Source of the DNA: Candidatus Moraniibacteriota bacterium | GTDB lineage: Bacteria > Patescibacteriota > Minisyncoccia > Moranbacterales > UBA2206 | Reading direction: 5' to 3' | Assembly (NCBI GenBank): GCA_049303795.1 | Contig: JBAQNM010000005.1 | Span: forward strand, 222,381 to 286,380 | DNA length: 64,000 nucleotides | Part shown: piece by piece, positions 1 to 64,000 of the stretch | Position numbering within the stretch: position 1 is the first letter of the stretch | How the letters are laid out: every line of letters starts with the position of its first letter | Made by a program: the position numbers and the translations under genes | The notes under the pieces: generated by a model | Database searches by the model: none | Told to the model about the DNA's origin: nothing | The model's input: only the letters and a program-made list of their open reading frames with translations

Positions 1-202
<202 letters not shown>

Positions 203-262
203 TTAGTTGTTACTTAATTGCTATATTGTAAATTTAATTTTTATTATTTAAATTCGGAAAAA

Positions 263-637
263 TTAACTCCCTTCTCTCGAGAGGAAATAAAATTCAATCA
301 AAAATATTCCTGCTACAACCAAAAGACCATCCCACCAAATTAACATTCGTAAACCCTGCAAGACAAGCAGGATTATCGCTAATATTGCTAGCAGTATCCC
401 TTGGCGAAAACTTAAAACAGTATTTTCATAGACCAGCTCTCCATGCATATTCTTTTTTCGCAAGCGCAATAAAAACAAATTAAACATTCCTGCTAAAAAG
501 AAAAAAAGTGCTGAGTAGAAATATATTTTTGAAAATGAACCAGCTTCCGGATCGATGCGTAAAATTATAAACACCAAAAAAGCAAGAGAAAGAAAAGTAA
601 TTATTCGCAATATCCAAAGATAACCTTTTGATATCAT
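263..637 (-). CDS. hypothetical small integral membrane protein (3-4 TM helices)
   Basis: Hydrophobic helices in a 124-aa ORF; no recognisable family. Confidence 0.35.
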   Translation of the reverse strand: MISKGYLWILRIITFLSLAFLVFIILRIDPEAGSFSKIYFYSALFFFLAGMFNLFLLRLRKKNMHGELVYENTVLSFRQGILLAILAIILLVLQGLRMLIWWDGLLVVAGIFLIEFYFLSREGS

Positions 638-847
638 ATTTTTGGTTTTTATTGCTAAATTTTTTATTTCACCAACCTTTTTAGACTGTTAACAATCAAA
701 AACCAAGACAGGAAATGTCTCTCTGTTTTTGCTTATCTAGTGCTCTTTTTGCACCTTTCTATTATAGCTTTTTTTGAAAATTAGTGCAAGCGTAGTGCGT
801 TAAAAACTAGCAGATGCGATAACTCAACGAATCAGAAACACTTCCAA

Positions 848-1771
848 TCATCCAGCTAAGACCAAATCTCTCATTAAAAAATTCACAAAGTCCATCGGAG
901 AATCATTGAGAATTACCACATCGAAAAGATTAGCAAATGATTTCAAAACATAATCCATTGAACTATCATTCAAAAGTAAAACGTCATAAGAATCCTTGAA
1001 TTTTTCCAAATCAACAGATACTCCCTCATTCAAAAAACCGATTTTAATTATGTTATCATAATCAAATCCCTGCACCATCGATGCGTCTCCTTCACCATCT
1101 CCCAGAAGAATTATATTTTTTCGTTCCCGAATAGCTCCAAAAAAATCCATTTCTTTTATGGAAGAATAATTTTTATTAAAAGTATGAATAATCGGCTCTT
1201 GAACGCCAATTGCTTTTCCATTATCATCCCATTTTAAAACATTAGAAGCGATGTGGATATTTTTATATAGAACATTATGATTTCCAAGATACATCTGGAT
1301 AGTTTCAAATCCCAACCCAGCCGCCGACAAAATAACCAGTGGGATATTATTTTTATTCAAAAAATCCATAAATTCAACTGCGCCAGAGCGAAGTGAAATC
1401 TTTTTCGATTGCGCCACGAGTGCTAAATCTTTTTTAGATAAGCCCGATTTAATCAGTAACTCGTAATGCTCACTCCACCAACGATGCATTAACGTTTGTT
1501 TTTCTGACAAAGAAATATTCGGGTCAATTTCTGCCGGATGATATTTGTCATACAACGCCTGAGCTTTTTGCGGATAATCTGGTGTTAGATATTTTTCATC
1601 GCGCAAAATTGAAATAAGGGATGGAATTTTTGCACCATCAACAAAGCAAGATGTCAAAGTTTTGTCAAAATCAGAAACCACATGCAATTTTTCTGTGCCA
1701 GAAAGAGCAATCCGTTTTTTTATTTCAGAAAGCTTTTCCTTGTTCGTGATGATTACATTCCTAAATGACAT
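848..1771 (-). CDS. HAD-superfamily pyrimidine 5'-nucleotidase-like hydrolase
   Basis: DFDKTLT motif I and an overall cytosolic 5'-nucleotidase III-like layout (..ILSAAGLG.., ..LLGDGEGD..). Confidence 0.55.
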   Translation of the reverse strand: MSFRNVIITNKEKLSEIKKRIALSGTEKLHVVSDFDKTLTSCFVDGAKIPSLISILRDEKYLTPDYPQKAQALYDKYHPAEIDPNISLSEKQTLMHRWWSEHYELLIKSGLSKKDLALVAQSKKISLRSGAVEFMDFLNKNNIPLVILSAAGLGFETIQMYLGNHNVLYKNIHIASNVLKWDDNGKAIGVQEPIIHTFNKNYSSIKEMDFFGAIRERKNIILLGDGEGDASMVQGFDYDNIIKIGFLNEGVSVDLEKFKDSYDVLLLNDSSMDYVLKSFANLFDVVILNDSPMDFVNFLMRDLVLAG

Positions 1772-1789
1772 AAAATTTTTACTACAAAA

Positions 1790-2155
1790 TTATTCAACCC
1801 CCTCCAACATCAAAATTCTCTTTTTAAAACCACCTCTTTTGTCAGCTTTTTCTTTCTGCACTTTCCTAACCGTTTCCCAATCTAGCCCGCTGAATTCCAA
1901 GATAGTATCTAAAAGTTCCATTACGTCACCCATTTCCTCAACTAAATGCTCCCTATCTTTTGTTTCTGCCAATTCACTCGCCTCCTCTACTACTTTTTTC
2001 AATAAAAATTTAAAAAACTTTTCATCCTCTTCTAAAATTTCAGTTTTTACTTTCTTGCCAGTTATCTGCTCCACGATTTCTGAGATCTTATCTCGTACTA
2101 ATTTCGGATATTCATTTTCTTTTTCCAACTTAGTTTCAAAATGTTCGTATTTCAT
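1790..2155 (-). CDS. MazG-like nucleotide pyrophosphohydrolase
   Basis: Small all-alpha protein with a MazG/HisE-like EExxE..LxEEMGDVMELL motif. Confidence 0.55.
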   Translation of the reverse strand: MKYEHFETKLEKENEYPKLVRDKISEIVEQITGKKVKTEILEEDEKFFKFLLKKVVEEASELAETKDREHLVEEMGDVMELLDTILEFSGLDWETVRKVQKEKADKRGGFKKRILMLEGVE

Positions 2156-2206
2156 ATTTTTTTTCTTAAAAAGAGCGAGGACTTTCGTCCCCGCTCCAAA
2201 TTAAAG

Positions 2207-4132
2207 TTATTCTTTTTTATCTCCCTCTTTCGTCTCCGCATCCTTCACTTCCGATTCTGCTTTTGCTTCACCTTCTTTCGGAGCTTCTTCTGTTGCCCCT
2301 GGAGTAGGTTGCTCTGCTTGCGCCGCTTTATAAAGCTTCTCGCCAATCTTTTGCGCTTCGAGTGAAAGTTCTTCGGTGGCTTTTTTAATTGCTTCGCTGT
2401 CATCGCCATCTTTAACTTTTTTCAAAGCTTCAATTTTTTCTTCCACTGGTTTTTTCTCATCAGCAGTAATCTTATCTCCAGCATCACGCAAGGCTTTTTC
2501 AGTTGTGTAAACCAAAGTGTCGGCCATATTTTTCGCTTCAATTGATTCCTTCTTTTTCTTGTCTTCCTCAGCATGCACTTCAGCATCTTTTTTCATTTTC
2601 TCAATTTCTTCTTTGGAAAGTCCAGATGATGCTTCAATACGAATTGATTGCTCCTTGTTAGTTGCTTTATCTTTAGCTTTAACATTCAAAATTCCATTAG
2701 CATCAATATCAAACGTCACTTCGATTTGTGGAATACCACGAGGTGAGGGTGGAATACCATCAAGAATGAAACGTCCCAGAGTTTTATTATCAGAGGCCAT
2801 TTCTCTTTCTCCTTGCAAAACATGAATCTCCACGCTTGGTTGATTGTCAGCAGCAGTTGAGAAAACTTGAGATTTGGAAGTTGGGATAGTTGTATTGCGA
2901 TCAATTAGTGGCGTGCGCACTCCGCCCATTGTTTCAATTCCAAATGTTAATGGAGTCACATCAAGCAAAAGCACATCTTTCACATCACCTTGCAAAACTC
3001 CTCCTTGAATAGCAGCGCCCATGGCCACCACCTCATCAGGATTAACAGAAATATTTGGTTTTTTGCCAAAGAATTTTTCGACTGTTGCAAGTACCAATGG
3101 CATTCTAGTCATTCCTCCAACCAGCACGATTTCATTAATATCAGAAACACTCAACTTAGCATCGGCTAGCGCTTTTTTAGTTGGCTCCAAAGTCTTCGCC
3201 ACTAAATCACCTACTAATTCTTCTAGTTTTGCTCGTGTCAATTTCATCACCAAATGCTTTGGTCCATTGGCATCCGTAGTAATGAATGGCTGATTGATTT
3301 CTGTGTCCTGAGCAGTTGAAAGTTCAATCTTGGCTTTTTCCGCTGATTCTTTGATGCGTTGCAAAGCCAAAGGATCTTTGGACAAATCAATTCCTTCCTG
3401 TTTTTTGAATTCATCAATAATCCATCTGATAATCAATTGATCGAAGTCGTCTCCACCCAAATGTGTGTCGCCATTTGTTGATTTAACTTCAACAGTATCC
3501 TCGGAAACTTCCAAAATAGAAATATCAAAAGTTCCTCCACCCAAGTCATACACGGCGATTTTTTCATCTTTCTTTTTATTAAAACCATAAGCCAAAGCAG
3601 CTGCAGTTGGTTCGTTGATAATTCTACGTACATTTAGTCCGGCAATTTCTCCAGCTTCTTTGGTTGCCTTTCTTTGCGCGTCATCAAAATAAGCAGGAAC
3701 AGTAATCACGGCTTCTGTGATTTTCTCACCTAATTTTTCTTCTGCGTCAGCTTTCAATTTTGCCAAAATCATTGCAGAAATTTCTTGCGGAGTATAATCT
3801 TTATCTCCCATTGTCACTTTCACGCCGCCATTAGCTTTAACGATTTTATAAGGCATTAATTTCAAATCTCTTTGTACTTCTTCATCTTCAAATTTTCTTC
3901 CAATCAATCGTTTAATGGAAAATAAAGTATTTCCCGAATTGGTCACTGCCTGACGTTTAGCCAAAAGACCAACAAGACGCTCACCAGATTTGGAAATTGC
4001 CACCATGGAAGGTGTTGTACGATTACCTTCTTTGTTTTCAATTATAGTTGGTGAACCACCTTCTACAACTGACATTGCGGAATTGGTTGTTCCCAAGTCA
4101 ATTCCTAATATTTTTGCCATATTATTTTTCAA
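2207..4132 (-). CDS. dnaK: molecular chaperone DnaK (Hsp70)
   Basis: N-terminus [24 protein letters not shown], and a full-length 641 aa with an acidic C-terminal tail. Confidence 0.97.
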
Positions 4133-4259
4133 GTATTAGCTATATGTTTTTCAAAAAAACGCGTAGCAATACTTTTTGTTAATTTATAAATTTTTATCCT
4201 ATTAATTTAGGTCATCTGACCTATTGACTGACAAATTAATTTGTCAGTCTAAGGTCAGA

Positions 4260-4679
4260 TCACTCTTTGATCTTAACGGCGATTTTTTTCGGCTTCACCT
4301 CATCCGCTTTAGGAATAATAATTTTCAACATTCCCTTGGAAGAATGAGCGTCTGCCATGTCAGCCTTCACCGCCATTGGCAGAATTACCGAGCGAGCAAA
4401 GGATCCAGTGCGCACTTCTTTTCGATAGTAATCTTCGCGCTTCACCTCTTTCTTCTCTTCGGTCGAACCGGAAATAGTCAACACATCATTTTCAATCGAA
4501 ATTTCCACTTTTTCCGGATCAACGCCAGCGAGCGGAGTTTCCACAATCACGTTATCTTTGTCTTGATAAACATCCACTGCCGGAGTAAAATCCACCCCTT
4601 CAAACATCTCGTCCTCAAAAAATCTGTTAAGATCTCGCATTGGAGACCAATGAATAATTCCCCTGTTCATATTATTCAC
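4260..4679 (-). CDS. Hsp20/alpha-crystallin small heat-shock protein
   Basis: alpha-crystallin domain (..VDVYQDKDNVIVETPLAGV..LTISG..GMLKIIIPK). Confidence 0.85.
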   Translation of the reverse strand: MNNMNRGIIHWSPMRDLNRFFEDEMFEGVDFTPAVDVYQDKDNVIVETPLAGVDPEKVEISIENDVLTISGSTEEKKEVKREDYYRKEVRTGSFARSVILPMAVKADMADAHSSKGMLKIIIPKADEVKPKKIAVKIKE

Positions 4680-4732
4680 CTCCCTTCTAATTAAATTACT
4701 TTTTATCTAAACTTTTTTCAAAAAAATTATTT

Positions 4733-5299
4733 CTATCCCACAATCACTCTCGCCGCCCGAATCACCCTGTTATTAAGTTTATAGCCTTTCAGCACAACTT
4801 TTTTAATTTTATTTCCAGGCTCTTTTTCATCTTCTTCTTTTTTTGAGTCTTCCGCCTTTTGATTATCGGCAATTGCTTCGTGCAAATTCGGATCAAATTC
4901 ATCTCCCATTTTCACATCCATTTCAACAACTTCGTTTTCTTTCAAAATATTTTCCAATTGTTTTTGAATATACATTATTCCCACCACCCAAGCCGCCTCT
5001 TTTTGTTCTTCCGGAATATGCTCAGTAGCGCTACGGAAATTATCAATCACCGGCAACACTTGCAAAATTAAATCTTCCTTAATATATGCGCCGATATTTT
5101 TCTGATTTTCTTGTTGGCGTTTTTTATAATTCTCGAAATCAGAAAGACAACGCTTCCAGCCTTCCAGATATTCCTGCTCCTTGTTTTCAAAGACATCTTC
5201 GTTTTCAAGTTTTTCTGACACTTCAATGCTTTCTAATTTTTCTGCTTCAATATTTTCTTCAATTTTTTCATCTTCTTTTTTATTTTTTTTCTGCTTCAT
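4733..5299 (-). CDS. grpE: nucleotide exchange factor GrpE
   Basis: GrpE coiled-coil and beta-domain motifs (..YKKRQQENQKN..VLPVIDNF..GYKLNNRVIRAARVIV). Confidence 0.9.
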   Translation of the reverse strand: MKQKKNKKEDEKIEENIEAEKLESIEVSEKLENEDVFENKEQEYLEGWKRCLSDFENYKKRQQENQKNIGAYIKEDLILQVLPVIDNFRSATEHIPEEQKEAAWVVGIMYIQKQLENILKENEVVEMDVKMGDEFDPNLHEAIADNQKAEDSKKEEDEKEPGNKIKKVVLKGYKLNNRVIRAARVIVG

Positions 5300-5303
5300 G
5301 CTT

Positions 5304-6041
5304 TTAAATAAAATTTATTCCAATTAAAATTACTGCACTTGAACTTAATAATTTTTTCATATAATCCATTAGGGATTTATTTTTCGCATATTTCATCCGT
5401 TTTGGGCCAATAATTGCCAAGAGTCCTTTCTCACCTTCTTTTGTTTCGTAAGGGGAAACAATCATGGAGCAATTAGAAATACCTTTGATTGGATTTTCTT
5501 TGCCGATAAAAATTTTCGTTTCGCCAATTTTTATTTTTTGTAAAATTGTGTCGATATTCTCATCAATATAATCAAGCGCCTCTGCTACTTTGCAAAACTC
5601 ATCAATTTCTTGAAATTCCGGATTTTCCAATAGCTCACTCATTCCAAAATCATAAAATTCTTTTTCTATTCCCGTTACCGCCAAACTACCACTAAGTGAT
5701 GATAATAATTTTGCTGTTGAGCGGGATAGTCTAATGTTTTGCGCTTTTAATTTCAAAAGTTCTGCTTGCATATTTTTTTGCTCAGAGAGGGTCAACTCCT
5801 GCGCCGGCATAATTTCCGAAACAAAATAACGATAACCTCTGTCAGTCGGGATGCGTCCAGCGCTGGTATGTGGTTGATAGAGATAGCCGTCTTTTTCCAG
5901 TTCAGCCATATCATTTCTGATTGTTGCCGAGCTAAGGTCTTTGATATATTTTTCCGAGATAATCTTCGATCCAACTGGAACAGCTGAGGCGGTATATTCC
6001 TCTATCACTATTGCTAATATTTTTTGCAATCTATCTTCCAT
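5304..6041 (-). CDS. hrcA: heat-inducible transcription repressor HrcA
   Basis: N-terminal winged helix (ILAIVIEEYTASAVPVGSKII) and the HrcA family signature; first gene of the hrcA-grpE-hsp20-dnaK operon. Confidence 0.9.
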   Translation of the reverse strand: MEDRLQKILAIVIEEYTASAVPVGSKIISEKYIKDLSSATIRNDMAELEKDGYLYQPHTSAGRIPTDRGYRYFVSEIMPAQELTLSEQKNMQAELLKLKAQNIRLSRSTAKLLSSLSGSLAVTGIEKEFYDFGMSELLENPEFQEIDEFCKVAEALDYIDENIDTILQKIKIGETKIFIGKENPIKGISNCSMIVSPYETKEGEKGLLAIIGPKRMKYAKNKSLMDYMKKLLSSSAVILIGINFI

Positions 6042-6062
6042 ACTTCTATTATAACTATTGAG

Positions 6063-6089
6063 TTAGCAGTCGTCAAGCCTGAGTGCTAA
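6063..6089. promoter_or_regulatory. CIRCE operator (HrcA binding site) upstream of hrcA
   Basis: TTAGCAGTC-N9-GAGTGCTAA versus consensus TTAGCACTC-N9-GAGTGCTAA (one mismatch), about 20 nt upstream of the hrcA start. Confidence 0.8.
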
Positions 6090-6191
6090 TTACATTTTAT
6101 ACTACGTTTTTAAATTGTCAAGTATTTCAATTATAATCTAAAACGCCTTATAAAAAGGCGCTTTAGAAGATACAGTTTTTTAAAAAAATGC

Positions 6192-7217
6192 TTAAAGACC
6201 AGCCTTATTCTTATTTGCATTATGCTCATCTAATGTTCGAGAGAAAATCAAATTGCTATCAGCATCGCTTAAAAAATAATTGTAGTCTGTTATAGTTGGA
6301 TAAATTGCCGCTCTTATAGCCAATATTCCGGGATTTGAAATTGGTCCTGGTGGCAAGCCTTTATTTATATAGGTATTATAGGGCGAATCAACGCGAGTAT
6401 CTTCAAAGGAATATTGGAATTTTGGCTTAGGATCCTTAAAGACAAAACCTAGAGTCGCACAACTCTGCAGGCTTTGTAAATTTTTAATTCTATTCCAAAA
6501 TATACCAGCAATTATTTTTGCATCATTATCATCAACGCCTTTTTTATAATCAATCAATGCCTCTTTTTCAACAATTGAAGCCATAGTCACAATTTCAAAA
6601 ATTGTTTTTTTCTGATTTTTTATTTCACTCCTTAAATCATCTGTGACTTTTTTTTCAAAATTATCTAAAAATTTTCTGACAATATTCTCAGCAGTATCTT
6701 TCTTGGAATAAAAATAGGTATCAGGGTAAAGATAACCCTCGAGATTTTTTACTTTGTCAACTAGAAGAAAACTATAATCGCCAACTAGCTCGCCAGGATT
6801 ATTTACCAACGCTAAAAAACCATCCCCATCGAGACCCTTCTCATTTAATTTATTGGCAATTTCATCACTTCTTAACCCTTCTGGAAATGTAACCGAAATA
6901 AATTCTTTTTTCTCTTGAGTTATAGAATGCACTATTTCTGGAATAGTCATATTGCCCATTAGCACGTATGTTTCCGGCATAATTTTATTAAGCAGATGAT
7001 TGGTGTAGAGATAATAATAAAAGTAAATTTTTCCTGAAATCAACTTTTTCTCAACCAAATTATCAGCTATCAAGCTTATCCCCTCCCCCTTCTTTATTTC
7101 GAAAACTACAGAATCATTATTTTGACTATGAAAATAATAAACTTGATTACGAAAATAAAAAATTCCGCCAAGCAGAATGAAAATAAAAATAAGTCCTAAA
7201 AGTATTTTTTTGTTCAT
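6192..7217 (-). CDS. mltG: endolytic murein transglycosylase MltG (YceG family)
   Basis: N-terminal TM helix and the YceG signature ..SPYNTYINKGLPPGPISNPG.. Confidence 0.8.
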   Translation of the reverse strand: MNKKILLGLIFIFILLGGIFYFRNQVYYFHSQNNDSVVFEIKKGEGISLIADNLVEKKLISGKIYFYYYLYTNHLLNKIMPETYVLMGNMTIPEIVHSITQEKKEFISVTFPEGLRSDEIANKLNEKGLDGDGFLALVNNPGELVGDYSFLLVDKVKNLEGYLYPDTYFYSKKDTAENIVRKFLDNFEKKVTDDLRSEIKNQKKTIFEIVTMASIVEKEALIDYKKGVDDNDAKIIAGIFWNRIKNLQSLQSCATLGFVFKDPKPKFQYSFEDTRVDSPYNTYINKGLPPGPISNPGILAIRAAIYPTITDYNYFLSDADSNLIFSRTLDEHNANKNKAGL

Positions 7218-7238
7218 TATGATTAAATATTAAGAAGT

Positions 7239-7859
7239 TTAACTTTTAATTTCCGCCATAAAAGAAAAGCTGGAATATTTTTCTTCTTCAAACTCATCTT
7301 CCGCTTTTTTTTCAAAATAGGTCAGATTATTATCAGTCAAAACAACCATTTTTCCACCAACCTTCAGATGCTTCTTCAGTTCATCAATATTTTTTTCTGT
7401 ACCAATAGAAGAAACTAAAATACGATCAAACACTGGCCCTGTCATATAGGAAGCATCTTCATTTTCTGAAAAAAAACTGACTATACCTTTTCTTATATAG
7501 CCAAATTTCTCTACATTAATTTTTCCTGTCTTTTTCAATTCTTCATTATTTTCAACAGCAACAACGCGCCCCTTCTCACCTGCGATATAGGCAAGCAATG
7601 CTGTTGTCCAGCCAGAACCAAACGCAACGTCCAAGATCTCATTTCCTTCTTGAGGATCTAAAAGTTCAAACATAACTGCCGAAGTTAATGGATCGGGAAT
7701 CATACGACCATGACCAATTGGAATTGCGATATTAGCCTCCGCTTGCAAACGAAAGTCTTTTGGCATAAACTCGTAACGGCTTATCTCAGAAAAAGCATCA
7801 ATAATTCGCATTTGTTTCAAATAGCCTTTTTTAATTAAGCTATTAACCAATTTACTCAT
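7239..7859 (-). CDS. pcm: protein-L-isoaspartate O-methyltransferase
   Basis: SAM-methyltransferase fold with PCMT motifs (ILDVAFGSGWTTALLA .. GRVVAVE). Confidence 0.8.
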   Translation of the reverse strand: MSKLVNSLIKKGYLKQMRIIDAFSEISRYEFMPKDFRLQAEANIAIPIGHGRMIPDPLTSAVMFELLDPQEGNEILDVAFGSGWTTALLAYIAGEKGRVVAVENNEELKKTGKINVEKFGYIRKGIVSFFSENEDASYMTGPVFDRILVSSIGTEKNIDELKKHLKVGGKMVVLTDNNLTYFEKKAEDEFEEEKYSSFSFMAEIKS

Positions 7860-7874
7860 ATATTATTTAGCTTC

Positions 7875-8315
7875 TTATAATCCCATTAATTGAACAACGA
7901 TATCTCTCGTTCTTGCTCCGTCCATTTCAGCCACAAAAATACTCTGCTTTTCAGTGAGTATTAGATGGCCTTTTTCAACCGGCACAGTTTCACTAATTCC
8001 CAAAATCATTGCCTTACAATGAGAGTGCCCATTGCTTCTTCCATCGGATTTGCTTTTTTTAGCTAATTCAAAAAGATCATGCGCATAACGATCTTCTACT
8101 GGCACCAAACGATATAGTACTCGCATAAAATCCTGTAAAAGCATCGGCTCATTATGATTAATAAAAATACCCGCTGAAGTATGCGGCGCATATATCAATG
8201 CCGTGCCTTCTCGCACACCAGATTGACCAACAATCTCCTCTACTTGTTTTGTTATATCAATCAACTCAACACTACTCGTACTTTTTATTTGAATTTTTTT
8301 AAGATACACTTTCAT
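7875..8315 (-). CDS. YjbQ/UPF0047 family protein (secondary thiamine-phosphate synthase-like)
   Basis: HTSAGI..NE motif and size typical of the YjbQ family. Confidence 0.65.
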   Translation of the reverse strand: MKVYLKKIQIKSTSSVELIDITKQVEEIVGQSGVREGTALIYAPHTSAGIFINHNEPMLLQDFMRVLYRLVPVEDRYAHDLFELAKKSKSDGRSNGHSHCKAMILGISETVPVEKGHLILTEKQSIFVAEMDGARTRDIVVQLMGL

Positions 8316-8323
8316 ATATTTTT

Positions 8324-9454
8324 TTATTTTATTTTAAAAACTTTAGCAACTATTTTTGCTACTCGCAAATCAAGCGCTTCTGGTATTATCTTACCACTGG
8401 TTGGTTTTTTTATCAAACTGGCAATCGCTTCAGCAACTTTGATTTTGTGATTGTCTGTAATAACTTTCGTATTATTATCAAAAACTCCTCGAAAGATCCC
8501 CGGAAAAGCCAAAACATTATTAAGCTGATTAGGAAAATCACTGCGACCGGTAGCTACAATAAATGCTCCGCCAGCTCGAGCTCTTTCCGGCATAATTTCC
8601 GGAATTGGATTGGCCATAGCAAAAACAATGCTTTTTTTATTCATTTTGGAAATATCTTCCTCCGTCAGAATATTCGGTGCCGATACACCAATAAAAACAT
8701 CTGCTCCGGTCAAGGCGTCTCGCACATTTCCCTGCACATTTTCCGGATTAGTAATTTTGGCGATTTCCATCTTAGAACCATTCAGTCCGCCACTTCTTTC
8801 TTTATAGATAATTCCTATTCTATCAAGCATAACAATATGTTTCGCCCCAGCCTTAATTAAAAGTTTGGCAATTGCCACGCCGGCTGCGCCCGTGCCGGAA
8901 ATAACAATCTTAATTTTAGCTAAATCTTTTTTAGCAACTTTCAGAGCATTAATAAGTCCGGCCAAAACAACAATGGCTGTCCCATGTTGATCATCATGAA
9001 AAACCGGAATATCCAATTCACTCTTCAATCTTTCTTCAATTTCAAAACAGCGTGGTGCTGAAATATCCTCTAAATTTATTCCACCAAAAGTTGGCGCCAA
9101 ATATTTTATCGTCTTGATTAATTCTTCTATATCTTGCGTTGCGAGTACAATTGGAATCGCATCCACTCCAGCTAATTCTTTGAAAAGCAAAGCCTTCCCT
9201 TCCATAACCGGCAGAGCCGCCTCCGGACCAATATTTCCCAAACCTAGAACCGCCGATCCATCAGAAACTACTGCCACTGTATTTTTTCGCATTGTATAAA
9301 CTTTGGAAAGTTTTTTGTCCTTAGCAATTGCTTTGGATAACTCCGCTACTCCCGGCGTATACAAAACCGGCAAAGTTTTCTTTGTAAGTTTTATTTTACT
9401 TATTATCTCAATTTTCCCACCAAGTTTTTTTGAAAGTTGGATTGAATTTTGCAT
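8324..9454 (-). CDS. NAD(P)-dependent malic enzyme (short form)
   Basis: Malic enzyme NAD-binding and catalytic motifs (..YTPGVAE.., GxGxxG ISGTGAAGVAIAK, ..LATQDIEE..). Confidence 0.85.
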   Translation of the reverse strand: MQNSIQLSKKLGGKIEIISKIKLTKKTLPVLYTPGVAELSKAIAKDKKLSKVYTMRKNTVAVVSDGSAVLGLGNIGPEAALPVMEGKALLFKELAGVDAIPIVLATQDIEELIKTIKYLAPTFGGINLEDISAPRCFEIEERLKSELDIPVFHDDQHGTAIVVLAGLINALKVAKKDLAKIKIVISGTGAAGVAIAKLLIKAGAKHIVMLDRIGIIYKERSGGLNGSKMEIAKITNPENVQGNVRDALTGADVFIGVSAPNILTEEDISKMNKKSIVFAMANPIPEIMPERARAGGAFIVATGRSDFPNQLNNVLAFPGIFRGVFDNNTKVITDNHKIKVAEAIASLIKKPTSGKIIPEALDLRVAKIVAKVFKIK

Positions 9455-9462
9455 AAGCTAAA

Positions 9463-10404
9463 TTATTTTAACTTCAACATCTTATACGCCCCATTCGCAG
9501 CCAGTGCGCCTTCGGCCGAAGCTGTGATAATTTGACGGAATTTGTTTGATCCATTTGTAATGTCACCGGCAGCAAAAATTCCAGGAATATTTGTGCTCAT
9601 ATCCGCATTGACTTTTATATAGCCTTGCTCGTCAGTTTCCACACCAATTCTTTGCGCCAACTCAACGCCAGGCTCTGAGCCGATTTCCACAAAGACACCA
9701 TCCACATTAATATGATTTTGATCTTCATAGGCATTGTCCAGAATAATTTTTTCCACTTTTTGTTCGCCTTTGATTTCGATAATATTAGTATTTCTAATTG
9801 GCACGATTTTTGAATTAGCCGCCATTTTATCTAGCCAAATCGGTTCGGCTGAAAAACGTTCACCACGATAAATCAAATAAACCTTTGAGGCAAAATCGGT
9901 TAATTCTAAGGCCACAACCACAGCTGCATTTCCTCCACCAATCACTGAAACAACTTTATTACGAAAAAACATTGCATCACAAGTTGCGCAATAAGAAACA
10001 CCTTTTCCGGTGAACTCTTTTTCTCCGGGAATATTCATTTTGCGATATTGCGTACCCATTGCCATAATCACAGCGCGAGTTTTATAAACATTTTTAGCTG
10101 TTGTGACTTCAAAAATAGCATCCTCTTTTTTTTCAATTGAAACTATTGATTCGTTTTGTGGAGAGACTCCCAAATTTTTGGCATGCTCAGCAAAACGAGA
10201 AAGCAAATCAAATCCGGAAACAGAAATATCACCTGGCCAATTTTCAATCTGATGAATCTCGTTGATTTGTCCACCAATCTGAACACCCAAAAGTAAATGA
10301 TCCAATTTATAACGTGAAGCGTAAATTGAAGCAGCTAAACCCGCTGGTCCCGCACCAATAATAATCAGATCGTAAAGCTCATCCATATTTTTTATTTTAC
10401 GCAT
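9463..10404 (-). CDS. trxB: thioredoxin-disulfide reductase
   Basis: FAD motif IIGAGPAGLAA, redox-active CATC, and NADPH motif GGGNAA. Confidence 0.9.
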   Translation of the reverse strand: MRKIKNMDELYDLIIIGAGPAGLAASIYASRYKLDHLLLGVQIGGQINEIHQIENWPGDISVSGFDLLSRFAEHAKNLGVSPQNESIVSIEKKEDAIFEVTTAKNVYKTRAVIMAMGTQYRKMNIPGEKEFTGKGVSYCATCDAMFFRNKVVSVIGGGNAAVVVALELTDFASKVYLIYRGERFSAEPIWLDKMAANSKIVPIRNTNIIEIKGEQKVEKIILDNAYEDQNHINVDGVFVEIGSEPGVELAQRIGVETDEQGYIKVNADMSTNIPGIFAAGDITNGSNKFRQIITASAEGALAANGAYKMLKLK

Positions 10405-10711
10405 TCTCTAATGCATTTTTTAAAACTTCCTTTGCTTGCATCCCAACGAATTCTTGAACGACCTTTCCACCTTTGAAAATTTTTAAAGCAGGAATAGACA
10501 TAATACCATTTTCTTCGGCTGTCTTAGAATTTTCATCAACATTAATTTTTCCCACTTTGGCTTTGCCTTCAACTTCCTTAGCCAATTCTTCAATAACAGG
10601 TCCCATTGCTTGACAAGGACCACACCATGGAGCCCAAAAATCAACGAGCACTGGTCTTTCACTTTTCAATACCTCTTGATCAAAATTTTGATCAGTAAAA
10701 ATCATTGCCAT
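10397..10711 (-). CDS. trxA: thioredoxin
   Basis: WAPWCGPC active site in a 104-aa protein. Confidence 0.92.
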   Translation of the reverse strand: MAMIFTDQNFDQEVLKSERPVLVDFWAPWCGPCQAMGPVIEELAKEVEGKAKVGKINVDENSKTAEENGIMSIPALKIFKGGKVVQEFVGMQAKEVLKNALENA

Positions 10712-10752
10712 ATATTTTTTTATAAGTTATTAACAAATTATTTTTATTTTTC

Positions 10753-11466
10753 CTATGCGCCAAATCTTCTCTGTCTCATGGCATATTCGCGAAGAGCTTC
10801 TTCGAATTTTTCCGGCGTAAAATCAGGAAACTTATCACTAGAAAAATAGAGTTGTGCATTGGCCACATCCCACATCATAAAACCAGCGCTATTATGTGGC
10901 TCTCCTCCTGTTCTGATCATATAATCAACGACTGGCAAGTTGGCCGTCATAAGGTTTTCTTTAACAATTTCAGCCGTAATCTTGGCATCCTGAGAATATT
11001 TAGCATTTATTTTCTCAACCGCTCTCAACATATCATCTGTTCCACTATAGGCCAACATGAAATTTAAAATTCGTTTTTTGTAATTTTTAGTTTTTTCGAT
11101 CACTTCATAGATCAGTTTTTTCAGAGATTCAGGAAATTGCGCTTCCCAACGTCCAATAAAATTCACCTGCACCTCATTTTCGTGAATTTCCTTACTATTT
11201 AACAGCTTAGTGAAATATCTCTTATATATATCCAGCAATGCCTTTTTTTCTTCTAGCGGCCTCTTGGTCAAATTATCAATTGAAGATCCCCAAATCGAAA
11301 GACACTTAATGCCTTTTTTAAGTGAATAGCTGATTAATTTTTCAAAATTTTCCGCCCCCACTTCATGTCCCTTCCAAGGCGCTAGTCCTCGTTCACGCGC
11401 CCAACGTCGATTGGCGTCAGGAATAATAGCAACATGATTTGGCAAAATTTCTATACTATTTTTCAT
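10753..11466 (-). CDS. uppS: undecaprenyl-diphosphate synthase (cis-isoprenyl transferase)
   Basis: HVAIIPDANRRWA motif and the UPPS fold. Confidence 0.9.
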   Translation of the reverse strand: MKNSIEILPNHVAIIPDANRRWARERGLAPWKGHEVGAENFEKLISYSLKKGIKCLSIWGSSIDNLTKRPLEEKKALLDIYKRYFTKLLNSKEIHENEVQVNFIGRWEAQFPESLKKLIYEVIEKTKNYKKRILNFMLAYSGTDDMLRAVEKINAKYSQDAKITAEIVKENLMTANLPVVDYMIRTGGEPHNSAGFMMWDVANAQLYFSSDKFPDFTPEKFEEALREYAMRQRRFGA

Positions 11467-11481
11467 AAATTGACAATTAAA

Positions 11482-12573
11482 CTAAACTTCTCTTTTTATT
11501 ATATAATCAGCGATACCTTCAAGAAAAATTCTCGCTTCACTATTTTTAAATTCAATTTTTTTCAAAGCCAAAAGCGCTTCTGCTATTAATCTTTCTGATA
11601 ATTTTTGTGAATATTCCAGAGATCCTGTTTCTTTAATAATTTTACGAAATATTTCCAACTCTGGCAAGGTCAAATCTTTCTTGCCTAAAAGCTCTTTTAT
11701 TTCTTTTTTTTGCTCCTTAGTTCCTTTTTCCAGCGCCCTAACGATTAGTAGTGTCTGCTTTCCTTCAATTATATCAGCCCCAACCACTTTTCCCAACTTA
11801 TTTTCTTCACCAAACAATCCCAATATGTCATCTCGAATTTGAAAAGCAATGCCGATTGGTAATGAATAGTCAGTGAGAGCTTTCATCAATTCCTTATTAC
11901 TCTTTTGGCCAGCAAACACAGCGCCCAAGTGCAATGGTCCTTCAAAAGTATAGCGGGCCGTTTTCCCTTCATACATTCGCATTATCTCTTTCTCCGTTGC
12001 TATTCCCTTCGCTTCCATTAAGACATCCAACATCTCGCCGGGAATAGTTTGATAAACAATCTCTTGAATTTTCTTCAAAGCCATTAAGATTGTTTCTGCA
12101 TCAAAATCGGAATTAAAAGAAATCTCATTTGCCATGGAATAGGCGACATCACCAACAACAATCGCCATCGAATTACCAAAATGCGAAGCATCCTTTTCAT
12201 CCAGACTTAAATCTTCTCCCCAATTTTTATATATCTTATGAACAGTTGTTGTATTATGTCGGACATCATCACGATCAATAATATCGTCGTGAATCAAAAG
12301 AAAGGCATGTGCCAGCTCAATCGACATTGATGCTTTGACTATATGCTCGCCATCTTTTCCGCCTGCGGCTAAATATCCATAATATGCCAAAGCTGGACGG
12401 ATTCTTTTTCCTCCAGAAAGAACAAATTTTTCAATAACCTCCACTACTTGAACAGCCAGCGGGTCAATCTTCTTGGCTTGCTCCAGTTTTTGAGCAAAAT
12501 ATTCCTTTAAATATGGATCTAGTCTTTTTTTATAATTTTTCAAAATTTCAACTGCCGGAGCGTTTTTTTCCAT
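11482..12573 (-). CDS. trans-polyprenyl diphosphate synthase (FPP/GGPP-type); likely start at the internal Met (MEKNAP..)
   Basis: FARM motif LLIHDDIID and SARM motif FQIRDDILG; adjacent to uppS, a plausible supplier of the allylic primer. Confidence 0.8.
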   Translation of the reverse strand: MEKNAPAVEILKNYKKRLDPYLKEYFAQKLEQAKKIDPLAVQVVEVIEKFVLSGGKRIRPALAYYGYLAAGGKDGEHIVKASMSIELAHAFLLIHDDIIDRDDVRHNTTTVHKIYKNWGEDLSLDEKDASHFGNSMAIVVGDVAYSMANEISFNSDFDAETILMALKKIQEIVYQTIPGEMLDVLMEAKGIATEKEIMRMYEGKTARYTFEGPLHLGAVFAGQKSNKELMKALTDYSLPIGIAFQIRDDILGLFGEENKLGKVVGADIIEGKQTLLIVRALEKGTKEQKKEIKELLGKKDLTLPELEIFRKIIKETGSLEYSQKLSERLIAEALLALKKIEFKNSEARIFLEGIADYIIKREV

Positions 12574-12693
12574 GCACTTATTTTTAATCTTTAAGCATTC
12601 CCAGAAGAGATTTGGATAAATCCCACTACCCACGAGTATACAAGAAAACCCAGTTCGTGTCGAGCAAACAACTATTAGGTCAAACGGACATGC

Positions 12694-13422
12694 TTATCTC
12701 AAGTAATGCTCCAGTGTATAAATCCAATTTTCATCATTTTCTCCATCAGCCTCTCTGGTTTTTATTTTTTCGTTCAATAACCATTGCAAATAATTGCGAT
12801 CACGCATTGCCACATCGGAAACTTTCATTCCGACATATTTCCCAAAATTAAATTTTTTCACAAGCACCGGACGCGCAGAAACGTTCAGCATTTCAGCAAT
12901 AACCGCTTCCTCGCTTCCAGCAACTTTTAACATCTTTTCAAAATAATGTTCAAATAATTTTTCCAACACACGAATATCACCCAGCGCGTTGTGCGCCGGC
13001 GCATCAAGAACATCCAGATCATGATAATAGCGCAAATATTGCATAGCATATCGAGGAATCTCCGCTTCAACATCCAAATATTGCGCCAACTTAAATGTAT
13101 CAATTGCTTGAGCAATTTCCAGGTTTTCCCGCCTGAGCATCTCCACATCAAACGGAGCATTATGCGCCACCAAAATATGCCCGGAAGAAAAAATTTCCAC
13201 TAAAGCTTTGTGCATTTCGGAATCAAGAAAAACTTCTTTATCGGCTACCATTTTATTGGTGATATGCGAAACAGCCATCGCATCAATTTCGATTGGCACG
13301 GGCGGTTTGAAAAGCGCTTCGGATTCCTGACCTTGAATTTTATAAGCCACTTGACACAAACGAGCTTCCGGACCGGTGCCGGTTGTTTCTGTATCTAAAA
13401 AAACTAATTTTGATTTATTCAT
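12694..13422 (-). CDS. DEDDh-family 3'-5' exonuclease (DnaQ/epsilon-like)
   Basis: Exo I motif FLDTETTG, Exo II motif HNAPFDVEML and Exo III motif HNALGDIRV. Confidence 0.7.
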   Translation of the reverse strand: MNKSKLVFLDTETTGTGPEARLCQVAYKIQGQESEALFKPPVPIEIDAMAVSHITNKMVADKEVFLDSEMHKALVEIFSSGHILVAHNAPFDVEMLRRENLEIAQAIDTFKLAQYLDVEAEIPRYAMQYLRYYHDLDVLDAPAHNALGDIRVLEKLFEHYFEKMLKVAGSEEAVIAEMLNVSARPVLVKKFNFGKYVGMKVSDVAMRDRNYLQWLLNEKIKTREADGENDENWIYTLEHYLR

Positions 13423-13492
13423 ATTTAAATTCTAACCTAAAAATTCTTTTTTAGCAAAATTTAAAAGGTCATTTATTTTTTATAAATGACCT

Positions 13493-13837
13493 TCATTCTA
13501 ACACTTCCCGCTGGTTGCAAAAACTGCAATCTTCCCCGATAACAACTAGCGTTCGTTCGATAATACCGACTAGACGCAAAAAATCATGACTAGAGCCTTG
13601 AAGCTCTATGCAAGTTCTGGCCTCTTGTCGTTCTGTAAGCAAGATTTCAATTTTCCGGTCTTTTCTCCAAATGCTACAACCCATGATAATTCCTCCACTG
13701 CCTCCAATATGTCCCAATGCCGATCCGCCTTGTATTCTTTCATCATATTCGACAACAATGCCACACGCCCTTAGGGCGTTAACCACCTCGATAACCGATT
13801 CAGCCACGAAAATTTCATGCCAATGATGCTTTTTCAT
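13493..13837 (-). CDS. hypothetical protein (Gly-rich HIGGSGGIIMG loop, C-terminal CSFC)
   Basis: ORF only; no family recognised. Confidence 0.3.
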   Translation of the reverse strand: MKKHHWHEIFVAESVIEVVNALRACGIVVEYDERIQGGSALGHIGGSGGIIMGCSIWRKDRKIEILLTERQEARTCIELQGSSHDFLRLVGIIERTLVVIGEDCSFCNQREVLE

Positions 13838-13971
13838 AGCTTACCTCCTTTATTTTTAAATGTACTTGATTTTGTTTATTTTTAATCCCTCCTATGAGTT
13901 ATTTTTTAGCATTCAGTCATTTTTTTTTCAAAATCATACTATCCTAGCACAAATAGCGATAAAAGCAAGCT

Positions 13972-14018
13972 TCCCCATAAAAAGAAAGGCGCTTAGCGTG
14001 TTTACACGACTAAGCGCC
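13972..14018 (-). terminator. intrinsic terminator downstream of the receiver-like gene cluster
   Basis: About 14-bp GC-containing stem (aggcgcttagcgtg..cacgactaagcgcct) followed on the minus strand by a T-run. Confidence 0.5.
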
Positions 14019-14050
14019 TAGATTAAACCAGTTTTCCTTTTTCCGAAAAA

Positions 14051-14413
14051 TCACTTCAACATAGAGGAGATTTTAGTCACAAGTTCTTCATCAGAAAATG
14101 GCCTTTCCAGGACGCCACAGCCTTCTGCGGTAGCGATGCTCCGCTTGCTGCTCACGCCAGAAATGCAAAGTATTCCGATTGGTTCTTTTTTTCGTTGAAT
14201 CTTTTTGACTTGATTGATATGATTAACCCCATCGGTAATTGACATTGTAAAATCAATCACGAATAGATCGACTTTGTTGCGAGGAGGATTTGTTTCGTTA
14301 AACTCAACAACTTCAAATCCTAGCTCAGTAAGAACATATTTGAGCGAGCCTGATTCACCTTTAACTAAGACGATGACTTTTTTCTTACTTCCCTTTTTTT
14401 TGGCCACTATCAT
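14051..14413 (-). CDS. stand-alone receiver (REC)-like domain protein, atypical N-terminal acidic pocket
   Basis: CheY-like layout: ..DLFVIDFTMSITDG.. (Asp at the phospho-acceptor position), ..GILCISG.., C-terminal ..GCGVLERPF; the N-terminal DD pocket is replaced by KGES. Confidence 0.5.
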   Translation of the reverse strand: MIVAKKKGSKKKVIVLVKGESGSLKYVLTELGFEVVEFNETNPPRNKVDLFVIDFTMSITDGVNHINQVKKIQRKKEPIGILCISGVSSKRSIATAEGCGVLERPFSDEELVTKISSMLK

Positions 14414-14452
14414 TCCCTCCTAGTTGAAAATTATAGTTTAGTTGCCTTGATT

Positions 14453-14659
14453 TTAAAACCATCGAGATAACGCCATTATTCTATCAACAAACCCTGAAGG
14501 CTTGTCAAAACCACTTGCTTTTTTGCAATTATCGCAGACGGCATGATCAGCATTTTCTTCATCTTCAGGGCTAAGTGAAACATGCACCCATACTTTATTT
14601 TCATTTTTCACTCGCCCGCAAAATGAGCAGACGAGAATTTTCTTGTTTGGATTAGTCAT
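14453..14659 (-). CDS. small zinc-ribbon protein (CxxC..CxxC)
   Basis: CSFCG and CDNCK pairs in 68 aa; overlaps the upstream REC gene by 4 nt, suggesting translational coupling. Confidence 0.45.
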   Translation of the reverse strand: MTNPNKKILVCSFCGRVKNENKVWVHVSLSPEDEENADHAVCDNCKKASGFDKPSGFVDRIMALSRWF

Positions 14660-15033
14660 ACCTCCTCCTCGAAATTAAACCGCCCGGGAAAGATCCTTTC
14701 CAGTTCTTGCTTGAAGTCATCGAAGTTGAATTTGCTTCTTAAAAATCCATTGCATCCATTTTCCAGATAATATTTCCGATGAAATCCAGAACTTGAAATA
14801 CCAATGATTTTTGTTTCCGGCTGAATCTCACTAGCCCTCTTCAAGAATTCAACCCCCTCTCCATTAAACATTTTCAAATCAATAATCAGCAAATCCACTT
14901 TTTCTTCAGAAATAACCTCCCAAGCCTTTTGGCAATCTAAGGAATAATGAAATCCATAATCTTCTTTTGATTTTAAAAATTTCTTTATAGCACTGACCAA
15001 TCGGGCCTGACCACAAACCAATAAAATTTTCAT
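14656..15033 (-). CDS. stand-alone receiver (REC)-like domain protein, DD pocket missing
   Basis: CheY-like ..VDLLIIDLKMFNGEG.., ..IIGISS.., ..GCNGFLRSKF; N-terminus is LLVCGQ instead of the DD motif. Confidence 0.55.
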   Translation of the reverse strand: MKILLVCGQARLVSAIKKFLKSKEDYGFHYSLDCQKAWEVISEEKVDLLIIDLKMFNGEGVEFLKRASEIQPETKIIGISSSGFHRKYYLENGCNGFLRSKFNFDDFKQELERIFPGRFNFEEEV

Positions 15034-15070
15034 CCCTCTTTTTACTCCCTCTTAATTTTAACCGCTTGCG

Positions 15071-15328
15071 TTATTGCTCTTTGTTATCCTTCGACATCGT
15101 AGCGATAGCCGTTTTTGCCAAGTTGGCTGCCAGCACTTTTTCCAAAAACATTGTTCCTTCCGGCATATCCAAATCAATTACAATTAAAGTCACTCTCTCG
15201 CCAGAATTAATTAAATCAAACGCCTCTTTAATTTCAGAAAAGAAAACCACGTCTTCATGATATAAGCGAAAACGATGAACTGCTTCTTTTTTTGCCTCAT
15301 CATCAACGCAAAATACTAAGGTTTTCAT
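15071..15328 (-). CDS. short (85-aa) receiver-like domain protein with an intact DDE pocket but truncated C-terminus
   Basis: VFCVDDE .. TLIVIDLDMPEG .. then ends, with no K-box or alpha-5 segment. Confidence 0.45.
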   Translation of the reverse strand: MKTLVFCVDDEAKKEAVHRFRLYHEDVVFFSEIKEAFDLINSGERVTLIVIDLDMPEGTMFLEKVLAANLAKTAIATMSKDNKEQ

Positions 15329-15432
15329 TTTTCCACCTCGCCTTCTTTCTATTTGATTGTCAAAGAAACAAAGAGCCCACCATTAGGCTCTCTGTGATAT
15401 ATAAACATACAATTTGACTCTGGTCAACAAAA

Positions 15433-16404
15433 TTACACGATTTTTGAATCATCCTCTGGTTCTATTGTTTCTTTCAGTTCCGGAGTTTTTCCGACTTTCT
15501 TTTTAAGAAAATGAAGTAAGATAAATTGTAAAATAATTGCGATAGCTATAGAGCTATACCAAAACCAAGAAAACTCGCGACACTCATCAAAGAAATACCA
15601 AAAAGCCACTGCCAGCACTGTCCAAGCTGCCGGGAATTTCCAGCCATAGTTCTCTTCGGTATATTTGCTTCGACTGTCCAGTCCAAGCGCACCGGCAAAA
15701 ACTACCAGCGCCAAAACCCAAATCCAGCTTGGCCAACTTTGACAAGCATCTTCTGTTCCAGCAATTTCCCCGCCGCCTTCTTCACCTTGCACACCACCAA
15801 CAGCAGATGTTGGAGTTGGCTCTTCATTTCCGGTAAAACCAGTTCTACCTTCCGCTGCCAAAATTTCCGCCTCTGTTCCAGCTCCGGCATTTTCCGATTC
15901 AATCGTAAAATCAATATCAAACTTAGTTTTCAGACCTTGATATTCATTGCCAGCATCTTCATCAAATTTAATTTTTATCTTATATCGCTCGCTTTCTCCG
16001 GTTGATAGATTATCCACATAAAGAGATTCGTCGTCTGCTTCCTTGAGATTCCAGCGATCACCAGCGCCACCGATTCGATAATCATTGTCTGAAGTGCGAA
16101 TAACATACAGCTTCAATTTTTTCGCTAATTTTTTATCCCCATTAACATCAAATTTAAAATAAAGATTAGTATCATCTGTTGTACTTCTATTTTTCACGCG
16201 AATTGTTTTGGAATCTTGCCAGCCGGGATAAATATTATCCGCATCAAAAATATCATCGCCATCGATATTTGTGCCCACCGGATATTCCACATCGATCTTA
16301 TCGACCGCCTTAGCTACATTTCCCAGAGATATAAAAGCTAAAACCAAACTCATCATGAGTAATGAAATTTTTCCTAATTTAAATTTTTCCATTCTATTTT
16401 TCAT
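15433..16404 (-). CDS. secreted protein with a beta-sandwich (TasA/camelysin-like?) N-domain, an acidic Gly-rich linker and three C-terminal TM helices
   Basis: Signal peptide, a ..IRVKNRSTTDDTNLYFKFDV.. beta-rich region, and a hydrophobic C-terminal anchor. Confidence 0.35.
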   Translation of the reverse strand: MKNRMEKFKLGKISLLMMSLVLAFISLGNVAKAVDKIDVEYPVGTNIDGDDIFDADNIYPGWQDSKTIRVKNRSTTDDTNLYFKFDVNGDKKLAKKLKLYVIRTSDNDYRIGGAGDRWNLKEADDESLYVDNLSTGESERYKIKIKFDEDAGNEYQGLKTKFDIDFTIESENAGAGTEAEILAAEGRTGFTGNEEPTPTSAVGGVQGEEGGGEIAGTEDACQSWPSWIWVLALVVFAGALGLDSRSKYTEENYGWKFPAAWTVLAVAFWYFFDECREFSWFWYSSIAIAIILQFILLHFLKKKVGKTPELKETIEPEDDSKIV

Positions 16405-16427
16405 AATTATATCAAATTATTTTCATT

Positions 16428-18059
16428 TTAACCTTGGGCTTCTTCTCCGGGATTATGATCTTCTTCTTTCTTAGCTTTTTCCTCCTCCTCTTTTTTAGCT
16501 TTTTCCTCGGCTTCTTTTTTCGCTTTTTCCTCTTCAGCTTTTTTCTCAGCCTCTAATTTAGCTTCTTCAGCCTTAGCTTTTGCTTCTGCCTCCAGCTTAG
16601 CCTTCTCTTTCGCTTCTGCTTCAGCCTTAGCTTTTTCCTCAGCTTCTAATTTCGCTTTTTCTTCTTCAATATTTTCATCTTCATCCTCAACATCAGAAGC
16701 AGGATCATTTTCTGGTTCATCAATAATAGGTTCTGGTGTTGGATTTACTTTCGGCTCTTCAGTTGGAGTTGGCTCGGGAGTTGGCGTTGCATCAGGAGTT
16801 GGAGTTGGAGTTACTTCTGCATTAGGAGTTTCAGTTGGAGTTGGAGTTACTTCCAAAGCTGGATCGACTTCTGAAGCCAGAGGTGGATCGGGAGTTGGAG
16901 TTGGAATTATTTCTTCTTCGCCCTCTAAAAGACCCAGCGCAACCAACAAATTAATATCACAACTTGGATTGTCATCAACTAAATCGCCATTTTTATCTAA
17001 ACACCACTCTTCAAAGAAATTCTTAAAATCATCGACTTCAAGACTTTGACTATTATCCTCTCCTGGAGTAGGAACGGGATCATACCAATCGCCTGTTCCG
17101 TCTGGATAACGAGCAAAAGATTTTCCTGGCCAAGTTTCGTCCCAAATTCCACCAGGCATCAACATATTTTCATTACCCCTTGTATTCAAAGCATCAAAAG
17201 CATCTGAGTCACTAGCTATCTCATAATCGTATGCGTCAATCAAATTAGCGCCAGCGCCAATCTCTCCGTCATAAAGACGAACAGAATCAGACCCATTATT
17301 ATTAAGAGCAAAATCCCCGTCACCGTTCCTAAAGACCACCAAGTGTCCACCGGCAGGAACAATCGATTCCCCGGAATCAAATGGATTATTGTCATTATTT
17401 CCATTACTATTTGAAATCAAAAGCTCGTGGGAATCGTTATTGTCATATAGATACCAACCACTAACATCAATATCTAAAGATCCATTGTTATATAACTCCA
17501 CCCATTCTCCTCCCGGTTTTGGCAAAGAATCACCAAGAATTGGGTCAGGCACAAATTCATTCAGCACTACCATCCAAGAAATTTCAAACTCATCGCTTTC
17601 ATCAAAAGCGGAAAGTAGATGCGAATCAGTTGCCGTTACCCTTACTTTGCAGTTATCAGAAATATCAGTCGGCACTGTCCAAGGATAACTTCCGTCATTA
17701 TTTGTTCCGGTTACAATATTTGTCCACAAATCACCGTCACAAGCATAATCAATACCAATAAGCATTCCAGCCGTTGCTGATGGATCGGAAGAATCAGCCG
17801 TCCATTCAATATCTTGAGATGATCCAACTTGCCATTCATCGTCATCTTCCGGACTAGTCACCTCAACTTCCGGCACTATCCAATATCCAGCGGAAAAAGC
17901 GTTGCCCGTTGATGCTACAGGAGAAGCATAGAAAGATCTGGTACCAGAAATTTGACGAAAGCTAAAAGCAAATATCAAAAACAAGCTCAAAACCGCCAAT
18001 CTTTCAAATGACTTAAAAATTCTTCTATTAATTGCTGATCTTCGGATTTTTTTCAACAT
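16428..18059 (-). CDS. secreted lamin-tail-domain (LTD) protein with a PT-rich linker and an EAKAK-repeat C-terminal tail
   Basis: LTD signature VVLNEFVPDP..GEWVELYNNG..DVSGWYLYD; low-complexity PTPTPD and (EAKAK)n regions. Confidence 0.6.
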   Translation of the reverse strand: MLKKIRRSAINRRIFKSFERLAVLSLFLIFAFSFRQISGTRSFYASPVASTGNAFSAGYWIVPEVEVTSPEDDDEWQVGSSQDIEWTADSSDPSATAGMLIGIDYACDGDLWTNIVTGTNNDGSYPWTVPTDISDNCKVRVTATDSHLLSAFDESDEFEISWMVVLNEFVPDPILGDSLPKPGGEWVELYNNGSLDIDVSGWYLYDNNDSHELLISNSNGNNDNNPFDSGESIVPAGGHLVVFRNGDGDFALNNNGSDSVRLYDGEIGAGANLIDAYDYEIASDSDAFDALNTRGNENMLMPGGIWDETWPGKSFARYPDGTGDWYDPVPTPGEDNSQSLEVDDFKNFFEEWCLDKNGDLVDDNPSCDINLLVALGLLEGEEEIIPTPTPDPPLASEVDPALEVTPTPTETPNAEVTPTPTPDATPTPEPTPTEEPKVNPTPEPIIDEPENDPASDVEDEDENIEEEKAKLEAEEKAKAEAEAKEKAKLEAEAKAKAEEAKLEAEKKAEEEKAKKEAEEKAKKEEEEKAKKEEDHNPGEEAQG

Positions 18060-18094
18060 AAGCTAATAAATTATCCTTTTATTCACTTCTATGC

Positions 18095-18703
18095 CTATTC
18101 TTCATTGTTGTCAACTGAATTATCTTTTTCCTTTTCAGCCTCTCCCTCATTTTCACTATTTTCTTTTTTATTCTCTTTGCGTTTTTTCACTCTTTTCCAA
18201 TAATCAATCTTTTTACCTATTTCTTTTTCTATCTTTCGCACTTCGTCATAAATGATTATTATCGCCGGAATTATGATGAGCAAAATCAATCCTTGCGGTG
18301 TTTTGGCATAATTTACCGGATAACCGAGCAGTGGAATTGCCAGAAAAGTTTTTCCAATGATACTATCTTCTTCAATTACCTCCCTATCCTCGCCATCGTT
18401 AGCATCTCCTTTGGTTTTGAAAGTAACCTCTCCGTCTTTTTCTGCTTTAGAAATCACTCGATGCGTGACTGTCGCTCTACCATCGCTAGTTGGAACGGTG
18501 ATAATGTCGCCTTCGTTATAATTTTCCTGCGATTTGACGAAAATCAGACTGCCCGTATGAATGGCCGGTTCCATCGAACCTGACAAAACTGTATAAATTT
18601 TATAATTCCCCGGAATTGGAAAGAACGAAAACGCCACCAGAATTCCAATCATAAGCAGACAAAACAGAATTGTATTAACTATTATCTTGAAAATCTTTTT
18701 CAT
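18095..18703 (-). CDS. sipW: signal peptidase I, SipW type (archaeal/ER-like)
   Basis: N-terminal TM helix followed by ..VLSGSMEPAIHTGSLIFV.. with the catalytic Ser in SGSMEP and a C-terminal TM helix. Confidence 0.8.
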   Translation of the reverse strand: MKKIFKIIVNTILFCLLMIGILVAFSFFPIPGNYKIYTVLSGSMEPAIHTGSLIFVKSQENYNEGDIITVPTSDGRATVTHRVISKAEKDGEVTFKTKGDANDGEDREVIEEDSIIGKTFLAIPLLGYPVNYAKTPQGLILLIIIPAIIIIYDEVRKIEKEIGKKIDYWKRVKKRKENKKENSENEGEAEKEKDNSVDNNEE

Positions 18704-18818
18704 TTTTGAAACTTAAATTACTTTTTATGTCCTGGCTCTGCTCACCCCGCCTTCGCCAGCTGGCGAATTGGCGGAGTGAAGAGAGATTGGAAAATTTTCA
18801 ATCTCCACTCAACTCAAA

Positions 18819-19496
18819 TTAATTTTGAGAAGCGTCTTGTTGTAATTCGAAAGTGAAAGTTGCATTAACAGTTTCACCTTGTGTTACTAAGTCTGTGTCA
18901 ACATAAGAATTCATAAAAAGATAAGCGGATGTTCCATGAGTAAGACCTTCGCTATTGCCATCAGCAGCAATTCTAACCTTCAATGTTCCTAGGGCAGCTA
19001 ACTCAGAAAGAGAAAGAGTTCCATCTAAATCTGTATCAGCACCAACAAAAGGAGCTCCATTCATATCAGTTACCAAATAGTCATTTCCAGCAGCAGGTGC
19101 TAGAATTTCTTCAACTAAATTTTCTGAATCAGTACCAGCTATTGAAGCACCGAATCTCAATCCATTACCAGCACCGGTTGGATAAAACTTAATTTCATCT
19201 GCCAAATCAGTGTCAGCATCAAGAGCAACAGTAATATTAACATGATGAGCATCGATTGTTCCAGCATTTTCAACTTGGAAAATTCTTTGTGGAATCACTG
19301 ATCCAGGGAATAAATTAGTTTCGTTAAAAACTGCTGTAGCTGTTGGATTTTGATCATTGATTTCCAAAATCATTGTTCCAGCAGCAAAAGTGTTATCTGG
19401 ACTTGTCACAGTGCTTGTGAAATATGAGTAGGTTGCTCCTCCGGCAATTGCAGCTACTGCCACAATCGCTACGAGGCTTAATAGAATTTTTTTCAT
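18819..19496 (-). CDS. TasA/CalY/camelysin-family secreted protein with a SipW-cognate signal peptide
   Basis: N-terminus ..AIAGGATYSYFTSTVTSPDNTFAAGTM.. matches the SipW-cognate class signal-peptide pattern (GGTxAYFSD..N.F.AG); located immediately upstream of sipW. Confidence 0.7.
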   Translation of the reverse strand: MKKILLSLVAIVAVAAIAGGATYSYFTSTVTSPDNTFAAGTMILEINDQNPTATAVFNETNLFPGSVIPQRIFQVENAGTIDAHHVNITVALDADTDLADEIKFYPTGAGNGLRFGASIAGTDSENLVEEILAPAAGNDYLVTDMNGAPFVGADTDLDGTLSLSELAALGTLKVRIAADGNSEGLTHGTSAYLFMNSYVDTDLVTQGETVNATFTFELQQDASQN

Positions 19497-20084
19497 AGTT
19501 TATTTATTATTAATTATTTATTAATTACTCCTCTGAAAAGCTTGCAAAAGATTTGCAAACTATCGACCAGAGGTTCCAGACACTTTAGGTAGTCTTTGTT
19601 CACCCTCGACCAAGAATTGACTTTTGGTTTTCACCAATTAAATTTTTTAAACCCTCCTCTTGGAGGCACTTGCCCTTCTCTCGCGAAGGGCTTAAGTTAT
19701 TTAATTGAATAAAGAACAAAAAAAGCCAATCGTTAATTGTTATATTAAAATAACAGTCAACGATTGACTTTCAAAAGAGGAAACATTATTTCTCACCCAA
19801 GAAAATAATTCCATATCTTTAATTTACTAGCTATTCAGATTTAATTTATTTTTATAATTTTTCACTCCTAGGGCAATACTATCATTTCGAGATTTATTGT
19901 CAAGGAAAGTTGTCCACAGTTTTGGCTTGACAAAAGGGAAATTTGTGGTTTAAATTATTTTTGTGAAAATCTATCCGTAGTTTTTTTGACAAAACACATT
20001 TCCAATGCTTAAATATCACATTCGGTTCTTTTTAACGCTATTCAGCGAAATAGCACCCATACTAAACTTTTACAAGGAGACATC

Positions 20085-20450
20085 ATGATTAAGCGAATGA
20101 CGAATTTGACTCTTGCGGAGATAAGAAGACTACTGGAAGGAAAAGATCTCTCCCCCTGCAAAGGCAGTGCCAAAGGAATGATCTCAAACACACTTCCTCC
20201 TGGTGCGCTGTTAAATGAAATCGGCGCCATATTTATTAATGGCGACAATGAAGCGGAGAGTGATCTGGCTTCGCTCTTCGAAGGTGAATCTCATGGAACT
20301 AAATGCCTGGGTTACTTTTACCTTTCACAAAGAAGGCACGAGCTGGAACTAAAAACCCTCGACTTGATCATAGAGTTCGAAAGCGACCCCGCTAATGCGG
20401 AAACTATCGATTCTATAAAAACATTGATCAGGGCCCAATCCGGCAGATAA
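20085..20450 (+). CDS. hypothetical protein, GC-shifted, with a strong Shine-Dalgarno
   Basis: AAGGAGA 6 nt upstream of ATG; about 45% GC versus about 35% in the surroundings. Confidence 0.4.
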   Translation: MIKRMTNLTLAEIRRLLEGKDLSPCKGSAKGMISNTLPPGALLNEIGAIFINGDNEAESDLASLFEGESHGTKCLGYFYLSQRRHELELKTLDLIIEFESDPANAETIDSIKTLIRAQSGR

Positions 20451-20480
20451 AAATCGCCATCTCTCTTAACCAAAACCCAC

Positions 20481-20583
20481 GCCCGAGACTAACGTCCCGG
20501 GCTTCTTTATTTATAAACTCACGATGTTACAAAAAAATAAAAGCCCATACCGCAATGCGATATGGACTTCGTTTTATTTTTCG
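20481..20583. terminator. two hairpin and T/A-run terminators serving the convergent genes 20085..20450 (+) and 20601..21761 (-)
   Basis: gcccg..cgggc followed by ttctttattt, and a second stem (cccataccgc..gcgatatgg) flanked by A-run and T-run on both sides. Confidence 0.5.
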
Positions 20584-20600
20584 AAAAAAGGCAGATAAGC

Positions 20601-21761
20601 TTAACGCTCAATGCCCAGTTTTTTAAGGATTTCCGGATCTGGGAAATTGTCGAACTGCATGCCAAATGACAATCCCATCATATCCAGAAGCTCCCCAACT
20701 TCTTTCAAGGATTTACGGCCAAAATTTTTCGTCTCCATCAAGTTCTCTCTGGTTCTTTGAGCCAGCTCACCGACAAGCTTGAAACCTCCTCCTCCGCCAC
20801 CGAGACAGTTTTTTGCCCGGATTGACAGATCAGTTTCTCCGATCAAGGTATACAGCCCCTCTACCGGAAGAACAACCCTTATATCTTCCTTGATGATCGG
20901 TGGGCCGCTGGCTATTATCTGATACAGCCCTTGCAATTTATTTTTTCTTACCAGATATCGCAGTTTCCGGAGGGCTTTATGGAAAATCTGCCTGATCCTT
21001 TCTTCGGTAACCATCAAATCATCCCCTATTGCAGAGTAAGTTTTCTGCTCACAGCCAAGGCCACAACGTCTCCTGACTACCAGGATTTCCCGCTTAGTTA
21101 AATTTTCCAGCACGCTTTCGATAGTGCTAACGGCATTGAGTTTCTCATCCCAGATCGCTCCGATCTTTCGCCTTTGCGAGTTGGCCCAGCTTTTTCGCAG
21201 ATCTTTTTTGAGATCTAGCGCATTTTGCGGGACATCCGACTCATCACTTTTCGTGTAAAGATTGAGATTATCATGCCAAAGCTCAGAAGCCTCATCTGAT
21301 TGGTTTCTGCCAAAAATCATTTCAATCAGATTAACATAAGTCTGATCTTCGGCTCTGGCTTGAGGTCGGCTCAATGTCGAGGCAATATCATCGAGAATCA
21401 AAAACTCTTTTTCGACCTCCTCGATACCTAGATACTCTCCCAGCAATTCCTTGAGCATATCATCGAGATCGCTTGATATTACAAGCTTATGACGCGCAGT
21501 CATCAGACATGCATAGAACTTCAGCGCCGATGCGAAAACCTCCTCTTTAGTTTTCTTTTTAGTTCGCTTTAATCCAAGGCGATCAAGATCCAACCTAAGT
21601 GTTGTCGGATTGAGATTCAACCTCTCGGAAATCCAACGGCTTGCGATGCCGATGGAATGAAGAACTGCGATGATTGGATGCCTTTTTTCCTGGTTATCTT
21701 TAATTTCTCCCATCTTGATATCCCCTTTTCCATGAGTATGATTGAGTGTTATGAAAATCAC
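20601..21761 (-). CDS. chimeric transcription factor: sigma-70 region 3/4-like segment fused to an RNA polymerase alpha-subunit C-terminal domain (alpha-CTD)-like domain
   Basis: LTKREILVVRRRCGLGCEQKTYSAIGDDLMVTEERIRQIFHKALRKLR matches sigma-70 region 4.2. LSIRAKNCL..LVGELAQRTRENLMETKNFGRKSLKEVGELLDMMGLSFGM..NFP closely matches the alpha-CTD helix-hairpin-helix of E. coli ([48 protein letters not shown]..NWP). No sigma region 2 is seen. GC-shifted. Confidence 0.6.
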   Translation of the reverse strand: MIFITLNHTHGKGDIKMGEIKDNQEKRHPIIAVLHSIGIASRWISERLNLNPTTLRLDLDRLGLKRTKKKTKEEVFASALKFYACLMTARHKLVISSDLDDMLKELLGEYLGIEEVEKEFLILDDIASTLSRPQARAEDQTYVNLIEMIFGRNQSDEASELWHDNLNLYTKSDESDVPQNALDLKKDLRKSWANSQRRKIGAIWDEKLNAVSTIESVLENLTKREILVVRRRCGLGCEQKTYSAIGDDLMVTEERIRQIFHKALRKLRYLVRKNKLQGLYQIIASGPPIIKEDIRVVLPVEGLYTLIGETDLSIRAKNCLGGGGGGFKLVGELAQRTRENLMETKNFGRKSLKEVGELLDMMGLSFGMQFDNFPDPEILKKLGIER

Positions 21762-21940
21762 TTATCCGTTTTTTTATATATTCATTTGTTCAGGTACAAT
21801 CATCTATACTAACGCGTGATAGTAACATAATTATATAAATTTGTCAAACAAAAATTTAACTAGTAAAAAATTTCTTGAGTAAAGTTTGGCTTAATGATAA
21901 TATAATAGAAAGTAGGCATACTTAAATTAATCTTACCAAG

Positions 21941-23713
21941 ATGACAAATGACAAAAAAAATCTCAACAGTACCGAAATAAAAACTACTAATGCTGACCGA
22001 ACAAAAGCCAAAAAAGATCCAACGGAACAAAGATCGGAAAAATTGGACAAGATTAATCATAGCTTGTCTTCTTTTAACGCTCAAAATAATCAAAATATTG
22101 AAGAAGTTGAAAGTACTAGAAAACGAGAATTTGAAAGCAAGCTAGATCAACTAGGAATTGCAGAAATTCCAGTCAGCGAAGAAACGAAAAAGTTGATTCG
22201 TCAAAATATGGTGAGCGATACGATTGATCATGCGAAAAAAGAAAACGAACGTTTCGATCGACTTAAGATAGACAAAATAATTCTAGAGAATATAGACCAG
22301 CCAGATTCACAATTGATAAAAAGGCTTTTCGCAAAAAATGATGCTGAAATATCTGAAGATGTATTTCATAAAAGTCTAGAAAAATTAAGCAAGACAAATA
22401 TAAAATTAGAACCTCGCGAACGAATAGAAATTTTCCGCGAAGCGCTAGAATATTTTAGTAGGGAGGAAAAAGTGATCTACCCTGTTGGTCATGCTACAGG
22501 CTCTGATTCTCTTAGAATGATCATAAAAGATGGGTCTATTAAAGAAGGTGGCACCGGAGAACACGGAGAAGCTGCGGGACAATCTCGCGGAGGAAAACAG
22601 CAAGGCGTTTCCGTGGCGGAAATGAATCACGAAATGGCCGATTATGTCGAAATTTTTTATGCAAGAATGGCAGCAAATAGAGAAATTACAAAAGAAGCAT
22701 TAGAAATTGACGCAGATATTATTGATGGAAAAAATCCAATAGAAGACTTTATAGAAATTTATGTAGAGTTTACAGACACTGATAAGCTTCTAGGATCCAT
22801 GGCGAATAGAAGTGATAATGATATTGATTCTATAAAACTAAAAATCGCTCAAGAAATTGGAAAAAAACCTCGTGAAATAACTCATGAAGATATTAAAAAA
22901 AGCAAAATACTAGAGGAAATACTTTTTGGCTTCATAAAAAAAGCGGCGGGAAGAAAGCACTACATGACTGCAGAAAGAGCAAGTAGGGATTATGTCGCAT
23001 TTGATTCTATTATTAAAAACTGTGAGAAATGTAAGAATGGTGAATTTCCCGAAATAACCTTTAATGGAAAAATATATAAAGATCCTGATGAAATTATTAA
23101 TCTAAAACATGGAATATACGAACTTGAAGATGATGATCTGCCAGAAAAGAAAATACTGATTGAAATGCAGAACGAATACGCCTATTTTCTTCGACCATAT
23201 TTTGATCAAGAAAGTGGAGAATGGATGGAGCCACGCTATTCCATTTCTGAATTTAGATCTAGGAGTAGTGAAATATTGGGAGAATATGCAAAATGGATAA
23301 AAGAAGGAGAAACTTTCAAAACATTAACGATGCTTCACCCGCTAGAAAGCGACTCCGAAGATGTAAAAAGAAAAAAAATAGCGAGATTAAAGGAATTAGA
23401 TAATCAATTTCCTAGCATATTAGTCATTGAAGCAGATGAATATAAAAAAAATGGCCTAACGCATACGGAAAAAGAAGGAAGTCGTCCAGTCCCCTTTTTT
23501 GAGGTTGAAGAAAGAATTATGTCTGATATTTCTCTTTCAAACATTAAAGAAATAATAATTCCAAGATCAAAAATCGATGAAATAAAAAAGTGGCTGACAG
23601 AATCTGGAATCAAAGAAAACAATATGCCAAGAATGGTCGCATTTGAATACTTTGAAATTAAACGCCTATTAAACCATCAATTAAAAGAGCTTACAAGAAA
23701 AATCCAAGCGTAG
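21941..23713 (+). CDS. hypothetical 590-aa Lys/Glu-rich protein
   Basis: Long ORF with no recognised family; the stop codon overlaps the 3' end of tRNA-Glu on the opposite strand. Confidence 0.45.
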   Translation: MTNDKKNLNSTEIKTTNADRTKAKKDPTEQRSEKLDKINHSLSSFNAQNNQNIEEVESTRKREFESKLDQLGIAEIPVSEETKKLIRQNMVSDTIDHAKKENERFDRLKIDKIILENIDQPDSQLIKRLFAKNDAEISEDVFHKSLEKLSKTNIKLEPRERIEIFREALEYFSREEKVIYPVGHATGSDSLRMIIKDGSIKEGGTGEHGEAAGQSRGGKQQGVSVAEMNHEMADYVEIFYARMAANREITKEALEIDADIIDGKNPIEDFIEIYVEFTDTDKLLGSMANRSDNDIDSIKLKIAQEIGKKPREITHEDIKKSKILEEILFGFIKKAAGRKHYMTAERASRDYVAFDSIIKNCEKCKNGEFPEITFNGKIYKDPDEIINLKHGIYELEDDDLPEKKILIEMQNEYAYFLRPYFDQESGEWMEPRYSISEFRSRSSEILGEYAKWIKEGETFKTLTMLHPLESDSEDVKRKKIARLKELDNQFPSILVIEADEYKKNGLTHTEKEGSRPVPFFEVEERIMSDISLSNIKEIIIPRSKIDEIKKWLTESGIKENNMPRMVAFEYFEIKRLLNHQLKELTRKIQA

Positions 23714-23782
23714 CCTCAAGGGGAATCGGACCCCTGTTTTCAGGATGAGAACCTGATGTCCTAGCCGCTAGACGATGAGGCC
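23711..23782 (-). tRNA. tRNA-Glu (anticodon CTC)
   Basis: Reverse complement reads GGCCTCATCGTCTAGCGGCTAGGACATCAGGTTCTCATCCTGAAAACAGGGGTCCGATTCCCCTTGAGGCTA: 7-bp acceptor stem, D-arm, anticodon loop TTCTCAT and T-arm GGTCCGATTCC. No encoded CCA. Confidence 0.85.
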
Positions 23783-23825
23783 AATAAATTTAGTACTAAG
23801 TAGAGTTTATCTTTAGTTGGACGAT

Positions 23826-23913
23826 AGACCTGCCCGCAATGCTACGCCCGCCAGCAACGCTTCGCGTAGCAATGCGGGCTGGCATAGCGTTGCAGGCGGG
23901 CGATGAGGCCAAT
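23826..23913. repeat. GC-rich nested inverted-repeat (pseudoknot-topology) element followed by a 13-nt direct repeat of the tRNA-Glu 5' end
   Basis: 16-nt stem A (23832-47) with A' (23864-79), and 16-nt stem B (23845-60) with B' (23887-902), each with one mismatch, arranged A-B-A'-B'. cgatgaggccaat occurs at 23773-85 (the tRNA 5' end) and again at 23901-13. Confidence 0.6.
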
Positions 23914-24119
23914 GAAACATATTTTAAAATAAAACCTACAAAATTCAGTTTAGCAACAATCTTTAAAAATATCAAGAGTTTAAAAATTGCATTGGTTAAT
24001 ATATTCTGACTTGCTTCGCCATATTCAATAAATAAAAAACAAGCATTATCTCAACCAAGATAACGCTTGTTTTATTTTTTCAGCCAGATTAAGACCCAGC
24101 TAACTCATCAATCCCTAAT

Positions 24120-27100
24120 TTATTTTTTGTAAGAAAGATAGAGTTTATATCCACGATATTTTTTGTAGAGCTTGAGATCATTTTGAGTTTTTAGGCTCAA
24201 CTTGATAATCTCTTTATTTCCAACTTTTTTATATTGCCCATACACCGCCTTTAATCTTTCGAACTCCGCCATATTTGTTGTTCTGAGATTTTTTACTTGG
24301 GCATAGATAGCTTTATTAGCAGCGCTCTTATATTTTCTTTTGTATTCCTTGTATAGCTTACATTTTTTTCCACAAGAATCGTCATTATCATTACTATTGC
24401 TACTTCCACTACTTATTGAAGGCGTGCTTGACCCTGAAGCAAATTTGGTCGCATGGTTCGTTTGGAATGTACAATTTCCGCCACTTACTAGGCAAGTTGT
24501 TTCCAAATTCCAAGCAGTTTCACCATCAAATTGATAATAAACATTAAGTGTTTGGCCGTTATAGGCTGTTCCAACTGGAATAGTAATTGTAATGGCTGGA
24601 TTAAATGTAAGTCTAATGCTTGGCAAACCAATCCTGATTGCACCTGCTACATCAGTTGTTAAATCATTATTAAGATTGACTGTCACATCCTCTATGGTCA
24701 TCAGGGCCATATTTATATTTCCTCCTCCAGTTTTAGTCATTTCCGTTCCCGCTGGAAAAAATACGGTAGCGTCTCCTGTTTCCAATGTGAAATCAACATT
24801 AAATGTAATTTCAGGAGTATCAGTCGGATCTCCGCCTTCAGCACTAATATCTCCGACTAGAAAAGCGCCTTGCATTTTATCTCCAGCGCCTGAAGCTGAA
24901 TAATTATATGTTTCTTCCATGACAACTCCTTTGTTTCCAACATTATCATACGAGACTGCTTTCAAGGTTACTGAATCATGATCACTAGAAAGGTTGATGG
25001 TAATTGGACCAGAGACAGCGTCATCTTCATCATCCGGTTCACTTCCATTTAAGGTGTAATAAGTACCAGTAGCATCTCCAGCAACGTTGATCGTGACTAG
25101 TTGAGAATAGGCGTAGTCGCCACTGGCAGGAGAGGCGGTTGGGGCATTTGGACCATCCCCATCAATAATGAAATTTGTAACCCAAGAACTTGATGTATCA
25201 AATGAATTTCCAGCTAAATCCTCAACTGACACAGCTATTCCGGTTGCCTGTGAGGTATCAACATTTGTAAAAATACATTTTCCTTCGCCACTATCATAGG
25301 CGTCTGTCACTGTAATAGCAGAACTAGCTCCATTATTTACTGAATAACGACAAGTTACAGGATTAATTCCTGATCCAGTGTCAAAAACCGGAGCAGAGAT
25401 TGTGGATAAATTAGAAATAATAAATGGATTACCAGGAGTAAATGGAGTAATTAAAATTTCTCCTACTATCGGCGCAACATTAGTATCAACATCAAATGTA
25501 TGACTTGAATCTTCGACCATCTCATTACCAGCCTCATCTTGAGCCACACTAATAGTTATTGTTTTTGTTTCAAATGTATCGGTCGGCACAGCATAGTTAA
25601 AGAAAAATTCTCTTTGGCCAGGACCTTGCTGAGTAACAGATTGAGCATCACCGCTTACTGTAATTGTCGGGGTATAAGAAATATCCTCATCAAATATTAC
25701 TGTTATTTTTTGAGGACTTGATGTTGATGAATCATAGCTAGCTCCGTCTGAGTCAACTGAAGAAATGGTTGGTTTAGTTGTATCAATCACATATGATCTG
25801 TTATAGCCAAGTGAATGTTCTGAATTAGGAGTAGCCAATTCCAATACTGCATCATTGCCAGCCTCGTCCATAATAGTGCCCGCGAAATCATGTGCTGCAC
25901 GCAAAGCATCAGTACCACTATAATCAAGATTGGCTGAAGCATCTCCTGATATGACAGTATATTCAAATACCAGTGTATCCGTGCCAGATCCGCTCGTATA
26001 ATTCACCCATCGATTATTTTCCGTAACCCACAGAGCTAATTGTGGAGTGCCTGTCACGTTAACATTTTCACTAAAAGAAATTTCGATTGGTATCACAGTT
26101 CCAGCTCCATAAGTACCAACGGGATAGACTGATGTTACATTCGTAACTGTTGGCGCGATATCCTCAAAAAATTTCATTACTGTAGCTTTATTGCTATTTG
26201 CACCGTCCCTAAACATAACATAGGGTTTATTTGTTATCGGATCAAAGGCAATTCTGACCCTAGAAGCACCATATTCGGAAAACCCATCAACTCCGACTTT
26301 TGACCAATTTAAACCATCATATGTTGCTACTACAGCTTTATTATCATTATCATTATCAGTATAAGACACATATACATTATTACTTACTAAATCAAATGCA
26401 ATATGTGGGGTATATTTAGTGCCTGTTCCACCACCCCATAATCCATCTCCAACATTAACCCAATTAGAGCCATCAAATTTTTTTATTCCCTCAGCACTCC
26501 CTCCTCCACCATATTGATAGACGACATATGGTTCATCGGTATCAGGGTTAAAAGACATAGATGGATATCTTCCGTTTGTATTATTTAGTGTTTCTACATC
26601 ACTTCCAACTTGAGTCCATACTCCGCTATCTAATTTCATCACTATTATTTTATGATAAGTATTTACCCAATTATCATCATCCTGGTATTCCTTCTCTATT
26701 AAAACATATGGATCTTTGGCTATTGGACTAAAGGCGATTTGCCAAGTATCGTAACGAAAATTAGTAGCACTGTTTTCGTCATCCACATCAACATTTGTGC
26801 TTGCCCCACCAATATCATCCCAGTCTGAAGTTATTTCGTTGAATTTTTTTATACGAGCACCATGAAGTGTTAATGATGCATCGGGAATTCCCATAACATA
26901 GACCTCTTCCGTTCCTGGTTTAAAAGCTATTGATGCATAGCTCTCTTGTGATAAATCAAACATACGACTACCTACATATTCCCATGAAGTGCCATCGAAC
27001 TTCATAACACTTGTTTCTTGTGGTGAAAAAGCCCCAGTACTATCTCTGAAAGCCACATATGGTTCCCCCGTAATAGGATTAAAGGCCAAGGAAGGCCAAG

Positions 27101-27413
27101 GAAAATCTGTACTCCCTTCATTGAAACCAACATTGCCAACATTAACCCAGTTGCTACCATCATATTTCATAACAGAAATAAGGTTGGATGTTCCATCAGC
27201 AAATACAACATATGGCTCATTAGTAATTGGATTAAATACAATATCTCCATTATTAGCCACTCCTGTTCCAAATCCAGCTTGTCCAACAACTCCCCATACA
27301 TTTATTTCTGCTTTTGCCTTTCCGATTCCGCCAATAAAAAAACCAGCCACCAAAAAAACAAAAATGACTGACTTAATTAGAGCACAATAAAACTCTTGAT
27401 TTTTTTGTTTCAT
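24120..27413 (-). CDS. 1097-aa secreted cell-surface protein: beta-propeller-like repeats, Ig-like/beta-sandwich domains, Lys/Tyr-rich C-terminal tail
   Basis: Signal/anchor helix; about 8 repeats of NPITxEPYV.F.D...SVMK.DGSNW..VG (propeller blades); C-terminal KKCKLYKEYKRKYK...KKYRGYKLYLSYKK. Confidence 0.55.
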   Translation of the reverse strand: MKQKNQEFYCALIKSVIFVFLVAGFFIGGIGKAKAEINVWGVVGQAGFGTGVANNGDIVFNPITNEPYVVFADGTSNLISVMKYDGSNWVNVGNVGFNEGSTDFPWPSLAFNPITGEPYVAFRDSTGAFSPQETSVMKFDGTSWEYVGSRMFDLSQESYASIAFKPGTEEVYVMGIPDASLTLHGARIKKFNEITSDWDDIGGASTNVDVDDENSATNFRYDTWQIAFSPIAKDPYVLIEKEYQDDDNWVNTYHKIIVMKLDSGVWTQVGSDVETLNNTNGRYPSMSFNPDTDEPYVVYQYGGGGSAEGIKKFDGSNWVNVGDGLWGGGTGTKYTPHIAFDLVSNNVYVSYTDNDNDNKAVVATYDGLNWSKVGVDGFSEYGASRVRIAFDPITNKPYVMFRDGANSNKATVMKFFEDIAPTVTNVTSVYPVGTYGAGTVIPIEISFSENVNVTGTPQLALWVTENNRWVNYTSGSGTDTLVFEYTVISGDASANLDYSGTDALRAAHDFAGTIMDEAGNDAVLELATPNSEHSLGYNRSYVIDTTKPTISSVDSDGASYDSSTSSPQKITVIFDEDISYTPTITVSGDAQSVTQQGPGQREFFFNYAVPTDTFETKTITISVAQDEAGNEMVEDSSHTFDVDTNVAPIVGEILITPFTPGNPFIISNLSTISAPVFDTGSGINPVTCRYSVNNGASSAITVTDAYDSGEGKCIFTNVDTSQATGIAVSVEDLAGNSFDTSSSWVTNFIIDGDGPNAPTASPASGDYAYSQLVTINVAGDATGTYYTLNGSEPDDEDDAVSGPITINLSSDHDSVTLKAVSYDNVGNKGVVMEETYNYSASGAGDKMQGAFLVGDISAEGGDPTDTPEITFNVDFTLETGDATVFFPAGTEMTKTGGGNINMALMTIEDVTVNLNNDLTTDVAGAIRIGLPSIRLTFNPAITITIPVGTAYNGQTLNVYYQFDGETAWNLETTCLVSGGNCTFQTNHATKFASGSSTPSISSGSSNSNDNDDSCGKKCKLYKEYKRKYKSAANKAIYAQVKNLRTTNMAEFERLKAVYGQYKKVGNKEIIKLSLKTQNDLKLYKKYRGYKLYLSYKK

Positions 27414-27515
27414 TTTTTTAATTTTTTATTATAAATTATTTTTACAATTTTATTATACCACGCCTTGCCTATTTTTCAAAACTAAAAGATAATCCCTTCT
27501 CTTAGAAGGCTAAAT

Positions 27516-28802
27516 TTAAATTCTTTTCCGCACTAAACTCATCACCTCTAAAATTTGATCGAATTCAAAATAATACCGCTGATCATGTCCGCCATTGGCA
27601 ACGGTTACCTCTTTTTTAGTATGATCAAGAATTCTTTTAATTTTGAGCGAGATATTTTTTTCCAGAGTAATAGCTTCCAATTCATCGCCAACAGAAACTT
27701 GATTATGCACACGCAAAATATTTAAATAACTTTCCACACCCTCAACCTCACCCACAAATTGAAATCTAGCCAGATTATTTTTATTTTCAAAATTATGTGC
27801 CGGCTCACTACCCAGGAGAAATCCCGTCGAATATCCTCGATGAATCAGATTATCCAATTCCTCTTTTTGAGCTTGAATAATTTTTTTTAGTTTTTCTCTT
27901 GAAACTCCAGTTTCAATTGCACGAATCACTGTGCGATAAGCTCTTGTAACAATCGCCAAATAATAGGCACTTTTAGCGCGACCTTCAATTTTCAGCGAAC
28001 ACACTCCTGCATTAATTAGCTTATCGACATGCTCGATTAAATTCATATCATAACTATTGAAAAAATGCGTGCCATGCCTGTCCTCCTCGATATCCATCTC
28101 GAATCTTTTTTGATCATCGACAATGCTTATTTTTTTGACTTCCTGATACGCCCAACGGCAAGGTTGCGAGCAATCGCCCAAATTAGCACTGCGTTCCGTC
28201 ATCCATTTAGATAAAATACAGCGACCGGAATAACTCATACACATGGCGCCATGCACAAAATATTCCAAATCAATTTTTTTTGTTTTTTTTCTTATCTCTC
28301 TAATTTCAGCCAAAGTCACTTCGCGGGCCAAAATAATTCTTTTCACGCCTTGCTTTTTCCAAAAATCAACTGCGGAAAAATTTGTTGCGTTGGCTTGCGT
28401 GGAAAGATGAATTTCCGCCTTTGGCCAATATTTTTGAATAAGTAAGATTATTCCCGGATCACTGACAATAATTGCGTCAACTTTCAGTTTTCTTAGAAAC
28501 AAAATATGCGCTTTGATTTTTTCCAAATGCTGATTGTGCGCATAAATATTTAGCGTTACATAAATTTTTTTCTTAAGTTTATGGGTATATTTCACTGCTT
28601 CTTTTAAATCTTCAGCGGAAAAACGATTAATTCTCACCCGCAAAGAAAAATCCGGCACGCCACAATAAACCGCGTCCGCACCATAATGCAAGGCATATTT
28701 CAGTTTTTGCAAGTCTCCTGCCGGCGCGAGCAATTCGACTTTTGTCTTTTTTTTGCTTTGGCGAGGCAAGCCCGCCGAAGCTAAAAGTTCGATTTTTTTC
28801 AT
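27516..28802 (-). CDS. peptidase U32 family protein (collagenase-like / tRNA-modification-associated U32)
   Basis: U32 core (..YCGVPDFSLRV.. TIM-barrel part, ..E.HGTHFFNSYDMN..); N-terminal internal duplication KIELLASAG / KVELLAPAGD. Confidence 0.75.
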   Translation of the reverse strand: MKKIELLASAGLPRQSKKKTKVELLAPAGDLQKLKYALHYGADAVYCGVPDFSLRVRINRFSAEDLKEAVKYTHKLKKKIYVTLNIYAHNQHLEKIKAHILFLRKLKVDAIIVSDPGIILLIQKYWPKAEIHLSTQANATNFSAVDFWKKQGVKRIILAREVTLAEIREIRKKTKKIDLEYFVHGAMCMSYSGRCILSKWMTERSANLGDCSQPCRWAYQEVKKISIVDDQKRFEMDIEEDRHGTHFFNSYDMNLIEHVDKLINAGVCSLKIEGRAKSAYYLAIVTRAYRTVIRAIETGVSREKLKKIIQAQKEELDNLIHRGYSTGFLLGSEPAHNFENKNNLARFQFVGEVEGVESYLNILRVHNQVSVGDELEAITLEKNISLKIKRILDHTKKEVTVANGGHDQRYYFEFDQILEVMSLVRKRI

Positions 28803-28889
28803 ATTGCTTTAAATTTAAACTAATCTAACAAAAAGAGCAAACCTTTTGTCTACTCTTGAATATAAATTATTTAACGATTTAATCCTATT

Positions 28890-30041
28890 TTATGCATTTT
28901 TTCTCAACTCTTTCATTAAATCTACATAAAACTTCAAATTGTGAATAGCGGCAAGTCTCATTCCCAACATTTCTTTGGAAGAAAAAAGGTGATGCAAATA
29001 GGCGCGCGTATGATTTTTACAAAGCTCGCAATCGCAATTTTCTAAAATAGGTGAAAAATCATCTTTATATTTACCATTATTAATATTAATTGTTTCATAG
29101 AAAGTTTTACCCGCTTCAACATTAATAGCTTCGTTATCTTTTCGCAAAAATAATCTTCCGTGTCGCCCTTCTCTCGTTGGAATTACACAATCAAACATAT
29201 CCCAACCATAAGAAAAGCATTTTACAATATCTTCCGGCGTTCCCACTCCCAAGGCAAATCTGAGCGAATCTTCCGGAATATAGCTGGCGGTTTCCCTCAC
29301 CACTTCTTCCATAAATTTTCCCTCGGCATCAATATGCCTCGCGCCAAAACCATAACCATCCCAGCCTAAGGCTGGTCCGCCTTGGGCGGAAAAACCAATT
29401 TTTATTAATTCATCGGTGCAATGCTTTCTTAAATCTAGATATTGTCCTCCTTGGATAACACAAAAAATTAATGGTCGATCTTTTTCCTCAATTTTTCGCA
29501 ATTTTATTTGTCTTTTATACTCAATCATGCAACGATCAGCCCATCTAATTGTCCGCTCAACTGCTAAAGCGATTTTCTCTCGCGGATAATCATTCGGTGG
29601 TGGGTCATCCAAACATACCATCATATCCACGCCCAAATCAAATTGAATTTGAATCGCAATCTCGGGTGTTAGAATGTGTTTAGAGCCATCTGTCGGTGAA
29701 TGAAAAATAACCTCGTCATCCGTTATCTTTCCTAATTTTGGATTCTTATGAATCAATGAAAAAACTTGATAACCGCCAGAATCAGAAAGCAAAGGTTTTT
29801 CCCAATGCATAAATTTATGTGCGTCTCCTGCTTTTTTTATAATTTCCATTCCAGGATTGAGAAATAAATGATAGGTATTAATCAGTATTATCTCCAGCCC
29901 GATTTCATCCAGAATCCCATTATCAATCGAGCGAACAAATCCGCGCGTTGCCTCAGGCATAAAAAACGGAGTGCTAATCTCTCCGTTTTTAGTTATAATA
30001 CTACCTATTCTTTTTGATTTTTTAATTTCTACTTTAAACAT
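28890..30041 (-). CDS. tgt: queuine tRNA-ribosyltransferase (tRNA-guanine transglycosylase)
   Basis: LSDSGGYQVFSL, the catalytic Asp region, and the zinc site CxCxxC..H (CDCELCKNHTRAYLHHL). Confidence 0.9.
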   Translation of the reverse strand: MFKVEIKKSKRIGSIITKNGEISTPFFMPEATRGFVRSIDNGILDEIGLEIILINTYHLFLNPGMEIIKKAGDAHKFMHWEKPLLSDSGGYQVFSLIHKNPKLGKITDDEVIFHSPTDGSKHILTPEIAIQIQFDLGVDMMVCLDDPPPNDYPREKIALAVERTIRWADRCMIEYKRQIKLRKIEEKDRPLIFCVIQGGQYLDLRKHCTDELIKIGFSAQGGPALGWDGYGFGARHIDAEGKFMEEVVRETASYIPEDSLRFALGVGTPEDIVKCFSYGWDMFDCVIPTREGRHGRLFLRKDNEAINVEAGKTFYETININNGKYKDDFSPILENCDCELCKNHTRAYLHHLFSSKEMLGMRLAAIHNLKFYVDLMKELRKNA

Positions 30042-30046
30042 TACTT

Positions 30047-31951
30047 TTAATCTATAACTTCGTATCTGATATCTTTATTTTCTTCCTTTAAAAGATTTAT
30101 TCCAACAGCCCCCGCTTCAACAGAAATATTTTTATTTGTAAATAAATCCTTAGCAGAAAAAGTTCCCTTCCCTAGAAATGGCGCCTCTTGACCAGATTGA
30201 ACTACTGATGGTTTAATTTTTATTTGAAAGGCCACTTCTTTCGGAGGAGAAGTTATGCCAGCTCCCGCGCTCATATTTCCGATACTCCAAACTAGAGAAT
30301 TGGTTCTTTCATTATAGACAAGCGGAGAGCCTTCTGGAAAAATTTTTCCCGTAGCAACCACTGCCGTTGGCAAACTAGCCTCAAACTTAGCATCAGAAAC
30401 ATCATTAAATAGATTGACCGCTGTGAGATGGAGTGTAAATGTTGTCTCCTCGCCAACTTTTGGTGGAAGTGGCCCAGTATTGGGGATGTCTTTATCGTTA
30501 TAAAAACCTTTAACATTCAAGATTAATTTTGAATTCAATTTTAATTCTATTGTATTGCTCGCTATAATTTTATTTGAATTAACCGGTGTCGGTATGTCAG
30601 GACTATCAATTTTGGCTAAGCTAGAAATAATAAAGTTTTTATCATCAGTATTTTCAAGAGGGATAAAAGTTTTAATTTCAGCAGTAAAGCGAATTATACC
30701 ACTTTGCCCTGGATTAAGATTTTTCAGCTCCTTATAATCAACCGCTTTCCATGTAACCGTATTACTACTAGCGTCAAACGAACCACCTTCAAATTTCAAT
30801 TTAGTATAATCCAAGATTGCCCCATCCAGTTTTTCTGTCACAATAACATCTCTAAGGCCAATCGTTCCTTCATTTTTATATTTAATTTCGAATATTAATT
30901 TTCCCCCTTGTTCAACAATAAATTCTCGTGAACCATTAACTGTTTGTGAAAGCGTAAGCGGAGAAGCAGCGATTCTAGTTTCCGCATTTTCCACATTATA
31001 GCTTACAAAAGCGCCATTGTTATTTTCACCGATTGCTACATTTAAAACCCCAACGTAATCAAAGCCTCCCTCCAATCTTCCCGTAACAACTATTTTTCCA
31101 CTTTGTCCAGCCGCTAAGTTACCAAGATACCAAATATTATCACCCTCAGAAGTTTTTGGATTAGCCTCAGAAAGAGAAAATCCACTTGGATAATCAACCT
31201 TAATTCGAATATTGGAAAATTCAGTTGCCCCATCATTTTTATAATTAATTACGTAGTTTATCTCATCACCACTAGAAATATCTTGTGGCGCCAATATTCC
31301 CAACGTTATTGGTGATGATATAATATTTACTGGTACCTGATCTGTTGAAGCAAATTCAGTACTTACTGTTGATGGAGTATAAATCAAATCTGCCTGTATT
31401 TTTATTAAATTACCCTTAGGGCTATACGCTTTTCCTTTAAAAGTAAGCTTTCCTTCAGCATTCCCAGAAATAGTGCCCATTTCATAAACACTCAACGTTG
31501 TTCCTTCTATCTTAAAGTCAGGATTTTCCTCTGGTTTGAAATATTCCGGATAACTCAATTTAAATTTAACATTTTTTAAGCTAGCTCTATTTTCATTTTT
31601 ATACTTTATCTCATATGTAACCAGGTTTCCACTATTAACATCTACTGGCCCGCTCATAGAAACCACGACACGATCAGGAGAAAAAAATGATTGTCTAATT
31701 TTATAAAATCCAGCAATTGAACTGAGCACTAGAACAATTCCCATAATAACCAAAAATCCAGTTCCAAAAGCTGTTTTATTTTCCGAAATCAAGTGAGACT
31801 GCTTCTCCGCCCAGACATCCTTATTTTCAGCATTTTTTTTAGCTAGACTATTCTCAGCATAAATCGGATTAAATTCACTCTTCTCATGTTGCAAGATCTC
31901 ATCATCTGTTTCCTTTTTGTATAATTCGCTTTTTACTTTATTTAATGACAT
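30047..31951 (-). CDS. membrane-anchored surface protein with DUF11-type (conserved repeat domain) beta-sandwich repeats
   Basis: N-terminal TM helix followed by several about 110-aa repeats with a ..NPGQSG.I.F.. signature. Confidence 0.5.
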   Translation of the reverse strand: MSLNKVKSELYKKETDDEILQHEKSEFNPIYAENSLAKKNAENKDVWAEKQSHLISENKTAFGTGFLVIMGIVLVLSSIAGFYKIRQSFFSPDRVVVSMSGPVDVNSGNLVTYEIKYKNENRASLKNVKFKLSYPEYFKPEENPDFKIEGTTLSVYEMGTISGNAEGKLTFKGKAYSPKGNLIKIQADLIYTPSTVSTEFASTDQVPVNIISSPITLGILAPQDISSGDEINYVINYKNDGATEFSNIRIKVDYPSGFSLSEANPKTSEGDNIWYLGNLAAGQSGKIVVTGRLEGGFDYVGVLNVAIGENNNGAFVSYNVENAETRIAASPLTLSQTVNGSREFIVEQGGKLIFEIKYKNEGTIGLRDVIVTEKLDGAILDYTKLKFEGGSFDASSNTVTWKAVDYKELKNLNPGQSGIIRFTAEIKTFIPLENTDDKNFIISSLAKIDSPDIPTPVNSNKIIASNTIELKLNSKLILNVKGFYNDKDIPNTGPLPPKVGEETTFTLHLTAVNLFNDVSDAKFEASLPTAVVATGKIFPEGSPLVYNERTNSLVWSIGNMSAGAGITSPPKEVAFQIKIKPSVVQSGQEAPFLGKGTFSAKDLFTNKNISVEAGAVGINLLKEENKDIRYEVID

Positions 31952-32018
31952 ATTTTTTTGTTTAATACTTTAATTTTATTCTACCTCATTTATGACAAGT
32001 TATCAATCCTTTTTCATC

Positions 32019-32744
32019 CTAACCAGCTATCCAATTTATTAGTTCTCTCCAGATTAACTTCAGTTCATTGATGTCTTTTTCTGAAACCTCAAGCTTGGAA
32101 AAATCTCCGATTTTATTCTTCAAATAAATCCTAACTAATTTTATTCCTGAATCGCTATTTTTGATTTTTCTCGCTTCCGTTTTAGCACACTCCAAACAAA
32201 GCGTTCCACCACGTTCTGCACTGAAAAAATTATTGCCTCCCGATTCTATTTTCTGCCCGCAATCCACACAATATTTCGTCCTAATTTTATAACCCAACAT
32301 TCCCACCAATTTAAACAAAAAACCCAGAGTGACAACATCAAATTTATATTCTGGCTTAGCTTCTTCGCTTAATTTTTCCATTGTTTCTAGGTATTCCAGA
32401 AATAAGGCAAAAACTTTTTCATCTTTTTCTTGTCCTGTAATTAATTTATCAAAATAAGATAGCGCAAAAAAAACACGACTAGTTGCTGAAAAATCGGATT
32501 TTATAGAAGAAAAATTATTGGCCAAGATGACTCCTGTAATGGTACCCATCCCTCTTCGCTTAGAAACAAAAATTTCCACTTTTGTCAGTGGCTCAAGATT
32601 GCCAGCCAATTTGGCATTTGGTTTTCGCACACCACGACCAACAGCACAAACTTTCCCCTCTTCTAAGGTATAGAAATTATAAATCCGATCAATCTCGGAA
32701 ATATCATGCTTAGACAGAATGACACTGGTATATTTGAAGTCCAT
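32019..32744 (-). CDS. recO: DNA repair protein RecO
   Basis: N-terminal OB-fold and C-terminal zinc motif CVDCG..CLEC. Confidence 0.8.
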   Translation of the reverse strand: MDFKYTSVILSKHDISEIDRIYNFYTLEEGKVCAVGRGVRKPNAKLAGNLEPLTKVEIFVSKRRGMGTITGVILANNFSSIKSDFSATSRVFFALSYFDKLITGQEKDEKVFALFLEYLETMEKLSEEAKPEYKFDVVTLGFLFKLVGMLGYKIRTKYCVDCGQKIESGGNNFFSAERGGTLCLECAKTEARKIKNSDSGIKLVRIYLKNKIGDFSKLEVSEKDINELKLIWRELINWIAG

Positions 32745-32990
32745 ATCTATTATGATATAACAAAGTAGCCAAAAAATAAAATAAAAAAACGACTTGGACG
32801 ATAACGCCGAAGCCGTTTTATTAGTGCCCCCCTTTTATTAGGGGAAAAGACAAGGATTCTAGTCTTTGATGTTTTTATCTCTTGCGAGATTTTTTGTTTT
32901 TGTTTTATTTAGTTTTGTTTTTGTTTTATCCCCCACCGTTTTCAGATAAATCATCTTTTCCTGAAAATGGTGAGGGATAATCGCTATGCT

Positions 32991-33785
32991 CTATTTTTTT
33001 ATTGCCATGGAATGCTTAAACGAGGTTAACTTTATTAATCGAGAAACAGGAACTAACTGTATAATCATGAAAGGCAAAACCATTACCACTAAAACTACAA
33101 CCAATACAATATTCAGAAGATCATCATTTGCAATAAACTTATCCGCTGAAAAAGTATAATCTATTTTTACTAAACCATTGTTCGAATTAGAATTCTTTAC
33201 TGAAAGCACACTCGGTGCAAATTTAACATCCCTCTCCATCGTTGCGTTTTTATTTTGAGCAGAGAAATTCTCTGGATCACTTCCTATTTGAGCTGGAGTC
33301 ACTAATGTTCCGAATTCTTGTACAGTTATAATCCCCTCTTGCCCATTAATTTCTCCGGCAACAACCGCCACGCCAATTTCTTGATAATCAACATTTAAAA
33401 TATTCTTACGATGTGTCGGACTATTCATCCATGCTTCTTGCTGATCTTCTGCAGTAATAAAATTAATTGCTAAATTTTCTCCGGCATATCTGTAATCATA
33501 ACCAACCTTCTCAAACCAGTACCAAGGAGTAATTCCTTGTGGCGATGTATGAGCAAAATATTTATTCGTCACCATATCATTCGCCTTCAAAGTCGCTACT
33601 TCTTTTAATTTTGGACTAGCTTTTAGACTAGTAAGTCCTTCCTTTCTTCGCGCTTCATTTACATATCTAATCACGTTTTCTGAATTTATTTCGCTAGCCA
33701 ATGCGAAAGAAGCAAAAGACAAAATGAGTATCAGGCTTAAAAAAGTTGCTATCTCTATATCTATTTTTTGTTTTAATCTTTTCAT
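32991..33785 (-). CDS. CAP/SCP/PR-1 domain (YkwD-like) secreted protein with a C-terminal TM anchor
   Basis: ..NEARRKEGL..LKANDM..HTSP.G..GENLA..WMNSPTHRKNILN..YQEIGVAV. Confidence 0.7.
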   Translation of the reverse strand: MKRLKQKIDIEIATFLSLILILSFASFALASEINSENVIRYVNEARRKEGLTSLKASPKLKEVATLKANDMVTNKYFAHTSPQGITPWYWFEKVGYDYRYAGENLAINFITAEDQQEAWMNSPTHRKNILNVDYQEIGVAVVAGEINGQEGIITVQEFGTLVTPAQIGSDPENFSAQNKNATMERDVKFAPSVLSVKNSNSNNGLVKIDYTFSADKFIANDDLLNIVLVVVLVVMVLPFMIIQLVPVSRLIKLTSFKHSMAIKK

Positions 33786-33950
33786 TTTGGTTTATTCTCC
33801 CCCACTGTTTATGTTTTTAAACGAACAAAACGGGCTTTCACCCGTTTTTTCGCTTTCTTTTTTTCACTTATACAACCATTATAGCAGGTTTCTGACGTTT
33901 TGTCAAAAGCCTGATTAAAACAACCTAAGAACCAACCCTAAACTAACACA

Positions 33951-36863
33951 CTATCTCTTAATCGAAATGCCGACTTCTTCTCCCTCAATTTGAAAAACTT
34001 TTTCCAAATCAAATTGTGCAAGCTCCCCTGCTATGAGCTCAGTCGCTAAAGTTTCCTTGGAAATTAAATCACCGAATTTAGAAAATACTTCTTCCGCCCC
34101 AACATGACCAACCTGAATTCGATTGTCCACTTCGTAGTCCGCTTCTTTTCGCATTTCTTGAATGAAACGAACTATTTCTCTCGCCTGACCTTCGAGTTTT
34201 AGTTCTGGCGTGATATTAGTATCGATCATAACATTCTCAGTCTCATCGGAAAGACTCGCTCCCTTAACATTCAATTCATCATAAAGAATACTACTCCATT
34301 CTGTTTTATTAATCATCTCATCAAAAACCTGTGCATATTTCTCACGATTAAGAAACACTTCTTTAAGTGGCTGGCGAACCTTGAATTTATTCTTCGCTCT
34401 GTCCTGCAATCCCAAGGTTATAATTTCACGAAGATCCTGCATATTCTTATTTAACTTTTCATCAATCAATTTTTCATCCGCGACTGGGAAATCAGCAAGA
34501 TGCACAGATTCCTCTTCTGTTAAATTTTTGAAAATTTCCTCAGCAATAAACGGAGTGAACGAAGCCATCAATTTTGAAAGTGTAATAAGCACATAGTGCA
34601 GTGTGGCGTAGGCTTCATTTTTATCGCCATCATTTTCCGATTTCCAAAATCGCTTTCGACTCCTTCTGATATACCAGTTGGAAAGATTGTCGATAAAATC
34701 CATTATTGGTTTTGTGGCACTCGGCAAATCATAGGCCAACATATTGGTATCCATTTCCTTAATTAACTTATGTAATTTTGAAATAATCCATTTGTCCAAC
34801 AGTGCCCTTCTTGGTACTTCTTTTTTTTCATCAAAAGACCAACCATCAACATTGGCATACATCACAAAAAAACTGTAGCTTTGCCAGAGTGTTCCCAGTT
34901 TTCTTTGAATATCAGAAACGTCCTTATCAATTAACGCAAAATCCTCTCCATTAAGCAAGGGTGAGTTAAGCAACAAATACCTTAGCGCATCAGCGCTATA
35001 TTTTTCAAGAAGAATATTTGGGTCTGTATAGTTTCCCAGAGACTTCGACATCTTTTTACCATCGGCGCCAGCGATTGTTCCTGTCACAATCACATTTTTA
35101 AAAGCTTCTTTTCCAAAAATACCCACAGAAATTGCGTGCAAATAATAGAACCAGGCGCGCACTTGTCCAACATATTCCGAGATGAAATCTCCTGGAAAAT
35201 TTTCTTCAAACTTTTCTTTGTTTTCAAAGGGATAATGGAATTGGGCAAATGGCATTGAACCTGACTCAAACCAACAATCCATCACTTTTTCAATTCTCTT
35301 CATCTTCACGCCCTCCAATTCAAATTCAATTCTGTCCACATAAGGCAAATGATAGTCTGGGAGTTCTTGGCCGGAAAGCTCTTTAAGTTCCGCATAGCTA
35401 CCAATGACTTTTTCTATTACCGTTCCATCTTCTTTTACTCCCCTCCAAACCGGAATTGGTGTCGCCCAAAAACGATCCCGACTGAGATTCCAATCAGGCG
35501 CAGTCTCAATAGTATTCTTAAAACGCTTTTCCTTGAAGTGCTCCGGAAACCAATTGATATTTTTATTTTGCGCAAGCATTTCAGTTCTCTGTTCATCGAT
35601 ATTCATAAACCAACTTGGATGAGCGCGATACATGAGTTTTGTTCCGCAGCGATGGCAATGAGGGTATTCATGTTGAACATAATCAATCTTCATAACTGTC
35701 CCTTCAGAAAAAAGCGTCTTTGCAATTTCCTTATTCACTTCCCACACATTTTGTCCCGCCCATCTTCCACTAATATAATTTCCATTTTCATCTACGGTAT
35801 TTACTACCGGTAGATTTTCTTTTTTAGCGATAGCATAGTCATCCTCTCCAAAGGCTGGCGCGATATGCACAATTCCCGTTCCTTCTTCAGTTGTCACAAA
35901 ATCAGCTCCAATGACTCGATGGGCATTTTCTCCATGACTTTCAAAAAGTGAATCATATTTTAACCCTATCAAATCAACACCTTTTACATCATCATGAACT
36001 ATTTCTATTTCACTATCTTTAAAAACATCTTTAATTTTATCGCTAGCAACAATAAGCAACTCTTTTATTCCGTTAATTCTAATGGCCGTATAATTAATAT
36101 CTTTTCCTACAGCCAAAGCTACATTTGCCGAAAGCGTCCACGGCGTGGTAGTCCAAGCTATCACATAAACAGCATTTTTTGTTTTATATTTTCCTCCTGC
36201 CCATTCTTGGTTAGCTTTTAGATGAAATTTTACAAAAACCGATGGATCAGTGACAACTTTGTAGCTATTATCCATTGCCACTTCCGCTTTGGAAATCGGC
36301 GTGGCACAACGAGTACAATACATTAGGACTTTTTCGCCTTCATAAATCTTGCCTTTCTCGTGTAGAGTTTTGAAAGCCCACCAAACACTTTCCATGTATT
36401 CCTTATCCATGGTTTTGTAGGCATTCTTGAATTCCACCCAACGCCCAATTCTTTCAATTGTATTCTCCCATTCGTTTCCACCTTGAACCATCTCGCTTCT
36501 GCAAGTTTCAATATATTTTTCTAATCCAATTTTTGCAACATCCCTTTTGTCTTTAATGCCTAATTTTTTTTCTACCAAATTTTCAGCTGGCAACCCATGA
36601 CAATCCCAACCCCAACGTCTTTCAACGTGCTTTCCTTTCATTGTCCAATATCTCGGCACAACATCTTTCACAATCGAAGAAAGCAATGTTCCGTAATGTG
36701 GAACTCCGGTGATAAACGGAGGTCCGTCGTAAAAAACATAGGAATCTTTCTTGTCCCGCGAGGAAACGGATTTTTCAAAAGTCTCATCCTCTCTCCAGAA
36801 ATTAATAACCTCTTTTTCCATCTCAGAATATTTTTGCCTTGAGTCAACTTTTTTAAATGCCAT
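33951..36863 (-). CDS. ileS: isoleucine--tRNA ligase
   Basis: Class I motifs (P..HYGT.. HIGH-variant, KMSKSLGN) and the IleRS-specific WTTTPWTL editing-domain signature; 970 aa. Confidence 0.92.
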   Translation of the reverse strand: MAFKKVDSRQKYSEMEKEVINFWREDETFEKSVSSRDKKDSYVFYDGPPFITGVPHYGTLLSSIVKDVVPRYWTMKGKHVERRWGWDCHGLPAENLVEKKLGIKDKRDVAKIGLEKYIETCRSEMVQGGNEWENTIERIGRWVEFKNAYKTMDKEYMESVWWAFKTLHEKGKIYEGEKVLMYCTRCATPISKAEVAMDNSYKVVTDPSVFVKFHLKANQEWAGGKYKTKNAVYVIAWTTTPWTLSANVALAVGKDINYTAIRINGIKELLIVASDKIKDVFKDSEIEIVHDDVKGVDLIGLKYDSLFESHGENAHRVIGADFVTTEEGTGIVHIAPAFGEDDYAIAKKENLPVVNTVDENGNYISGRWAGQNVWEVNKEIAKTLFSEGTVMKIDYVQHEYPHCHRCGTKLMYRAHPSWFMNIDEQRTEMLAQNKNINWFPEHFKEKRFKNTIETAPDWNLSRDRFWATPIPVWRGVKEDGTVIEKVIGSYAELKELSGQELPDYHLPYVDRIEFELEGVKMKRIEKVMDCWFESGSMPFAQFHYPFENKEKFEENFPGDFISEYVGQVRAWFYYLHAISVGIFGKEAFKNVIVTGTIAGADGKKMSKSLGNYTDPNILLEKYSADALRYLLLNSPLLNGEDFALIDKDVSDIQRKLGTLWQSYSFFVMYANVDGWSFDEKKEVPRRALLDKWIISKLHKLIKEMDTNMLAYDLPSATKPIMDFIDNLSNWYIRRSRKRFWKSENDGDKNEAYATLHYVLITLSKLMASFTPFIAEEIFKNLTEEESVHLADFPVADEKLIDEKLNKNMQDLREIITLGLQDRAKNKFKVRQPLKEVFLNREKYAQVFDEMINKTEWSSILYDELNVKGASLSDETENVMIDTNITPELKLEGQAREIVRFIQEMRKEADYEVDNRIQVGHVGAEEVFSKFGDLISKETLATELIAGELAQFDLEKVFQIEGEEVGISIKR

Positions 36864-36883
36864 AATATTTTACGTTATATAAA

Positions 36884-37297
36884 TTAAATTGTTTCTAAAA
36901 AACTTTCCATAGTTTCGTATCTTTCTTTAAATATCAGATATAGACTTTCTGGTTTTTCAACTTTTCCAATTAGAATCAAAGGCTTCCCGAGTCCGTATGC
37001 AATACCAGCTTCAATGTGAACTGAATTGCCAGCTGGCAAAAGAACGATGACTTTCTCTGCATTTTTTAAACCATTTAAATCTTCTTCAAAAATTTCCCTA
37101 AAATATTCATCATTATAAAAATCAGCCACGGCCTCAAAGGATTCCATTTGCTTTTCTGGATGCGCCTCGGGATTATTTTTATCAGCAGGTTTTTCGCAAA
37201 AATTATAACAAGTTTTTCCTTTTTTTTGAAGTTTTTTTATCAAAATCTCGCACTGTTCCTTGTTTCTAAATTTTGAAATTATTGTATAGTCAGTCAT
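36884..37297 (-). CDS. nucleoside 2-deoxyribosyltransferase-like (PF05014-like) protein
   Basis: ..AEKVIVLLPAGNSVHIEAGIAYGLGKPLILIG.. matches the ..DsGTafEiGyAyAlgKPvi.. core. Confidence 0.5.
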   Translation of the reverse strand: MTDYTIISKFRNKEQCEILIKKLQKKGKTCYNFCEKPADKNNPEAHPEKQMESFEAVADFYNDEYFREIFEEDLNGLKNAEKVIVLLPAGNSVHIEAGIAYGLGKPLILIGKVEKPESLYLIFKERYETMESFLETI

Positions 37298-37313
37298 AGT
37301 TTTAAAAAAATAA

Positions 37314-38180
37314 TTATTTATAAAACAAAATTAAAATAACACCCATTAGCATTATAGCAGAACCAGCAATTTTTTCTTTTATATTTTTTTCTTTGAAAAA
37401 GATTACTCCCATTAAAACACTGAACAGCATGCTTGTTCTTTTTAGTGAAATAGTATAGGGAACGATTTGCATTAACATCGCCGTATTTATAGCGATGGCT
37501 GACATAGCAGCAAAAGAACCCATCAACAAGAATTTGTGCATATTATTTCTAAATTCAACTTGGATATTTTTCTTTTTGTAAATTGAAAAAATTATAAATA
37601 ATACTCCCAACGAAAGGTATATCATTGCTGACCCAAAAAAAGGATTAGAACTTCTAACCGTAAGTTTGTCCAGATTTGAAGATAGACTATAGATAAAGGC
37701 AACGGCTAACATGTAGAGTACGCCTCTATTTTTAAAACTTTTTATAATTGATTTTTCATATCTACCATCAGTATCTTTCTTTAAATTTAATATATAATAA
37801 CCAAAAACTACTAAAATTATCCCACAAACTCCCCCCCATGTTGGCAATTCCCTGAGCATTATAAAAGAAGTTAGAATTAAAAAAACTGGCGTAAAAGAAA
37901 TAATTGGATCAGCAATTGACAAATCGATTATTTCCAAAGCACTCAAATAAAGAACTGTAGCTATAAAATTAAGCGCGACAGTGCCAGCTAAAAAATAATA
38001 AAATCCGCTTTTTATTTCTGGAATACCTTGTATTAAAACTAACGCCAGCAAAAAAACAGTCGCACTTAAAAAAATACCACTGGCCAGTACATATTTGTCA
38101 ATCTTTTTTAAAAAAGATTTAGTCAGAGCTGATTGACTTGCTGTTAAAAATGCCGAAAAAATTGCCAAAGAAAACCACAT
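37314..38180 (-). CDS. EamA/DMT-superfamily permease (10 TM helices)
   Basis: Two-repeat, 10-TM hydrophobic protein of 288 aa. Confidence 0.55.
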   Translation of the reverse strand: MWFSLAIFSAFLTASQSALTKSFLKKIDKYVLASGIFLSATVFLLALVLIQGIPEIKSGFYYFLAGTVALNFIATVLYLSALEIIDLSIADPIISFTPVFLILTSFIMLRELPTWGGVCGIILVVFGYYILNLKKDTDGRYEKSIIKSFKNRGVLYMLAVAFIYSLSSNLDKLTVRSSNPFFGSAMIYLSLGVLFIIFSIYKKKNIQVEFRNNMHKFLLMGSFAAMSAIAINTAMLMQIVPYTISLKRTSMLFSVLMGVIFFKEKNIKEKIAGSAIMLMGVILILFYK

Positions 38181-38428
38181 AATTTCAGTTTATTTAAAAA
38201 ATAAAAAAAACGCCCAAAAACTTGTGTTAAGGACGATTTACATCGTGGTACCACCTTAATTCTCCGCCCAAGACGGACTTATTTCAGCTATTACGGGCTA
38301 TCCCGACAAGTTCTACTTTTCACCTTATTGGCAAATTTCTTCTTGTAGCTCCGGAGTGATAGCTCCATCAACGCTTTTCTCTATCTAATCATAATACAAT
38401 TTTTCAAAAATGCAATCAATTCCCAACT

Positions 38429-38911
38429 CTAGCGCCTTTCTAATATATTTTTATTGTTTGAATAAAATTCCCAACCAATCATTATATCTCTTTCTATTCC
38501 TGGTGCAAAATCTATCCCTGTTAAACTGTTTATCGATTGCCATTTCCATTCACTATGCTCCTTTTCATCAATCACGGGATTTTCACCGTTAACATATGAA
38601 TGCCAGAAACAAACAAATCTTAATCCGGGAATTTTTTTCTGCTCAAGATCAGGCGTTTCGATTTCATAGGTAGTGAAAAGAAGCACTCTATCGATTATTA
38701 CTCCCAACTCTTCTTCCATTTGTCTTTTTATTGCTTCTTCAAAATTTTCTCCTGATTGAACTTGCCCGCCTCCACATTCCCATTGACCAGGATATAATTT
38801 TCTGTTATTTTGTCTTTTTACAATCAAAACCTCAATGTCGTTTTCCGTTTCTCGAAAACAAATTCCAGTCACATTGACTTCAATTTTGTACTGCTTTTCC
38901 TCTCTGGACAT
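38429..38911 (-). CDS. Nudix hydrolase
   Basis: Nudix box GGGQVQSGENFEEAIKRQMEEELGV. Confidence 0.8.
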   Translation of the reverse strand: MSREEKQYKIEVNVTGICFRETENDIEVLIVKRQNNRKLYPGQWECGGGQVQSGENFEEAIKRQMEEELGVIIDRVLLFTTYEIETPDLEQKKIPGLRFVCFWHSYVNGENPVIDEKEHSEWKWQSINSLTGIDFAPGIERDIMIGWEFYSNNKNILERR

Positions 38912-38915
38912 TTTT

Positions 38916-40082
38916 TTATTTTAAACTTTTATAAACTTCTAGTGTTTCCTGTGCACATTTTTCCCAATTAAATTTTTCCACTTGCTGATAACCTTTTTGA
39001 CGATAATTATCTTTCAGATTCTCATCTTGTGAAAATTGAAACATTGCTGTGGCAATATCTTTAACATCCATAGGATTAACTAGTCTAGCAGCATCTCCAG
39101 CAATTTCCGGAATTGAAGATACGCCAGAAACAATTGCTGGAACTCCCGTAGCAAAAGCCTCCAAGACTGTTGTGCCAAATCCTTCATAGAGCGATGGCAT
39201 CACAAAAAAATCCGCTTGAGAAAAAAGCATTGGCACTTCATCTCCCACGACATAACCGGTGAAAATCAAATCTTTTTCAATTTCCAAATCTTTTGCCAGT
39301 TGCTTATGCTCTGCTGCCAACCAACCTTTCTTTCCCGCCATAATCAACTTATAGTTGAACTTCTTATTTTCACTCGCAAACATTTTTTTGAAAAGGGCGA
39401 AGGCTTCTAAGAGACGAGTGATATTCTTAACTGGTTCAATCGTCCCAAGAAAAAGAATATATTTTTCATCACTTGAAAGCTCATAACGCTTTAATATTTC
39501 TTCACGTGACACTTTTGATTTTTCCGATAGACGTTTGTCAAAACCACTATAAATTACCTGCACTTTATCTTCAGATACTTTAAACATTTCACAAACATCT
39601 TTTTTGGTTGATGCGGAAACAGCAATTAACTTATCTGCTTTATTTATCGCAAGACTCAACATCGCTTTTGTTTTAGCTCGAACAAGGGCAGGAAAAGCCT
39701 CCGGCACTTTAATCACAGCTAAATCATGAATAGTAGCAACTGTCTTTCCCCGATACGAACTAGGAATTCTACTAAGAGATGATGTAGTGTGAAGCACGTC
39801 CAGTTTTTCTTTTGTTAAAGTCGCTGTTCCTAAAATTTCACTATAGGCTCCGGGTAAATATTTTTTATAATCAGAGAATGGATAGAATTTTATTTTCACG
39901 TTTGACTGCGCAAACTTTTTGATGTCTTTTTCTCGAACGCGAAAATCAAAAAATAAAACATACTCATTTTCTTTATCAATTGCCAAAAGATGACGAATTA
40001 ATTGATACGTATAATGACCAACGCCAATTGCTTCGCCCTTATCTGGACTTAAAATTGTTCTTGCATCAATGCCTATTTTCAT
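38916..40082 (-). CDS. glycosyltransferase family 4 (GT-B, group 1)
   Basis: C-terminal ..EGFGTTVLEAFATGVPAIVS.. EX7E motif. Confidence 0.8.
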   Translation of the reverse strand: MKIGIDARTILSPDKGEAIGVGHYTYQLIRHLLAIDKENEYVLFFDFRVREKDIKKFAQSNVKIKFYPFSDYKKYLPGAYSEILGTATLTKEKLDVLHTTSSLSRIPSSYRGKTVATIHDLAVIKVPEAFPALVRAKTKAMLSLAINKADKLIAVSASTKKDVCEMFKVSEDKVQVIYSGFDKRLSEKSKVSREEILKRYELSSDEKYILFLGTIEPVKNITRLLEAFALFKKMFASENKKFNYKLIMAGKKGWLAAEHKQLAKDLEIEKDLIFTGYVVGDEVPMLFSQADFFVMPSLYEGFGTTVLEAFATGVPAIVSGVSSIPEIAGDAARLVNPMDVKDIATAMFQFSQDENLKDNYRQKGYQQVEKFNWEKCAQETLEVYKSLK

Positions 40083-40100
40083 ATATTTATTCTTATTGAA

Positions 40101-40808
40101 TTAAGAATTATTCCGATACCTTACCCCTTTATAATAACACTCTTTTCCTTGTTTCGTCCAGCTCTTAATTGGCTCAAAACTTTTTCGATGAATTTCGCAA
40201 GGGCCATACTTTTTAAGCGCTTCTAGATGTATTTTTGTCCCATAACCCTTATGTTTAGCAAGGCCATATTGCGGATAGAGTTTGTCCATTTCACAAATCA
40301 TGCGATCTCGTGTCACCTTGGCAATGATTGAAGCAGCGGAAATTGTTTTGACAAGTTTATCACCACCCACGATCGCCTTCTGTTCGAAAGATAAACTAGG
40401 AATAATTTTATTTCCGTCGATCAGCAGAATGCTTTTTCTATCTTTCATTCCCTCTTTCATTTTTCCTGAAAAATCAGTTAGCGCTTTTTTCATCGCTAAA
40501 AAACTGGCTTCCAAAATATTCAACCGATCAATAGTTAAGTGATCGCAAATGCCAATTCCAACGTGAAAATTTTCCATGATAAAATCAAATAATTTTTCGC
40601 GCTGTTTTTCCGAAAGGGTTTTAGAATCACGAATCAAATCAAATTCAGACTTTTCGCTTTCTATTGGAAAATTGGAATTTTTCAATACACAAACAGAAGC
40701 CACTACCGGTCCTGCGAGTGGCCCCCTCCCCACCTCATCTGTTCCCATAACAAAATCATACCCTTCGGCCTGCAATTTCCTTTCTAATTCAAATGTTGAT
40801 GTAATCAT
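40101..40808 (-). CDS. rnhB: ribonuclease HII
   Basis: GTDEVGRGPLAGPVVASVCV active-site motif; basic C-terminal extension. Confidence 0.9.
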   Translation of the reverse strand: MITSTFELERKLQAEGYDFVMGTDEVGRGPLAGPVVASVCVLKNSNFPIESEKSEFDLIRDSKTLSEKQREKLFDFIMENFHVGIGICDHLTIDRLNILEASFLAMKKALTDFSGKMKEGMKDRKSILLIDGNKIIPSLSFEQKAIVGGDKLVKTISAASIIAKVTRDRMICEMDKLYPQYGLAKHKGYGTKIHLEALKKYGPCEIHRKSFEPIKSWTKQGKECYYKGVRYRNNS

Positions 40809-40954
40809 AATTGCATTATAACACGTTTATTTGTCTTTGCATAAGGCTTGAAATTGACAAAATCAACTAAAAAGACTATAATTCAGTATTCTTTGACAAT
40901 CCACAATAAACCGGCAAAAATGCCAAAAAATTTCTTCAAAAAGGAGAATGCAAA

Positions 40955-41116
40955 TTGAAAAAAATAACCACCATGGATAAAAGTTTACTTATCATTATTT
41001 TTATTGCTGTAATAATTATTGTCTCATCTGGCTTTAAAAGGGAGAGTGAAACGGAAAAACAACCGATTCTCATTGATCAGAAGAAAATTCCAGAATTGGA
41101 CCACACGCCCAAATAA
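40955..41116 (+). CDS. small (47-53 aa) single-TM membrane peptide (start TTG 40955 or ATG 40973)
   Basis: AAAGGAGAA SD, then ..MDKSLLIIIFIAVIIIVSSGFKRESETEKQPILIDQKKIPELDHTPK*; the next gene follows 12 nt later with its own SD. Below the ORF-track size cutoff. Confidence 0.3.
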   Translation: MKKITTMDKSLLIIIFIAVIIIVSSGFKRESETEKQPILIDQKKIPELDHTPK

Positions 41117-41128
41117 AAGGAGTGCCCT

Positions 41129-41641
41129 ATGACAAGCACAATCGTTCTGGCCCTTTCCTTTGGAAAAGGCAATGGAAGAGGAGCAAATAAGGCGAATAAG
41201 CTTATCGCCGAAAAAGCTACCTCTCACGCGAAAACCTTCAATACATTTATTTTTGCTGATGCCAGCGTCCCAGTCAGTGAAACGGGATGCGATTCATACC
41301 GGATCATCGGAAGTGGTTGCAAGATGAAGCATGAGTCAACTGTGACCCTTTTAGAATCAGCTCTTTCTCTGTATGAAGATTCTTCGACAAAAGAAGAAAT
41401 CAGAGACATACTTATCTTTACCGCTCCACAATACTTAGCAAGAGTAGTTCGCGACGGACGAAAAATTTTCAAAAACACCGACGTTTTCGTCCATGGCACG
41501 TCCATCTTTTGGGAAAAATGGTTTTATCCCGACTCCACGCAACTCTGGACCACCTCTTTTTGGTTTTGGTGGCCAAGAGAGCTACTCATCAAGGCATTGC
41601 CCTGGAAAGCCTATTACTGGCTTTCCAAAAACGCATTATAA
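41129..41641 (+). CDS. hypothetical protein, moderately GC-shifted, strong SD; possibly DUF218/YdcF-like
   Basis: AAAGGAGTGCCCT-ATG; N-terminal ..TIVLALSFGKGNG.. glycine-rich region and Trp-rich C-terminus; family not confidently recognised. Confidence 0.35.
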   Translation: MTSTIVLALSFGKGNGRGANKANKLIAEKATSHAKTFNTFIFADASVPVSETGCDSYRIIGSGCKMKHESTVTLLESALSLYEDSSTKEEIRDILIFTAPQYLARVVRDGRKIFKNTDVFVHGTSIFWEKWFYPDSTQLWTTSFWFWWPRELLIKALPWKAYYWLSKNAL

Positions 41642-41656
41642 AAAAACAAGCGCACC

Positions 41657-41700
41657 TAGGCGATCAATGGGGATTCTCCCGTTGGCCGCCTTTTTATTTT
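41657..41700 (+). terminator. candidate intrinsic terminator downstream of 41129..41641
   Basis: Imperfect GC hairpin (ggcgatcaatgggga / tcccgttggccgcc) followed by tttttatttttcc. Confidence 0.4.
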
Positions 41701-41882
41701 TCCAAACTCTGCTATACTTAGAATAATTCTAGGACTTATGCGTTTGGCGAGAAATTATTCGCTGTTAAGCCTTCCCAAGCAAGCCTAACTTTCAGTAAAC
41801 CCGGGATAAGCTAACTTAATTTCACAAATGTCGCTTTAATAATTTTAAGGCAAATGCATAAGTCCTAAACTACTAACCTATC

Positions 41883-44800
41883 TTGCAAACCCCTTGGATT
41901 TTTCCGGGCGATGAAGATAGCCAAAAAACTATGTCTGAATCAAAAATAAAGTTTTCCCACCTTCACGTTCACACGCATTATTCTTTACTTGATGGTCTTT
42001 CTAAGATTGACGAACTGCTTGATCGCGTTCAAGAGCTTGGTATGGATTCTGTCGCCATCACTGATCATGGTGTGCTTTATGGTGCCATTGAATTTTATAT
42101 GAAAGCCAAAGCGCGAGGCATCAAACCAATCATTGGTTGCGAGATGTATCTCACACCAACTGATTTGCACAGTAAGAATCCTGACTCGGCTGATCGCAAA
42201 CGACATCATCTAATTCTTTTGGCGAAAGATGAAACCGGTTATAAAAATTTAATGCGCCTAATCACAATCGCTCACCTGGAAGGATTTTATTATAAACCAC
42301 GCATTGATAAAACTGTTCTGCGCTCTCATGCAGAAGGTCTGATTGGCCTCAGTGCTTGTGCTGAAGGTGAAATTCCTTTCGCTGCTATTTCCGGCCAGAT
42401 GGAAAAAGCAGAAAATTTGGCGCTGGAATATCAAGAAATTTTTGGTGTGGGTAATTTTTACTTGGAAATCCAGCACCATCCAACTTTTCCCTCCCAACAA
42501 ATTGCCAATGATGCCCTGATAAAAATTTCCCGAAAATATAACATTCCGCTTGTGGCCACTAATGATATTCACTATGTAAAAAAAGAAGATAATTCCATCC
42601 AAGATATTTTATTGTGCATCCAAACTAATCGCAAAGTTGAAGACAAAGACCGTATGAATTTAATGGATTTTGAACTCTATTTGAAAAGCCCGGAAGAAAT
42701 GGCGGAACATTTCAAGCACGTTCCGGAAGCATTAGCCAACACGCAAGATGTTATTGATAAATGCAACTTGGAAATTCATCTGGGCGAAACTCAACTCCCC
42801 TATTTTGGAGTGCCAGAAGGTGAAACAACTGAAACTTATCTTCGCAAAATAACCGAGGAAGGAATGATTAAACGCTTTGGCACAGACATCCTCCAGGGAC
42901 ACAAAGATCGCATGGAATATGAACTTTCTGTTATTGAAAAAACTGGCTTTGCCTCTTACTTTCTTATTGTGCAAGATCTGATCAATTGGGCAAAAAATCA
43001 AAATATCATTGTTGGTCCAGGCAGAGGTAGTGCTGCTGGTAGTTTTGTTTCCTACCTAATCGGAATCACCAATCTTGATCCAATCAAATACGAGCTACTT
43101 TTTGAAAGATTCCTCAATCCAGAAAGAATCTCGATGCCTGATATCGACATGGACTTTGCTGATGACCGGCGCGATGAAGTTTTGGAATACGTAAGACAAA
43201 AATATGGCAATGACCATGTAGCTCAAATTATCACGTTTGGAACAATGGCTGCTCGCGCTGCCATTCGCGACACCGGCCGAGCGTTAGGCATTCCCTATGA
43301 TTTTTGTGACAAAACTGCGAAGCTAATTCCCATGTTTTCTACAATCGAAGATGCTCTGGAAAATGCCAAAGAATTCAAGGATCTCTATAATACAGGTGGC
43401 GACGCCAAAAAATTAATTGATAGCGCCAAGCGTTTGGAAGGCGTGGTGCGTCATGCTTCAATGCATGCTTGCGGTGTTGTAATTACACGTGAACCAGTCA
43501 CGGAATATACCCCGCTTCAAAAAATGCAAGGCAAAAAAGAAGGTTCCGTTACTCAATATTCCTCCTCAACTAAATCTAGTTATGTGGAAAAAATCGGGCT
43601 ACTCAAGATGGACTTTTTGGGACTCAAAAATCTCACAATCATGCAAAATGCCTTGCGGATATTAAGAAAAACTAAAGGCTTGGATTTGAAGATTGATGAT
43701 ATTCCTGAAGCAGACGAAAAAACTTTCAAACTTCTGCAAAAAGCCCAAACGACTGGAGTATTTCAGTTGGAAAGTTCCGGCATGAAACGTTATTTAAAAT
43801 TATTAAAACCCACTGTCTTTGAAGATATTATAGCCATGGTAGCTCTTTACCGCCCAGGACCAATGGATTGGATTCCAGACTTCATTTCAAGAAAACACGG
43901 TGATAAAAAAATTGATTATTATCATCCAAAACTAAAAACGCTTTTGGAAAAAACTTATGGCATCGTAGTTTATCAAGAACAAGTGATGCAAGTTGCTCAA
44001 GCTCTAGCCGGATTCACTTTGGGTGAAGCGGATGTTCTGCGAAAGGCTATGGGGAAAAAAATCTTTGCACTGATTGCTGAGCAAAAAATAAAATTCATCG
44101 AAGGTTGTGTGGCGCATGGCACCGAAAGAAAAATAGCAGAAAAAGTTTTTTCTTTTATTGAACCTTTTGCTGGTTACGGCTTCAACCGCTCTCACGCTGC
44201 TTGTTATGCCATGATTGGCTATCAAACCGCCTATCTCAAAGCCCATTATCCGGCTGAATTCATGGCCGCCCTACTCACTTCCGATCAAGATGATATTGAT
44301 CGCGTTGCTATTGAAGTAACGGAATGTCGCGAAATGGGAATTGAAGTTTTACCACCGAACGTCAATGAAAGTTTTGAAGAATTTTCTGTCATTATTGATC
44401 CAGAAACAAAAATAGAAAAAATTCGTTTCGGCCTAAACGCGATTAAAAACGTTGGGCGCACAGTGGCCCATGAAATTGTGGAAGAAAGGAAGCGCAATGG
44501 AAAGTTTTTGAATTTAGGTAACTTCATTGAACGAGTTCAGTCAAAAGATCTTAATAAGAAATCAATTGAGGCTCTTGCCAAAGTTGGAGCACTGGAAGAT
44601 TTGGGCGAAAGAAATCAAATCGTTGCTTCCATTGAAAACATTCTTGCTCATGCCAAGGAACATCAGAAAAATCAATCTTCAAATCAAATCAGTCTTTTTG
44701 GAGTTTCTGAACTAGCTCTTCCAGAAATTCAATTAATACCAACTATCCCTGCCACAAAAAAACAACAACTGATTTGGGAAAAGGAACTGATGGGACTCTA

Positions 44801-45434
44801 TATTAGCGGACATCCCGCCAGTGAATTTCAAGCCTATTTTGAATATGCCGGAACACCAATTCGCGATATTGATAAAAACTTAGTCGGTCAAAACATAAGT
44901 ATTGGTGGAGTTATATCGAAAATTAAAAAGATTTTTCTTAAAAACCAAAAAACGATGCTCTTTGCAACCATTGAGGATATGTATTCCAACATCGAATTAC
45001 TTGTTTTTCCTAAGGTATTAGATGAAACCGGTTCAATTTGGGGTGAAGATAAAGTAATTTTAGCTTCAGGAAAAATTTCTGACAAAGATGGCATGTTTAA
45101 ATTATTAGTTGATAGCGTCAAAATTGTTAATCATGACGAGGTAGAAAATGCTTCACGTATTATTGCTACCAGAAAAAATCATGGCGAAAAAATTGAAAAA
45201 ATAGCTCCCATCACTTCTCCAGCAAAAATAGTTATCACTCTTCCTAATGATTCTGATCAAGAAATATTAAAAGCCCTTTCTGCACATTTCAATACTTGTG
45301 AAATTGGTCAAACAAAAATTTATCTAAAAATAAATAATACAAAACTAGAGACTCCTTTTTGTATCACGCAAAATCAAGATCTGGAAAATCAAATTAAAAA
45401 AATAATTCCCACAGCCTTGGTGGAAATTTTATAA
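41883..45434 (+). CDS. dnaE: DNA polymerase III alpha subunit
   Basis: PHP domain HLHVHTHYSLLDG, the polymerase core, and an OB/tau-binding C-terminus; 1183 aa. Confidence 0.95.
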   Translation: MQTPWIFPGDEDSQKTMSESKIKFSHLHVHTHYSLLDGLSKIDELLDRVQELGMDSVAITDHGVLYGAIEFYMKAKARGIKPIIGCEMYLTPTDLHSKNPDSADRKRHHLILLAKDETGYKNLMRLITIAHLEGFYYKPRIDKTVLRSHAEGLIGLSACAEGEIPFAAISGQMEKAENLALEYQEIFGVGNFYLEIQHHPTFPSQQIANDALIKISRKYNIPLVATNDIHYVKKEDNSIQDILLCIQTNRKVEDKDRMNLMDFELYLKSPEEMAEHFKHVPEALANTQDVIDKCNLEIHLGETQLPYFGVPEGETTETYLRKITEEGMIKRFGTDILQGHKDRMEYELSVIEKTGFASYFLIVQDLINWAKNQNIIVGPGRGSAAGSFVSYLIGITNLDPIKYELLFERFLNPERISMPDIDMDFADDRRDEVLEYVRQKYGNDHVAQIITFGTMAARAAIRDTGRALGIPYDFCDKTAKLIPMFSTIEDALENAKEFKDLYNTGGDAKKLIDSAKRLEGVVRHASMHACGVVITREPVTEYTPLQKMQGKKEGSVTQYSSSTKSSYVEKIGLLKMDFLGLKNLTIMQNALRILRKTKGLDLKIDDIPEADEKTFKLLQKAQTTGVFQLESSGMKRYLKLLKPTVFEDIIAMVALYRPGPMDWIPDFISRKHGDKKIDYYHPKLKTLLEKTYGIVVYQEQVMQVAQALAGFTLGEADVLRKAMGKKIFALIAEQKIKFIEGCVAHGTERKIAEKVFSFIEPFAGYGFNRSHAACYAMIGYQTAYLKAHYPAEFMAALLTSDQDDIDRVAIEVTECREMGIEVLPPNVNESFEEFSVIIDPETKIEKIRFGLNAIKNVGRTVAHEIVEERKRNGKFLNLGNFIERVQSKDLNKKSIEALAKVGALEDLGERNQIVASIENILAHAKEHQKNQSSNQISLFGVSELALPEIQLIPTIPATKKQQLIWEKELMGLYISGHPASEFQAYFEYAGTPIRDIDKNLVGQNISIGGVISKIKKIFLKNQKTMLFATIEDMYSNIELLVFPKVLDETGSIWGEDKVILASGKISDKDGMFKLLVDSVKIVNHDEVENASRIIATRKNHGEKIEKIAPITSPAKIVITLPNDSDQEILKALSAHFNTCEIGQTKIYLKINNTKLETPFCITQNQDLENQIKKIIPTALVEIL

Positions 45435-45447
45435 AAAAGTAACTTTT

Positions 45448-45521
45448 TTTTCAATGTGGGCGATCGAGAACTCGAATCTCGGACCTCGTCATTATCAGTG
45501 ACGCGCTCTAACCAACTGAGC
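45448..45521 (-). tRNA. tRNA-Ile (anticodon GAT)
   Basis: Reverse complement reads GGGCGATTAGCTCAGTTGGTTAGAGCGCGTCACTGATAATGACGAGGTCCGAGATTCGAGTTCTCGATCGCCCA: clean cloverleaf with anticodon loop CTGATAA. Confidence 0.85.
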
Positions 45522-45559
45522 TAATCGCCCGTAAATTATCAATATTATATATATTCCTG

Positions 45560-45632
45560 TGGACCCTATCGGGCTCGAACCGATCACCCCCTGCTTGCAA
45601 AGCAGGTGCTCTACCAAATGAGCTAAGGGCCC
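45560..45632 (-). tRNA. tRNA-Ala (anticodon TGC)
   Basis: Reverse complement reads GGGCCCTTAGCTCATTTGGTAGAGCACCTGCTTTGCAAGCAGGGGGTGATCGGTTCGAGCCCGATAGGGTCCA with G3:U70. Confidence 0.85.
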
Positions 45633-45767
45633 TATTTTCTATTTAAACTTCAAATTATAGTAGTCATCAGGCTATCCTATTAAATGCTTGTCCGCCTCGG
45701 GAGGAAGCTAAGGGCCCAAAACAACTAATTGCCATTATAAACAATAAAATTAAACTTGTCTAGCTGG

Positions 45768-48347
45768 TTATTTAAAACTCTTAACTATGCCCTGAAATTC
45801 ATCTCCTTTTTCTTCAAAATTCTTCCAAAGACTATAGCTTGGAGAAGCCATTGAAAGTAAGCATATTTTTCCAATCTTCGTATTCAAAAAAGCAAAATTG
45901 ACAGCTTCTTTCATGTTTTTTGTATGTATTGTTGTATATTTTTTGTTAGATTTTTGAAGAAGTATTTTTTCAATCTCTGTGCCGCTATCTGGAAAAAAAA
46001 CAATATTTCTTATTTTAGATTTATCAATTTCAATCGCCAAGCCAGAAAAATCATACCCTCGATTAAGCCCCCCTAAAAAAATCGTGTCCACATCGGAAAG
46101 TGTTTTGATTGCTTCAATAGTAGCCTCAGGAATTGTTGCGTTAGCATCATCATAAAATTTTATTCCCTTGAATTCTCCCACAAATTCCAAGCGATGCGGA
46201 AGATTTTTAAAACTTTCGACGCCTTTTTTAATTATCCTCTTTGGAATTTTTAGAATATTAGCAACAGCAATCGCCGCTTTGGCATTTTCCATATTATGCG
46301 CACCCAAAAGCGAAGCTTTTATATTTGCTAAATTAATTTTACTAAAATCATCTGTATTTGTTTTTTTAGCCCATTTTTTTAGCTCTTTATTTTTTCCATT
46401 ATATACAAAATGATCTTCGCGATTTTGAAAATTAATAATATTTTTTTTCGCTGCATAATATTTTTCAACACTGCCATGATAATTCATATGCTCAGGAAAA
46501 AGATTTATTACAACAGAAATATGTGGAGAGTATTTCAGATCATCTAGTTGATAGCTAGAAAGCTCTATGATAAAAATTTCATTCTCATCAATCGGTTTTA
46601 ATAAAACTTCCAACATCGGACTGCCAATGTTACCAATCAAGCGCACCTTCTTCCCGGCCTCTTTTAGAATGGCATAAATCAAAGAGGCTGTCGTGCTTTT
46701 CCCCTTACTTCCGGTCACTCCAATCGTAATATTTTTTATTTGCGAGAAAAAGATGTTAGTCGCCGTAGTATAAGGAATTTTAACCAAATTTTTATTTATT
46801 CCCGGTGATTTTATTGCAAAATCGCAATCTTCCTGTCTTTTTAGGTAATTCTTGTCTAACTTTTGGTCAGCAATAATATATTCTTTTTTTGGATAAAGTT
46901 TTTTTAAAAATTTTAAACTAGCCCTACCTTCAAGCCCATAGCCTAAGATCAATATTTTTCGCCTATCTTCAAAATCATCCAACTCTATACTTGTTTTTTT
47001 AATCATAGCGAGAAATTTTTCAGGAATATTGTTTTCTTCTGAAAAGCCTAATAATTTTTTACTTAAACCTATTTGATCTATTTTTTCAAATAATCCCACT
47101 TTTTCAAAAAATTTAATAACCCCAGCATCTCCAAATTCATTTTTTAAATAAGTCTTTCTTAAGGCCAACTTCATTTCTTCTGCTGTTCCCACACACTCAA
47201 AGGGTTTTATTCTTTTTAAACCTAATAATTCTTCAAATGTTGGCAATAATTTTTTATCCTCAAACAAACTCTTACCAAAAATATCCAACAATTCTTTTTT
47301 AGAAAGATAAGCAGAAAGCATCGTGAAAACAAATACACATTTAGGACAGTGTCCACACCATCTCTTGCCTACTAGATCATCTTTTATTTTAAAATTGGCG
47401 TTACAGCTAGAAAAAGTTTTAAAATATTTTTTATATTTGGAAAAAATCTCCACGATTTTGATTTCACTCAAAGGACGTAGAATTGAAAAGTATAAAACAT
47501 CAGTAGCTATATATTCTTTGACATAATTAGAAAACATTTTTTCAGCCAAAAAAGATTTACTCCACTGATGATTAACCCATCTGCCTAAATATTCTATATT
47601 ACCCTGGCTGGCACTATTTTCGTTAGCAGAAATGATATAACGATAATCATAGATAACAGCTGTAAAAAGACCGATAAATGCCCATTGCAGAGAAACTGGC
47701 ACATGCCCATTATATGCGTCTGGCTTATTTCTGAATTCTAATAATTTTTTATCTAATTCTCTTTTTACCACTATCTTTTTTCCGCCCACCAATGCGGCAA
47801 CTTCTTTTTGAATCTCGGCTTCATTAACAGAAAAAACAGTAAAATCTTTCGCAATTTTTTTCAAGAGTTCCATCGCTACAATAGAATCTTTGCCTCCACC
47901 ATTCATCACAAGCAATCGATCCTGCATTTTTGTTTTTATTGCTTTAGGTTTGTATTTATCATCATAAGAAAAATTAACTAGCCCACGATAATCGATTTTA
48001 TTTTTATAAAAAAATTCACCCATCCCCTCGGTATAAACTAAATTCCAAAATTCAGCCTGCTGCTTAGAAAGTTTAATATTATTTAAAATTATTTTTGAGG
48101 GACAATAAATCTTCCAATAGCTTAAGCCTAAAACCAAATGCAAACCGTCTAATATATTTTTTTGCAAATTTTCATCGAGCTTATTTTCCAAAAAGCCTTT
48201 TTTTGGAAAATATAAGGTTTCACAAAACATATATTTATCTGTTCCTTTTTTCAATCCATAATCAAAAGACAAAGTTGCCTTTGTCTTATCAATTCTATAG
48301 CCTAAAAACTCAAAAATTCCTCCGGTTTGCTTCATATTTTTACCCAT
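45768..48347 (-). CDS. bifunctional fusion: N-terminal PP-loop ATP-pyrophosphatase-like domain (MurL-like?) + C-terminal Mur ligase (MurD-type UDP-MurNAc-L-Ala:Glu ligase)
   Basis: N-terminal about 450 aa with SGGxDS-type PP-loop (LVMNGGGKDSIVA) and a CGHCPKC cysteine cluster. C-terminal about 400 aa with a Mur ligase P-loop GVTGSKGKSTTASL and MurD-like layout (ILILGYGLEGRA.. N-terminal Rossmann). Confidence 0.6.
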   Translation of the reverse strand: MGKNMKQTGGIFEFLGYRIDKTKATLSFDYGLKKGTDKYMFCETLYFPKKGFLENKLDENLQKNILDGLHLVLGLSYWKIYCPSKIILNNIKLSKQQAEFWNLVYTEGMGEFFYKNKIDYRGLVNFSYDDKYKPKAIKTKMQDRLLVMNGGGKDSIVAMELLKKIAKDFTVFSVNEAEIQKEVAALVGGKKIVVKRELDKKLLEFRNKPDAYNGHVPVSLQWAFIGLFTAVIYDYRYIISANENSASQGNIEYLGRWVNHQWSKSFLAEKMFSNYVKEYIATDVLYFSILRPLSEIKIVEIFSKYKKYFKTFSSCNANFKIKDDLVGKRWCGHCPKCVFVFTMLSAYLSKKELLDIFGKSLFEDKKLLPTFEELLGLKRIKPFECVGTAEEMKLALRKTYLKNEFGDAGVIKFFEKVGLFEKIDQIGLSKKLLGFSEENNIPEKFLAMIKKTSIELDDFEDRRKILILGYGLEGRASLKFLKKLYPKKEYIIADQKLDKNYLKRQEDCDFAIKSPGINKNLVKIPYTTATNIFFSQIKNITIGVTGSKGKSTTASLIYAILKEAGKKVRLIGNIGSPMLEVLLKPIDENEIFIIELSSYQLDDLKYSPHISVVINLFPEHMNYHGSVEKYYAAKKNIINFQNREDHFVYNGKNKELKKWAKKTNTDDFSKINLANIKASLLGAHNMENAKAAIAVANILKIPKRIIKKGVESFKNLPHRLEFVGEFKGIKFYDDANATIPEATIEAIKTLSDVDTIFLGGLNRGYDFSGLAIEIDKSKIRNIVFFPDSGTEIEKILLQKSNKKYTTIHTKNMKEAVNFAFLNTKIGKICLLSMASPSYSLWKNFEEKGDEFQGIVKSFK

Positions 48348-48353
48348 TATCTG

Positions 48354-49925
48354 CTAGCGTTTAAGCACTTGTCCATTGCGATTACCATTATATTTCCCAT
48401 CTCTAACCACAATCTCGCCATTAACCACCATAAGCTCAAGTCCTTCGGAATATTGATAAGGATTCTCTGTATTTGCTGGACTGGCAATTTTATCCTGATC
48501 AAGCACAATTATATCAGCAAAATTGCCTTTTTTCAATAGTCCACGTTTTTTCAAATTAAATTTAGAAGCTGGGCCTCCAGTCATCTTATTAATTGCCTCC
48601 TCCCAGCTTAACAGTTTTTCCTTTCGGACATATTTTTCCAACACTTTGATAAATGATCCAAAATTACGCGGATGAACTTTCTCTCCTGTCTTGGAATGAA
48701 AAATATCATATCCAGCTCCATTAGTTGCTACAAAAGACAAAGAATTTCTCAAAGCCTTTCTAATATTTTCCTCACTTAAAACTTCAATTGAGGTGATTAC
48801 CATTCCCTCAGATACAATCAAAATATCAATAACCGTGTCCTCAACTGTTTTTTCCTGACTCTTGGCAATTTCCGCGACACTATGTCTTGTCAAAGTTTTA
48901 TTAAGTGGAGATATAGCAATATTAATTTTGGAATAATCAAATTCTGACGCACGCATTTCTTCAATTACTTTCGCGCGAATAACTGGATCTTTTAAGCGAT
49001 GAAGCATTATCTTTTTTCCACCTTCAGAAACCCAAGCTGGTAAAAAAGAATAAAGCACCGATCCAGTCGAGGTGTAAGGATAAACATCAAATGTGACGTC
49101 TATACCCTCTTCCCTTGCCTGTGTAATCAATTTTAAAGCCTTATCCATTTTTGACCAATTTTTTTCGCCAATAACTTTCAAATGTGATATCTGTAATTTC
49201 ACCCCAGATTCTTTAGCAATTTTTAATGCCTCCTTAATTGCCTGCAAAAACTCTTCTTGCTCTGATCTAATATGCGTTGCATAAACGCCGTCATATTTTT
49301 TAACAATCTTAGCTAGTGCCAAAAGTTCCTCATAGGGAGCCAACCTCGCATGTGAATAAATTAATCCCGTAGACATTCCCAAGGCACCTTCTTTCATAGA
49401 TCTCTCTAGATTTTTTTCGAGCAATTCTGTTTCCTCAGGCGAAAGACTACGGACAAGATCACCAATAATACCTCTTCTTAGTGTTGCATGACCAATTAAC
49501 GTTCCAAAATTGGGTGATAATTTTTTTTCAGAAAGGATGGTAAATAAATCTTTTAAACGTAGCCAGTTGATATTTATTTTTTTAACCTCAACCCATTTTT
49601 GAATTGCATCGATCGTTTCTGGCGAAGCTAGTGGTGCAAGAGATGTTCCACAATTTCCCCCAATAATTGTTGTGATACCCTGATAAATTAAACTTTCCAA
49701 ATGTGGTGTTAAAAAAATTCGCCAATATGTATCACTATGATTATTAACATCGATAAAGCCAGGACAAACTATTTTTCCATTAACATCAATTTCTACGGAT
49801 GCCCTCTCATCACGCAATTCACCAATACTTGAAATTAAATCATCCTTAATTCCAATATCAGCACGATAGGCTGCTTCACCTGATCCGTCAATAATTATTC
49901 CGTTTTTAATAATGATATCGTACAT
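48354..49925 (-). CDS. D-aminoacylase-family amidohydrolase (N-acyl-D-amino-acid deacylase-like); start at internal Met MYDIIIKNG
   Basis: ..IIKNGIIIDGSG.. and the metal-binding GFIDVNNHSD motif typical of N-acyl-D-amino acid deacylases / D-aminoacylase. Confidence 0.7.
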   Translation of the reverse strand: MYDIIIKNGIIIDGSGEAAYRADIGIKDDLISSIGELRDERASVEIDVNGKIVCPGFIDVNNHSDTYWRIFLTPHLESLIYQGITTIIGGNCGTSLAPLASPETIDAIQKWVEVKKININWLRLKDLFTILSEKKLSPNFGTLIGHATLRRGIIGDLVRSLSPEETELLEKNLERSMKEGALGMSTGLIYSHARLAPYEELLALAKIVKKYDGVYATHIRSEQEEFLQAIKEALKIAKESGVKLQISHLKVIGEKNWSKMDKALKLITQAREEGIDVTFDVYPYTSTGSVLYSFLPAWVSEGGKKIMLHRLKDPVIRAKVIEEMRASEFDYSKINIAISPLNKTLTRHSVAEIAKSQEKTVEDTVIDILIVSEGMVITSIEVLSEENIRKALRNSLSFVATNGAGYDIFHSKTGEKVHPRNFGSFIKVLEKYVRKEKLLSWEEAINKMTGGPASKFNLKKRGLLKKGNFADIIVLDQDKIASPANTENPYQYSEGLELMVVNGEIVVRDGKYNGNRNGQVLKR

Positions 49926-49935
49926 ATTATTTTTT

Positions 49936-50958
49936 TTATTTATTTGAAATATATTCTGCCATCTCAACAAAACGATTTGAATATCCCCATTCGTTGTCAT
50001 ACCACCCAATAACTTTCACTAATTTTCCATTAGCCATTGTAAGAGGCAAATCCACAATAGCACTATTCGGATTACCTTTAAAATCCATTGAGACTAATTC
50101 CTCCTCGCTCACTGCCAAAATATTTTTCAAACCATTAACTGAAGCTTCCGAAAAAGCATTGTTGATTTCTTCTACTGTAACATCTTTTTTCAATATACCC
50201 ACAAAATCAGTTACGGAAACAACAGGAGTGGGAACTCGCATCGATATGCCATTTAAATTTCCCTCCATACCCTTAAGTGCTTTTGCCACTGTTTTTGCTG
50301 CACCTGTTGTGGTTGGGATAATATTTAGTCCAGCGGATCGAGCTTCACGCAAATCCTTACTGGGAAGGTCCAGGATACGCTGACTATTCGTATATGAATG
50401 AACGGTTGTTAAAAAACCTTTCTCTACGCCAAAATTATCATCCAAAACTTTTATCATTGGCGCTAAACAATTAGTCGTGCAAGATCCATTGGAAATAATC
50501 GCCTCGTCCTTATATTCATTCTCGTTCACACCCAAAAGATACACGGGGGTATCGTCTTTTGCGGGCGCAGATAAAATAACTTTTTTTGCGCCAGCATCAA
50601 TATGCTTCTGAGCTCCTTCCTGACTGTTAAAAACACCGCTACATTCCAAAACCACATCCACTCCCAAATCTTTCCATGGCAAATCGTTAGGATCAGTTTC
50701 CATATAATACTTTATTCTTGTTCCATCAACAATCAATTCAGAATTTTCCTCATCCACTGAAATCTCCTTATCATATTGTCCGTAGCTTGAATCATGCTTC
50801 AAAAGATGCGCAACAGTCTTAATGTCCGTCAGATCGTTTATCGCAACGACTTCAATATCTTCTTTTTCAAACGCAATTTTAAATGATGGCCGACCAACTC
50901 TTCCAAAACCATTGATAGCAATTTTAATCATAAATTTATTATTTAAAAAATTATTCAA
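49936..50958 (-). CDS. gap: glyceraldehyde-3-phosphate dehydrogenase
   Basis: NGFGRIGR-type NAD motif (INGFGRVGR) and active site ASCTTNCLAP. Confidence 0.92.
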   Translation of the reverse strand: MNNFLNNKFMIKIAINGFGRVGRPSFKIAFEKEDIEVVAINDLTDIKTVAHLLKHDSSYGQYDKEISVDEENSELIVDGTRIKYYMETDPNDLPWKDLGVDVVLECSGVFNSQEGAQKHIDAGAKKVILSAPAKDDTPVYLLGVNENEYKDEAIISNGSCTTNCLAPMIKVLDDNFGVEKGFLTTVHSYTNSQRILDLPSKDLREARSAGLNIIPTTTGAAKTVAKALKGMEGNLNGISMRVPTPVVSVTDFVGILKKDVTVEEINNAFSEASVNGLKNILAVSEEELVSMDFKGNPNSAIVDLPLTMANGKLVKVIGWYDNEWGYSNRFVEMAEYISNK

Positions 50959-50963
50959 ACCAA

Positions 50964-51236
50964 TTACATTTCAACATTATTAATTTGCCAATGTTCTCCT
51001 GCTATTTTTTTTATATTAAATTTAATATTTTCCAATGGCGTATTTTTAGTAATACTTTTTAAGCCAAACTCTAAATTTTCAATACTCATATCTTCTGCGT
51101 GTTCAGGATGACCATCATGAGCCAAGCTAACCATTCCGATTTCCAAATTGACACTTTTGATTTTGTCTATTTTTTTCTCTTGAATAATTTTTTTCAACTC
51201 ATCAATTATTTCTTTGGCAAGCATAAAATCATGCAT
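50964..51236 (-). CDS. HypA-like hydrogenase nickel-insertion protein N-terminal domain, lacking the zinc-finger; start 1 nt after the dfx stop
   Basis: MHDFMLAKEIIDEL..IKSVNLEIGMVSLAHDGHPEHAEDMSIENLEFGLK.. resembles the HypA metal-binding N-domain (MHE motif) but no CxxC..CxxC. Confidence 0.4.
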   Translation of the reverse strand: MHDFMLAKEIIDELKKIIQEKKIDKIKSVNLEIGMVSLAHDGHPEHAEDMSIENLEFGLKSITKNTPLENIKFNIKKIAGEHWQINNVEM

Positions 51237-51237
51237 A

Positions 51238-51612
51238 TTAGTTTTTCCAAAGTCCATGCACATTACAATAGGCACGAACGGTAATATGCTCAGCTTCCAA
51301 TAAAAATTCTGCCATCGGTTCATCGCCAGGATTTAGAAATTTTCGATAAGTTCTGTGTTCTGTGATAACCTCAATCCACTCAATATAGTGTTCACTTTCC
51401 ATTGGATGATTGACTTCACCTATATGCACAATTACACCAGAGCTGGTCTTTTCAACAACCGGTTTATGCTTCTCCTGGCCCTCATCTTCTGTTTTTTCAG
51501 TTTTCAATTCCATTGGAGCGCCACAACAAACCAATTCTCCCACGCCAGAGTGAACCATCTCAACGATATTTCCGCAGATATTGCACTTATAAATTTGATT
51601 TATTTCTGTCAT
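51238..51612 (-). CDS. dfx: desulfoferrodoxin (2Fe superoxide reductase)
   Basis: N-terminal desulforedoxin Cys4 (YKCNICGNIVE..CCGAPM) and a C-terminal SOR domain with His4Cys ligands. Confidence 0.85.
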   Translation of the reverse strand: MTEINQIYKCNICGNIVEMVHSGVGELVCCGAPMELKTEKTEDEGQEKHKPVVEKTSSGVIVHIGEVNHPMESEHYIEWIEVITEHRTYRKFLNPGDEPMAEFLLEAEHITVRAYCNVHGLWKN

Positions 51613-51634
51613 ATTTTTATTATTTAAAAATTAA

Positions 51635-52933
51635 TTAATGCACTGCACATGAGATACAAGGATCGTATGCGCGAATAAACGCTCTTAGTTTTTTCTCCTG
51701 CTCCTTGCTTTTTAATTTCAAAATTTGCGGAATATACTCAGCAATATCATCTTCTAAGTTTGAGAGAAATTGAGCAGTAGGCGTAATAATATTTACGTTA
51801 CGAATATAACCTCTATGATCAACCTCCACGTGATAATAAAGCGTGCCACGAGGTGCTTCCACTGCTGCCACGCCAAAACCTTCTCTAATTTCATATTTCT
51901 TAGTTAAAACTTCATTCAAATCCAAATTTAGAAGCTCCATTGTTAATTTTCTCGTTTCTTCAATAGCATGAATTACTTCAACCATCTGAGCTAAGATATT
52001 ATGAAAAGGGTTATAATCAGGAAATTTCCAGTCAAGCTCATTTAAATATTTCCCCGCATTATTTCTCAGTTTAATTTTATTATTATTGATTCTGGCAATC
52101 GCGCCTACCATATAACTCACACCTTTATGCTCAACCCGCTTAATCATCTCTTTTTGTTTTTGCAATTCTAGAAAATTAGCTTCAAATTTTTCAACGGGAA
52201 TATGTAGACCGCGATTAGAAATAATATCACCATCATAAATTGCGTATTCACCTTTTTTCGACAAACAGACATATTCTGTTTCACGATAAAAATCAGGAAC
52301 CTTTATTCTCTTAAAGAACCCTCCCAATTCCAAAGCAATTTGCAAAATATTATCAGAATCTTGTACTATTTTTTTCAATGCTTCGCGATCAGGCGCCTTT
52401 TTAAACCCACCCACTTCATTGGTTAGCGGATGTACCACTCGCCCACCGATTACTTTCACAAGTTCCATGCCATATTCGCGAATCTTAATTGCTTTTTTTG
52501 CTTCTTCAGGATGCTCTTTGACTAATTCGATATCATTATCCATATCCAAAAAATCAGCCAGTGATAAAAAAAATAAATGCAAGGCATGTGAATGAATGAG
52601 CTGCGCATATTCCAAAATTGTGCGCAATTTTTCAGTCTCAGGAGAAACCGAAACACCCATCGCATTTTCCAAGGCTTTAATTGAAGTCAAATTATGCACA
52701 ACCGGACAAATTCCACAAATACGTTGAGCAACGAGTGGCATATCTTGATATTCTCGCCCAATCAAGACGCCTTCAATCAAACGAATTCCCTCTTGCACTT
52801 GAAGTTTTGCCGATTTAACATCACCAGAGATGACACTTGCCATAAAACCAGTGTGCCCCTCCATCTTCGCAATGTGATTTATTTTTATATTCATAATGAA
52901 ATTATAACATATTATACAAAAAAATTCTAACAA
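51635..52933 (-). CDS. [NiFe]-hydrogenase large subunit (group 3-like)
   Basis: L1 motif RICGICPVVH and C-terminal L2 motif DPCISCAVH. Confidence 0.85.
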   Translation of the reverse strand: MLEFFCIICYNFIMNIKINHIAKMEGHTGFMASVISGDVKSAKLQVQEGIRLIEGVLIGREYQDMPLVAQRICGICPVVHNLTSIKALENAMGVSVSPETEKLRTILEYAQLIHSHALHLFFLSLADFLDMDNDIELVKEHPEEAKKAIKIREYGMELVKVIGGRVVHPLTNEVGGFKKAPDREALKKIVQDSDNILQIALELGGFFKRIKVPDFYRETEYVCLSKKGEYAIYDGDIISNRGLHIPVEKFEANFLELQKQKEMIKRVEHKGVSYMVGAIARINNNKIKLRNNAGKYLNELDWKFPDYNPFHNILAQMVEVIHAIEETRKLTMELLNLDLNEVLTKKYEIREGFGVAAVEAPRGTLYYHVEVDHRGYIRNVNIITPTAQFLSNLEDDIAEYIPQILKLKSKEQEKKLRAFIRAYDPCISCAVH

Positions 52934-53001
52934 GTTAAAGCTTACACTCTAAGCAATTCGATTACTGGCAATTTTATTTCATAAAAACTTAGACTTCTTC
53001 T

Positions 53002-53955
53002 TCATTTTATTTTGCAAACTCGTTCCAGCTCAGCAATATCCTCATTAGAGAAAGTAAGCTTTTCCATATTTTGATCACCCATCAAATAATACATAATTGA
53101 TTTTGGATTCTCAACATGTCCCATCCCCAAGCTATGCCCCAATTCATGAATAAGTGTCATGCGTAAATCAGCAACTTGCCTAAATTGATAAATATTAATT
53201 TCCGTCCCAGCATTAACGCCCTTTTCAAACTCCTGAGCTGTTCCATATTTTTCTTTGTAGGTTGATACGTTTGAGTTATAATCATCAACCACTTTTTTTT
53301 CTTGCGAAGCTAAGGCATTAGCTTTTTTGGCAAGTTCATTAACTTCAGCCTGCTCTTTTTGTAATTTATCATAAAAAATATCTAGATCTTTTCTTTCTTT
53401 TTGCAAATCATCCAAATCATTTTGAGATGTTTTATCGCTTTCATTCCATTTTTCAACATCTTTATTATATTGTTTCAATTGATTTTCATATTTAGCTACA
53501 CTAGAGTTATAACTTGCCAAGGCTTTATTATAGCTAATACTTAAAGCATCGTATTGATTATTAATCTTATTTTGTGATAATTTAAGTTGTTCTAGATTTG
53601 TTTCCAGCTCGTCTGTTTCATTTGACTGAATTTGCCTATCATCAAAAATCAAATTAATTTTAAAGCTGGCTTTAGGATTATAGAAAAATACCTTTCTTTC
53701 AAGCTGACCACTCCAAATATTCTGCGCCTCATCAATAATTTTCAAAAAAGAAGCTTCGTCAATGTTAAAGCGTGGGTCAATAATGCCTATTGAATATTCT
53801 ATTGGTTTCGAACACGGTAAACCTAATCCTGTAAATTCTTGGATTTTATTGCCTATCTTTACAGCTTGTTTATTTACCTCAACTTTGTTTTTAAAAATTA
53901 TTCCCCAAACAGAAAAAAGTAGAATAATTATTAGATATTGAAAAAATTTTTTCAT
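53002..53955 (-). CDS. membrane-anchored zinc metalloprotease (matrixin/M10-like HExxHxxGxxH) with a coiled-coil region
   Basis: HELGHSLGMGH zinc-binding motif plus Met-turn (SIMYY); N-terminal TM helix. Confidence 0.6.
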   Translation of the reverse strand: MKKFFQYLIIILLFSVWGIIFKNKVEVNKQAVKIGNKIQEFTGLGLPCSKPIEYSIGIIDPRFNIDEASFLKIIDEAQNIWSGQLERKVFFYNPKASFKINLIFDDRQIQSNETDELETNLEQLKLSQNKINNQYDALSISYNKALASYNSSVAKYENQLKQYNKDVEKWNESDKTSQNDLDDLQKERKDLDIFYDKLQKEQAEVNELAKKANALASQEKKVVDDYNSNVSTYKEKYGTAQEFEKGVNAGTEINIYQFRQVADLRMTLIHELGHSLGMGHVENPKSIMYYLMGDQNMEKLTFSNEDIAELERVCKIK

Positions 53956-53978
53956 TCTTTATAACAACAAATAAGATT

Positions 53979-54866
53979 TTACTTTTTAACTCCCCTCTCT
54001 CGCGCCTCCAAATCATCGCGCAAACCAAAAATTTCAGTCATATTTTGAAATTGCTCATCACTCATCATATTTTTTAGCATTGCACGCATAGCAGGAACAT
54101 TCCCTGTCGGTCGTAGTCCACGACAACCTTGACATTGCGCACGAGAACTTGGACAAGTTGCACCACAACCACCCAAAATCATTGGCCCAAAGCATGGCTT
54201 TTTATCCAATAATAAGCAACGATTTCCTGCTCTCTTGCATTCCACGCAAACGGGGGAATCAGGAATGGTGGGAACATTTCCTTTAAGTAGCTCTGGAGCG
54301 TATTGCAAAAATTCCTCACCATTAATTGGACAACCTGGAAACACAAAATCTACCTTAACAAAATTATCAATCTCGCGGATTTCCGGATTATTAATGCCAT
54401 GGATATATTTATAAACATGCTTGATCGTGCTAACTCCCTCGTGATAATTTTTAATCTCTGGCACACCACCCATTGCCGCACAATTTCCCAATGCCGCCAA
54501 CATTTTTGAACGTTTCCTTGCTTGTTTCAATGTTTTAATATTTTCTTCTGTCACTGGATTTCCTTCTATCAAAACTAAATCCAAAAGACCACCGTCATCT
54601 TCTTCGTCTTCAATCAAACGAAAATCCACTAACTCCACTGTCTTAGCAAAATCCAAAAAACGGGTGCCAAGATCCAACAATACAAATTGACAGCCCTCAC
54701 AAGAAGTAAGACTAATAATAGCCACCCGCGGTTTTTTAAATACTATTTTCTTTTTTGTTACTTTTTTAATTTTAACCTTTTCAGTAGCTGGTTTTATTTT
54801 AGTCACTTTTTTCACTTTTGGTTTTTTAACACTTGTCTTTTTTTCAGACTTTTTTTGAATTTCCAT
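53979..54866 (-). CDS. [NiFe]-hydrogenase small subunit (NuoB-like fold) with a Lys-rich N-terminal extension
   Basis: ..AIISLTSCEGCQFVLLDLG.. proximal-cluster Cys ligands (CxxC..C..GCP) and additional Cys clusters for the medial and distal FeS clusters. Confidence 0.65.
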   Translation of the reverse strand: MEIQKKSEKKTSVKKPKVKKVTKIKPATEKVKIKKVTKKKIVFKKPRVAIISLTSCEGCQFVLLDLGTRFLDFAKTVELVDFRLIEDEEDDGGLLDLVLIEGNPVTEENIKTLKQARKRSKMLAALGNCAAMGGVPEIKNYHEGVSTIKHVYKYIHGINNPEIREIDNFVKVDFVFPGCPINGEEFLQYAPELLKGNVPTIPDSPVCVECKRAGNRCLLLDKKPCFGPMILGGCGATCPSSRAQCQGCRGLRPTGNVPAMRAMLKNMMSDEQFQNMTEIFGLRDDLEARERGVKK

Positions 54867-55050
54867 TGTTTTTAAATGAATTTTTTATTTTTACTATATT
54901 TATTGTAGCATTTTTTACTTAATTTTAAAAATCATCTCTAAATAAAGCTTTGTAACTCTTAAACTTTCTGCTCAAAAAGATTTATAAACAAATAAAAAAT
55001 CCCGGACAGGGATTTTTTATTTGCTTGAAGCGATATAGAAGATTTTATTT

Positions 55051-55995
55051 CTACTGACATTTATTTACGCTGCAAACACCATTTGTTTTTACAGATGCAC
55101 AATCCCTGGTTGATGTTCCAATAGTTTTATCGCTCTTGCAATAATATTCTACAATAGAATTACCGCTACAATGATCATAGGCTGGACTAATTTGCCCTCC
55201 TATAGTTGGAGAAAAACTAACATTACCACCAACTAATGGAGTATTTCCACCATCAGTATCAGAACAACCTACACATTTATTTGTACTACAAGCGCCTCCA
55301 GACAAAATACTACCGCAATCCTTCGTATATGTTCCAAGGGTTTTATCGCTCTTGCAATAATATTCTACAATAGAATTACCGCTACAATGATCGTAGGCTG
55401 GACTAATTTGTCCTCCTATAGTTGGAGAAAAACTGGTATTTCCTCCAACCAATGGCTTGTCTCCACCATCAGTTTCAGAACAACTTCTCGTAGGAGTTGG
55501 TGAAGGCTTAGGCGTTGGTATTGGAGTTGGAGTAATTTTCGGCGTTGTTGTTGGAGTTGGAGTAGGAATCTTATCATAAGTAGGAGAAACAGAAACCCAC
55601 ACAGGCATAGAATACTGCCCAGCAGAATCTTTAACACGTAAAGTTATCCAAACTAAACTTCCTGGGTTAAATGTTTTGGTGCAAGTTTTTCCAGTGCAAA
55701 TAACAGGGCCAGAACCACATTCTCCTTGAGAATTAAACCATTCATATACATATCCAGTGCCTGAACCACCAGTTGCTCTTCCTTTAAAAGTCACCGGCAC
55801 GCCATATTGAACCTTTGCCCCATTTGCTGGATAATCAATATAAGCCGTAGGTCTCGGTAGATTAGGATTGTTTTTTAAGTATCTACCATAAACACCAGCC
55901 ATTATTCCACCAACACTAATCACTGCAATAGCAATTGCCACAATAGTGCCAGTTTTTACTTTTGTTTTAGTTTTTGTTGTTGTCGCTTGTTTCAT
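55051..55995 (-). CDS. secreted Cys-rich protein with a PT linker and a tandemly duplicated about 70-aa Cys-rich module
   Basis: Signal/TM helix; TPTPTTTPKITPTPIPTPKPSPTPT linker; two near-identical modules (SxTDGG..PLVGGN.SFSPTIGGQISPAYDHCSGNSIVEYYCKSDKT.GT.T.DC). Confidence 0.5.
   Translation of the reverse strand: MKQATTTKTKTKVKTGTIVAIAIAVISVGGIMAGVYGRYLKNNPNLPRPTAYIDYPANGAKVQYGVPVTFKGRATGGSGTGYVYEWFNSQGECGSGPVICTGKTCTKTFNPGSLVWITLRVKDSAGQYSMPVWVSVSPTYDKIPTPTPTTTPKITPTPIPTPKPSPTPTRSCSETDGGDKPLVGGNTSFSPTIGGQISPAYDHCSGNSIVEYYCKSDKTLGTYTKDCGSILSGGACSTNKCVGCSDTDGGNTPLVGGNVSFSPTIGGQISPAYDHCSGNSIVEYYCKSDKTIGTSTRDCASVKTNGVCSVNKCQ
55120..55500. repeat. tandem direct repeat (about 216 bp x about 1.8, >90% identical) inside CDS 55051..55995
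   Basis: ttttatcgctcttgcaataatattctacaatagaattaccgctacaatgatc(a/g)taggctggactaatttg(c/t)cctcctatagttggagaaaaact... occurs twice. Confidence 0.8.
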
Positions 55996-56124
55996 TTTTT
56001 TAAATTATTTATTATTTTTATTTAAATTCGGTAATATTAATTTTTTAATATTCACCTACTTTATTTTCACCTGCTAAATTATTTTTATTTATCGCTATTA
56101 TAATATCAAAAAAATACAAAAGAA

Positions 56125-57093
56125 TCAACTCTTGACTTCTCGGTATTCCTTTGCAATCTGAATCACATCCGCAGTTTTTACCTCTGGAGTGAGCTTACAT
56201 TTTTTTGAATCATTATTAATACATCCCATTCTGGCTTTGCTAGATGCTTCATCCATGAGATCTATCGCCTTGTCAGGAAATGACCTATCGGGCAACATTT
56301 TTTCTGATTGGTCTATACAGGTTTGGATAACTTTTTCTGAAATCCTAACATCATGAAAGGATTCATATTTACTTTTAATTCCTTTGAGAATTTCAAAAGT
56401 ATCTTTTTTATTAGGCTCTTTGACAAATATTGGTTGCATTCTTCTCTTAAAAGCCAAGTCGGCATGGAAATATCGGTCATATTCTTCTTTGGTAGTTGCT
56501 CCGATTATTTGCAATTCTCCTCTTGCCATTGCCGGCTTAAAAATATCTCCGACTGAAACCGATTCCCCTGAACTCTCTGCTTGAATAAGATTATGTATCT
56601 CATCAATAAAAAGAATTATATTTCTTTTCGAATTAGATATTTCATCAGTCAGCTTGCGCACTCTTTCTTCAAATTCACCACGATATTTTGTTCCAGCCAA
56701 AAGAGCATTGAGATCAAGCATTAAAACTCTTTTACCAAAAAGACTTGTTGGAACATTTTTCTCGGAAACATTATGCGCTAAGCCTTCAACAATAGTTGTC
56801 TTACCAACACCAGCGTCTCCAATAAGCACAGCGTTATTCTTAGTTCTGCGACTTAAAACCATTATCAAATGATTTATTTCTTTTTCTCTGCCAATCACCG
56901 GATCAAGCTGTTTTTTTCTAGCTAACTCAGTTATGTCTTTTGAAAAGCTGTTTATAATCGGCGTGGTAACAAAAATCTTAGTTGCTTTGTTTCTTGAAAA
57001 TCTAAATAATAAGTATCCCAAAATAACTATTGCGACTATAGCCATCCATGGAATTGGATTATCATATGCAGAAAGTAGATCTATTTTTGTCAT
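56125..57093 (-). CDS. membrane-anchored Clp/Hsp100-type AAA+ ATPase consisting of a D1-like module only
   Basis: N-terminal TM helix; ..NAVLIGDAGVGKTTIVEGLA.. Walker A, ..VLMLDLNALLAGTKYRGEFEERVRKL.., Walker B IILFIDEIHNLI; no D2 module. Confidence 0.6.
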   Translation of the reverse strand: MTKIDLLSAYDNPIPWMAIVAIVILGYLLFRFSRNKATKIFVTTPIINSFSKDITELARKKQLDPVIGREKEINHLIMVLSRRTKNNAVLIGDAGVGKTTIVEGLAHNVSEKNVPTSLFGKRVLMLDLNALLAGTKYRGEFEERVRKLTDEISNSKRNIILFIDEIHNLIQAESSGESVSVGDIFKPAMARGELQIIGATTKEEYDRYFHADLAFKRRMQPIFVKEPNKKDTFEILKGIKSKYESFHDVRISEKVIQTCIDQSEKMLPDRSFPDKAIDLMDEASSKARMGCINNDSKKCKLTPEVKTADVIQIAKEYREVKS

Positions 57094-57189
57094 GTTTATT
57101 TTTTTATTTTTTAAGCAAAATCTGCCAATAAATTAATTATACCACAACTTCCTCTTATCGCAACATTATTATATACTTAAAATACACCC

Positions 57190-58305
57190 ATGAAAATAAC
57201 AACCTCCATAAAACATACTAACAAAAAGAATATTCTTGCTCTCGGCGCCGAATCCGCTGGAAATTTTTCGGTTTTTAAGAATGGTGAAATTTATTTCTCT
57301 GAAGATTTTGGCGACTTATTAGAAGAAACTAATTGGGAGAATTATCAGATTTCAGTTTTAACTTACTTAAAAACTAACCAGATTAAGCCAGAAATAATTC
57401 TAACTGATCTTCATCCCCTATACAAAACTACGACTTGGGGAAAAGAACTAGCTAAGAAATATCACGCAAAACTTCTTCCAATTCAGCATCATCATGCTCA
57501 TATTTTTTCTGTTATTGGAGATAAAATGCTTTATTCTAAGAGCTACAAGTCAAAAACTACAAACTATGGCATTGCCATGGATGGTACTGGATATGGTACA
57601 GATGAAAAGATTTGGGGCGGAGAAGTATTTAAAGTTAAGGGAAAAGAAATTCTAAGAATCGGACATTTGGAAAATCAAATTATACTTGGTGGAGATTTAG
57701 CTGTCAAAGAGCCAGCTAGAATGTTAATTGGAGTGTTAAGTAAAATATTAAGCAACAAAGAAATCTACCCTTTCATCAGAAAATATTATACCAGAAATCA
57801 ATTTGAATTATTATACAATCAGCTCTCGCAAAATTTTAACTGCCAAGAAACTTCTAGCACTGGAAGAATTTTAGACGCTGTTTCTTTACTTTTAGGTTTT
57901 TGTAATAATGAAAGAAAACACAAGCACGAACCAATTAATTTGCTAGAAAAAAATTCAACTGTTCCCTATTCTGATTTAATACCAAAAATAATTTTTGATG
58001 AAAAAGAAAAAATATATATTTTACAAACTACTCCACTTTTTAAATATTTAATTAAAAATATAAATAAAGACAAGAAAAAATTAGCTGCCACGGCGCAACT
58101 TTACATTGCTAAAGGTTTATACGAAATTATAAAATTGAAAACTAAAAGCCAGAAACCAGAAACTTTTTTTATTTCTGGTGGTATATCAAATAATAAAATA
58201 ATTTCTTCTTTCTTGGAGTCCAAAGGCGCATATGTAAATAAAAAAATCCAACGTGGTGACGCCGGACTTTCTTTTGGGCAAGTTGTTAAATACTTATTAA
58301 ATTAG
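57190..58305 (+). CDS. HypF C-terminal Kae1/TsaD-like carbamoyltransferase domain as a stand-alone protein
   Basis: ..LALGAESAGNF.., ..DLHPLY.., ..LPIQHHHAHIFSV.., ..AMDGTGYGTDEKIWGGEV.. match the HypF C-terminal domain; no acylphosphatase, Zn-finger or YrdC domains. Confidence 0.6.
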   Translation: MKITTSIKHTNKKNILALGAESAGNFSVFKNGEIYFSEDFGDLLEETNWENYQISVLTYLKTNQIKPEIILTDLHPLYKTTTWGKELAKKYHAKLLPIQHHHAHIFSVIGDKMLYSKSYKSKTTNYGIAMDGTGYGTDEKIWGGEVFKVKGKEILRIGHLENQIILGGDLAVKEPARMLIGVLSKILSNKEIYPFIRKYYTRNQFELLYNQLSQNFNCQETSSTGRILDAVSLLLGFCNNERKHKHEPINLLEKNSTVPYSDLIPKIIFDEKEKIYILQTTPLFKYLIKNINKDKKKLAATAQLYIAKGLYEIIKLKTKSQKPETFFISGGISNNKIISSFLESKGAYVNKKIQRGDAGLSFGQVVKYLLN

Positions 58306-59316
58306 TCAGCATATCCTCGGAATCAGCTTCCCTCTAGGCACTTCGATTTTTTTGACAGAGCCAATTTTAGTTTTCAACCAAACGCCCCTGCCCGCCTCAT
58401 TACGCGAAGCATTATGGGTGGGTCTTTGCACTTCCCCAATAATCTTAGCGCTTTTATTAAATTTTTGAAGAATTTGAATAACTTTCTTAGAATCTTTTTT
58501 TGACACCGTTGCTACAAATCTACCTTCGGACGGAAAAGAAAAAACGTCAATGCCAAGTAGTTCTGAAATAGCAATTGTTTCTTTTTTAAATGACAAATTT
58601 TTTTCTTCCAAAACAAATTTGGTTTTGGATTTTTCTGCCATTTCATTGAGCACCGCCGCCATACCACCGCGTGTTGGATCTTTGCAAGAAGTTAGATATT
58701 TTGAAACTGCTTGAATTTCACAAATTAACGGTTGGCAATCGCTTTTTATTTTTGTTTGATAATTAAATCGTTTCGCCAAAAGCGCCACCGCATGTTCGCC
58801 AAGATCTCCAGAAACTATTATATCATCCCCTGCTTTTGCACCGGCATTGGAAATTATATTAGAAGCCAGCCCCACTCCCGAAGTAGTGATTTCAATTTTG
58901 TCGATCTTGCCTTTTTCCGTTACTTTAGTGTCTCCCGTCACAATTGGCACGCCCGTTTCTTTAGAAATCTTCTGAATTGAATTTATTATTTTTTCTAAAT
59001 CACTTTCCAAAAATCCTTCTTCAATTACAATACTCAAAGACAATCCAATTGGTTTGGCGCCCATCACTGACAAATCATTCAGTGTTCCACAAATCGCAAT
59101 TTTTCCAATATCGCCTCCGGGAAAAAACAACGGATCAACAATAAAAGCATCCGTCGTGAAAACTAATTTTTCTTTTCCCAAATCAAAAACTGCTCCGTCA
59201 TCAGCCGTGTTTTTCCATTTTCCTTTTACATTCAAAATGCTTCTTATGTTTCCAATAAGTTCTTCGGATTTTTTTCCTCCTCCGCCCATTTCAAGCTCGA
59301 TTATTTTGTTTTTCAT
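58306..59316 (-). CDS. hypE: hydrogenase maturation protein HypE (start at internal Met MKNKIIELEMGGGG)
   Basis: PurM-like fold and C-terminal PRIC motif. Confidence 0.85.
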   Translation of the reverse strand: MKNKIIELEMGGGGKKSEELIGNIRSILNVKGKWKNTADDGAVFDLGKEKLVFTTDAFIVDPLFFPGGDIGKIAICGTLNDLSVMGAKPIGLSLSIVIEEGFLESDLEKIINSIQKISKETGVPIVTGDTKVTEKGKIDKIEITTSGVGLASNIISNAGAKAGDDIIVSGDLGEHAVALLAKRFNYQTKIKSDCQPLICEIQAVSKYLTSCKDPTRGGMAAVLNEMAEKSKTKFVLEEKNLSFKKETIAISELLGIDVFSFPSEGRFVATVSKKDSKKVIQILQKFNKSAKIIGEVQRPTHNASRNEAGRGVWLKTKIGSVKKIEVPRGKLIPRIC

Positions 59317-59320
59317 AAAG

Positions 59321-60355
59321 TTATTCGGTGAAACGAAAATTAATACTACAACTCCCCTCCCTCGAAACCATGCACGCGCCTTGCGGATTTTCCGGTGTGC
59401 AAACTTTTCCAAAAAGTGGACAATCTTTTGATTCAATTAATCCTTGCAAAACCTCACCACAACGACAAACACTTTTTTTAGGTTTGATTTCTTTTTTTAT
59501 TTTTACAATCATCTCTCGATGAATAAATTCCGCGTCTTGCAATTGATATTTTTTTCGAATTTTTAGTCCGGAATTTTTGATTTCTCCCAAACCTCGCCAA
59601 GAAGCATTTCTAACTTCAAAAACTTCGGAAATTAAATCTAACGCTTTTTTGTTTCCATCCTTTTTCACTAGTCTCGTATATTCATTTTCAACTTTTTTTT
59701 CTCCAGCAATTATTTGCTTCAAAAGCATTTCAATCGCCAGAAGAACATCTTCTGCGCTAAATCCAGCTACCACCTGTGGGATTGGAAATTTTTCATAGAC
59801 TTCTGTGCCGATAATTGCACTGACGTGTCCTGGATTAATAAATCCGTCGATTTTGATTTTATTATTTTTCAGTAGCGCCTCCATTGCTGGCGGAAAAAGT
59901 TTGTGCGACGAAAAAACTGTAAGCTTATTTTGAATTCCCCAAGCCGTCATCACAGTTGTTGTTTCAAAGCCAATTCCCCAAAAAACTAAATTGGGAATTT
60001 TTTTGGAAAGCTCCAGCGCTTCAGTTACATCATAAACAATATGCACTTGTGCGCCCTCTTGCCTGGCATTTTCCAAGCTTCCCAAACTCCCTGGAATATT
60101 AGTGGCGTCGCCATAGCAAGCAATCGGAATACCTGAAAGTGCCAGGCCAGTTACCACATCAATTTCACTTTGATCAGTCACACAAACCGGACAACCCGGA
60201 CCAGTAATCAGTTTTATATTTTCCGGCAAAATATTTTTTATTCCGTGCTTGGCAATCGCCTCACTGTGCGTTCCGCAAAGTTCCATAAAACGAAGTGGCC
60301 GATTTATTTTTTCAGCTTTAGTTTGAATATTTTTTAATATTTTTTTATAATCCAT
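59321..60355 (-). CDS. hypD: hydrogenase maturation protein HypD
   Basis: CGTH, GPGCPVC, and C-terminal FeS Cys motifs. Confidence 0.85.
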   Translation of the reverse strand: MDYKKILKNIQTKAEKINRPLRFMELCGTHSEAIAKHGIKNILPENIKLITGPGCPVCVTDQSEIDVVTGLALSGIPIACYGDATNIPGSLGSLENARQEGAQVHIVYDVTEALELSKKIPNLVFWGIGFETTTVMTAWGIQNKLTVFSSHKLFPPAMEALLKNNKIKIDGFINPGHVSAIIGTEVYEKFPIPQVVAGFSAEDVLLAIEMLLKQIIAGEKKVENEYTRLVKKDGNKKALDLISEVFEVRNASWRGLGEIKNSGLKIRKKYQLQDAEFIHREMIVKIKKEIKPKKSVCRCGEVLQGLIESKDCPLFGKVCTPENPQGACMVSREGSCSINFRFTE

Positions 60356-60542
60356 ATTCAGATAGTTTTTCAACATAATCCTTCTCCATCTTTTCAATCG
60401 CAAAACCGGCATGCACCATCACATAATCACCAACCTTAACATCAACGATGCTTATATTTATTTCTTTTTGCACGCCCTGAAACTCAACTGTTGCCAGATG
60501 GTTATTGATTTTTATGATTTTTCCTGGAATTGCTAGGCACAT
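60345..60542 (-). CDS. hypC: hydrogenase maturation protein HypC
   Basis: N-terminal MCLAIPGK. Confidence 0.8.
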   Translation of the reverse strand: MCLAIPGKIIKINNHLATVEFQGVQKEINISIVDVKVGDYVMVHAGFAIEKMEKDYVEKLSEYGL

Positions 60543-60543
60543 A

Positions 60544-60664
60544 ATTCAGAACCACAGATTATCACATGAATTCACATGATTTCACTGATTATATTATAAT
60601 TAATTATTTTGACTTTAAAATTCAGTGCTTTCAGGATAATCAGTGTTAATCAGTGGTTCTGAAT
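60544..60664. promoter_or_regulatory. about 120-bp imperfect palindrome filling the whole hoxU-hypC intergenic space, built from 10-bp-periodic TGATTAnCAC-like units in inverted orientation
   Basis: attcagaaccac (60544-55) with gtggttctgaat (60653-64) as perfect 12-bp termini. Inside, agattatcac / atgaattcac / atgatttcac on the left mirror aggataatca / gtgttaatca on the right. Confidence 0.55.
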
Positions 60665-61714
60665 TTTCCCTATTTTTATTTTCTCCTTATCCCTCGCTAA
60701 CCTCGCCACTTCGCGCTCACTAAGCACATAATCTAAATACTTGTCTATATTTTTCTTTTTGTCTATTTTGGAAGAAATAAAAAATACAACAATATCTTTC
60801 GGATTTATTTTTTCACGCTTAGCATATTCCGTTTTAACATTTTCGATAACTTCGTCTTCCGATTTTTCCTTTTCTAATTTTATAATCTTCTCGAAACCCA
60901 AATCTGAAAGCAACTTATTTAAATTCTTTTCCGGTTTTATTTTTTGTGTTTGCGCTAAAACTTTTTCCTCTATTTCAAAATCCAAAACCGCCACCGAAAA
61001 CTTTTTGAGATCATCCAGAATCTCTACTATTTTTCTATAATCATTCTGATCAGTAAGCGCTGCAGTGGGACATGCTCGCACACAACGCCCACAAAAACTA
61101 CAATCCAGAACTTCCTCATAGGGCGTCCCAACAACGACCGCGCCTCCTCGCAGATTAAACCCAAACTTTTTTTCCGGACAAATATTAATACATCTTCGAC
61201 ATTCAATACAAAGTTCGCTATTCCTGGAAATACACGGATTTTCATTTTCCACAACTACCCGCGACCAATTATCACGAATCAAGCCCAACTCTTCTTGCCC
61301 GGTTATTTCTCCTTTCCTCGGAATGAAATGAAAATTTTCAATTTTATATTCCAACGCCAAATTTTGCAATTCGCACATTTGATTTTTCTTGCAAGTCGCG
61401 CATTTTCCAGCGTGATCTGCCCAAAGCAGTTCTAGATTTATTCTTCTGGCTTTGTTTATATCTTCACTTTCCGTAATCACTTCCATCCCGTCTTTAACTT
61501 TCAAGATGCAGGAAGGCTGTAAACTCGTACGGACAGGTTTTAAACCTGTCCCTCCACTTCTTATTCCCACCAAACACAAGCGGCAAACCGCTCCGCGCAA
61601 AAGATCTTCAAAAGCACAAAGTGTGGGAATTCTAATTTCATTTTTTCGACACACATCCAAAACAGACTCCCCGAGCTTAGCTGTATATTTTTTATTGTTG
61701 ATTTTTATTTGCAT
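60650..61714 (-). CDS. HoxU/NuoG-N-terminal-like diaphorase iron-sulfur subunit (2Fe-2S + 4Fe-4S clusters)
   Basis: 2Fe-2S ferredoxin Cys pattern (C..C..C..C), a His/Cys 4Fe-4S motif (CATCKKNQMC) and two CxxCxxCxxxCP ferredoxin motifs. Confidence 0.7.
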   Translation of the reverse strand: MQIKINNKKYTAKLGESVLDVCRKNEIRIPTLCAFEDLLRGAVCRLCLVGIRSGGTGLKPVRTSLQPSCILKVKDGMEVITESEDINKARRINLELLWADHAGKCATCKKNQMCELQNLALEYKIENFHFIPRKGEITGQEELGLIRDNWSRVVVENENPCISRNSELCIECRRCINICPEKKFGFNLRGGAVVVGTPYEEVLDCSFCGRCVRACPTAALTDQNDYRKIVEILDDLKKFSVAVLDFEIEEKVLAQTQKIKPEKNLNKLLSDLGFEKIIKLEKEKSEDEVIENVKTEYAKREKINPKDIVVFFISSKIDKKKNIDKYLDYVLSEREVARLARDKEKIKIGKIQNH

Positions 61715-61724
61715 AAATAAAAAT

Positions 61725-62912
61725 TTAAAATATTTCTAATTTTTCCACCGCGTCTCGAAATGCTGTTGCCGCAAACTTCCCCAAAGGACAAAAAGTCGTA
61801 TTTTCCAATGTCCATAAAATATCATTGACTGCTATTTTATCACGATCAGAAATTTTCCCATCCTGCAAACGCTGTGCGATTTCATCGAGACGAAAAGTTC
61901 CTTCCCGACACGGCACACACTTTCCGCAAGATTCCCGCCGAAAAAAACCAGACCAAGACAATAATAGCTCGTAAATATTAACTGTTTTATCTACCACTAA
62001 AATTGCTCCGGATCCAGTCACAGGAACATCTAATTCTTTTTCTAGAAATAATTTACCTGACGCTCCCCCAACTTGAGCAAACCAAAATTCTTTTCCTCTT
62101 TGCACGCCTCCGCCCAATTCCTCTATCGCCTCTCTTATTGTAATATTCATCGATGCCTCAAAAACTCCCTGCTTTTTTACTGCGCCACCAAGTATAAATA
62201 GCTTAGGATTAATTTTAGCATATTTTTTTCCACCATTTTTAATAATCCAGGGAATATTAGCAATTGTTTCGGCATTATTCACGACTGTCGGCTTACCAAA
62301 AAGACCACATTCTGTTGGATATGGCGGACGAATCTTCGGCTCTCCCCGATTACCTTCGATAGAATTTATCAATGCCGTTTCTTCACCGCAGATATAAGCG
62401 CCAGCTCCAGAAAAAATTTCCACTTCCAAGGAATATTCGGCGTCTAATATTTTATTTCCCAAAAACTTATTTTCATGCGCTTGAATGATTGCCTGCTCTA
62501 AAATTATTTTAGCTTTTTCATAATTACCATTAAGATAGATGTAGGCTTTTTTTGCGCCGATCGTAAGCGCAGAAATGATTATTCCTTCCAAAATTAAATG
62601 AGGATTATTTTCTGCAAGCATTCTGTCTTTATATGTTCCCGGTTCTGATTCATCCAGATTACAAATAAAATATTTTTCCTTGCTTTTTTGTGCCATAGCT
62701 AACTCCCATTTTGCACCTGTTGAAAAACCCGCACCACCCCTTCCGCAAAGTCCAGAAAGTTTTATTTCCTCCAAGGCTTTTTGTGAATTAATTTTCGAAA
62801 TAAACTTCTTAAAGGCTTCATATCCGCCAACCTTTAAATAGTCCTCAATTTTCAAAGGATTAATTTTGCCCCAATGTTCAGTTATTATTTTTATATTATC
62901 CATGTTTGTCAT
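61725..62912 (-). CDS. HoxF/NuoF-like NAD(P)H-binding flavoprotein subunit (start probably ATG at 62912 or 62903, not the track's GTG at 62927)
   Basis: GLCGRGGAGFSTGAKW (FMN/NADH site) and ESCGKCVPCREG 4Fe-4S motif. Confidence 0.85.
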   Translation of the reverse strand: MTNMDNIKIITEHWGKINPLKIEDYLKVGGYEAFKKFISKINSQKALEEIKLSGLCGRGGAGFSTGAKWELAMAQKSKEKYFICNLDESEPGTYKDRMLAENNPHLILEGIIISALTIGAKKAYIYLNGNYEKAKIILEQAIIQAHENKFLGNKILDAEYSLEVEIFSGAGAYICGEETALINSIEGNRGEPKIRPPYPTECGLFGKPTVVNNAETIANIPWIIKNGGKKYAKINPKLFILGGAVKKQGVFEASMNITIREAIEELGGGVQRGKEFWFAQVGGASGKLFLEKELDVPVTGSGAILVVDKTVNIYELLLSWSGFFRRESCGKCVPCREGTFRLDEIAQRLQDGKISDRDKIAVNDILWTLENTTFCPLGKFAATAFRDAVEKLEIF

Positions 62913-63015
62913 TCCCGTCCCGAGCACTCGGGACGGGAATCTAGTATGAAAATTTAAAATTTATGACCGGATTCCCGTTGGAATTTATCCTCGTGAAACA
63001 GGGGCGAGAATGACA
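62907..63015. mobile_element. MITE-like GC-rich intergenic element with about 17-24-bp imperfect terminal inverted repeats and an internal perfect 14-bp hairpin
   Basis: Termini tgtcattcccgtcccgag and ctcgtgaaacaggggcgagaatgaca (reverse complement tgtcattctcgcccctg..). Internal attcccgtcccgag-ca-ctcgggacgggaat (62911-40) and gattcccg repeat. Sits exactly between hoxE and hoxF. Confidence 0.4.
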
Positions 63016-63480
63016 CTATAAATACCCCTCTAAAATGCTATGGATTGAATTTTTAGTCACTCTCTCAAAAAACTTTTCATTTATCACAACTACTGGTCCT
63101 TCTCCGCAACGCCCCAGACAACTGATTATTTCCAGTTTTACCTTCGGATTAAATTCATCTCCGGCTTTAATTCTAAAATAATTTTCAATTTCACGAACAA
63201 TGCTATTTGAATCACTTAGAACACAATGCGTTCCAGAGCAAACTTTGATTACCAAATTAGCTGTTTTTTCTGTTTTAATTAAATCGTAAAAACTAGCTGT
63301 TTCATAAATTTCAGATAACGGCAGAGAAAAATAATTTGCCACTTTTTGCATATCCTTCTTGGAAATATAACTAAAAACTTTGTTAATTTCTTTTAGCGTT
63401 GCAACTATGTTTTTTTTCTCTGGATCAAAATGCAATAGAATTTTTTCAACTGTTTTATGCATAGAACTAGGTCTTGTCAT
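63016..63480 (-). CDS. HoxE/NuoE-like thioredoxin-fold 2Fe-2S subunit
   Basis: CSGTHC .. CLGRCGEGP 2Fe-2S motif. Confidence 0.75.
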   Translation of the reverse strand: MTRPSSMHKTVEKILLHFDPEKKNIVATLKEINKVFSYISKKDMQKVANYFSLPLSEIYETASFYDLIKTEKTANLVIKVCSGTHCVLSDSNSIVREIENYFRIKAGDEFNPKVKLEIISCLGRCGEGPVVVINEKFFERVTKNSIHSILEGYL

Positions 63481-64000
63481 TACTATTAAAAAGAAGCATC
63501 TTTCTCTTAACGCTTTCCTTTACTGCTTCACGCGCTTGTCCAAGAATACCGCGAATATCAAATCCCGGATCTTTGTCTCCGTGAAAGATACTACTCAAAG
63601 CATTTACAAAAGCAACGCGTGTATTAGTATCAATATTAAAACAACTAACTCCCCGCGCTATGGCCTCGCTAACCTTTCCATCTTCCCAGTCAGATGCTCC
63701 ATGCATTATTATCGGTATTTGAATTAAACTTCTGATTTTGTCCAAACGATCCCAGTCAGGTATTTCTCTCTCTTTAAAAAAGTCATGCGCATTACCGATT
63801 GCCACTGCCAAAGCATCGATTCCCGTGCTTTCTACGAAAATCTTAGCCTCTTCGGGCTTAGTCATATATTCCTCCCAATTAACTTCACCCATTTTATTCT
63901 CACTTAAATATGGAACATTCCCCAATTCTCCCTGGATGGTCACACCCTTGTCCTGACAACAATCCACTGCCTTTTTTGTTATTTCCATATTATCAACAAA
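63467..64000 (-). CDS. fba: class II fructose-bisphosphate aldolase, C-terminal part (gene continues beyond the 3' window edge)
   Basis: ..LAVAIGNAHD.. and ..IMHGASD.. class II aldolase motifs. Only the C-terminal half is present, so the true start lies outside the window. Confidence 0.75.
   Translation of the reverse strand, partial: FVDNMEITKKAVDCCQDKGVTIQGELGNVPYLSENKMGEVNWEEYMTKPEEAKIFVESTGIDALAVAIGNAHDFFKEREIPDWDRLDKIRSLIQIPIIMHGASDWEDGKVSEAIARGVSCFNIDTNTRVAFVNALSSIFHGDKDPGFDIRGILGQAREAVKESVKRKMLLFNSNDKT

Follow-up and report, generated by a model that had tools for sequence, protein, structure and literature searches.

We propose, with about even confidence, that a four-gene cassette in the genome of Candidatus Moraniibacteriota, an uncultured CPR bacterium with a reduced genome, is a self-contained unit of diverged receiver paralogues and a zinc ribbon, and that the core of this unit is a split atypical response regulator composed of a pseudo-receiver (PsR-A) and a small putative zinc-ribbon protein (ZnR). 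The whole stretch of DNA that was analysed, 64 kb in length, is referred to here as the window. PsR-A and ZnR are best read as the two parts of one regulator because the ZnR domain occurs fused to a PsR-A orthologue in a related lineage. The cassette is a lineage-specific form of a known type of regulator and does not constitute a new kind of system. It is also more than a chance arrangement of open reading frames, since homologues of it exist and its genes show significant deficits of nonsynonymous substitutions. The positions of the genes and of the elements that bound them are collected in Table 1.

Table 1. Genes of the cassette and the hairpins that flank it, in window coordinates.
Feature	Position	Strand	Description
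Half-receiver, 85 aa	15071..15328	-	truncated receiver domain, beta1 to beta4
PsR-A, 125 aa	14656..15033	-	single-domain pseudo-receiver, conserved core of the cassette
ZnR, 68 aa	14453..14659	-	putative Cys4 zinc-ribbon protein
PsR-B, 120 aa (probably 118)	14051..14413	-	single-domain pseudo-receiver
5' terminator-like hairpin	15368..15395	-	ACAGAGAGCCTAATGGTGGGCTCTTTGT, then T-rich run and TTGACA
Intrinsic terminator	13977..14018	-	GGCGCTTAG-TCGTGTAAACACG-CTAAGCGCC, then TTTCTTTTTAT; hairpin 14018..13988, T-run 13987..13977

The four co-oriented minus-strand ORFs lie where the sequence-only reading had placed them and form one unit, bracketed by a hairpin on the 5' side and a terminator on the 3' side, both conserved. 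Each ORF has a GGAGG-type Shine-Dalgarno sequence in front of it. That reading had described four tightly packed genes overlapping by 4 nt, with a strong terminator at the end. The packing, the common orientation and the terminator held up, but the overlaps did not, except at the junction between the 125-aa and 68-aa genes. At this position the stop codon of PsR-A and the start codon of ZnR share a 4-nt ATGA (14656..14659), the only such junction in the cassette, and the Shine-Dalgarno sequence for ZnR (GAGGAGGAGG) sits within the 3' end of PsR-A. At the remaining two junctions the genes are 37 and 39 nt apart. The probable start of PsR-B is the GTG at 14407, which gives a protein of 118 aa, because Shine-Dalgarno spacing is better there, because gene callers picked this GTG on L005 and L006, and because the orthologue in the related lineage L008 begins at GTG.

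The receiver-like members of the cassette are all paralogues of one another, with 27-35% identity. Only PsR-A reaches the cut-off of the Pfam profile Response_reg (PF00072), with 45.5 bits against a gathering score of 30.2. The AF2 model of its orthologue P0006 (pLDDT 80) contains five strand-helix units, that is the (beta-alpha)5 arrangement, and a Foldseek comparison of this model with the PDB returned receiver domains at E 1e-8, with TM values of 0.83-0.87 normalised to the target and an rmsd of ~2 A. PsR-B, which at 23.0 bits stays below the Pfam gathering score, is tied to the receiver family indirectly, through its sequence matches to response regulators in the PDB (E 2.8e-5, residues 23-119) and through its 33-35% identity to the canonical cassette receivers of L008 and L009, whose own Pfam scores are 70-78 bits. 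PsR-B is a paralogue that has diverged from the canonical receiver of these relatives. The CheY fold presumed for the cassette receivers in the sequence-only reading is supported for PsR-A by the Pfam score and the orthologue model, and for PsR-B by the PDB sequence matches. The 85-aa protein also scores below the Pfam gathering score (18.6 bits, profile positions 1-81 of 111); against a local receiver profile, hhalign gave a probability of 78% and E 1.9e-5, and its best paralogue is PsR-A, with 35% identity over 69 aa. When aligned with E. coli CheY, it shows D9, D10, E11 and D52, plus Thr, and it stops after beta4, without alpha4-beta5-alpha5 and the conserved Lys. It was therefore correctly described from the outset as a C-terminally truncated receiver with an intact DDE pocket and acceptor Asp, and it falls short of a complete (beta-alpha)5 fold.

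ZnR has the cysteine pattern C11-x2-C14 ... C42-x2-C45, and both this motif and the position of the 68-aa gene within the cassette are as had been reported from sequence. A k-mer search of 5.8 billion proteins yielded no relative of ZnR other than itself, and an exhaustive phmmer search of 1.84 billion representative proteins likewise recovered only itself. A homologue came to light only at the end of a PsR-A orthologue: the last 50 aa of P0006, a 179-aa PsR-A::zinc-ribbon fusion encoded in L009, are homologous to ZnR, with 41% identity over 46 aa, a pairwise E of 5e-10 and four of four Cys kept. Each of the two known homologues keeps both CxxC pairs. In the AF2 model of ZnR, pLDDT is 80-86 over residues 11-50, with short strands at each knuckle. 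In the AF2 model of the fusion, which has a pTM of 0.63, linker residues 121-132 have pLDDT <50 and no confident docking is predicted. No Pfam family, zinc-ribbon or other, reaches its cut-off for ZnR. Its best PDB sequence match is the zinc ribbon of TFIIS at a non-significant E of 0.08, and its best Foldseek match has E 0.24, so that it shows no likeness to anything with a known function. ZnR also contains an invariant DEE loop, which aligns with the catalytic DE loop of TFIIS.

The family was seen in just three lineages, one of them represented by a 1.85-kb contig, and since there are so few, the evolutionary reconstruction rests on few data. In L008 the cassette order is half-receiver, PsR-A, canonical receiver (135 aa) and PsR-B. 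In L009 the cassette consists of the PsR-A::zinc-ribbon fusion and a canonical receiver (120 aa). Both canonical receivers have all five active-site residues. The PsR-A orthologues are 63% (L008) and 50% (L009) identical to the protein encoded here, and the L008 orthologue of PsR-B is 82% identical. The DNA homology that joins the window to L008 is interrupted exactly at window positions 14698..14438, opposite L008 positions 4222..4679. This comparison suggests that the canonical receiver was lost in this genome and that the zinc ribbon was lost in the sister lineage L008. When the PsR-A alignment was searched against GTDB species genomes, JGI metagenomes and viral contigs for a wider distribution, only generic receivers or nothing were returned. 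One match that was inspected, L015, proved to be an ordinary multi-domain response regulator and was rejected as a relative of the cassette. A role in anti-phage defence was also rejected, there being no credible PADLOC match; the sole one was to DrmB, at E 0.0099, for P0006. The six contigs that carry the cassette are 100% identical and provide no polymorphism information.

The boundaries of the unit are kept in three of three loci (window, L008 and L009). The 5' hairpin (15395..15368) was found by a terminator scan and has a fold z of -2.9. L008 has it in near-identical form and L009 has it at its very beginning, and it is better conserved than the flanking coding DNA. The strong terminator noted at the end of the operon is real: folded over 96 nt, it reaches an MFE of -32.3 kcal/mol and a z of -4.1, and a homologous hairpin closes the cassette in both related loci. 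A consensus scan for sigma-70 promoters turned up nothing convincing for the unit, and no Rfam match (leader RNA or riboswitch) was found in 13300..15800. A conserved, non-canonical TTGACC-17-TTATAT element is located upstream of the 5' hairpin.

These boundaries bear on a different reading of the locus, in which the adjoining SipW/TasA-like surface-fibre operon has the cassette as its dedicated regulator. The cassette sits directly downstream, on the same strand, of genes for a TasA-like protein, SipW, an LTD protein and a 323-aa protein. The adjacency that the sequence-only reading had pointed out is genuine, as the SipW neighbour matches TIGR02228 above cut-off (E 3.9e-36) and the TasA/camelysin-like neighbour matches Peptidase_M73 (E 1.3e-12). 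Among the relatives, L008 alone shows the same adjacency, and the TackOD1 response regulators in thaumarchaeal pilus loci offer a loose precedent (PMC5847659). However, the conserved terminator-like hairpin parts the cassette from the SipW/TasA-like unit. L008 is collinear with the window over >15 kb including housekeeping genes, which makes the shared adjacency uninformative. L008 moreover has an extra 138-aa coiled-coil gene between the cassette and the SipW/TasA-like genes, the downstream neighbour differs in L009, where the upstream side lies beyond the contig, and no DNA-binding domain was detected. Regulation of the surface-fibre genes by the cassette, as suggested earlier, is on this evidence unlikely.

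A further possibility is that a two-component system is decaying in this reduced genome and that the cassette is its non-functional debris. Two-component systems are scarce in CPR genomes (PMC10805038), the cassette family is extremely narrow, its gene content varies across three close lineages, and two of its proteins lack catalytic residues. The 85-aa gene is truncated, and in L008 its orthologue is frameshifted further by a 1-bp deletion that leaves 65 aa. This gene is indeed a truncated receiver relic in decay, although decay is plausible only for its 3' part; its first 64 codons still show a nonsynonymous deficit (p = 0.004). For the cassette at large, selection argues against debris. The nonsynonymous deficits are significant in all four genes, with p = 1.7e-10 and 1.5e-8 for the two pseudo-receivers and p = 6.5e-4 for ZnR, and dN/dS comes to 0.09 in PsR-A and to 0.16 in PsR-B compared with its L008 orthologue. 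All four genes are under purifying selection. The frames are intact, the ribosome-binding sites are strong, and conservation extends to the promoter-side hairpin and the terminator. We therefore regard decay of the whole cassette as distinctly unlikely.

All three cassette receivers fall short of the full set of five canonical receiver residues (DD, D, T/S, K), and PsR-A and PsR-B each lack three of the five. In the CheY alignment, PsR-A has C7 and G8 where CheY has DD, retains D52 and S80, and is without the conserved Lys (RSKF here, RSQF in a relative). In PsR-B, K/G replaces DD, D53 and the Ser are kept, and the Lys is changed to Arg (ERPF). The earlier statement that these two proteins keep the acceptor Asp and lack the acidic pair is thus true of both. 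They are not aspartate-less receivers (ALRs), because D52 of PsR-A and D53 of PsR-B, like D52 of the 85-aa protein, align with CheY D57, and this column is the only invariant Asp column in the alignment. Judged by their residues, PsR-A and PsR-B are pseudo-receivers as defined in PMC12632262. That phosphotransfer requires Mg2+ held by the DD pair is established receiver chemistry (summarised in PMC12632262). Lacking both the acidic pair and the Lys, PsR-A and PsR-B most likely cannot be phosphorylated. Both do retain the acceptor Asp and the Ser, and unusual phospho-chemistry is conceivable at these residues.

If the half-receiver or the pseudo-receivers still accepted phosphoryl groups, the cassette would be an atypical phosphorelay or a phosphate sink supplied by an unlinked kinase. 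The acceptor Asp and a Ser/Thr are present in three of three receiver-like proteins, the half-receiver retains DD, and the fully canonical receiver in the cassettes of relatives implies that a kinase is encoded somewhere in those genomes. But phosphotransfer chemistry disfavours PsR-A and PsR-B, which have neither the two metal-binding acidic residues nor the Lys, and a complete active site is impossible in the half-receiver, which has no beta5, alpha5 or Lys. The cassette here contains no complete phosphorylation-competent receiver. In agreement with the sequence-only reading, which had reported no histidine kinase or Hpt nearby, HisKA, HATPase_c and Hpt were absent from every scanned ORF of the whole window, and they were also absent from the annotated flanks of L001, L007 and L008. 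The average in CPR genomes is ~0.29 HK for every 100 genes, and 19% of CPR MAGs lack HKs altogether (PMC10805038). Since at these rates ~0.2 HK would be expected in a stretch of ~60 genes, the missing nearby kinase is no surprise in a CPR genome and in itself says little. An atypical phosphorelay, which had been put forward as one possibility, is very unlikely. The possibility put forward beside it, a pseudo-receiver or protein-protein switch module, agrees with the receiver folds, the loss of three of five catalytic residues and the purifying selection.

It is highly improbable that PsR-A and ZnR make up an undescribed kinase-independent regulator in which ZnR, with its TFIIS-like match, acts on the transcription machinery and the paralogous receivers, phosphorylatable in the relatives and dead here, gate it by pairing with PsR-A; a reduced-genome bacterium would then have a signalling switch that shed its kinase input. 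Scarcely credible, and already largely refuted, is a ClpXP-adaptor-like module in which ZnR would mimic the N-terminal zinc-binding domain of ClpX and the receivers would act as CpdR/RssB: the CSFCG motif and the second (I/V)CD(E/N)C knuckle of ZnR resemble that domain, ZnR matches Pfam zf-C4_ClpX (PF06689) at E 0.0028, and CpdR and RssB are among the generic receiver matches in NCBIfam, but the Pfam match covers 13 residues with 18 bits against a cut-off of 27, the fused homologue P0006 matches the same family more weakly (E 0.065), the ClpX zinc-binding domains in the PDB have sequence E values of at least 1 and are absent among the Foldseek matches, and the Cys spacing is 27 residues in ZnR against about 18-19 residues in the ClpX domain.

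According to the split-regulator reading that we prefer, tandem duplication and divergence of single-domain receivers would have given rise to the cassette paralogues. PsR-A would supply the regulation, with the zinc ribbon acting as its partner or as the output; the two come from translationally coupled genes here and form one fused polypeptide in the third lineage. PsR-A and PsR-B would act by contacting other proteins, with receiver paralogues as the probable partners. In the relatives, the canonical receiver may relay input from an unlinked kinase, and the version of the cassette found here is probably phosphorylation-independent because the gene for this receiver appears to have been lost. 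We infer, then, that PsR-A binds the zinc ribbon, that the receivers pair with one another and that phosphorylation has been lost. The three close lineages form a compact natural comparison, since each combines in its own way a pseudo-receiver, ZnR as a separate or a fused protein, a canonical receiver and the dead paralogue of that receiver. If the pairings are real, this comparison would show how a phospho-signalling module turns into a phosphorylation-independent one. Knowledge of what turns bacterial pseudo-receivers on and off is scant (PMC12632262), and so is the understanding of regulation in CPR bacteria, whose kinases are very few. The practical value is limited, as the family is tiny and its organisms are uncultured.

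Several known systems resemble the cassette in part. CheY, Spo0F, DivK and CpdR are single-domain receivers of ~120 aa that signal by protein-protein contacts, as are the canonical receivers of L008 and L009 (120-135 aa). The receivers in the window differ from them in their missing catalytic residues, and no chemotaxis, sporulation or cell-cycle partners were found near the cassette. BldM-WhiI of Streptomyces is a heterodimer of atypical response regulators (PMC4125116) and a precedent for orphan atypical regulators that pair with each other and work without a cognate kinase; BldM and WhiI have DNA-binding output domains and are encoded apart, and pairing among the cassette proteins is putative. 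For ZnR, the closest likeness is with the archaeal lineage-specific, receiver-associated output domains HalOD1, NitrOD1-5 and TackOD1, which occur both stand-alone and fused to REC domains (PMC5847659). Like ZnR, these domains are small, narrow in phyletic range and found in both arrangements. TackOD1 is a Cys-rich, zinc-ribbon-like domain with 11 Cys, found in type IV pilus (surface-appendage) loci (PMC5847659). ZnR has four Cys in ~45 residues and no detectable sequence relationship to TackOD1, so the likeness is one of kind and not of family. Its host is moreover a CPR bacterium and the receiver attached to it is a pseudo-receiver, while the TackOD1-type domains are archaeal. The nearest counterparts of PsR-A and PsR-B are the bacterial pseudo-receivers and atypical response regulators, which make up several percent of the ~2 million known receivers and are likewise presumed to act independently of phosphorylation (PMC12632262). 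Unlike these, the cassette packs two different pseudo-receivers and a truncated receiver into one small operon, its pseudo-receivers retain the Asp and the Ser while losing the DD pair and the Lys, and an uncharacterised zinc ribbon, paired with one of them or fused to it, takes the place of a known output domain.

The cassette consists of four minus-strand genes, arranged from the 5' side as an 85-aa truncated receiver (half-REC), a 125-aa pseudo-receiver (PsR-A), a 68-aa four-cysteine zinc-ribbon protein (ZnR) and a 120-aa pseudo-receiver (PsR-B), between a hairpin and a terminator. The sequence-only reading had placed all four co-oriented ORFs exactly. Its description of tight packing with 4-nt overlaps held at the PsR-A/ZnR junction (ATGA) and failed elsewhere, where the gaps are 37 and 39 nt. 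PsR-B more likely starts at a GTG at 14407, giving 118 aa, a start preferred because the gene callers chose it on L005/L006 and the orthologue in the sister-lineage locus L008 uses it. The strong terminator claimed for the 3' end was recovered (96-nt fold MFE -32.3 kcal/mol, z = -4.1). Both boundary elements are kept in L008 and in L009, a more distant, third-lineage locus on a 1.85-kb contig. Because it is bounded on both sides by elements conserved in two related loci, the cassette is predicted to be a discrete transcription unit, not the tail of an upstream operon. In the DNA 5' of the cassette, conservation among the three loci exceeds that of coding DNA, in the order TTGACC, 17 nt, TTATAT (with TG ahead), hairpin, then TTGACA; this intergenic DNA matched no Rfam family. 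A promoter-like element just ahead of a terminator-like hairpin could form a leader or attenuator, or the hairpin could simply be a shared terminator.

Positions of the cassette elements and of other features in the window
Feature	Position	Strand	Basis or content
Conserved DNA 5' of cassette	15396..15432	minus	aligned with L008 3490..3530 and L009 1..45
Terminator-like hairpin, 5' boundary	15395..15368	minus	terminator scan and folding
half-REC, 85 aa	15328..15071	minus	ORF, own GGAGG-type ribosome-binding site directly upstream
PsR-A, 125 aa	15033..14656	minus	ORF, own GGAGG-type ribosome-binding site directly upstream
ZnR, 68 aa	14659..14453	minus	ORF, own GGAGG-type ribosome-binding site directly upstream
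PsR-B, 120 aa	14413..14051	minus	ORF, own GGAGG-type ribosome-binding site directly upstream
Intrinsic terminator, 3' end	14018..13977		folding
114-aa protein	13493..13837	minus	own terminator 13494..13464; C-terminal CSFCN motif
323-aa protein	15433..16404	minus	N-terminal signal sequence, Gly/Glu-rich linker, conserved C-terminal membrane segment
386-aa protein	20601..21761	minus	sigma-70 region 4 (E 1.9e-11), RNA polymerase alpha C-terminal domain (E 6.2e-14)
590-aa ORF	21941..23713	plus	conserved on related contigs
tRNA-Glu gene	23710..23782		abuts end of 590-aa ORF
859-aa MurL-type protein	45768..48347	minus	Mur ligase and epimerase domain
Hydrogenase cluster	51635..62927

PsR-A passes the Pfam receiver cut-off (45.5 vs 30.2 bits), and the AF2 model of a 50% identical orthologue (pLDDT 80) has (beta-alpha)5 topology and superposes on solved receiver domains with TM 0.83-0.87 (target-normalised) and an rmsd of about 2 A. 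PsR-B lies under that cut-off (23 bits); it matches PDB receivers across nearly its full length (E 2.8e-5) and is 33-35% identical to the canonical receivers of its relatives' cassettes, which score 70-78 bits in Pfam. When catalytic residues were assigned by alignment to CheY, the DD pair was found replaced by C,G in PsR-A, which keeps the acceptor D52 and S80 and has lost the Lys, and by K,G in PsR-B, which keeps the acceptor D53 and the Ser and has Arg in place of Lys (ERPF). By the definition in PMC12632262, these residues make both proteins pseudo-receivers, not aspartate-less receivers. The 85-aa protein keeps D9, D10, the acceptor D52 and the Thr, and ends after beta4, with the Lys absent. 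It matches the Pfam receiver over profile positions 1-81 of 111 (E 0.0022) and a local receiver profile with an hhalign probability of 78%, and is 35% identical to PsR-A; phmmer against PDB gave no match. Together these results give moderate support for a receiver fragment. All receiver-like members are mutual paralogues (27-35% identity), and the cassette has therefore expanded by tandem duplication.

ZnR (C11-x2-C14 ... C42-x2-C45) had no relative among 5.8 billion proteins by k-mer search or among 1.84 billion representatives by exhaustive search, no Pfam family at or over its cut-off, and no Foldseek match under E 0.24; its best PDB sequence match was the TFIIS zinc ribbon (E 0.08). A likeness to the ClpX zinc-binding domain, the basis of a CpdR-like adaptor idea, failed on testing. 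When PsR-A served as query for a profile search, just two further orthologues came up, one of them P0006, a 179-aa protein of L009 in which PsR-A is followed by a C-terminal domain homologous to ZnR (41% identity over 46 residues, pairwise E 5e-10). This tail keeps all four Cys, likewise VCSFCG, W-V, DEE and CD-CKK. In the window, the ribosome-binding site of ZnR sits inside the last PsR-A codons. Taken together, the gene fusion, the ATGA overlap and the embedded ribosome-binding site argue that PsR-A and ZnR function jointly, as the two parts of a split protein.

The L009 cassette runs hairpin, PsR-A::ZnR fusion, canonical receiver (120 aa), terminator, and that of L008 runs hairpin, half-REC, PsR-A, canonical receiver (135 aa, carrying DDE, D, S and KPF), PsR-B, terminator. 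L008 belongs to a sister lineage (ExoX 93% identical) and its half-REC is cut to 65 aa by a 1-bp deletion and frameshift. DNA homology between the window and L008 is unbroken but for window 14698..14438 against L008 4222..4679, which is exactly the ZnR gene against the canonical receiver gene. The simplest history for the three loci would be an ancestor with PsR-A, ZnR, REC and PsR-B, from which the canonical receiver was lost in the window lineage and ZnR in the L008 lineage.

Between window and L008, dN/dS was 0.09 for PsR-A (nonsynonymous deficit p = 1.7e-10), 0.16 for PsR-B (p = 1.5e-8) and 0.33 for half-REC (p = 0.004, first 64 codons), against 0.05-0.06 for housekeeping neighbours; ZnR compared with the L009 fusion also showed a deficit (p = 6.5e-4). 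The pseudo-receivers and ZnR are therefore maintained genes. The half-receiver is still under some constraint over its first roughly 64 residues, with its 3' end free to decay.

Upstream on the same strand lie the 323-aa membrane-anchored protein, a lamin-tail-domain protein, SipW and a TasA/camelysin-like protein whose signal peptide is of the SipW type. Regulation of these SipW/TasA-like genes by the cassette, as had been proposed, is possible but found no support: the conserved terminator-like hairpin stands between, and the adjacency is shared only by L008, which is collinear over the whole region, the L009 locus being too short to decide the matter. The 386-aa protein just upstream of the TasA/SipW-like genes, with its unusual domain pairing, could be their regulator. 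The 323-aa protein matched no family and is fast-evolving, unlike its neighbours (51% identity, dN/dS 0.58 vs L008). In L008 a gene missing from the window is inserted between the cassette and the gene for a 334-aa membrane protein; it encodes a 138-aa coiled-coil protein (3073..3489) that has VDVAELKSDVSVLK repeated in tandem and weakly matches the Lpp leucine zipper. Downstream follow the 114-aa protein, an ExoX-like exonuclease and isoprenoid genes; the 114-aa protein has no assigned function and no Pfam or NCBIfam match, is conserved in L008 (53% identity, dN/dS 0.29) and is not beside the cassette in L009.

The window matches MAGs named Candidatus Moraniibacteriota, which belong to the CPR/Patescibacteria. 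Across it, GC content is about 36%, nearly all genes lie on the minus strand, and GC skew is strongly negative (about -0.2) save at plus-strand genes, 22-24 kb and 42-46 kb. The minority-strand 590-aa ORF had no Pfam match at all. The MurL-type gene has as neighbours the genes for tRNA-Ile, tRNA-Ala and DNA polymerase III alpha. The hydrogenase cluster of this CPR genome comprises a NiFe hydrogenase large subunit, an Oxidored_q6 small subunit, HypD, HypE-like and HypF-like maturation genes and NuoF/NuoG-like iron-sulfur proteins, with a matrixin-like peptidase and an AAA ATPase interspersed.

The sequence-only reading was right that no kinase is nearby: no HisKA, HATPase_c or Hpt domain occurred in any ORF scanned across 64 kb. 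This is unremarkable because CPR MAGs are kinase-poor: the mean is 0.289 kinases per 100 genes, and no kinase at all is present in 19% of them (PMC10805038). As a whole its interpretation is supported in part, and the observation itself stands with small corrections. We propose that the cassette encodes an atypical split response regulator (PsR-A and ZnR) plus paralogous single-domain receivers. In relatives, the canonical receiver would be phosphorylated by an unlinked kinase and hand the signal on by pairing with the pseudo-receiver; pairing of atypical regulators has a precedent in BldM-WhiI (PMC4125116). In this genome the only paralogues left are predicted to be non-phosphorylatable, and what controls the module is probably abundance or other ligands, not phosphorylation. 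Here we infer binding of PsR-A and ZnR from the fusion, and pairing of receivers from their paralogy; in an AF2 model of the fusion the linker is disordered and the domains are packed without confidence.

Roughly 2 million receivers are known, and several percent of them are pseudo-receivers (PMC12632262). Output domains that associate with receivers, have a narrow, lineage-specific distribution and occur both free and fused are well documented in archaea, among them TackOD1, which is Cys-rich, zinc-ribbon-like and present in pilus loci; truncated and frameshifted REC domains were likewise noted in that census (PMC5847659). The window cassette differs from these in that its zinc-ribbon partner is unclassified and the attached receiver is a pseudo-receiver, not a true one, and its informative feature is the reciprocal pattern of gene loss among lineages. 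The cassette is thus not a new kind of system but a variation on known pseudo-receivers and lineage-specific output domains.

What the first reader, a model, noticed from the sequence alone, without database searches (positions are those of the whole stretch)
15433..19496. SipW-type signal peptidase with TasA/camelysin-like and lamin-tail-domain secreted proteins: a putative surface-fibre or biofilm-matrix locus
Seen in sequence:
- A SipW-like SPase I with the SGSMEP catalytic Ser region sits directly downstream of a protein whose N-terminus (AIAGGATYSYFTSTVTSPDNTFAAGTM) fits the SipW-cognate signal-peptide class of TasA/CalY/camelysin.
- Upstream lie a lamin-tail-domain (LTD) secreted protein with a PT linker and (EAKAK)n tail, and a further secreted protein with a triple-TM C-terminal anchor.
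Established knowledge: in Bacillus, tapA-sipW-tasA builds amyloid-like matrix fibres.
Inference: this is an analogous fibre or S-layer-like assembly system in an AT-rich, ultra-small-genome host, possibly relevant to episymbiotic attachment.
Basis: partly seen in the sequence, partly recalled or inferred. Interest (0 to 1): 0.6.

Follow-up and report, generated by a model that had tools for sequence, protein, structure and literature searches.

The report
Membrane-anchored TasA-type fibre operon in Moranbacteria
An ultra-small candidate-phyla-radiation bacterium carries a four-gene operon that most likely builds a cell-anchored protein fibre related to the Bacillus biofilm fibre TasA, and the same gene set recurs across this poorly understood group, giving a testable candidate for how these cells make surface appendages.

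Summary
On the minus strand, 19496-15433 holds four co-directional genes. They encode a TasA-family protein (225 aa) with a SipW-cognate signal peptide, an ER/archaeal-type Ser-His signal peptidase (SipW type, not LepB), a 543-aa Ig plus lamin-tail-domain protein, and a 323-aa protein with three C-terminal TM helices. NCBI already names the first three; the host is a Candidatus Moraniibacteriota MAG.

New here:
- **Gene 4.** It is a second TasA-superfamily domain. It lacks the N-terminal donor strand and ends in an undescribed 3-TM anchor module, which also terminates large adhesin-like proteins.
- **Gene 3.** It carries a TasA-like SipW-type signal and donor-strand N-terminus, followed by non-TasA domains. 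This is the logic of TapA.
- **Gene order.** The order TasA-like, SipW, large protein, acceptor-only protein recurs in Moran-, Sacchari-, Levy-, Woyke-, Daviesbacteria, Paceibacterota and WWE3.
- **Leader.** The operon has a conserved leader with a short uORF running into a covarying intrinsic terminator.

Best model, inferred and untested: a donor-strand-exchange fibre with tip or initiator (gene 3), shaft (gene 1) and membrane anchor or terminator (gene 4). It is a new variant of a known kind. Interest is moderate (0.55).

The parts
19876..19933 (-). Promoter region. It holds the conserved upstream box TTGTCAAGCCAAAA (19920-19933), the 9-mer TGTGGACAA (19910-19918; the reverse complement of a DnaA-box-like TTGTCCACA, and a perfect TGTGGATAA in relatives), a -35 TTGACA (19898-19903) and an extended -10 TGaTAGTAT.
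   Evidence: Promoter scan, 10 of 12 matches with TG. The block is conserved in L001, L014, L004, L039 and L003 although the g1 proteins are only 43-86% identical. A pattern scan of metagenomes found it upstream of TasA-like operons and also of other secreted-protein genes. There is one copy in the window.
19718..19829 (-). Leader RNA element. It comprises a 24-codon uORF (19740-19814, MELFSWVRNNVSSFESQSLTVILI), the small hairpin P1, and a hairpin of about 23 bp plus a U-run (about 19718-19772) that looks like an intrinsic terminator or attenuator.
   Evidence: RNAalifold consensus, with 15 of 32 pairs compensatory in 7 sequences. Model R1 finds untrained copies upstream of TasA-like genes in L024, L003 and L029. 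Over 11 instances, 92% of cells are canonical pairs and 23 of 32 pairs show compensatory change. Each of the 7 training leaders holds exactly one ORF of at least 15 codons, and it runs into the hairpin; related peptides occur in L024 and L003. No Rfam match.
18819..19496 (-). g1, the TasA-family major subunit. It has a SipW-type signal peptide (aa 1-24, predicted cleavage ATYS|YF), a donor-strand segment (aa 25-37, YFTSTVTSPDNTF) and a jelly-roll body (aa 38-225).
   Evidence: NCBI names it 'TasA family protein'. The N-terminal 36 residues have pLDDT below 50 in the monomer model, as expected for a free donor strand. The position of the cleavage site is inferred from the motif.
18736..18785 (-). 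GC-rich stable hairpin in the 115-nt gap between g1 and g2. It has no U-run. It is a candidate transcript stabiliser or partial terminator that would favour excess g1.
   Evidence: The 136-nt region 18695-18830 that contains it folds at -44.2 kcal/mol, z = -4.56, and 0 of 200 shuffles fold as well. The function is inferred.
18095..18703 (-). g2, a SipW-type (ER/archaeal-type) signal peptidase I. Predicted active-site residues are Ser43, His81 and Asp100, with N- and C-terminal TM segments.
   Evidence: TIGR02228 scores 124.3 against a cut-off of 51.85, and the LepB-type model falls below its cut-off. Alignment to human SEC11C/A. Residues checked.
16428..18059 (-). g3, a candidate tip or initiator protein. 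It has a SipW-type signal plus a donor-strand-like N-terminus (aa 1-58; ...SGTRS|FYASPVASTGNAFSAGYW), a Kre9_KNH Ig-like domain (69-137), an LTD (164-279), a PT linker (384-442) and a charged EAKAK helix-like tail (465-535). It has no membrane anchor.
   Evidence: Pfam. hhalign of g3 N-termini against the g1 family gives prob 95.3%, E 2.3e-8, aligning g3 27-65 with g1 9-47. Four of 7 orthologues hit TIGR04088 weakly; the window copy does not. The TasA-like HMM matches g3 residues 23-58.
15433..16404 (-). g4, an acceptor-only TasA-superfamily protein with a membrane anchor. It has a generic AxA signal peptide (aa 1-33, AKA|VD), a TasA-like beta-sandwich (about 34-175; nt 15880-16305), a linker, and a 3-TM anchor module (aa 215-306; nt 15487-15762) with conserved Cys221 and Cys275 and a Lys-rich tail.
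   Evidence: No Pfam or NCBIfam hit. hhalign of the g4 family against the g1 family gives prob 97.3%, E 1.9e-11, starting at g1 residue 37, which is after the donor strand. The best PDB matches of the AF2 model are the TasA fibre 8AUR (E 6e-6) and archaeal AbpA 7UEG (7e-4), then donor-strand pilins. The anchor module recurs at the C-termini of 548-1909-aa adhesin-like proteins.
15368..15395 (-). Intrinsic terminator after g4, marking the end of the operon.
   Evidence: A 12-bp stem followed by a T-rich tail. The hairpin is present in both the MFE and the centroid fold.

Best explanation
The locus is one operon: promoter at about 19900, leader, g1, g2, g3, g4, terminator at about 15370. It most likely builds a cell-anchored extracellular fibre of the TasA type by donor-strand exchange.

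**Shown by homology**
- g1 is a TasA-family subunit with a SipW-class signal peptide.
- g2 is the dedicated ER-type signal peptidase that would remove that signal peptide.
- g4 carries a TasA-like beta-sandwich plus a 3-helix membrane anchor.
- g3 carries the same kind of N-terminus as g1, followed by Ig and lamin-tail domains.

**Inferred mechanism**
1. After SipW cleavage, g3 offers an N-terminal donor strand but has no acceptor domain. It primes the first g1, as TapA does for TasA, and ends up at the distal tip with its Ig/LTD domains exposed.
2. Each g1 extends its own donor strand (Y25 to F37) into the next g1.
3. The chain ends when a g1 donor strand inserts into g4. g4 has an acceptor domain but no donor strand, and it sits in the membrane through its 3-TM module, so it both terminates and tethers the fibre.

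A uORF-plus-terminator leader probably makes expression conditional.
For: - **g1 membership in the TasA family.** Pfam and NCBIfam cut-offs are passed. The family profile hits B. subtilis TasA at E 3e-10. TasA is the best fold match.
- **SipW type of g2.**
- **g4 as a TasA paralogue.** hhalign gives 97.3%, E 1.9e-11, and the alignment begins after the donor-strand segment. Foldseek's top hits are the TasA fibre, AbpA and other donor-strand pilins. The whole g4 family has a generic A-x-A signal followed directly by '(D/E)KIDVEY' and lacks the YF(S/T)D...N.F.AG motif.
- **g3 N-terminus.** It aligns ungapped with the g1 signal and donor strand (hhalign 95.3%, E 2.3e-8).
- **Anchor module.** It ends many SpaA, SdrD_B, HYR, Big and LTD surface-type proteins, including the gene next to the operon in L039. 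This argues for a surface-tethering role.
- **Conserved gene order** across CPR lineages.
- **Literature.** The TasA donor strand is mature residues 28-38. The TapA N-terminus resembles it and is proposed to give the first donor strand, and a TasA subunit cannot extend its strand until it is itself complemented (PMC9674648). C. perfringens sipW-bsaA-bsaB-bsaC has a major subunit, a minor TasA-like protein and a large vWA protein, and its fibres are membrane-anchored (PMC11580942).
Against: - No experiment and no multimer model supports the proposed order of subunits; polarity and roles are deduced from sequence only.
- Fold matches are modest (TM 0.31-0.48), and the models have pLDDT of about 75.
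- The window's own g3 does not reach TIGR04088 even at E 10.
- In more distant CPR loci, gene 3 keeps part of a TasA-like body, with HMM positions up to about 104-141 matched, so 'donor-only' holds only for the Moranbacteria subgroup.
- In Levy-, Woyke- and Daviesbacteria, gene 4 ends in RTX-like GGxGxD repeats rather than TM helices, so membrane anchoring is not universal.
- g4 might self-complement its groove permanently.
Confidence: 0.6

Rival explanations
1. The locus makes a released matrix fibre, as in Bacillus biofilms. g1 polymerises into free extracellular fibres. g4 is a membrane-bound assembly factor or nucleator, or an unrelated surface protein, rather than the fibre's anchor. g3 is an independent secreted adhesin or DNA-binding protein.
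For: B. subtilis TasA fibres are largely a shared matrix component (PMC9674648). In some CPR lineages gene 4 has no TM anchor. The g1-g2 hairpin suggests a large excess of g1 over the other products.
Against: g4's TasA-like domain and the strict g1-SipW-g3-g4 synteny argue for a direct partnership. The g3 N-terminus mimics the g1 donor strand. The g4 anchor module is used by many adhesin-like surface proteins.
Confidence: 0.2
2. The locus encodes an S-layer-like or envelope sheet, or simply a set of unrelated SipW-processed surface proteins, with no donor-strand polymer. SipW only provides specialised secretion of proteins that have aromatic residues after the cleavage site.
For: SipW is needed because LepB cleaves TasA-type sites poorly when Phe is at P2' (abstract of PMC10269814). 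The LTD and Ig domains and the long charged tail of g3 would also fit an envelope protein.
Against: The g1 family keeps the whole TasA mature domain, including the donor-strand region and the C-terminal QG...F.F..Q motif. The best fold neighbours of g4 are all donor-strand-exchange filament subunits. No SLH or known S-layer domain was found.
Confidence: 0.12
3. g1 is a camelysin-type (Peptidase M73) cell-surface metalloprotease rather than a structural subunit.
For: The Pfam family that g1 hits is named Peptidase_M73, 'Camelysin metallo-endopeptidase'.
Against: g1 has no HExxH motif. The family name is considered a likely misidentification of CalY as a peptidase (PMC11580942). The solved relatives are structural fibres.
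Confidence: 0.03

Closest known systems
Bacillus subtilis tapA-sipW-tasA operon (TasA fibres; PDB 5OF1, 8AUR)
   Same: There is a dedicated ER-type SipW next to a TasA-family subunit with the SipW-cognate signal peptide. An accessory protein has an N-terminus that mimics the subunit's donor strand (TapA there, g3 here). The predicted fold is a jelly-roll with a disordered N-terminal strand.
   Different: The gene order differs (g1-sipW-g3-g4). g3 has no TapA homology and carries Ig and LTD domains. A fourth gene encodes an acceptor-only TasA paralogue with a 3-TM anchor, which Bacillus lacks. The host is a CPR bacterium. Regulation appears to go through a uORF/terminator leader; no SinR-type regulator was seen in the locus.
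Clostridium perfringens sipW-bsaA-bsaB-bsaC (PMC11580942)
   Same: Both are four-gene SipW operons with a major TasA-like polymer subunit, a second minor TasA-like protein implicated in anchoring (LPXTG in most strains) and a large adhesin-type protein (vWA there, Ig/LTD here). BsaA fibres are reported to be membrane-anchored. The donor-strand Asn (N35) is conserved in g1.
   Different: The anchor is a 3-TM module, not LPXTG/sortase. At position 74 (same residue number as BsaA Lys74; no g1-BsaA alignment was made) the window's g1 has Gln (Q74) and close homologues have Lys, so intermolecular isopeptide bonding is not predicted here. No type IV pilus dependence is known. TIGR04090 (BsaA family) scores far below its cut-off (16 against 60).
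Archaeal bundling pili AbpA/AbpB of Pyrobaculum calidifontis (PDB 7UEG; PMC9245690)
   Same: The subunit is a TasA-superfamily donor-strand filament subunit, and AbpA is the second-best fold match of g4. AbpB is a proposed initiator or adhesin that provides a strand.
   Different: The archaeal cluster has no dedicated signal peptidase, and no membrane-anchored acceptor-only paralogue is described. Sequence similarity is detectable only by fold.
Chaperone-usher pili (Pap/Fim; tip adhesin, rod, PapH terminator)
   Same: The logic is the same: a tip protein, a homopolymeric shaft and a terminator or anchor subunit that cannot propagate the chain. Fold neighbours include CfaB, FimA and PapA.
   Different: There is no chaperone, no usher and no outer membrane. 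The chemical polarity is mirrored: here the tip is donor-only and the anchor is acceptor-only. The two systems are not homologous at the sequence level.

Membership tests
TasA/CalY/camelysin family (PF12389) - g1 | Match to the family model above the curated cut-off | tested here: met
   PF12389 scores 48.4 bits against 22.5, but covers only residues 2-91. The family profile A1 hits B. subtilis TasA 5OF1/8AUR at E 3e-10 over profile positions 31-218.
TasA/CalY/camelysin family (PF12389) - g1 | SipW-dependent-type signal peptide (TIGR04088) | tested here: met
   29.2 bits against a cut-off of 19, residues 9-41.
TasA/CalY/camelysin family (PF12389) - g1 | TasA-like jelly-roll fold | tested here: met
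TasA/CalY/camelysin family (PF12389) - g1 | Polymerisation by N-terminal donor-strand exchange | not testable with these tools
   Only indirect evidence exists. The segment aligned to the TasA donor-strand region is present, and residues 5-36 are low-confidence in the monomer model.
SipW / ER-archaeal-type signal peptidase I (TIGR02228) - g2 | Model score above cut-off and Ser-His (not Ser-Lys) catalytic residues | tested here: met
   TIGR02228 scores 124.3 against 51.85. S43 (SGSMEP), H81 (THRV) and D100 (GDAN) align with human SEC11C/A.
Bacillus SipW equivalog (NF046067) - g2 | Equivalog cut-off of 190 bits | tested here: not met
   125.2 bits, below 190. g2 is the same type of enzyme but not an equivalog of Bacillus SipW.
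Bacterial LepB-type signal peptidase I (TIGR02227) - g2 | Model score above cut-off; Ser-Lys dyad | tested here: not met
   27.4 bits against 47. His occupies the general-base position.
TapA-like initiator - g3 | N-terminus resembling the major subunit's signal and donor strand, followed by a non-TasA body | tested here: met
   hhalign gives 95.3%, E 2.3e-8, aligning g3 27-65 with g1 9-47. The downstream domains are Kre9_KNH and LTD.
TapA-like initiator - g3 | Homology to TapA itself, or a TIGR04088 hit above cut-off | tested here: not met
   No TapA-related family was found. The window g3 has no TIGR04088 hit at E up to 10, and 4 of 7 orthologues hit only weakly, best E 0.002. g3 works like TapA but is not a member of that family.
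Lamin tail domain (PF00932) - g3 | Model score above cut-off | tested here: met
   47.5 bits against 34.3, residues 164-279.
TasA superfamily - g4 N-terminal domain | Detectable homology or shared fold with TasA-family subunits | tested here: met
   hhalign against the g1 family gives 97.3%, E 1.9e-11. Foldseek's best hits are the TasA fibre 8AUR (6e-6) and AbpA 7UEG (7e-4). However, there is no PF12389 hit and no PDB hit by sequence profile.
TasA superfamily - g4 N-terminal domain | SipW-cognate signal and donor strand | tested here: not met
   g4 has a generic A-K-A|V-D signal, and the alignment to g1 starts at g1 residue 37. It is therefore classed as acceptor-only.
BsaA-type isopeptide-linked fibres | Asn (donor strand), Lys and Glu triad (N35, K74, E56 in BsaA) | tested here: inconclusive
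   g1 has N35, which is nearly invariant in the family, but Q74. Close homologues have K74 and more distant ones do not. No direct alignment to BsaA could be made. TIGR04090 scores 16 bits against 60.
Sortase-anchored Gram-positive pili | LPXTG sorting signal and a pilus-specific sortase in the locus | tested here: not met
   No sortase gene was found among the ORFs scanned on either side of the operon (12694-15328 and 20085-23713) and none of the four proteins hits a sortase family; no LPXTG seen by eye in the printed translations of g1, g3 and g4 (no pattern search run).

The most novel reading that the evidence does not exclude
CPR bacteria possess a self-contained three-part donor-strand-exchange pilus with a defined architecture. 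A donor-only adhesin sits at the tip, a TasA-like subunit forms the shaft, and an acceptor-only TasA paralogue embedded in the membrane by a previously undescribed 3-TM anchor domain acts as terminator and tether. The same anchor domain replaces LPXTG on many large CPR adhesins. Expression is gated by a new leader-peptide/terminator attenuator. On this reading, the appendage would be a second filament class, beside type IV pili, available for attachment of these episymbionts to hosts or surfaces.
Probability: 0.35. Interest if true: 0.75.

Novelty: new variant of a known kind. Interest (0 to 1): 0.55.

Why it matters
CPR/Patescibacteria are a very large, mostly uncultivated part of bacterial diversity, and their life on host cells depends on surface structures that are largely unknown apart from type IV pili.

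- TasA-family proteins were known only as a Pfam distribution note in this group (PMC9245690).
- A conserved operon with an explicit, testable tip-shaft-anchor logic would give cryo-ET and genetics in cultivable relatives a concrete target. A related cassette occurs in a Saccharibacteria MAG.
- It would extend donor-strand-exchange fibres to a new bacterial lineage and add a sortase-independent membrane-anchor module for surface proteins.
- The conserved uORF/terminator leader is a candidate new cis-regulatory element in organisms for which almost no regulation is known.

Tried and rejected
**Searches that gave nothing**
- Single-sequence phmmer of g1 against PDB gave nothing relevant. Only the family profile reaches TasA.
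- The g4 family profile against PDB sequences gave only a chance enolase hit.
- PHROGs gave nothing useful, and g3 against PDB gave only a low-complexity match to internalin K.
- Rfam at gathering threshold, and at E up to 1 on the leader, found no known RNA family. Only chance miRNA/snoRNA hits appeared.
- A homology search with the isolated g4 anchor fragment found nothing, because of the limits of the word index.
- Cluster look-up of the large anchor-bearing proteins returned no taxonomy. Their CPR origin is shown only for L039.

**Readings considered and rejected**
- The metalloprotease reading of PF12389 was rejected: g1 has no HExxH, and the literature regards the family name as a misidentification.
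- The upstream promoter box as a general promoter of the genome was rejected, because the window holds only one copy.
- Substitutions in the uORF were inspected by eye across codon positions. They showed no third-position excess, so translation of the uORF is not demonstrated.

Full report
**1. What is there**

Between 19496 and 15433, four ORFs lie head to tail on the minus strand:
- g1: 18819-19496, 225 aa.
- g2: 18095-18703, 202 aa.
- g3: 16428-18059, 543 aa.
- g4: 15433-16404, 323 aa.

The gaps between them are 115, 35 and 23 nt. A sigma-70-like promoter with an extended -10 lies at 19903-19876, and an intrinsic terminator lies at 15395-15368, just after g4. The window has 32-41% GC. All four proteins are identical to proteins of Candidatus Moraniibacteriota MAGs in NCBI. 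There they are named 'TasA family protein', 'signal peptidase I', 'lamin tail domain-containing protein' and 'hypothetical protein'. The one slip is that the LTD protein and the 3-TM protein are transcriptionally downstream of the peptidase, not upstream.

**2.

*g1.*
- It passes PF12389 (48.4 against 22.5 bits) and the SipW-cognate signal model TIGR04088 (29.2 against 19).
- A profile of g1 and 19 homologues (A1) hits B. subtilis TasA (5OF1, 8AUR) at E 3e-10 over the whole mature domain.
- The AF2 model (pLDDT 75.4; residues 5-36 below 50) has TasA 5OF2/5OF1 as its two best Foldseek matches in the PDB (E 1.4e-4, prob 1.0, TM 0.42-0.48).
- There is no HExxH motif, so the 'camelysin protease' name does not apply.

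*g2.*
- It passes the archaeal/ER-type signal peptidase model (124.3 against 51.85) and fails the LepB-type model (27.4 against 47).
- Its closest solved relatives are human SEC11C/A, with S43 (SGSMEP), H81 (THRV) and D100 (GDAN) aligned.

Neither refutation condition is met.

**3.

g4 has no Pfam or NCBIfam match. Its family consists of 45 word-index hits, all unnamed or 'hypothetical', and those with a taxon label come from Moranbacteria, Patescibacteria or Parcubacteria. It aligns to the g1 family by profile-profile comparison at 97.3% probability, E 1.9e-11. The shared motifs are N(I/L)xPG...V.N.G/S and GN.YQG...F.I.F.

The AF2 model of g4 (pLDDT 75.6) is a beta-sandwich (about 36-172) followed by three helices (226-250, 256-272, 279-306). 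Its best PDB matches are the TasA fibre 8AUR (E 6e-6) and the archaeal bundling pilin AbpA 7UEG (7e-4). Next come other donor-strand-exchange filament subunits: CfaB, CS17, FimA, PapA, the Sulfolobus 0406 filament and Pyrodictium cannulae.

The hhalign alignment starts at g1 residue 37. g4 and all its relatives have an ordinary A-x-A signal peptide followed directly by (D/E)KIDVEY. They lack the YF(S/T)D...N.F.AG segment. In TasA that segment is the donor strand, mature residues 28-38 (PMC9674648). g4 is therefore a TasA-superfamily acceptor domain without a donor strand, fixed to the membrane.

**4. g3**

After a basic, hydrophobic signal region, the N-terminus of g3 reads ...SGTRSFYASPVASTGNAFSAGYW. 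It aligns without gaps to g1's GGATYSYFTSTVTSPDNTFAAGTM. Profile-profile comparison of seven g3 N-termini with the g1 family gives 95.3%, E 2.3e-8. Four of the seven hit TIGR04088 weakly, but the window copy does not. An Ig-like Kre9_KNH domain follows immediately, then an LTD, a PT linker and a charged EAKAK tail. There is no TasA body and no anchor.

This is the logic of TapA. TapA's N-terminus resembles the TasA donor strand and is proposed to supply the first strand (PMC9674648). There is no homology to TapA itself.

**5. Conservation**

- The order TasA-like, SipW, large protein with cognate-type N-terminus, g4-like protein is found in other Moranbacteria (L001/L005, L014, L039, L038, L037, L004, L013).
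- It is also found in Parcubacteria-group MAGs (L003).
- With more divergent members, it occurs in Saccharibacteria (L017), Paceibacterota (L018), Levybacteria (L019, L025), Woykebacteria (L020), WWE3 (L023), Daviesbacteria (L026) and unnamed MAGs.
- In the distant lineages, gene 3 retains the first half of a TasA body.
- In Microgenomates, gene 4 ends in RTX-like GGxGxD repeats rather than TM helices. The theme is conserved, but the anchoring solution varies.
- An HMMER scan of 1.84 billion cluster representatives with the g4 profile gives 1903 hits at E up to 1e-3 and 453 at E up to 1e-10.

**6. The anchor module**

Many hits match only profile positions of about 170-305, and they do so at the extreme C-terminus of proteins of 548-1909 aa. 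These proteins carry HYR, SdrD_B, SpaA-type prealbumin, Big, cadherin-like, LTD or beta-helix domains. Those are the domain types that in Firmicutes usually end in LPXTG.

The aligned module reads ...VAGxE..C(Q/S)(S/E)WPxWxW-TM1-(basic loop)-TM2-FWYFFDxCRExxWF-TM3-(Lys-rich tail), with two conserved Cys (221 and 275 in g4). On the predicted topology, both Cys lie outside the membrane. One such adhesin (1345 aa) sits directly upstream of the TasA operon in the closest relative, L039. No Pfam or NCBIfam model covers the module. It looks like an undescribed surface-protein membrane anchor, which supports the reading that g4 tethers something to the cell.

**7. Mechanism (inferred)**

The model combines section 3, section 4 and the published rule that a TasA subunit cannot extend its own strand until its groove is complemented:
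1. SipW (g2) cleaves g1 and g3 at the cognate site. For g1 this is predicted at ATYS|YF, by analogy with TasA and CalY (the CalY mature N-terminus is recalled from memory).
2. The donor-only g3 complements the first g1.
3. g1 subunits then polymerise head to tail.
4. The chain is captured and terminated when a g1 strand enters the acceptor-only, membrane-embedded g4.

This places the Ig/LTD protein at the distal tip and g4 at the base.

The stable GC-rich hairpin between g1 and g2 would fit an excess of the shaft subunit. The closest operon in the literature is C. perfringens sipW-bsaA-bsaB-bsaC. It has a major subunit, a minor TasA-like protein that carries LPXTG in most strains, and a large vWA protein, and its fibres are reported to be membrane-anchored (PMC11580942).

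The BsaA isopeptide triad is not supported here. g1 has the conserved N35 but Q74, while several close homologues have K74.

None of the assembly steps has been tested. I put 0.6 on the cell-anchored fibre model as a whole, and higher on the narrower statement that this is a SipW-processed TasA-family polymer.

**8. Regulation (noticed, partly followed up)**

The roughly 400-nt leader is conserved at the DNA level between loci whose g1 proteins are only 43-57% identical. It contains:
- (i) An upstream box, TTGTCAAGCCAAAA, followed by TGTGGA(T/C)AA, which is the reverse complement of the DnaA-box consensus (recalled from memory), just before the -35.
- (ii) A 22-39-codon uORF, which is 24 codons (MELFSWVRNNVSSFESQSLTVILI) in the window. 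In all seven training leaders it is the only ORF of at least 15 codons.
- (iii) A small hairpin, then a terminator hairpin of about 23 bp with a U-run, into whose 5' arm the uORF runs.
- (iv) A conserved GGTCGAGGGTG...CTACC.AAAGTG box about 60-130 nt before the start codon.

RNAalifold supports both hairpins. A covariance model built from seven leaders finds untrained copies upstream of TasA-like genes in L024, L003 and L029, weakly in L012, and a second copy in L030. Over 11 instances, 92% of cells are canonical pairs and 23 of 32 pairs show compensatory changes. That alignment is fitted to the model, so it leans towards the structure.

A metagenome scan for the promoter box found the module upstream of small Cys-rich secreted proteins as well (L030, L031), and the promoter box alone upstream of an epimerase (L033). 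No Rfam family matches.

The simplest reading is translation-coupled transcription attenuation. An independent sRNA gene upstream of a second promoter is not excluded. Coding of the uORF is not demonstrated.

**9. Novelty**

Wang et al. 2022 noted only that PF12389 occurs in Patescibacteria (PMC9245690). Four full-text searches found no description of the cassette, of the acceptor-only anchored paralogue, of the anchor module or of the leader.

The system is a new variant of a known kind, the TasA/SipW fibre. It is not a new kind. Its link to episymbiosis is plausible but unsupported by any data here.

Noticed in passing
window 19718-19933 (minus strand); also L001:5628-5852, L014:3661-3900, L039:5500-5732, L003:3400-3640, L024:2740-3006: A conserved promoter and leader module precedes the operon. 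It has the box TTGTCAAGCCAAAA, a DnaA-box-like 9-mer TGTGGA(T/C)AA, a -35/-10 pair, a 22-39-codon uORF (ME[IL]FF.V[KR]K...), a small hairpin and a covarying terminator hairpin of about 23 bp. No Rfam family matches. It is a candidate leader-peptide attenuator or sRNA.
   Followed up: partly
window 19581-19611 (minus strand); L001, L014, L039, L003, L024, L030 at equivalent positions: A second conserved leader block, GGTCGAGGGTG..(about 10 nt)..CTACC.AAAGTG, lies 60-130 nt before the g1 start codon. In this subgroup g1 has no obvious Shine-Dalgarno sequence next to its ATG. The function of the block is unknown.
   Followed up: no
L030:353-800 and 5160-5270; L031:742-1106; L033:2638-2840: The same promoter box, and in L030 and L031 the whole leader element, also precede genes for small Cys-rich secreted proteins. 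The promoter box alone precedes an NAD-dependent epimerase-like gene in L033. The module is therefore not exclusive to TasA operons.
   Followed up: partly
window 15487-15762 (g4 aa 215-306); L039:1398-5435; P0138, P0141, P0143, P0146, P0160, P0140, P0170: The 3-TM C-terminal module of g4 (VAGxE..CxSWPxWxW ... FWYFFDxCRE..WF, with two conserved Cys) also ends many adhesin-like proteins of 548-1909 aa carrying HYR, SdrD_B, SpaA, Big, cadherin, LTD or beta-helix domains. It also occurs as short stand-alone proteins, for example L004:7899-8390. No Pfam or NCBIfam model covers it.
   Followed up: partly
window 18736-18785 (minus strand): A very stable GC-rich hairpin without a U-run lies between g1 and g2 (the 136-nt region containing it folds at -44 kcal/mol, z -4.6). 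It may set the ratio of g1 to g2-g4.
   Followed up: partly
window 14051-15328 (minus strand): Three receiver-domain-only proteins (85, 125 and 120 aa; two score below the Pfam cut-off) and a 68-aa Cys-rich zinc-ribbon-like protein lie directly downstream of the operon terminator. Receiver-only genes also follow g4 in L001, L003 and L039, so they may be regulatory partners.
   Followed up: partly
window 20601-21761 (minus strand): A 386-aa protein combines sigma-70 region 4 (PF04545) with an RNA polymerase alpha C-terminal domain (PF03118). This is an unusual fusion, located just upstream of the operon region.
   Followed up: no
window 19275-19277 (g1 codon 74); alignment A1: g1 has Gln at position 74, where its closest homologues (P0002-P0008) have Lys. 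Asn35 in the donor strand is nearly invariant. In C. perfringens BsaA, N35-K74 forms an intermolecular isopeptide bond, so relatives may cross-link their fibres while this organism may not.
   Followed up: no
L019:7013-8113, L020:7007-8050, L025:7004-8005, L026:697-1521: In Levy-, Woyke- and Daviesbacteria, the fourth gene of the cassette has the TasA-like acceptor domain but ends in RTX-like GGxGxD calcium-binding repeats and a C..C-E(L/V/P) terminus instead of TM helices.
   Followed up: no
window 21941-23713 (+ strand) and 20085-20450 (+ strand): Two plus-strand ORFs (590 aa and 121 aa) have no Pfam match. They sit in the only stretch of the window where GC skew turns positive (22001-24000), next to tRNA-Glu (23710-23782).
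   Followed up: no
L001:4663-5463, L004:1401-2345, L037:10798-11664, L038:221-847: A CAP-domain (PF00188) secreted-protein gene lies close to the TasA cassette in several relatives, but not in the window.
   Followed up: no

Follow-up and report, generated by a model that had tools for sequence, protein, structure and literature searches.

The DNA analysed here, a window of 64,000 nucleotides from a Candidatus Moraniibacteriota bacterium, encodes a single polypeptide that joins sigma region 4 to RNA polymerase's alpha-subunit C-terminal domain (alpha-CTD). It raises the question of what such a protein might do and where its gene comes from. RNA polymerase reads the upstream half of a bacterial promoter through these two modules, which also serve as the docking sites of most activators. 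The question matters for uncultivated, regulator-poor bacteria, in which the control of transcription is barely known.

The longer open reading frame of the fusion gene (20601-21761, minus strand) has a GTG start and encodes 386 aa. Translation almost certainly begins instead at the ATG of position 21713, which gives a protein of 370 aa (20601..21713, minus strand, stop codon at 20601-20603; NCBI MFZ2193215.1). This is based on the Shine-Dalgarno-like sequence GGAAAAGGGGA (21721..21731, minus strand) located 7 nt before the ATG, the match to the NCBI entry, and agreement with the N-termini of two orthologues, P0002 and P0003. A Shine-Dalgarno-like motif was present at every fusion-family locus examined. 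A consensus scan of the minus strand revealed a promoter-like site, TTGACA-17-TACTAT with an extended -10 TG, at 21819..21847, within a block conserved at the corresponding locus of a sister genome (L003). The gene is followed by an intrinsic terminator with a 14-bp stem and a T-run (20540..20570, minus strand), and the same hairpin was found after the L003 orthologue.

In the fusion protein, a near-canonical alpha-CTD accompanies a sigma region 4 of group-1-like type, and sigma regions 2 and 3 are absent. An earlier note had read both domains and the missing sigma region 2 from the sequence, and Pfam confirmed the pair: Sigma70_r4 (PF04545) matched aa 218-268 (E 1.9e-11, 43.7 bits vs a cutoff of 24.1) and RNA_pol_A_CTD matched aa 303-359 (E 6.2e-14, 51.9 bits vs a cutoff of 23.8), both in the 386-aa numbering. 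In profile-profile comparison by hhalign, the sigma homology was confined to residues 193-268 of the same numbering (probability 99.7%), which align to regions 4.1-4.2 with 45% identity to region 4 of group-1 sigma. The PDB sigma-4 chains matched at E 1e-6 to 1e-9, and the fold agrees with solved sigma-4 structures. The Pfam scan found no alpha N-terminal domain (PF01193 / PF01000), and the NCBIfam rpoA models matched the protein in their last 60-75 positions only (47-70 bits vs cutoffs of 228-302).

The AF2 model had a mean pLDDT of 87. In the 370-aa protein, a three-helix HTH (aa 1-50; 21564..21713, minus strand, as for all the modules) is followed by a family-specific all-helical domain without detectable relative (aa 51-190; 21144..21563), and the N-terminal domain is not represented in any curated Pfam or NCBIfam model. 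The sigma-70 region 4 module, comprising 4.1 and 4.2, occupies aa 193-262 (20928..21137) by its Pfam, hhalign and PDB matches. A flexible linker (aa 263-285; 20859..20927; pLDDT <50 for residues 269-282) connects it to the alpha-CTD module with a lineage-specific Gly6 loop (aa 286-350; 20664..20858). The chain ends in an RpoA-like tail, NFPDPEIL (aa 351-370; 20604-20663).

Could the protein be a divergent alternative sigma factor, in which the N-terminal domain substitutes for sigma-2 and the fused alpha-CTD supplies an UP-element contact of its own? We rejected a hidden sigma-2 or sigma-3 in the N-terminal half, as Pfam gave no Sigma70_r2, Sigma70_r3 or ECF match and the hhalign probability of residues 1-190 against sigma-70 was 1.5%. 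In addition, no conserved aromatic/basic motif for -10 recognition was evident in the family alignment. These results make an alternative sigma factor most improbable. In contrast to group-1 sigma-70 (RpoD/SigA), the protein is without regions 1.2, 2 and 3, and it would therefore lack -10 recognition and the main core-binding surface. It resembles RpoA in having an alpha-CTD with the 265 DNA-binding determinant; it differs in that the N-terminal dimerisation and assembly domain is absent, sigma-4 is attached, and Gly6 is inserted in the loop that follows the NCL motif. Neither rpoA nor rpoD was found within the 64-kb window, and the best RpoA match, P0005, belongs to a different MAG.

Residue conservation was counted in an alignment of 81 family members. 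The roles of the residues were established in E. coli and Thermus. Studies by Gaal, Ross and Gourse reportedly defined the 265 and 261 determinants of alpha-CTD, and sigma-4 with the -35 element is said to have been described by Campbell et al. in 2002. In alpha-CTD, R265 was kept in 77 of 78 members, N268 in 66 and C269 in 64; G296 was kept in 74, K298 in 65 (with Arg in 11 more) and S299 in 65. In sigma-4, E585 was retained in 57, R586 in 70, R588 in 61 and Q589 in 73, and R584 in 43 (with Lys in 8 more). By this count, the residues with which sigma-70 contacts the -35 hexamer and alpha the A/T-rich minor groove of the UP element are conserved family-wide. In the window's protein, R299, N302 and K334 are the equivalents of alpha R265, N268 and K298. 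Its sigma-4 keeps E585, R586, R588 and Q589, the last two as R241 and Q242. It differs from group-1 sigma-70 in carrying Glu at the R584 equivalent and RYLVRKNK in place of the RHPSRS motif of the C-terminal tail, so its sequence specificity may differ from TTGACA.

The two modules also seem to retain the means to touch each other. Alpha-CTD and sigma region 4 reportedly meet on UP-element promoters, the E. coli rrnB P1 paradigm being ascribed to Ross et al. and Chen et al., both in 2003. Among the 81 members, position D259 of alpha was acidic in 63, position E261 was acidic in 57, and R603 of sigma was found in 46. The likeness to rrnB P1 would thus lie in the same two modules, in largely kept contact residues and in a linker that allows adjacent binding. 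Unlike at rrnB P1, the modules are joined covalently in one free polypeptide and do not sit on two subunits of the holoenzyme.

The earlier note had taken this architecture for an unfamiliar one, but precomputed annotations list Sigma70_r4 together with RNA_pol_A_CTD in many database proteins. The search gave 408 family representatives at E <1e-10, of which dozens were full-length at about 30% identity; many gave full-length collinear matches to the window's protein (E 2e-59 to 1e-15; 350-420 aa). We classified the layouts of 158 proteins by local HMMs, namely 148 of the 150 listed representatives and 10 earlier matches, each representing one cluster at 50% identity. Both domains were present in 130 of the 158, and the full layout of N-terminal HTH, helical domain, sigma-4, linker and alpha-CTD in 75; overall, at least 80 clusters at 50% identity have this layout. 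By their shared layout, these proteins are a large uncharacterised family that merits its own annotation model. Its coherence is hidden by a generic NCBI name, which for the window's protein ('alpha CTD domain-containing protein') comes from the alpha-CTD. The family seems to be found mainly in uncultivated, regulator-poor bacteria; the organisms named were Moraniibacteriota for the family and Pelagibacter for a reversed architecture. Full-text searches of the literature found no paper on a sigma-4 + alpha-CTD fusion. Scans of genome contigs for related loci, with alignment A2 and P0074 as queries, gave no match; a scan of metagenome contigs for sister loci returned only the organism of locus L006 again, and the N-terminal alignment, used as a profile in a word-indexed search, matched P0003 only.

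A phage or mobile origin had been proposed for the gene in the earlier note. In that case it would be a recently acquired factor for appropriating transcription, carried on a two-gene island with a neighbouring gene of 121 aa. The composition of the segment is in line with this. The GC content of 20085-21761 was 44.1% vs 36.3% for the window, which bears out the GC shift that the note had reported, and no other 1677-bp segment of the window has a higher value (z = 3.1). GC3 was 0.472 for the fusion gene and 0.459 for the 121-aa gene, with nearly all other genes at 0.19-0.39. Both genes have Shine-Dalgarno sites and most genes of the window have none, the note having remarked on their absence from neighbouring native genes; the sites are not exclusive to the segment, however, since they also precede the genes at 13493, 14051, 14656 and 41129. 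Further support comes from other loci, where the family gene is again a compositional outlier (GC 0.582 vs 0.447 with sharp edges at L012, 0.354 vs 0.405 at L006) and where an IS30-like transposase fragment, read from the tail sequence, lies just downstream (L006, L007 and L013). In addition, the locus is near a tRNA gene with insertion scars.

The comparison with the sister genome points the other way. The sister has an orthologue at 73% aa identity in the same position beside the same tRNA-Glu (L003). The block 21856-20531 aligns to this locus at 77% identity, and DNA identity at the fusion gene is 77% vs 80% in the flanking housekeeping genes. The sister orthologue has a likewise raised GC. 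The fusion gene therefore predates the split from the sister, given its same position, flank-like divergence and same raised GC. Seven other family loci also have housekeeping genes as neighbours. Judged by place and divergence, the fusion gene is an inherited chromosomal gene without the sign of a phage gadget, and its recent acquisition is largely refuted; we regard a mobile origin as very unlikely. The raised GC, GC3 and Shine-Dalgarno site reflect the history of the gene family or an expression regime and are not the mark of a recent island in this genome.

No relative with both domains or with the N-terminal domain was found among phages, plasmids, PHROGs or BFVD. The two IMG/VR matches covered sigma-4 only and were to ordinary sigma factors. 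Those in GenBank phages were confined to single domains, mostly of bacterial rpoA or rpoD, and the PHROG match was limited to region 4 of sigma factors. BFVD gave nothing at E <=1e-3 and no two-domain match. The segment 20085-21761 is not bounded by direct repeats, and an integrated element was rejected on this ground. The repeat scar described beside the tRNA-Glu (23710-23782) is real, the 5' end of the tRNA being copied over 16 nt at 23901-23916, but the segment does not adjoin the tRNA: a 590-aa gene (21941-23713) separates the two. Other genes make up the insertions at the tRNA-Glu: in the window the 590-aa gene and one of 1097 aa, in the sister genome a GIY-YIG gene.

The 121-aa gene (20085..20450, plus strand; GC 0.448; Shine-Dalgarno AAGGAGA at 20074-20080) is convergent to the fusion gene. 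Its product had no Pfam, NCBIfam, PHROG or PADLOC match, and its sole match among 5.8 billion proteins was itself, making it a species-specific ORFan. The gene is absent from the tail of L003, and homology with the sister ends at 20531, between two terminators. The earlier note had the convergent genes share one bidirectional terminator. The 150-bp spacer instead holds two separate hairpins, the one at 20540-20570 and GCCCGAGAC...GTCCCGGGC followed by TTCTTTATTT at 20481..20502 (plus strand). The latter was called by the program on the minus strand, its plus-strand tail was read from the sequence, and it is the probable terminator of the 121-aa gene. The fusion gene and the 121-aa gene are thus not a two-gene unit, because the latter is an ORFan with its own terminator and is absent from the sister. 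The 121-aa protein has no similarity to the family and was rejected as a fragment or partner of it; it is also unlike other GC-rich small ORFs with Shine-Dalgarno sites and the gene downstream of P0072. The AT-rich downstream region was considered as a replication origin and rejected, with no DnaA-box cluster near 19500-20100 and a constant sign of GC skew across the window.

Given an inherited gene, what might its product do? At a rough probability of 50%, we favour a transcription regulator, from a family inherited with the chromosome, that recognises promoter DNA of the -35/UP type. As in the complex of holoenzyme and promoter, the modules would bind side by side, sigma-4 at a hexamer resembling TTGACA and alpha-CTD at the A/T tract adjoining it upstream, and the upstream half of promoters would be read by a protein outside RNA polymerase. 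The linker, 18-98 aa in 75 family members and disordered in the model, is long enough for such binding. The N-terminal HTH and helical domain could serve as a second DNA contact, in oligomerisation or in signal input. The most economical outcome would be competition with the holoenzyme at -35/UP-type promoters, leading to repression or bookmarking, as the sigma-4 surface is the only known determinant of core assembly in the protein; activation by recruitment is a possible alternative.

The same two modules could also work through protein contacts, as a mimic of RNA polymerase. The sigma-4 copy would then bind the beta-flap tip or regulators of sigma-4, and the alpha-CTD copy would bind factors of alpha-CTD, so that the protein titrates regulators or phage anti-RNAP proteins as a decoy, or replaces or blocks sigma-4 on the core. 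The sigma homology takes in region 4.1 besides the HTH, and most members keep the tail RHPSR, which contacts activators and alpha, together with the acidic 261 determinant. For region 4.1 and the acidic 261 determinant, conservation exceeds the needs of DNA binding alone and also fits a protein-protein role, e.g. contact with the beta-flap or with a regulator. Phages encode stand-alone proteins with sigma-4 only or alpha-CTD only, indicating that these surfaces are contested. PhyR of Alphaproteobacteria, which acts on the anti-sigma factor NepR and carries a receiver domain and a sigma-2/sigma-4-like domain of the ECF type, is an established precedent of sigma mimicry in regulation. The fusion protein would be analogous to PhyR as a non-sigma protein with a sigma-derived domain, but its sigma-4 is group-1-like and stands without sigma-2, an alpha-CTD is added, and there was no Response_reg or ECF match.

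However, the DNA-contact residues are conserved at least as well as the protein-contact ones, and a decoy acting on proteins alone would have no use for the former. The loci have housekeeping genes as neighbours and no defence-island context. The similarity to MzaA of the MZA anti-phage system (NCBIfam NF041931) was 50.9 bits vs a cutoff of 800 and covered model positions 639-715 only, with failure of a whole-protein match; the PADLOC MzaA match was likewise confined to sigma-4. The evidence gathered contained no support for the decoy or appropriation mechanism of the earlier note. We therefore consider a mimic acting through protein contacts unlikely.

Returning to the promoter-reading regulator, the joining of both modules and the retention of their DNA- and mutual-contact residues suggest an unstudied kind of promoter control by polymerase self-mimicry. 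More tentatively, it is possible, though rather doubtful, that proteins with this layout are widespread unrecognised trans-acting readers of upstream promoter DNA, in which duplicated RNA polymerase modules occupy -35/UP DNA or the matching surfaces of RNAP and regulators. Strong promoters would then be under their global control in regulator-poor CPR and other uncultivated lineages. If so, regulation would rest on self-mimicry, with copies of the polymerase's own DNA-reading heads, a principle without characterised precedent. The fusion protein is small and soluble-looking, which makes the idea testable in vitro.

The pairing of the two modules is not limited to this layout. The 279-aa Pelagibacter protein P0013/P0035 has the same Pfam pair in the order alpha-CTD-sigma-4, and proteins of 700-1100 aa such as P0077, P0102, P0107 and P0110 have two to four alpha-CTDs, then sigma-4 and a large C-terminal domain. 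Both groups are without the N-terminal family domain and are uncharacterised and unnamed in databases. Including reversed order and alpha-CTD repeats, the domain pair occurred in at least eight arrangements among the classified proteins, and such independent, repeated pairing argues that the sigma-4 and alpha-CTD modules work together.

The fusion gene occupies window positions 20601-21713 on the reverse strand of a Candidatus Moraniibacteriota (CPR/Patescibacteria) MAG contig and is flanked by locus tags WAV31_03140 and WAV31_03150. The ORF listing of the window contained both ORFs reported in the earlier note, the fusion gene and a convergent 121-aa gene (20085-20450, forward strand). The start codon of the fusion gene is almost certainly the ATG at 21713, for a product of 370 aa, rather than the GTG of the listed 386-aa ORF. 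The sequence GGAAAAGGGGA lies upstream of this ATG, and the 370-aa start is that of the NCBI model MFZ2193215.1 and agrees with the N-termini of the orthologues P0002 (81% identical) and P0003 (73%). Pfam HMMs confirmed the claimed domain pair in a single chain, Sigma70_r4 (E 1.9e-11) and RNA_pol_A_CTD (E 6.2e-14), both well over their gathering scores, and the Pfam scan returned no other domain. The NCBIfam RpoA, RpoD and MzaA models matched over only their terminal 60-90 positions, far under the cutoffs.

The protein anatomy was determined by combining an AF2 model (mean pLDDT 87) with an alignment of 28 relatives over their full length. Five parts emerged: an HTH of three helices (aa about 1-50), an all-helical domain (aa 51-190), sigma regions 4.1-4.2 (aa 193-262), a disordered linker (pLDDT < 50 at aa 269-282) and an alpha-CTD (aa 286-350) followed by an RpoA-like tail. 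In profile-profile comparison with group-1 sigma factors, homology was restricted to residues 193-268 (probability 99.7%, 45% identity), and the first 190 residues scored 1.5%. The N-terminal HTH gave weak profile matches to DevR/NarL-type and Sigma70_r4_2/HTH_23 domains. The fusion protein can therefore be classed neither as a sigma factor nor as an RNA polymerase alpha subunit. Among true RpoA proteins the best match aligned at 41% over 111 aa, a stretch spanning the inter-domain linker, CTD and tail GM..NFPDPE.LK, so the alpha-CTD module resembles an entire rpoA 3' end. Six consecutive glycines (aa 305-310; window 20783-20800) replace the K-x-x-x-I loop after the alpha-CTD NCL motif. The 81% orthologue has five glycines there and the 73% orthologue none, so this surface loop has changed recently.

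The earlier note knew of no such architecture. A full scan of 1.84 billion representatives yielded 408 matches at E < 1e-10, dozens of them collinear and full-length at about 30% identity; the fusion protein thus belongs to a sizeable, database-visible family, of which it is one ordinary member. Local HMMs classified 158 proteins, comprising 148 of 150 listed representatives and 10 matches from an earlier search. The layout N-terminal region, sigma-4, alpha-CTD accounted for 75 of the 158, plus three with a duplicated part. Two to four alpha-CTDs preceded sigma-4 in 29, often with a large extra C-terminal domain. Sigma-4 followed by alpha-CTD without the N-terminal domain was found in 14, sigma-4 with two alpha-CTDs in five, and alpha-CTD repeats only in 26. 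Three had alpha-CTD followed by sigma-4, one of them from Pelagibacter and represented in the database by 137 near-identical members. This variety indicates that the pairing arose or was reshuffled several times, an argument for cooperation between the two modules. None of the classified proteins has a curated family model or specific name, and a full-text literature search found no publication on the fusion. Four proteins of 760-940 aa (P0077, P0102, P0107 and P0110) combine two or three copies of the alpha-CTD with a single sigma-4-like HTH and a C-terminal region, conserved over ~400 aa, with motifs such as ...LSVSGPIDVS.LR.G.GRS.RM.G..PPR.V...; they form a separate uncharacterised family using the same domain pair.

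Residue conservation was counted over 81 family members. The alpha-CTD '265 determinant', which binds DNA, was almost invariant (E. coli alpha numbering): R265 was retained in 77/78, N268 in 66, C269 in 64, G296 in 74, K298 in 65 (plus 11 Arg) and S299 in 65. Conservation was also strong among the sigma-4 residues contacting the -35 hexamer (sigma-70 numbering): E585 was found in 57, R586 in 70, R588 in 61 and Q589 in 73. The residues of the alpha-CTD/sigma-4 contact made at UP-element promoters, acidic 259 and 261 and R603, were mostly retained. The DNA-, -35- and alpha/sigma-contact roles of these residues are established by E. coli and Thermus work. Local HMM classification placed the linker at 18-98 aa across the family, which allows both heads to bind side by side. 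From the conserved contacts and the linker length we infer a DNA-binding regulator that would read a -35-like hexamer and the adjacent A/T tract, an upstream half-promoter; we give this reading a probability of about one half. The sigma-4 head would sit on the hexamer and the alpha-CTD head on the neighbouring A/T tract, and the simplest outcome would be competition with holoenzyme. From the N-terminal HTH and helical domain would come signal input, oligomerisation or an extra contact with DNA. The strongest competing reading is that the protein mimics or decoys through protein contacts, with the beta-flap or the ligands of sigma-4 and alpha-CTD as its targets. In favour of this reading, region 4.1 and the contact residues are conserved; against it, the DNA-contact residues are conserved equally strongly, and NCBIfam and PADLOC searches found no defence context. 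The family is predicted to be an apparently unstudied kind of transcription regulator composed of RNA polymerase's own promoter-reading modules; its biology is testable and would surprise transcription specialists. In the window protein, Glu occupies the R584 position and the tail reads RYLVRKNK, and a target site other than TTGACA is therefore possible.

The observations of the earlier note held as a whole, with minor corrections. Of its interpretation, a real and apparently unstudied chimera stood, and a unique, mobile, two-gene unit did not. The sister genome locus, L003, encodes a 73% identical orthologue, and over window 21856-20531 the two DNAs are 77% identical. The block upstream (CAP-domain, RecO, TGT and U32 peptidase genes) was 80% identical in DNA and tRNA-Glu(CTC) 100%, and the surroundings of the fusion gene all differed. 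Two genes of the window are missing from L003, one for a 1097-aa surface protein and the other a 590-aa ORFan that separates the tRNA from the fusion gene; in their stead L003 carries a GIY-YIG gene next to a partial copy of the tRNA. Homology stopped at 20531, just beyond the fusion gene terminator, so the 121-aa gene is not common to L003. Its product matched only itself in a search of 5.8 billion proteins. The spacer between the convergent genes holds two hairpin terminators, one per gene, rather than the single bidirectional one proposed. At other family loci the neighbours are glycosyltransferase, fmt/def, rlmH and DUF5671 genes, and phage, plasmid, PHROG and BFVD searches found no relative of the N-terminal domain or the two-domain layout. 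A phage or mobile-element origin is not supported, and the fusion gene is a resident chromosomal gene, inherited and not a recent island. Uncultured Caudovirales in BFVD (e.g. A0A6J5M7I6, A0A6J5S254) encode stand-alone ~130-aa 'RNA polymerase alpha subunit C-terminal' proteins as well as sigma-70-region-4-only proteins of about 95-135 aa. Phages thus have each module on its own, and none of the phage proteins found joined the two.

The GC shift was reproduced: 20085-21761 has 44.1% GC vs 36.3% for the window, the highest such stretch in the 64 kb (z = 3.1). GC3 was 0.472 in the fusion gene and 0.459 in the 121-aa gene, and 0.19-0.39 in nearly all other window genes. Shine-Dalgarno (SD) sites precede both genes and are absent from most window genes, but are not exclusive to the pair, as a few other small genes also have them. 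The motifs AGGAGG, GGAGGG, AAGAGGG and AGGAGT occur at genes 13493-13837, 14051-14413, 14656-15033 and 41129-41641, which encode two receiver-domain proteins and two ORFans. Those at 13493, 14051 and 41129 exceed the window in GC (0.40-0.44, with GC3 reaching 0.456) and that at 14656 does not. Such genes may form a class of their own, either under separate regulation or acquired laterally.

The L003 orthologue is likewise GC-shifted (0.425 vs 0.362) and keeps its SD site. Relative to host GC, the family gene deviated by +14 points with sharp edges in locus L012, by +6 to +7 in the window and L003 and by -5 in L006, and no shift was seen in L008, L009 or L011. The L012 gene (325-1488, P0069) forms a sharp single-gene island of 0.58-0.61 GC (GC3 0.70) against 0.35 upstream and about 0.44 downstream, a stronger shift than in the window. 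An SD-like motif was present at every family copy examined, even beside SD-less neighbours. These features are consistent with single genes having moved laterally in episodes spread over long timescales, or with a special expression regime, and they do not make the window copy a recent arrival. For the L006 organism, three independent assemblies break off 70-183 bp 3' of the family gene, leaving tails at L006 9063-9245, L007 3510-3579 and L013 9054-9202. On the opposite strand the tail reads ...LNNRPRKSLNYLTPNE... and resembles the C-terminus of an IS30-family transposase, which would account for the breaks.

The lysine/glutamate-rich 590-aa ORFan (21941-23713, forward strand; GC 0.338) lies between tRNA-Glu and the fusion gene, its stop codon overlapping the tRNA 3' end by 4 nt, and had no Pfam, NCBIfam, PHROG or PADLOC match. 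It is missing from L003 and so was inserted at the tRNA in this lineage specifically. The gene for the 1097-aa surface protein (24120-27413, reverse strand; CHB_HEX_C_1/Fn3_assoc) is also missing from the sister genome, where the gap holds the 89-aa GIY-YIG gene (L003 7430-7699) with its flanking partial tRNA-Glu copy. The stretch from the U32 peptidase gene to tRNA-Glu is an insertion hotspot. The repeat scar described earlier was recovered as a 16-nt direct repeat (23773-23788/23901-23916, 15/16 identical). The copy, taken from the tRNA-Glu(CTC) 5' end, lies 128 bp upstream of that tRNA and was probably left as a scar by an insertion. An Rfam search found no rRNA anywhere within the window. 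A tRNA-Ile(GAT)/tRNA-Ala(TGC) pair, usually located in the 16S-23S spacer, lies at 45456-45632 (reverse strand) beside dnaE (DNA polymerase III alpha; 41883-45434, forward strand), which is on the minority strand and has an apparent TTG start.
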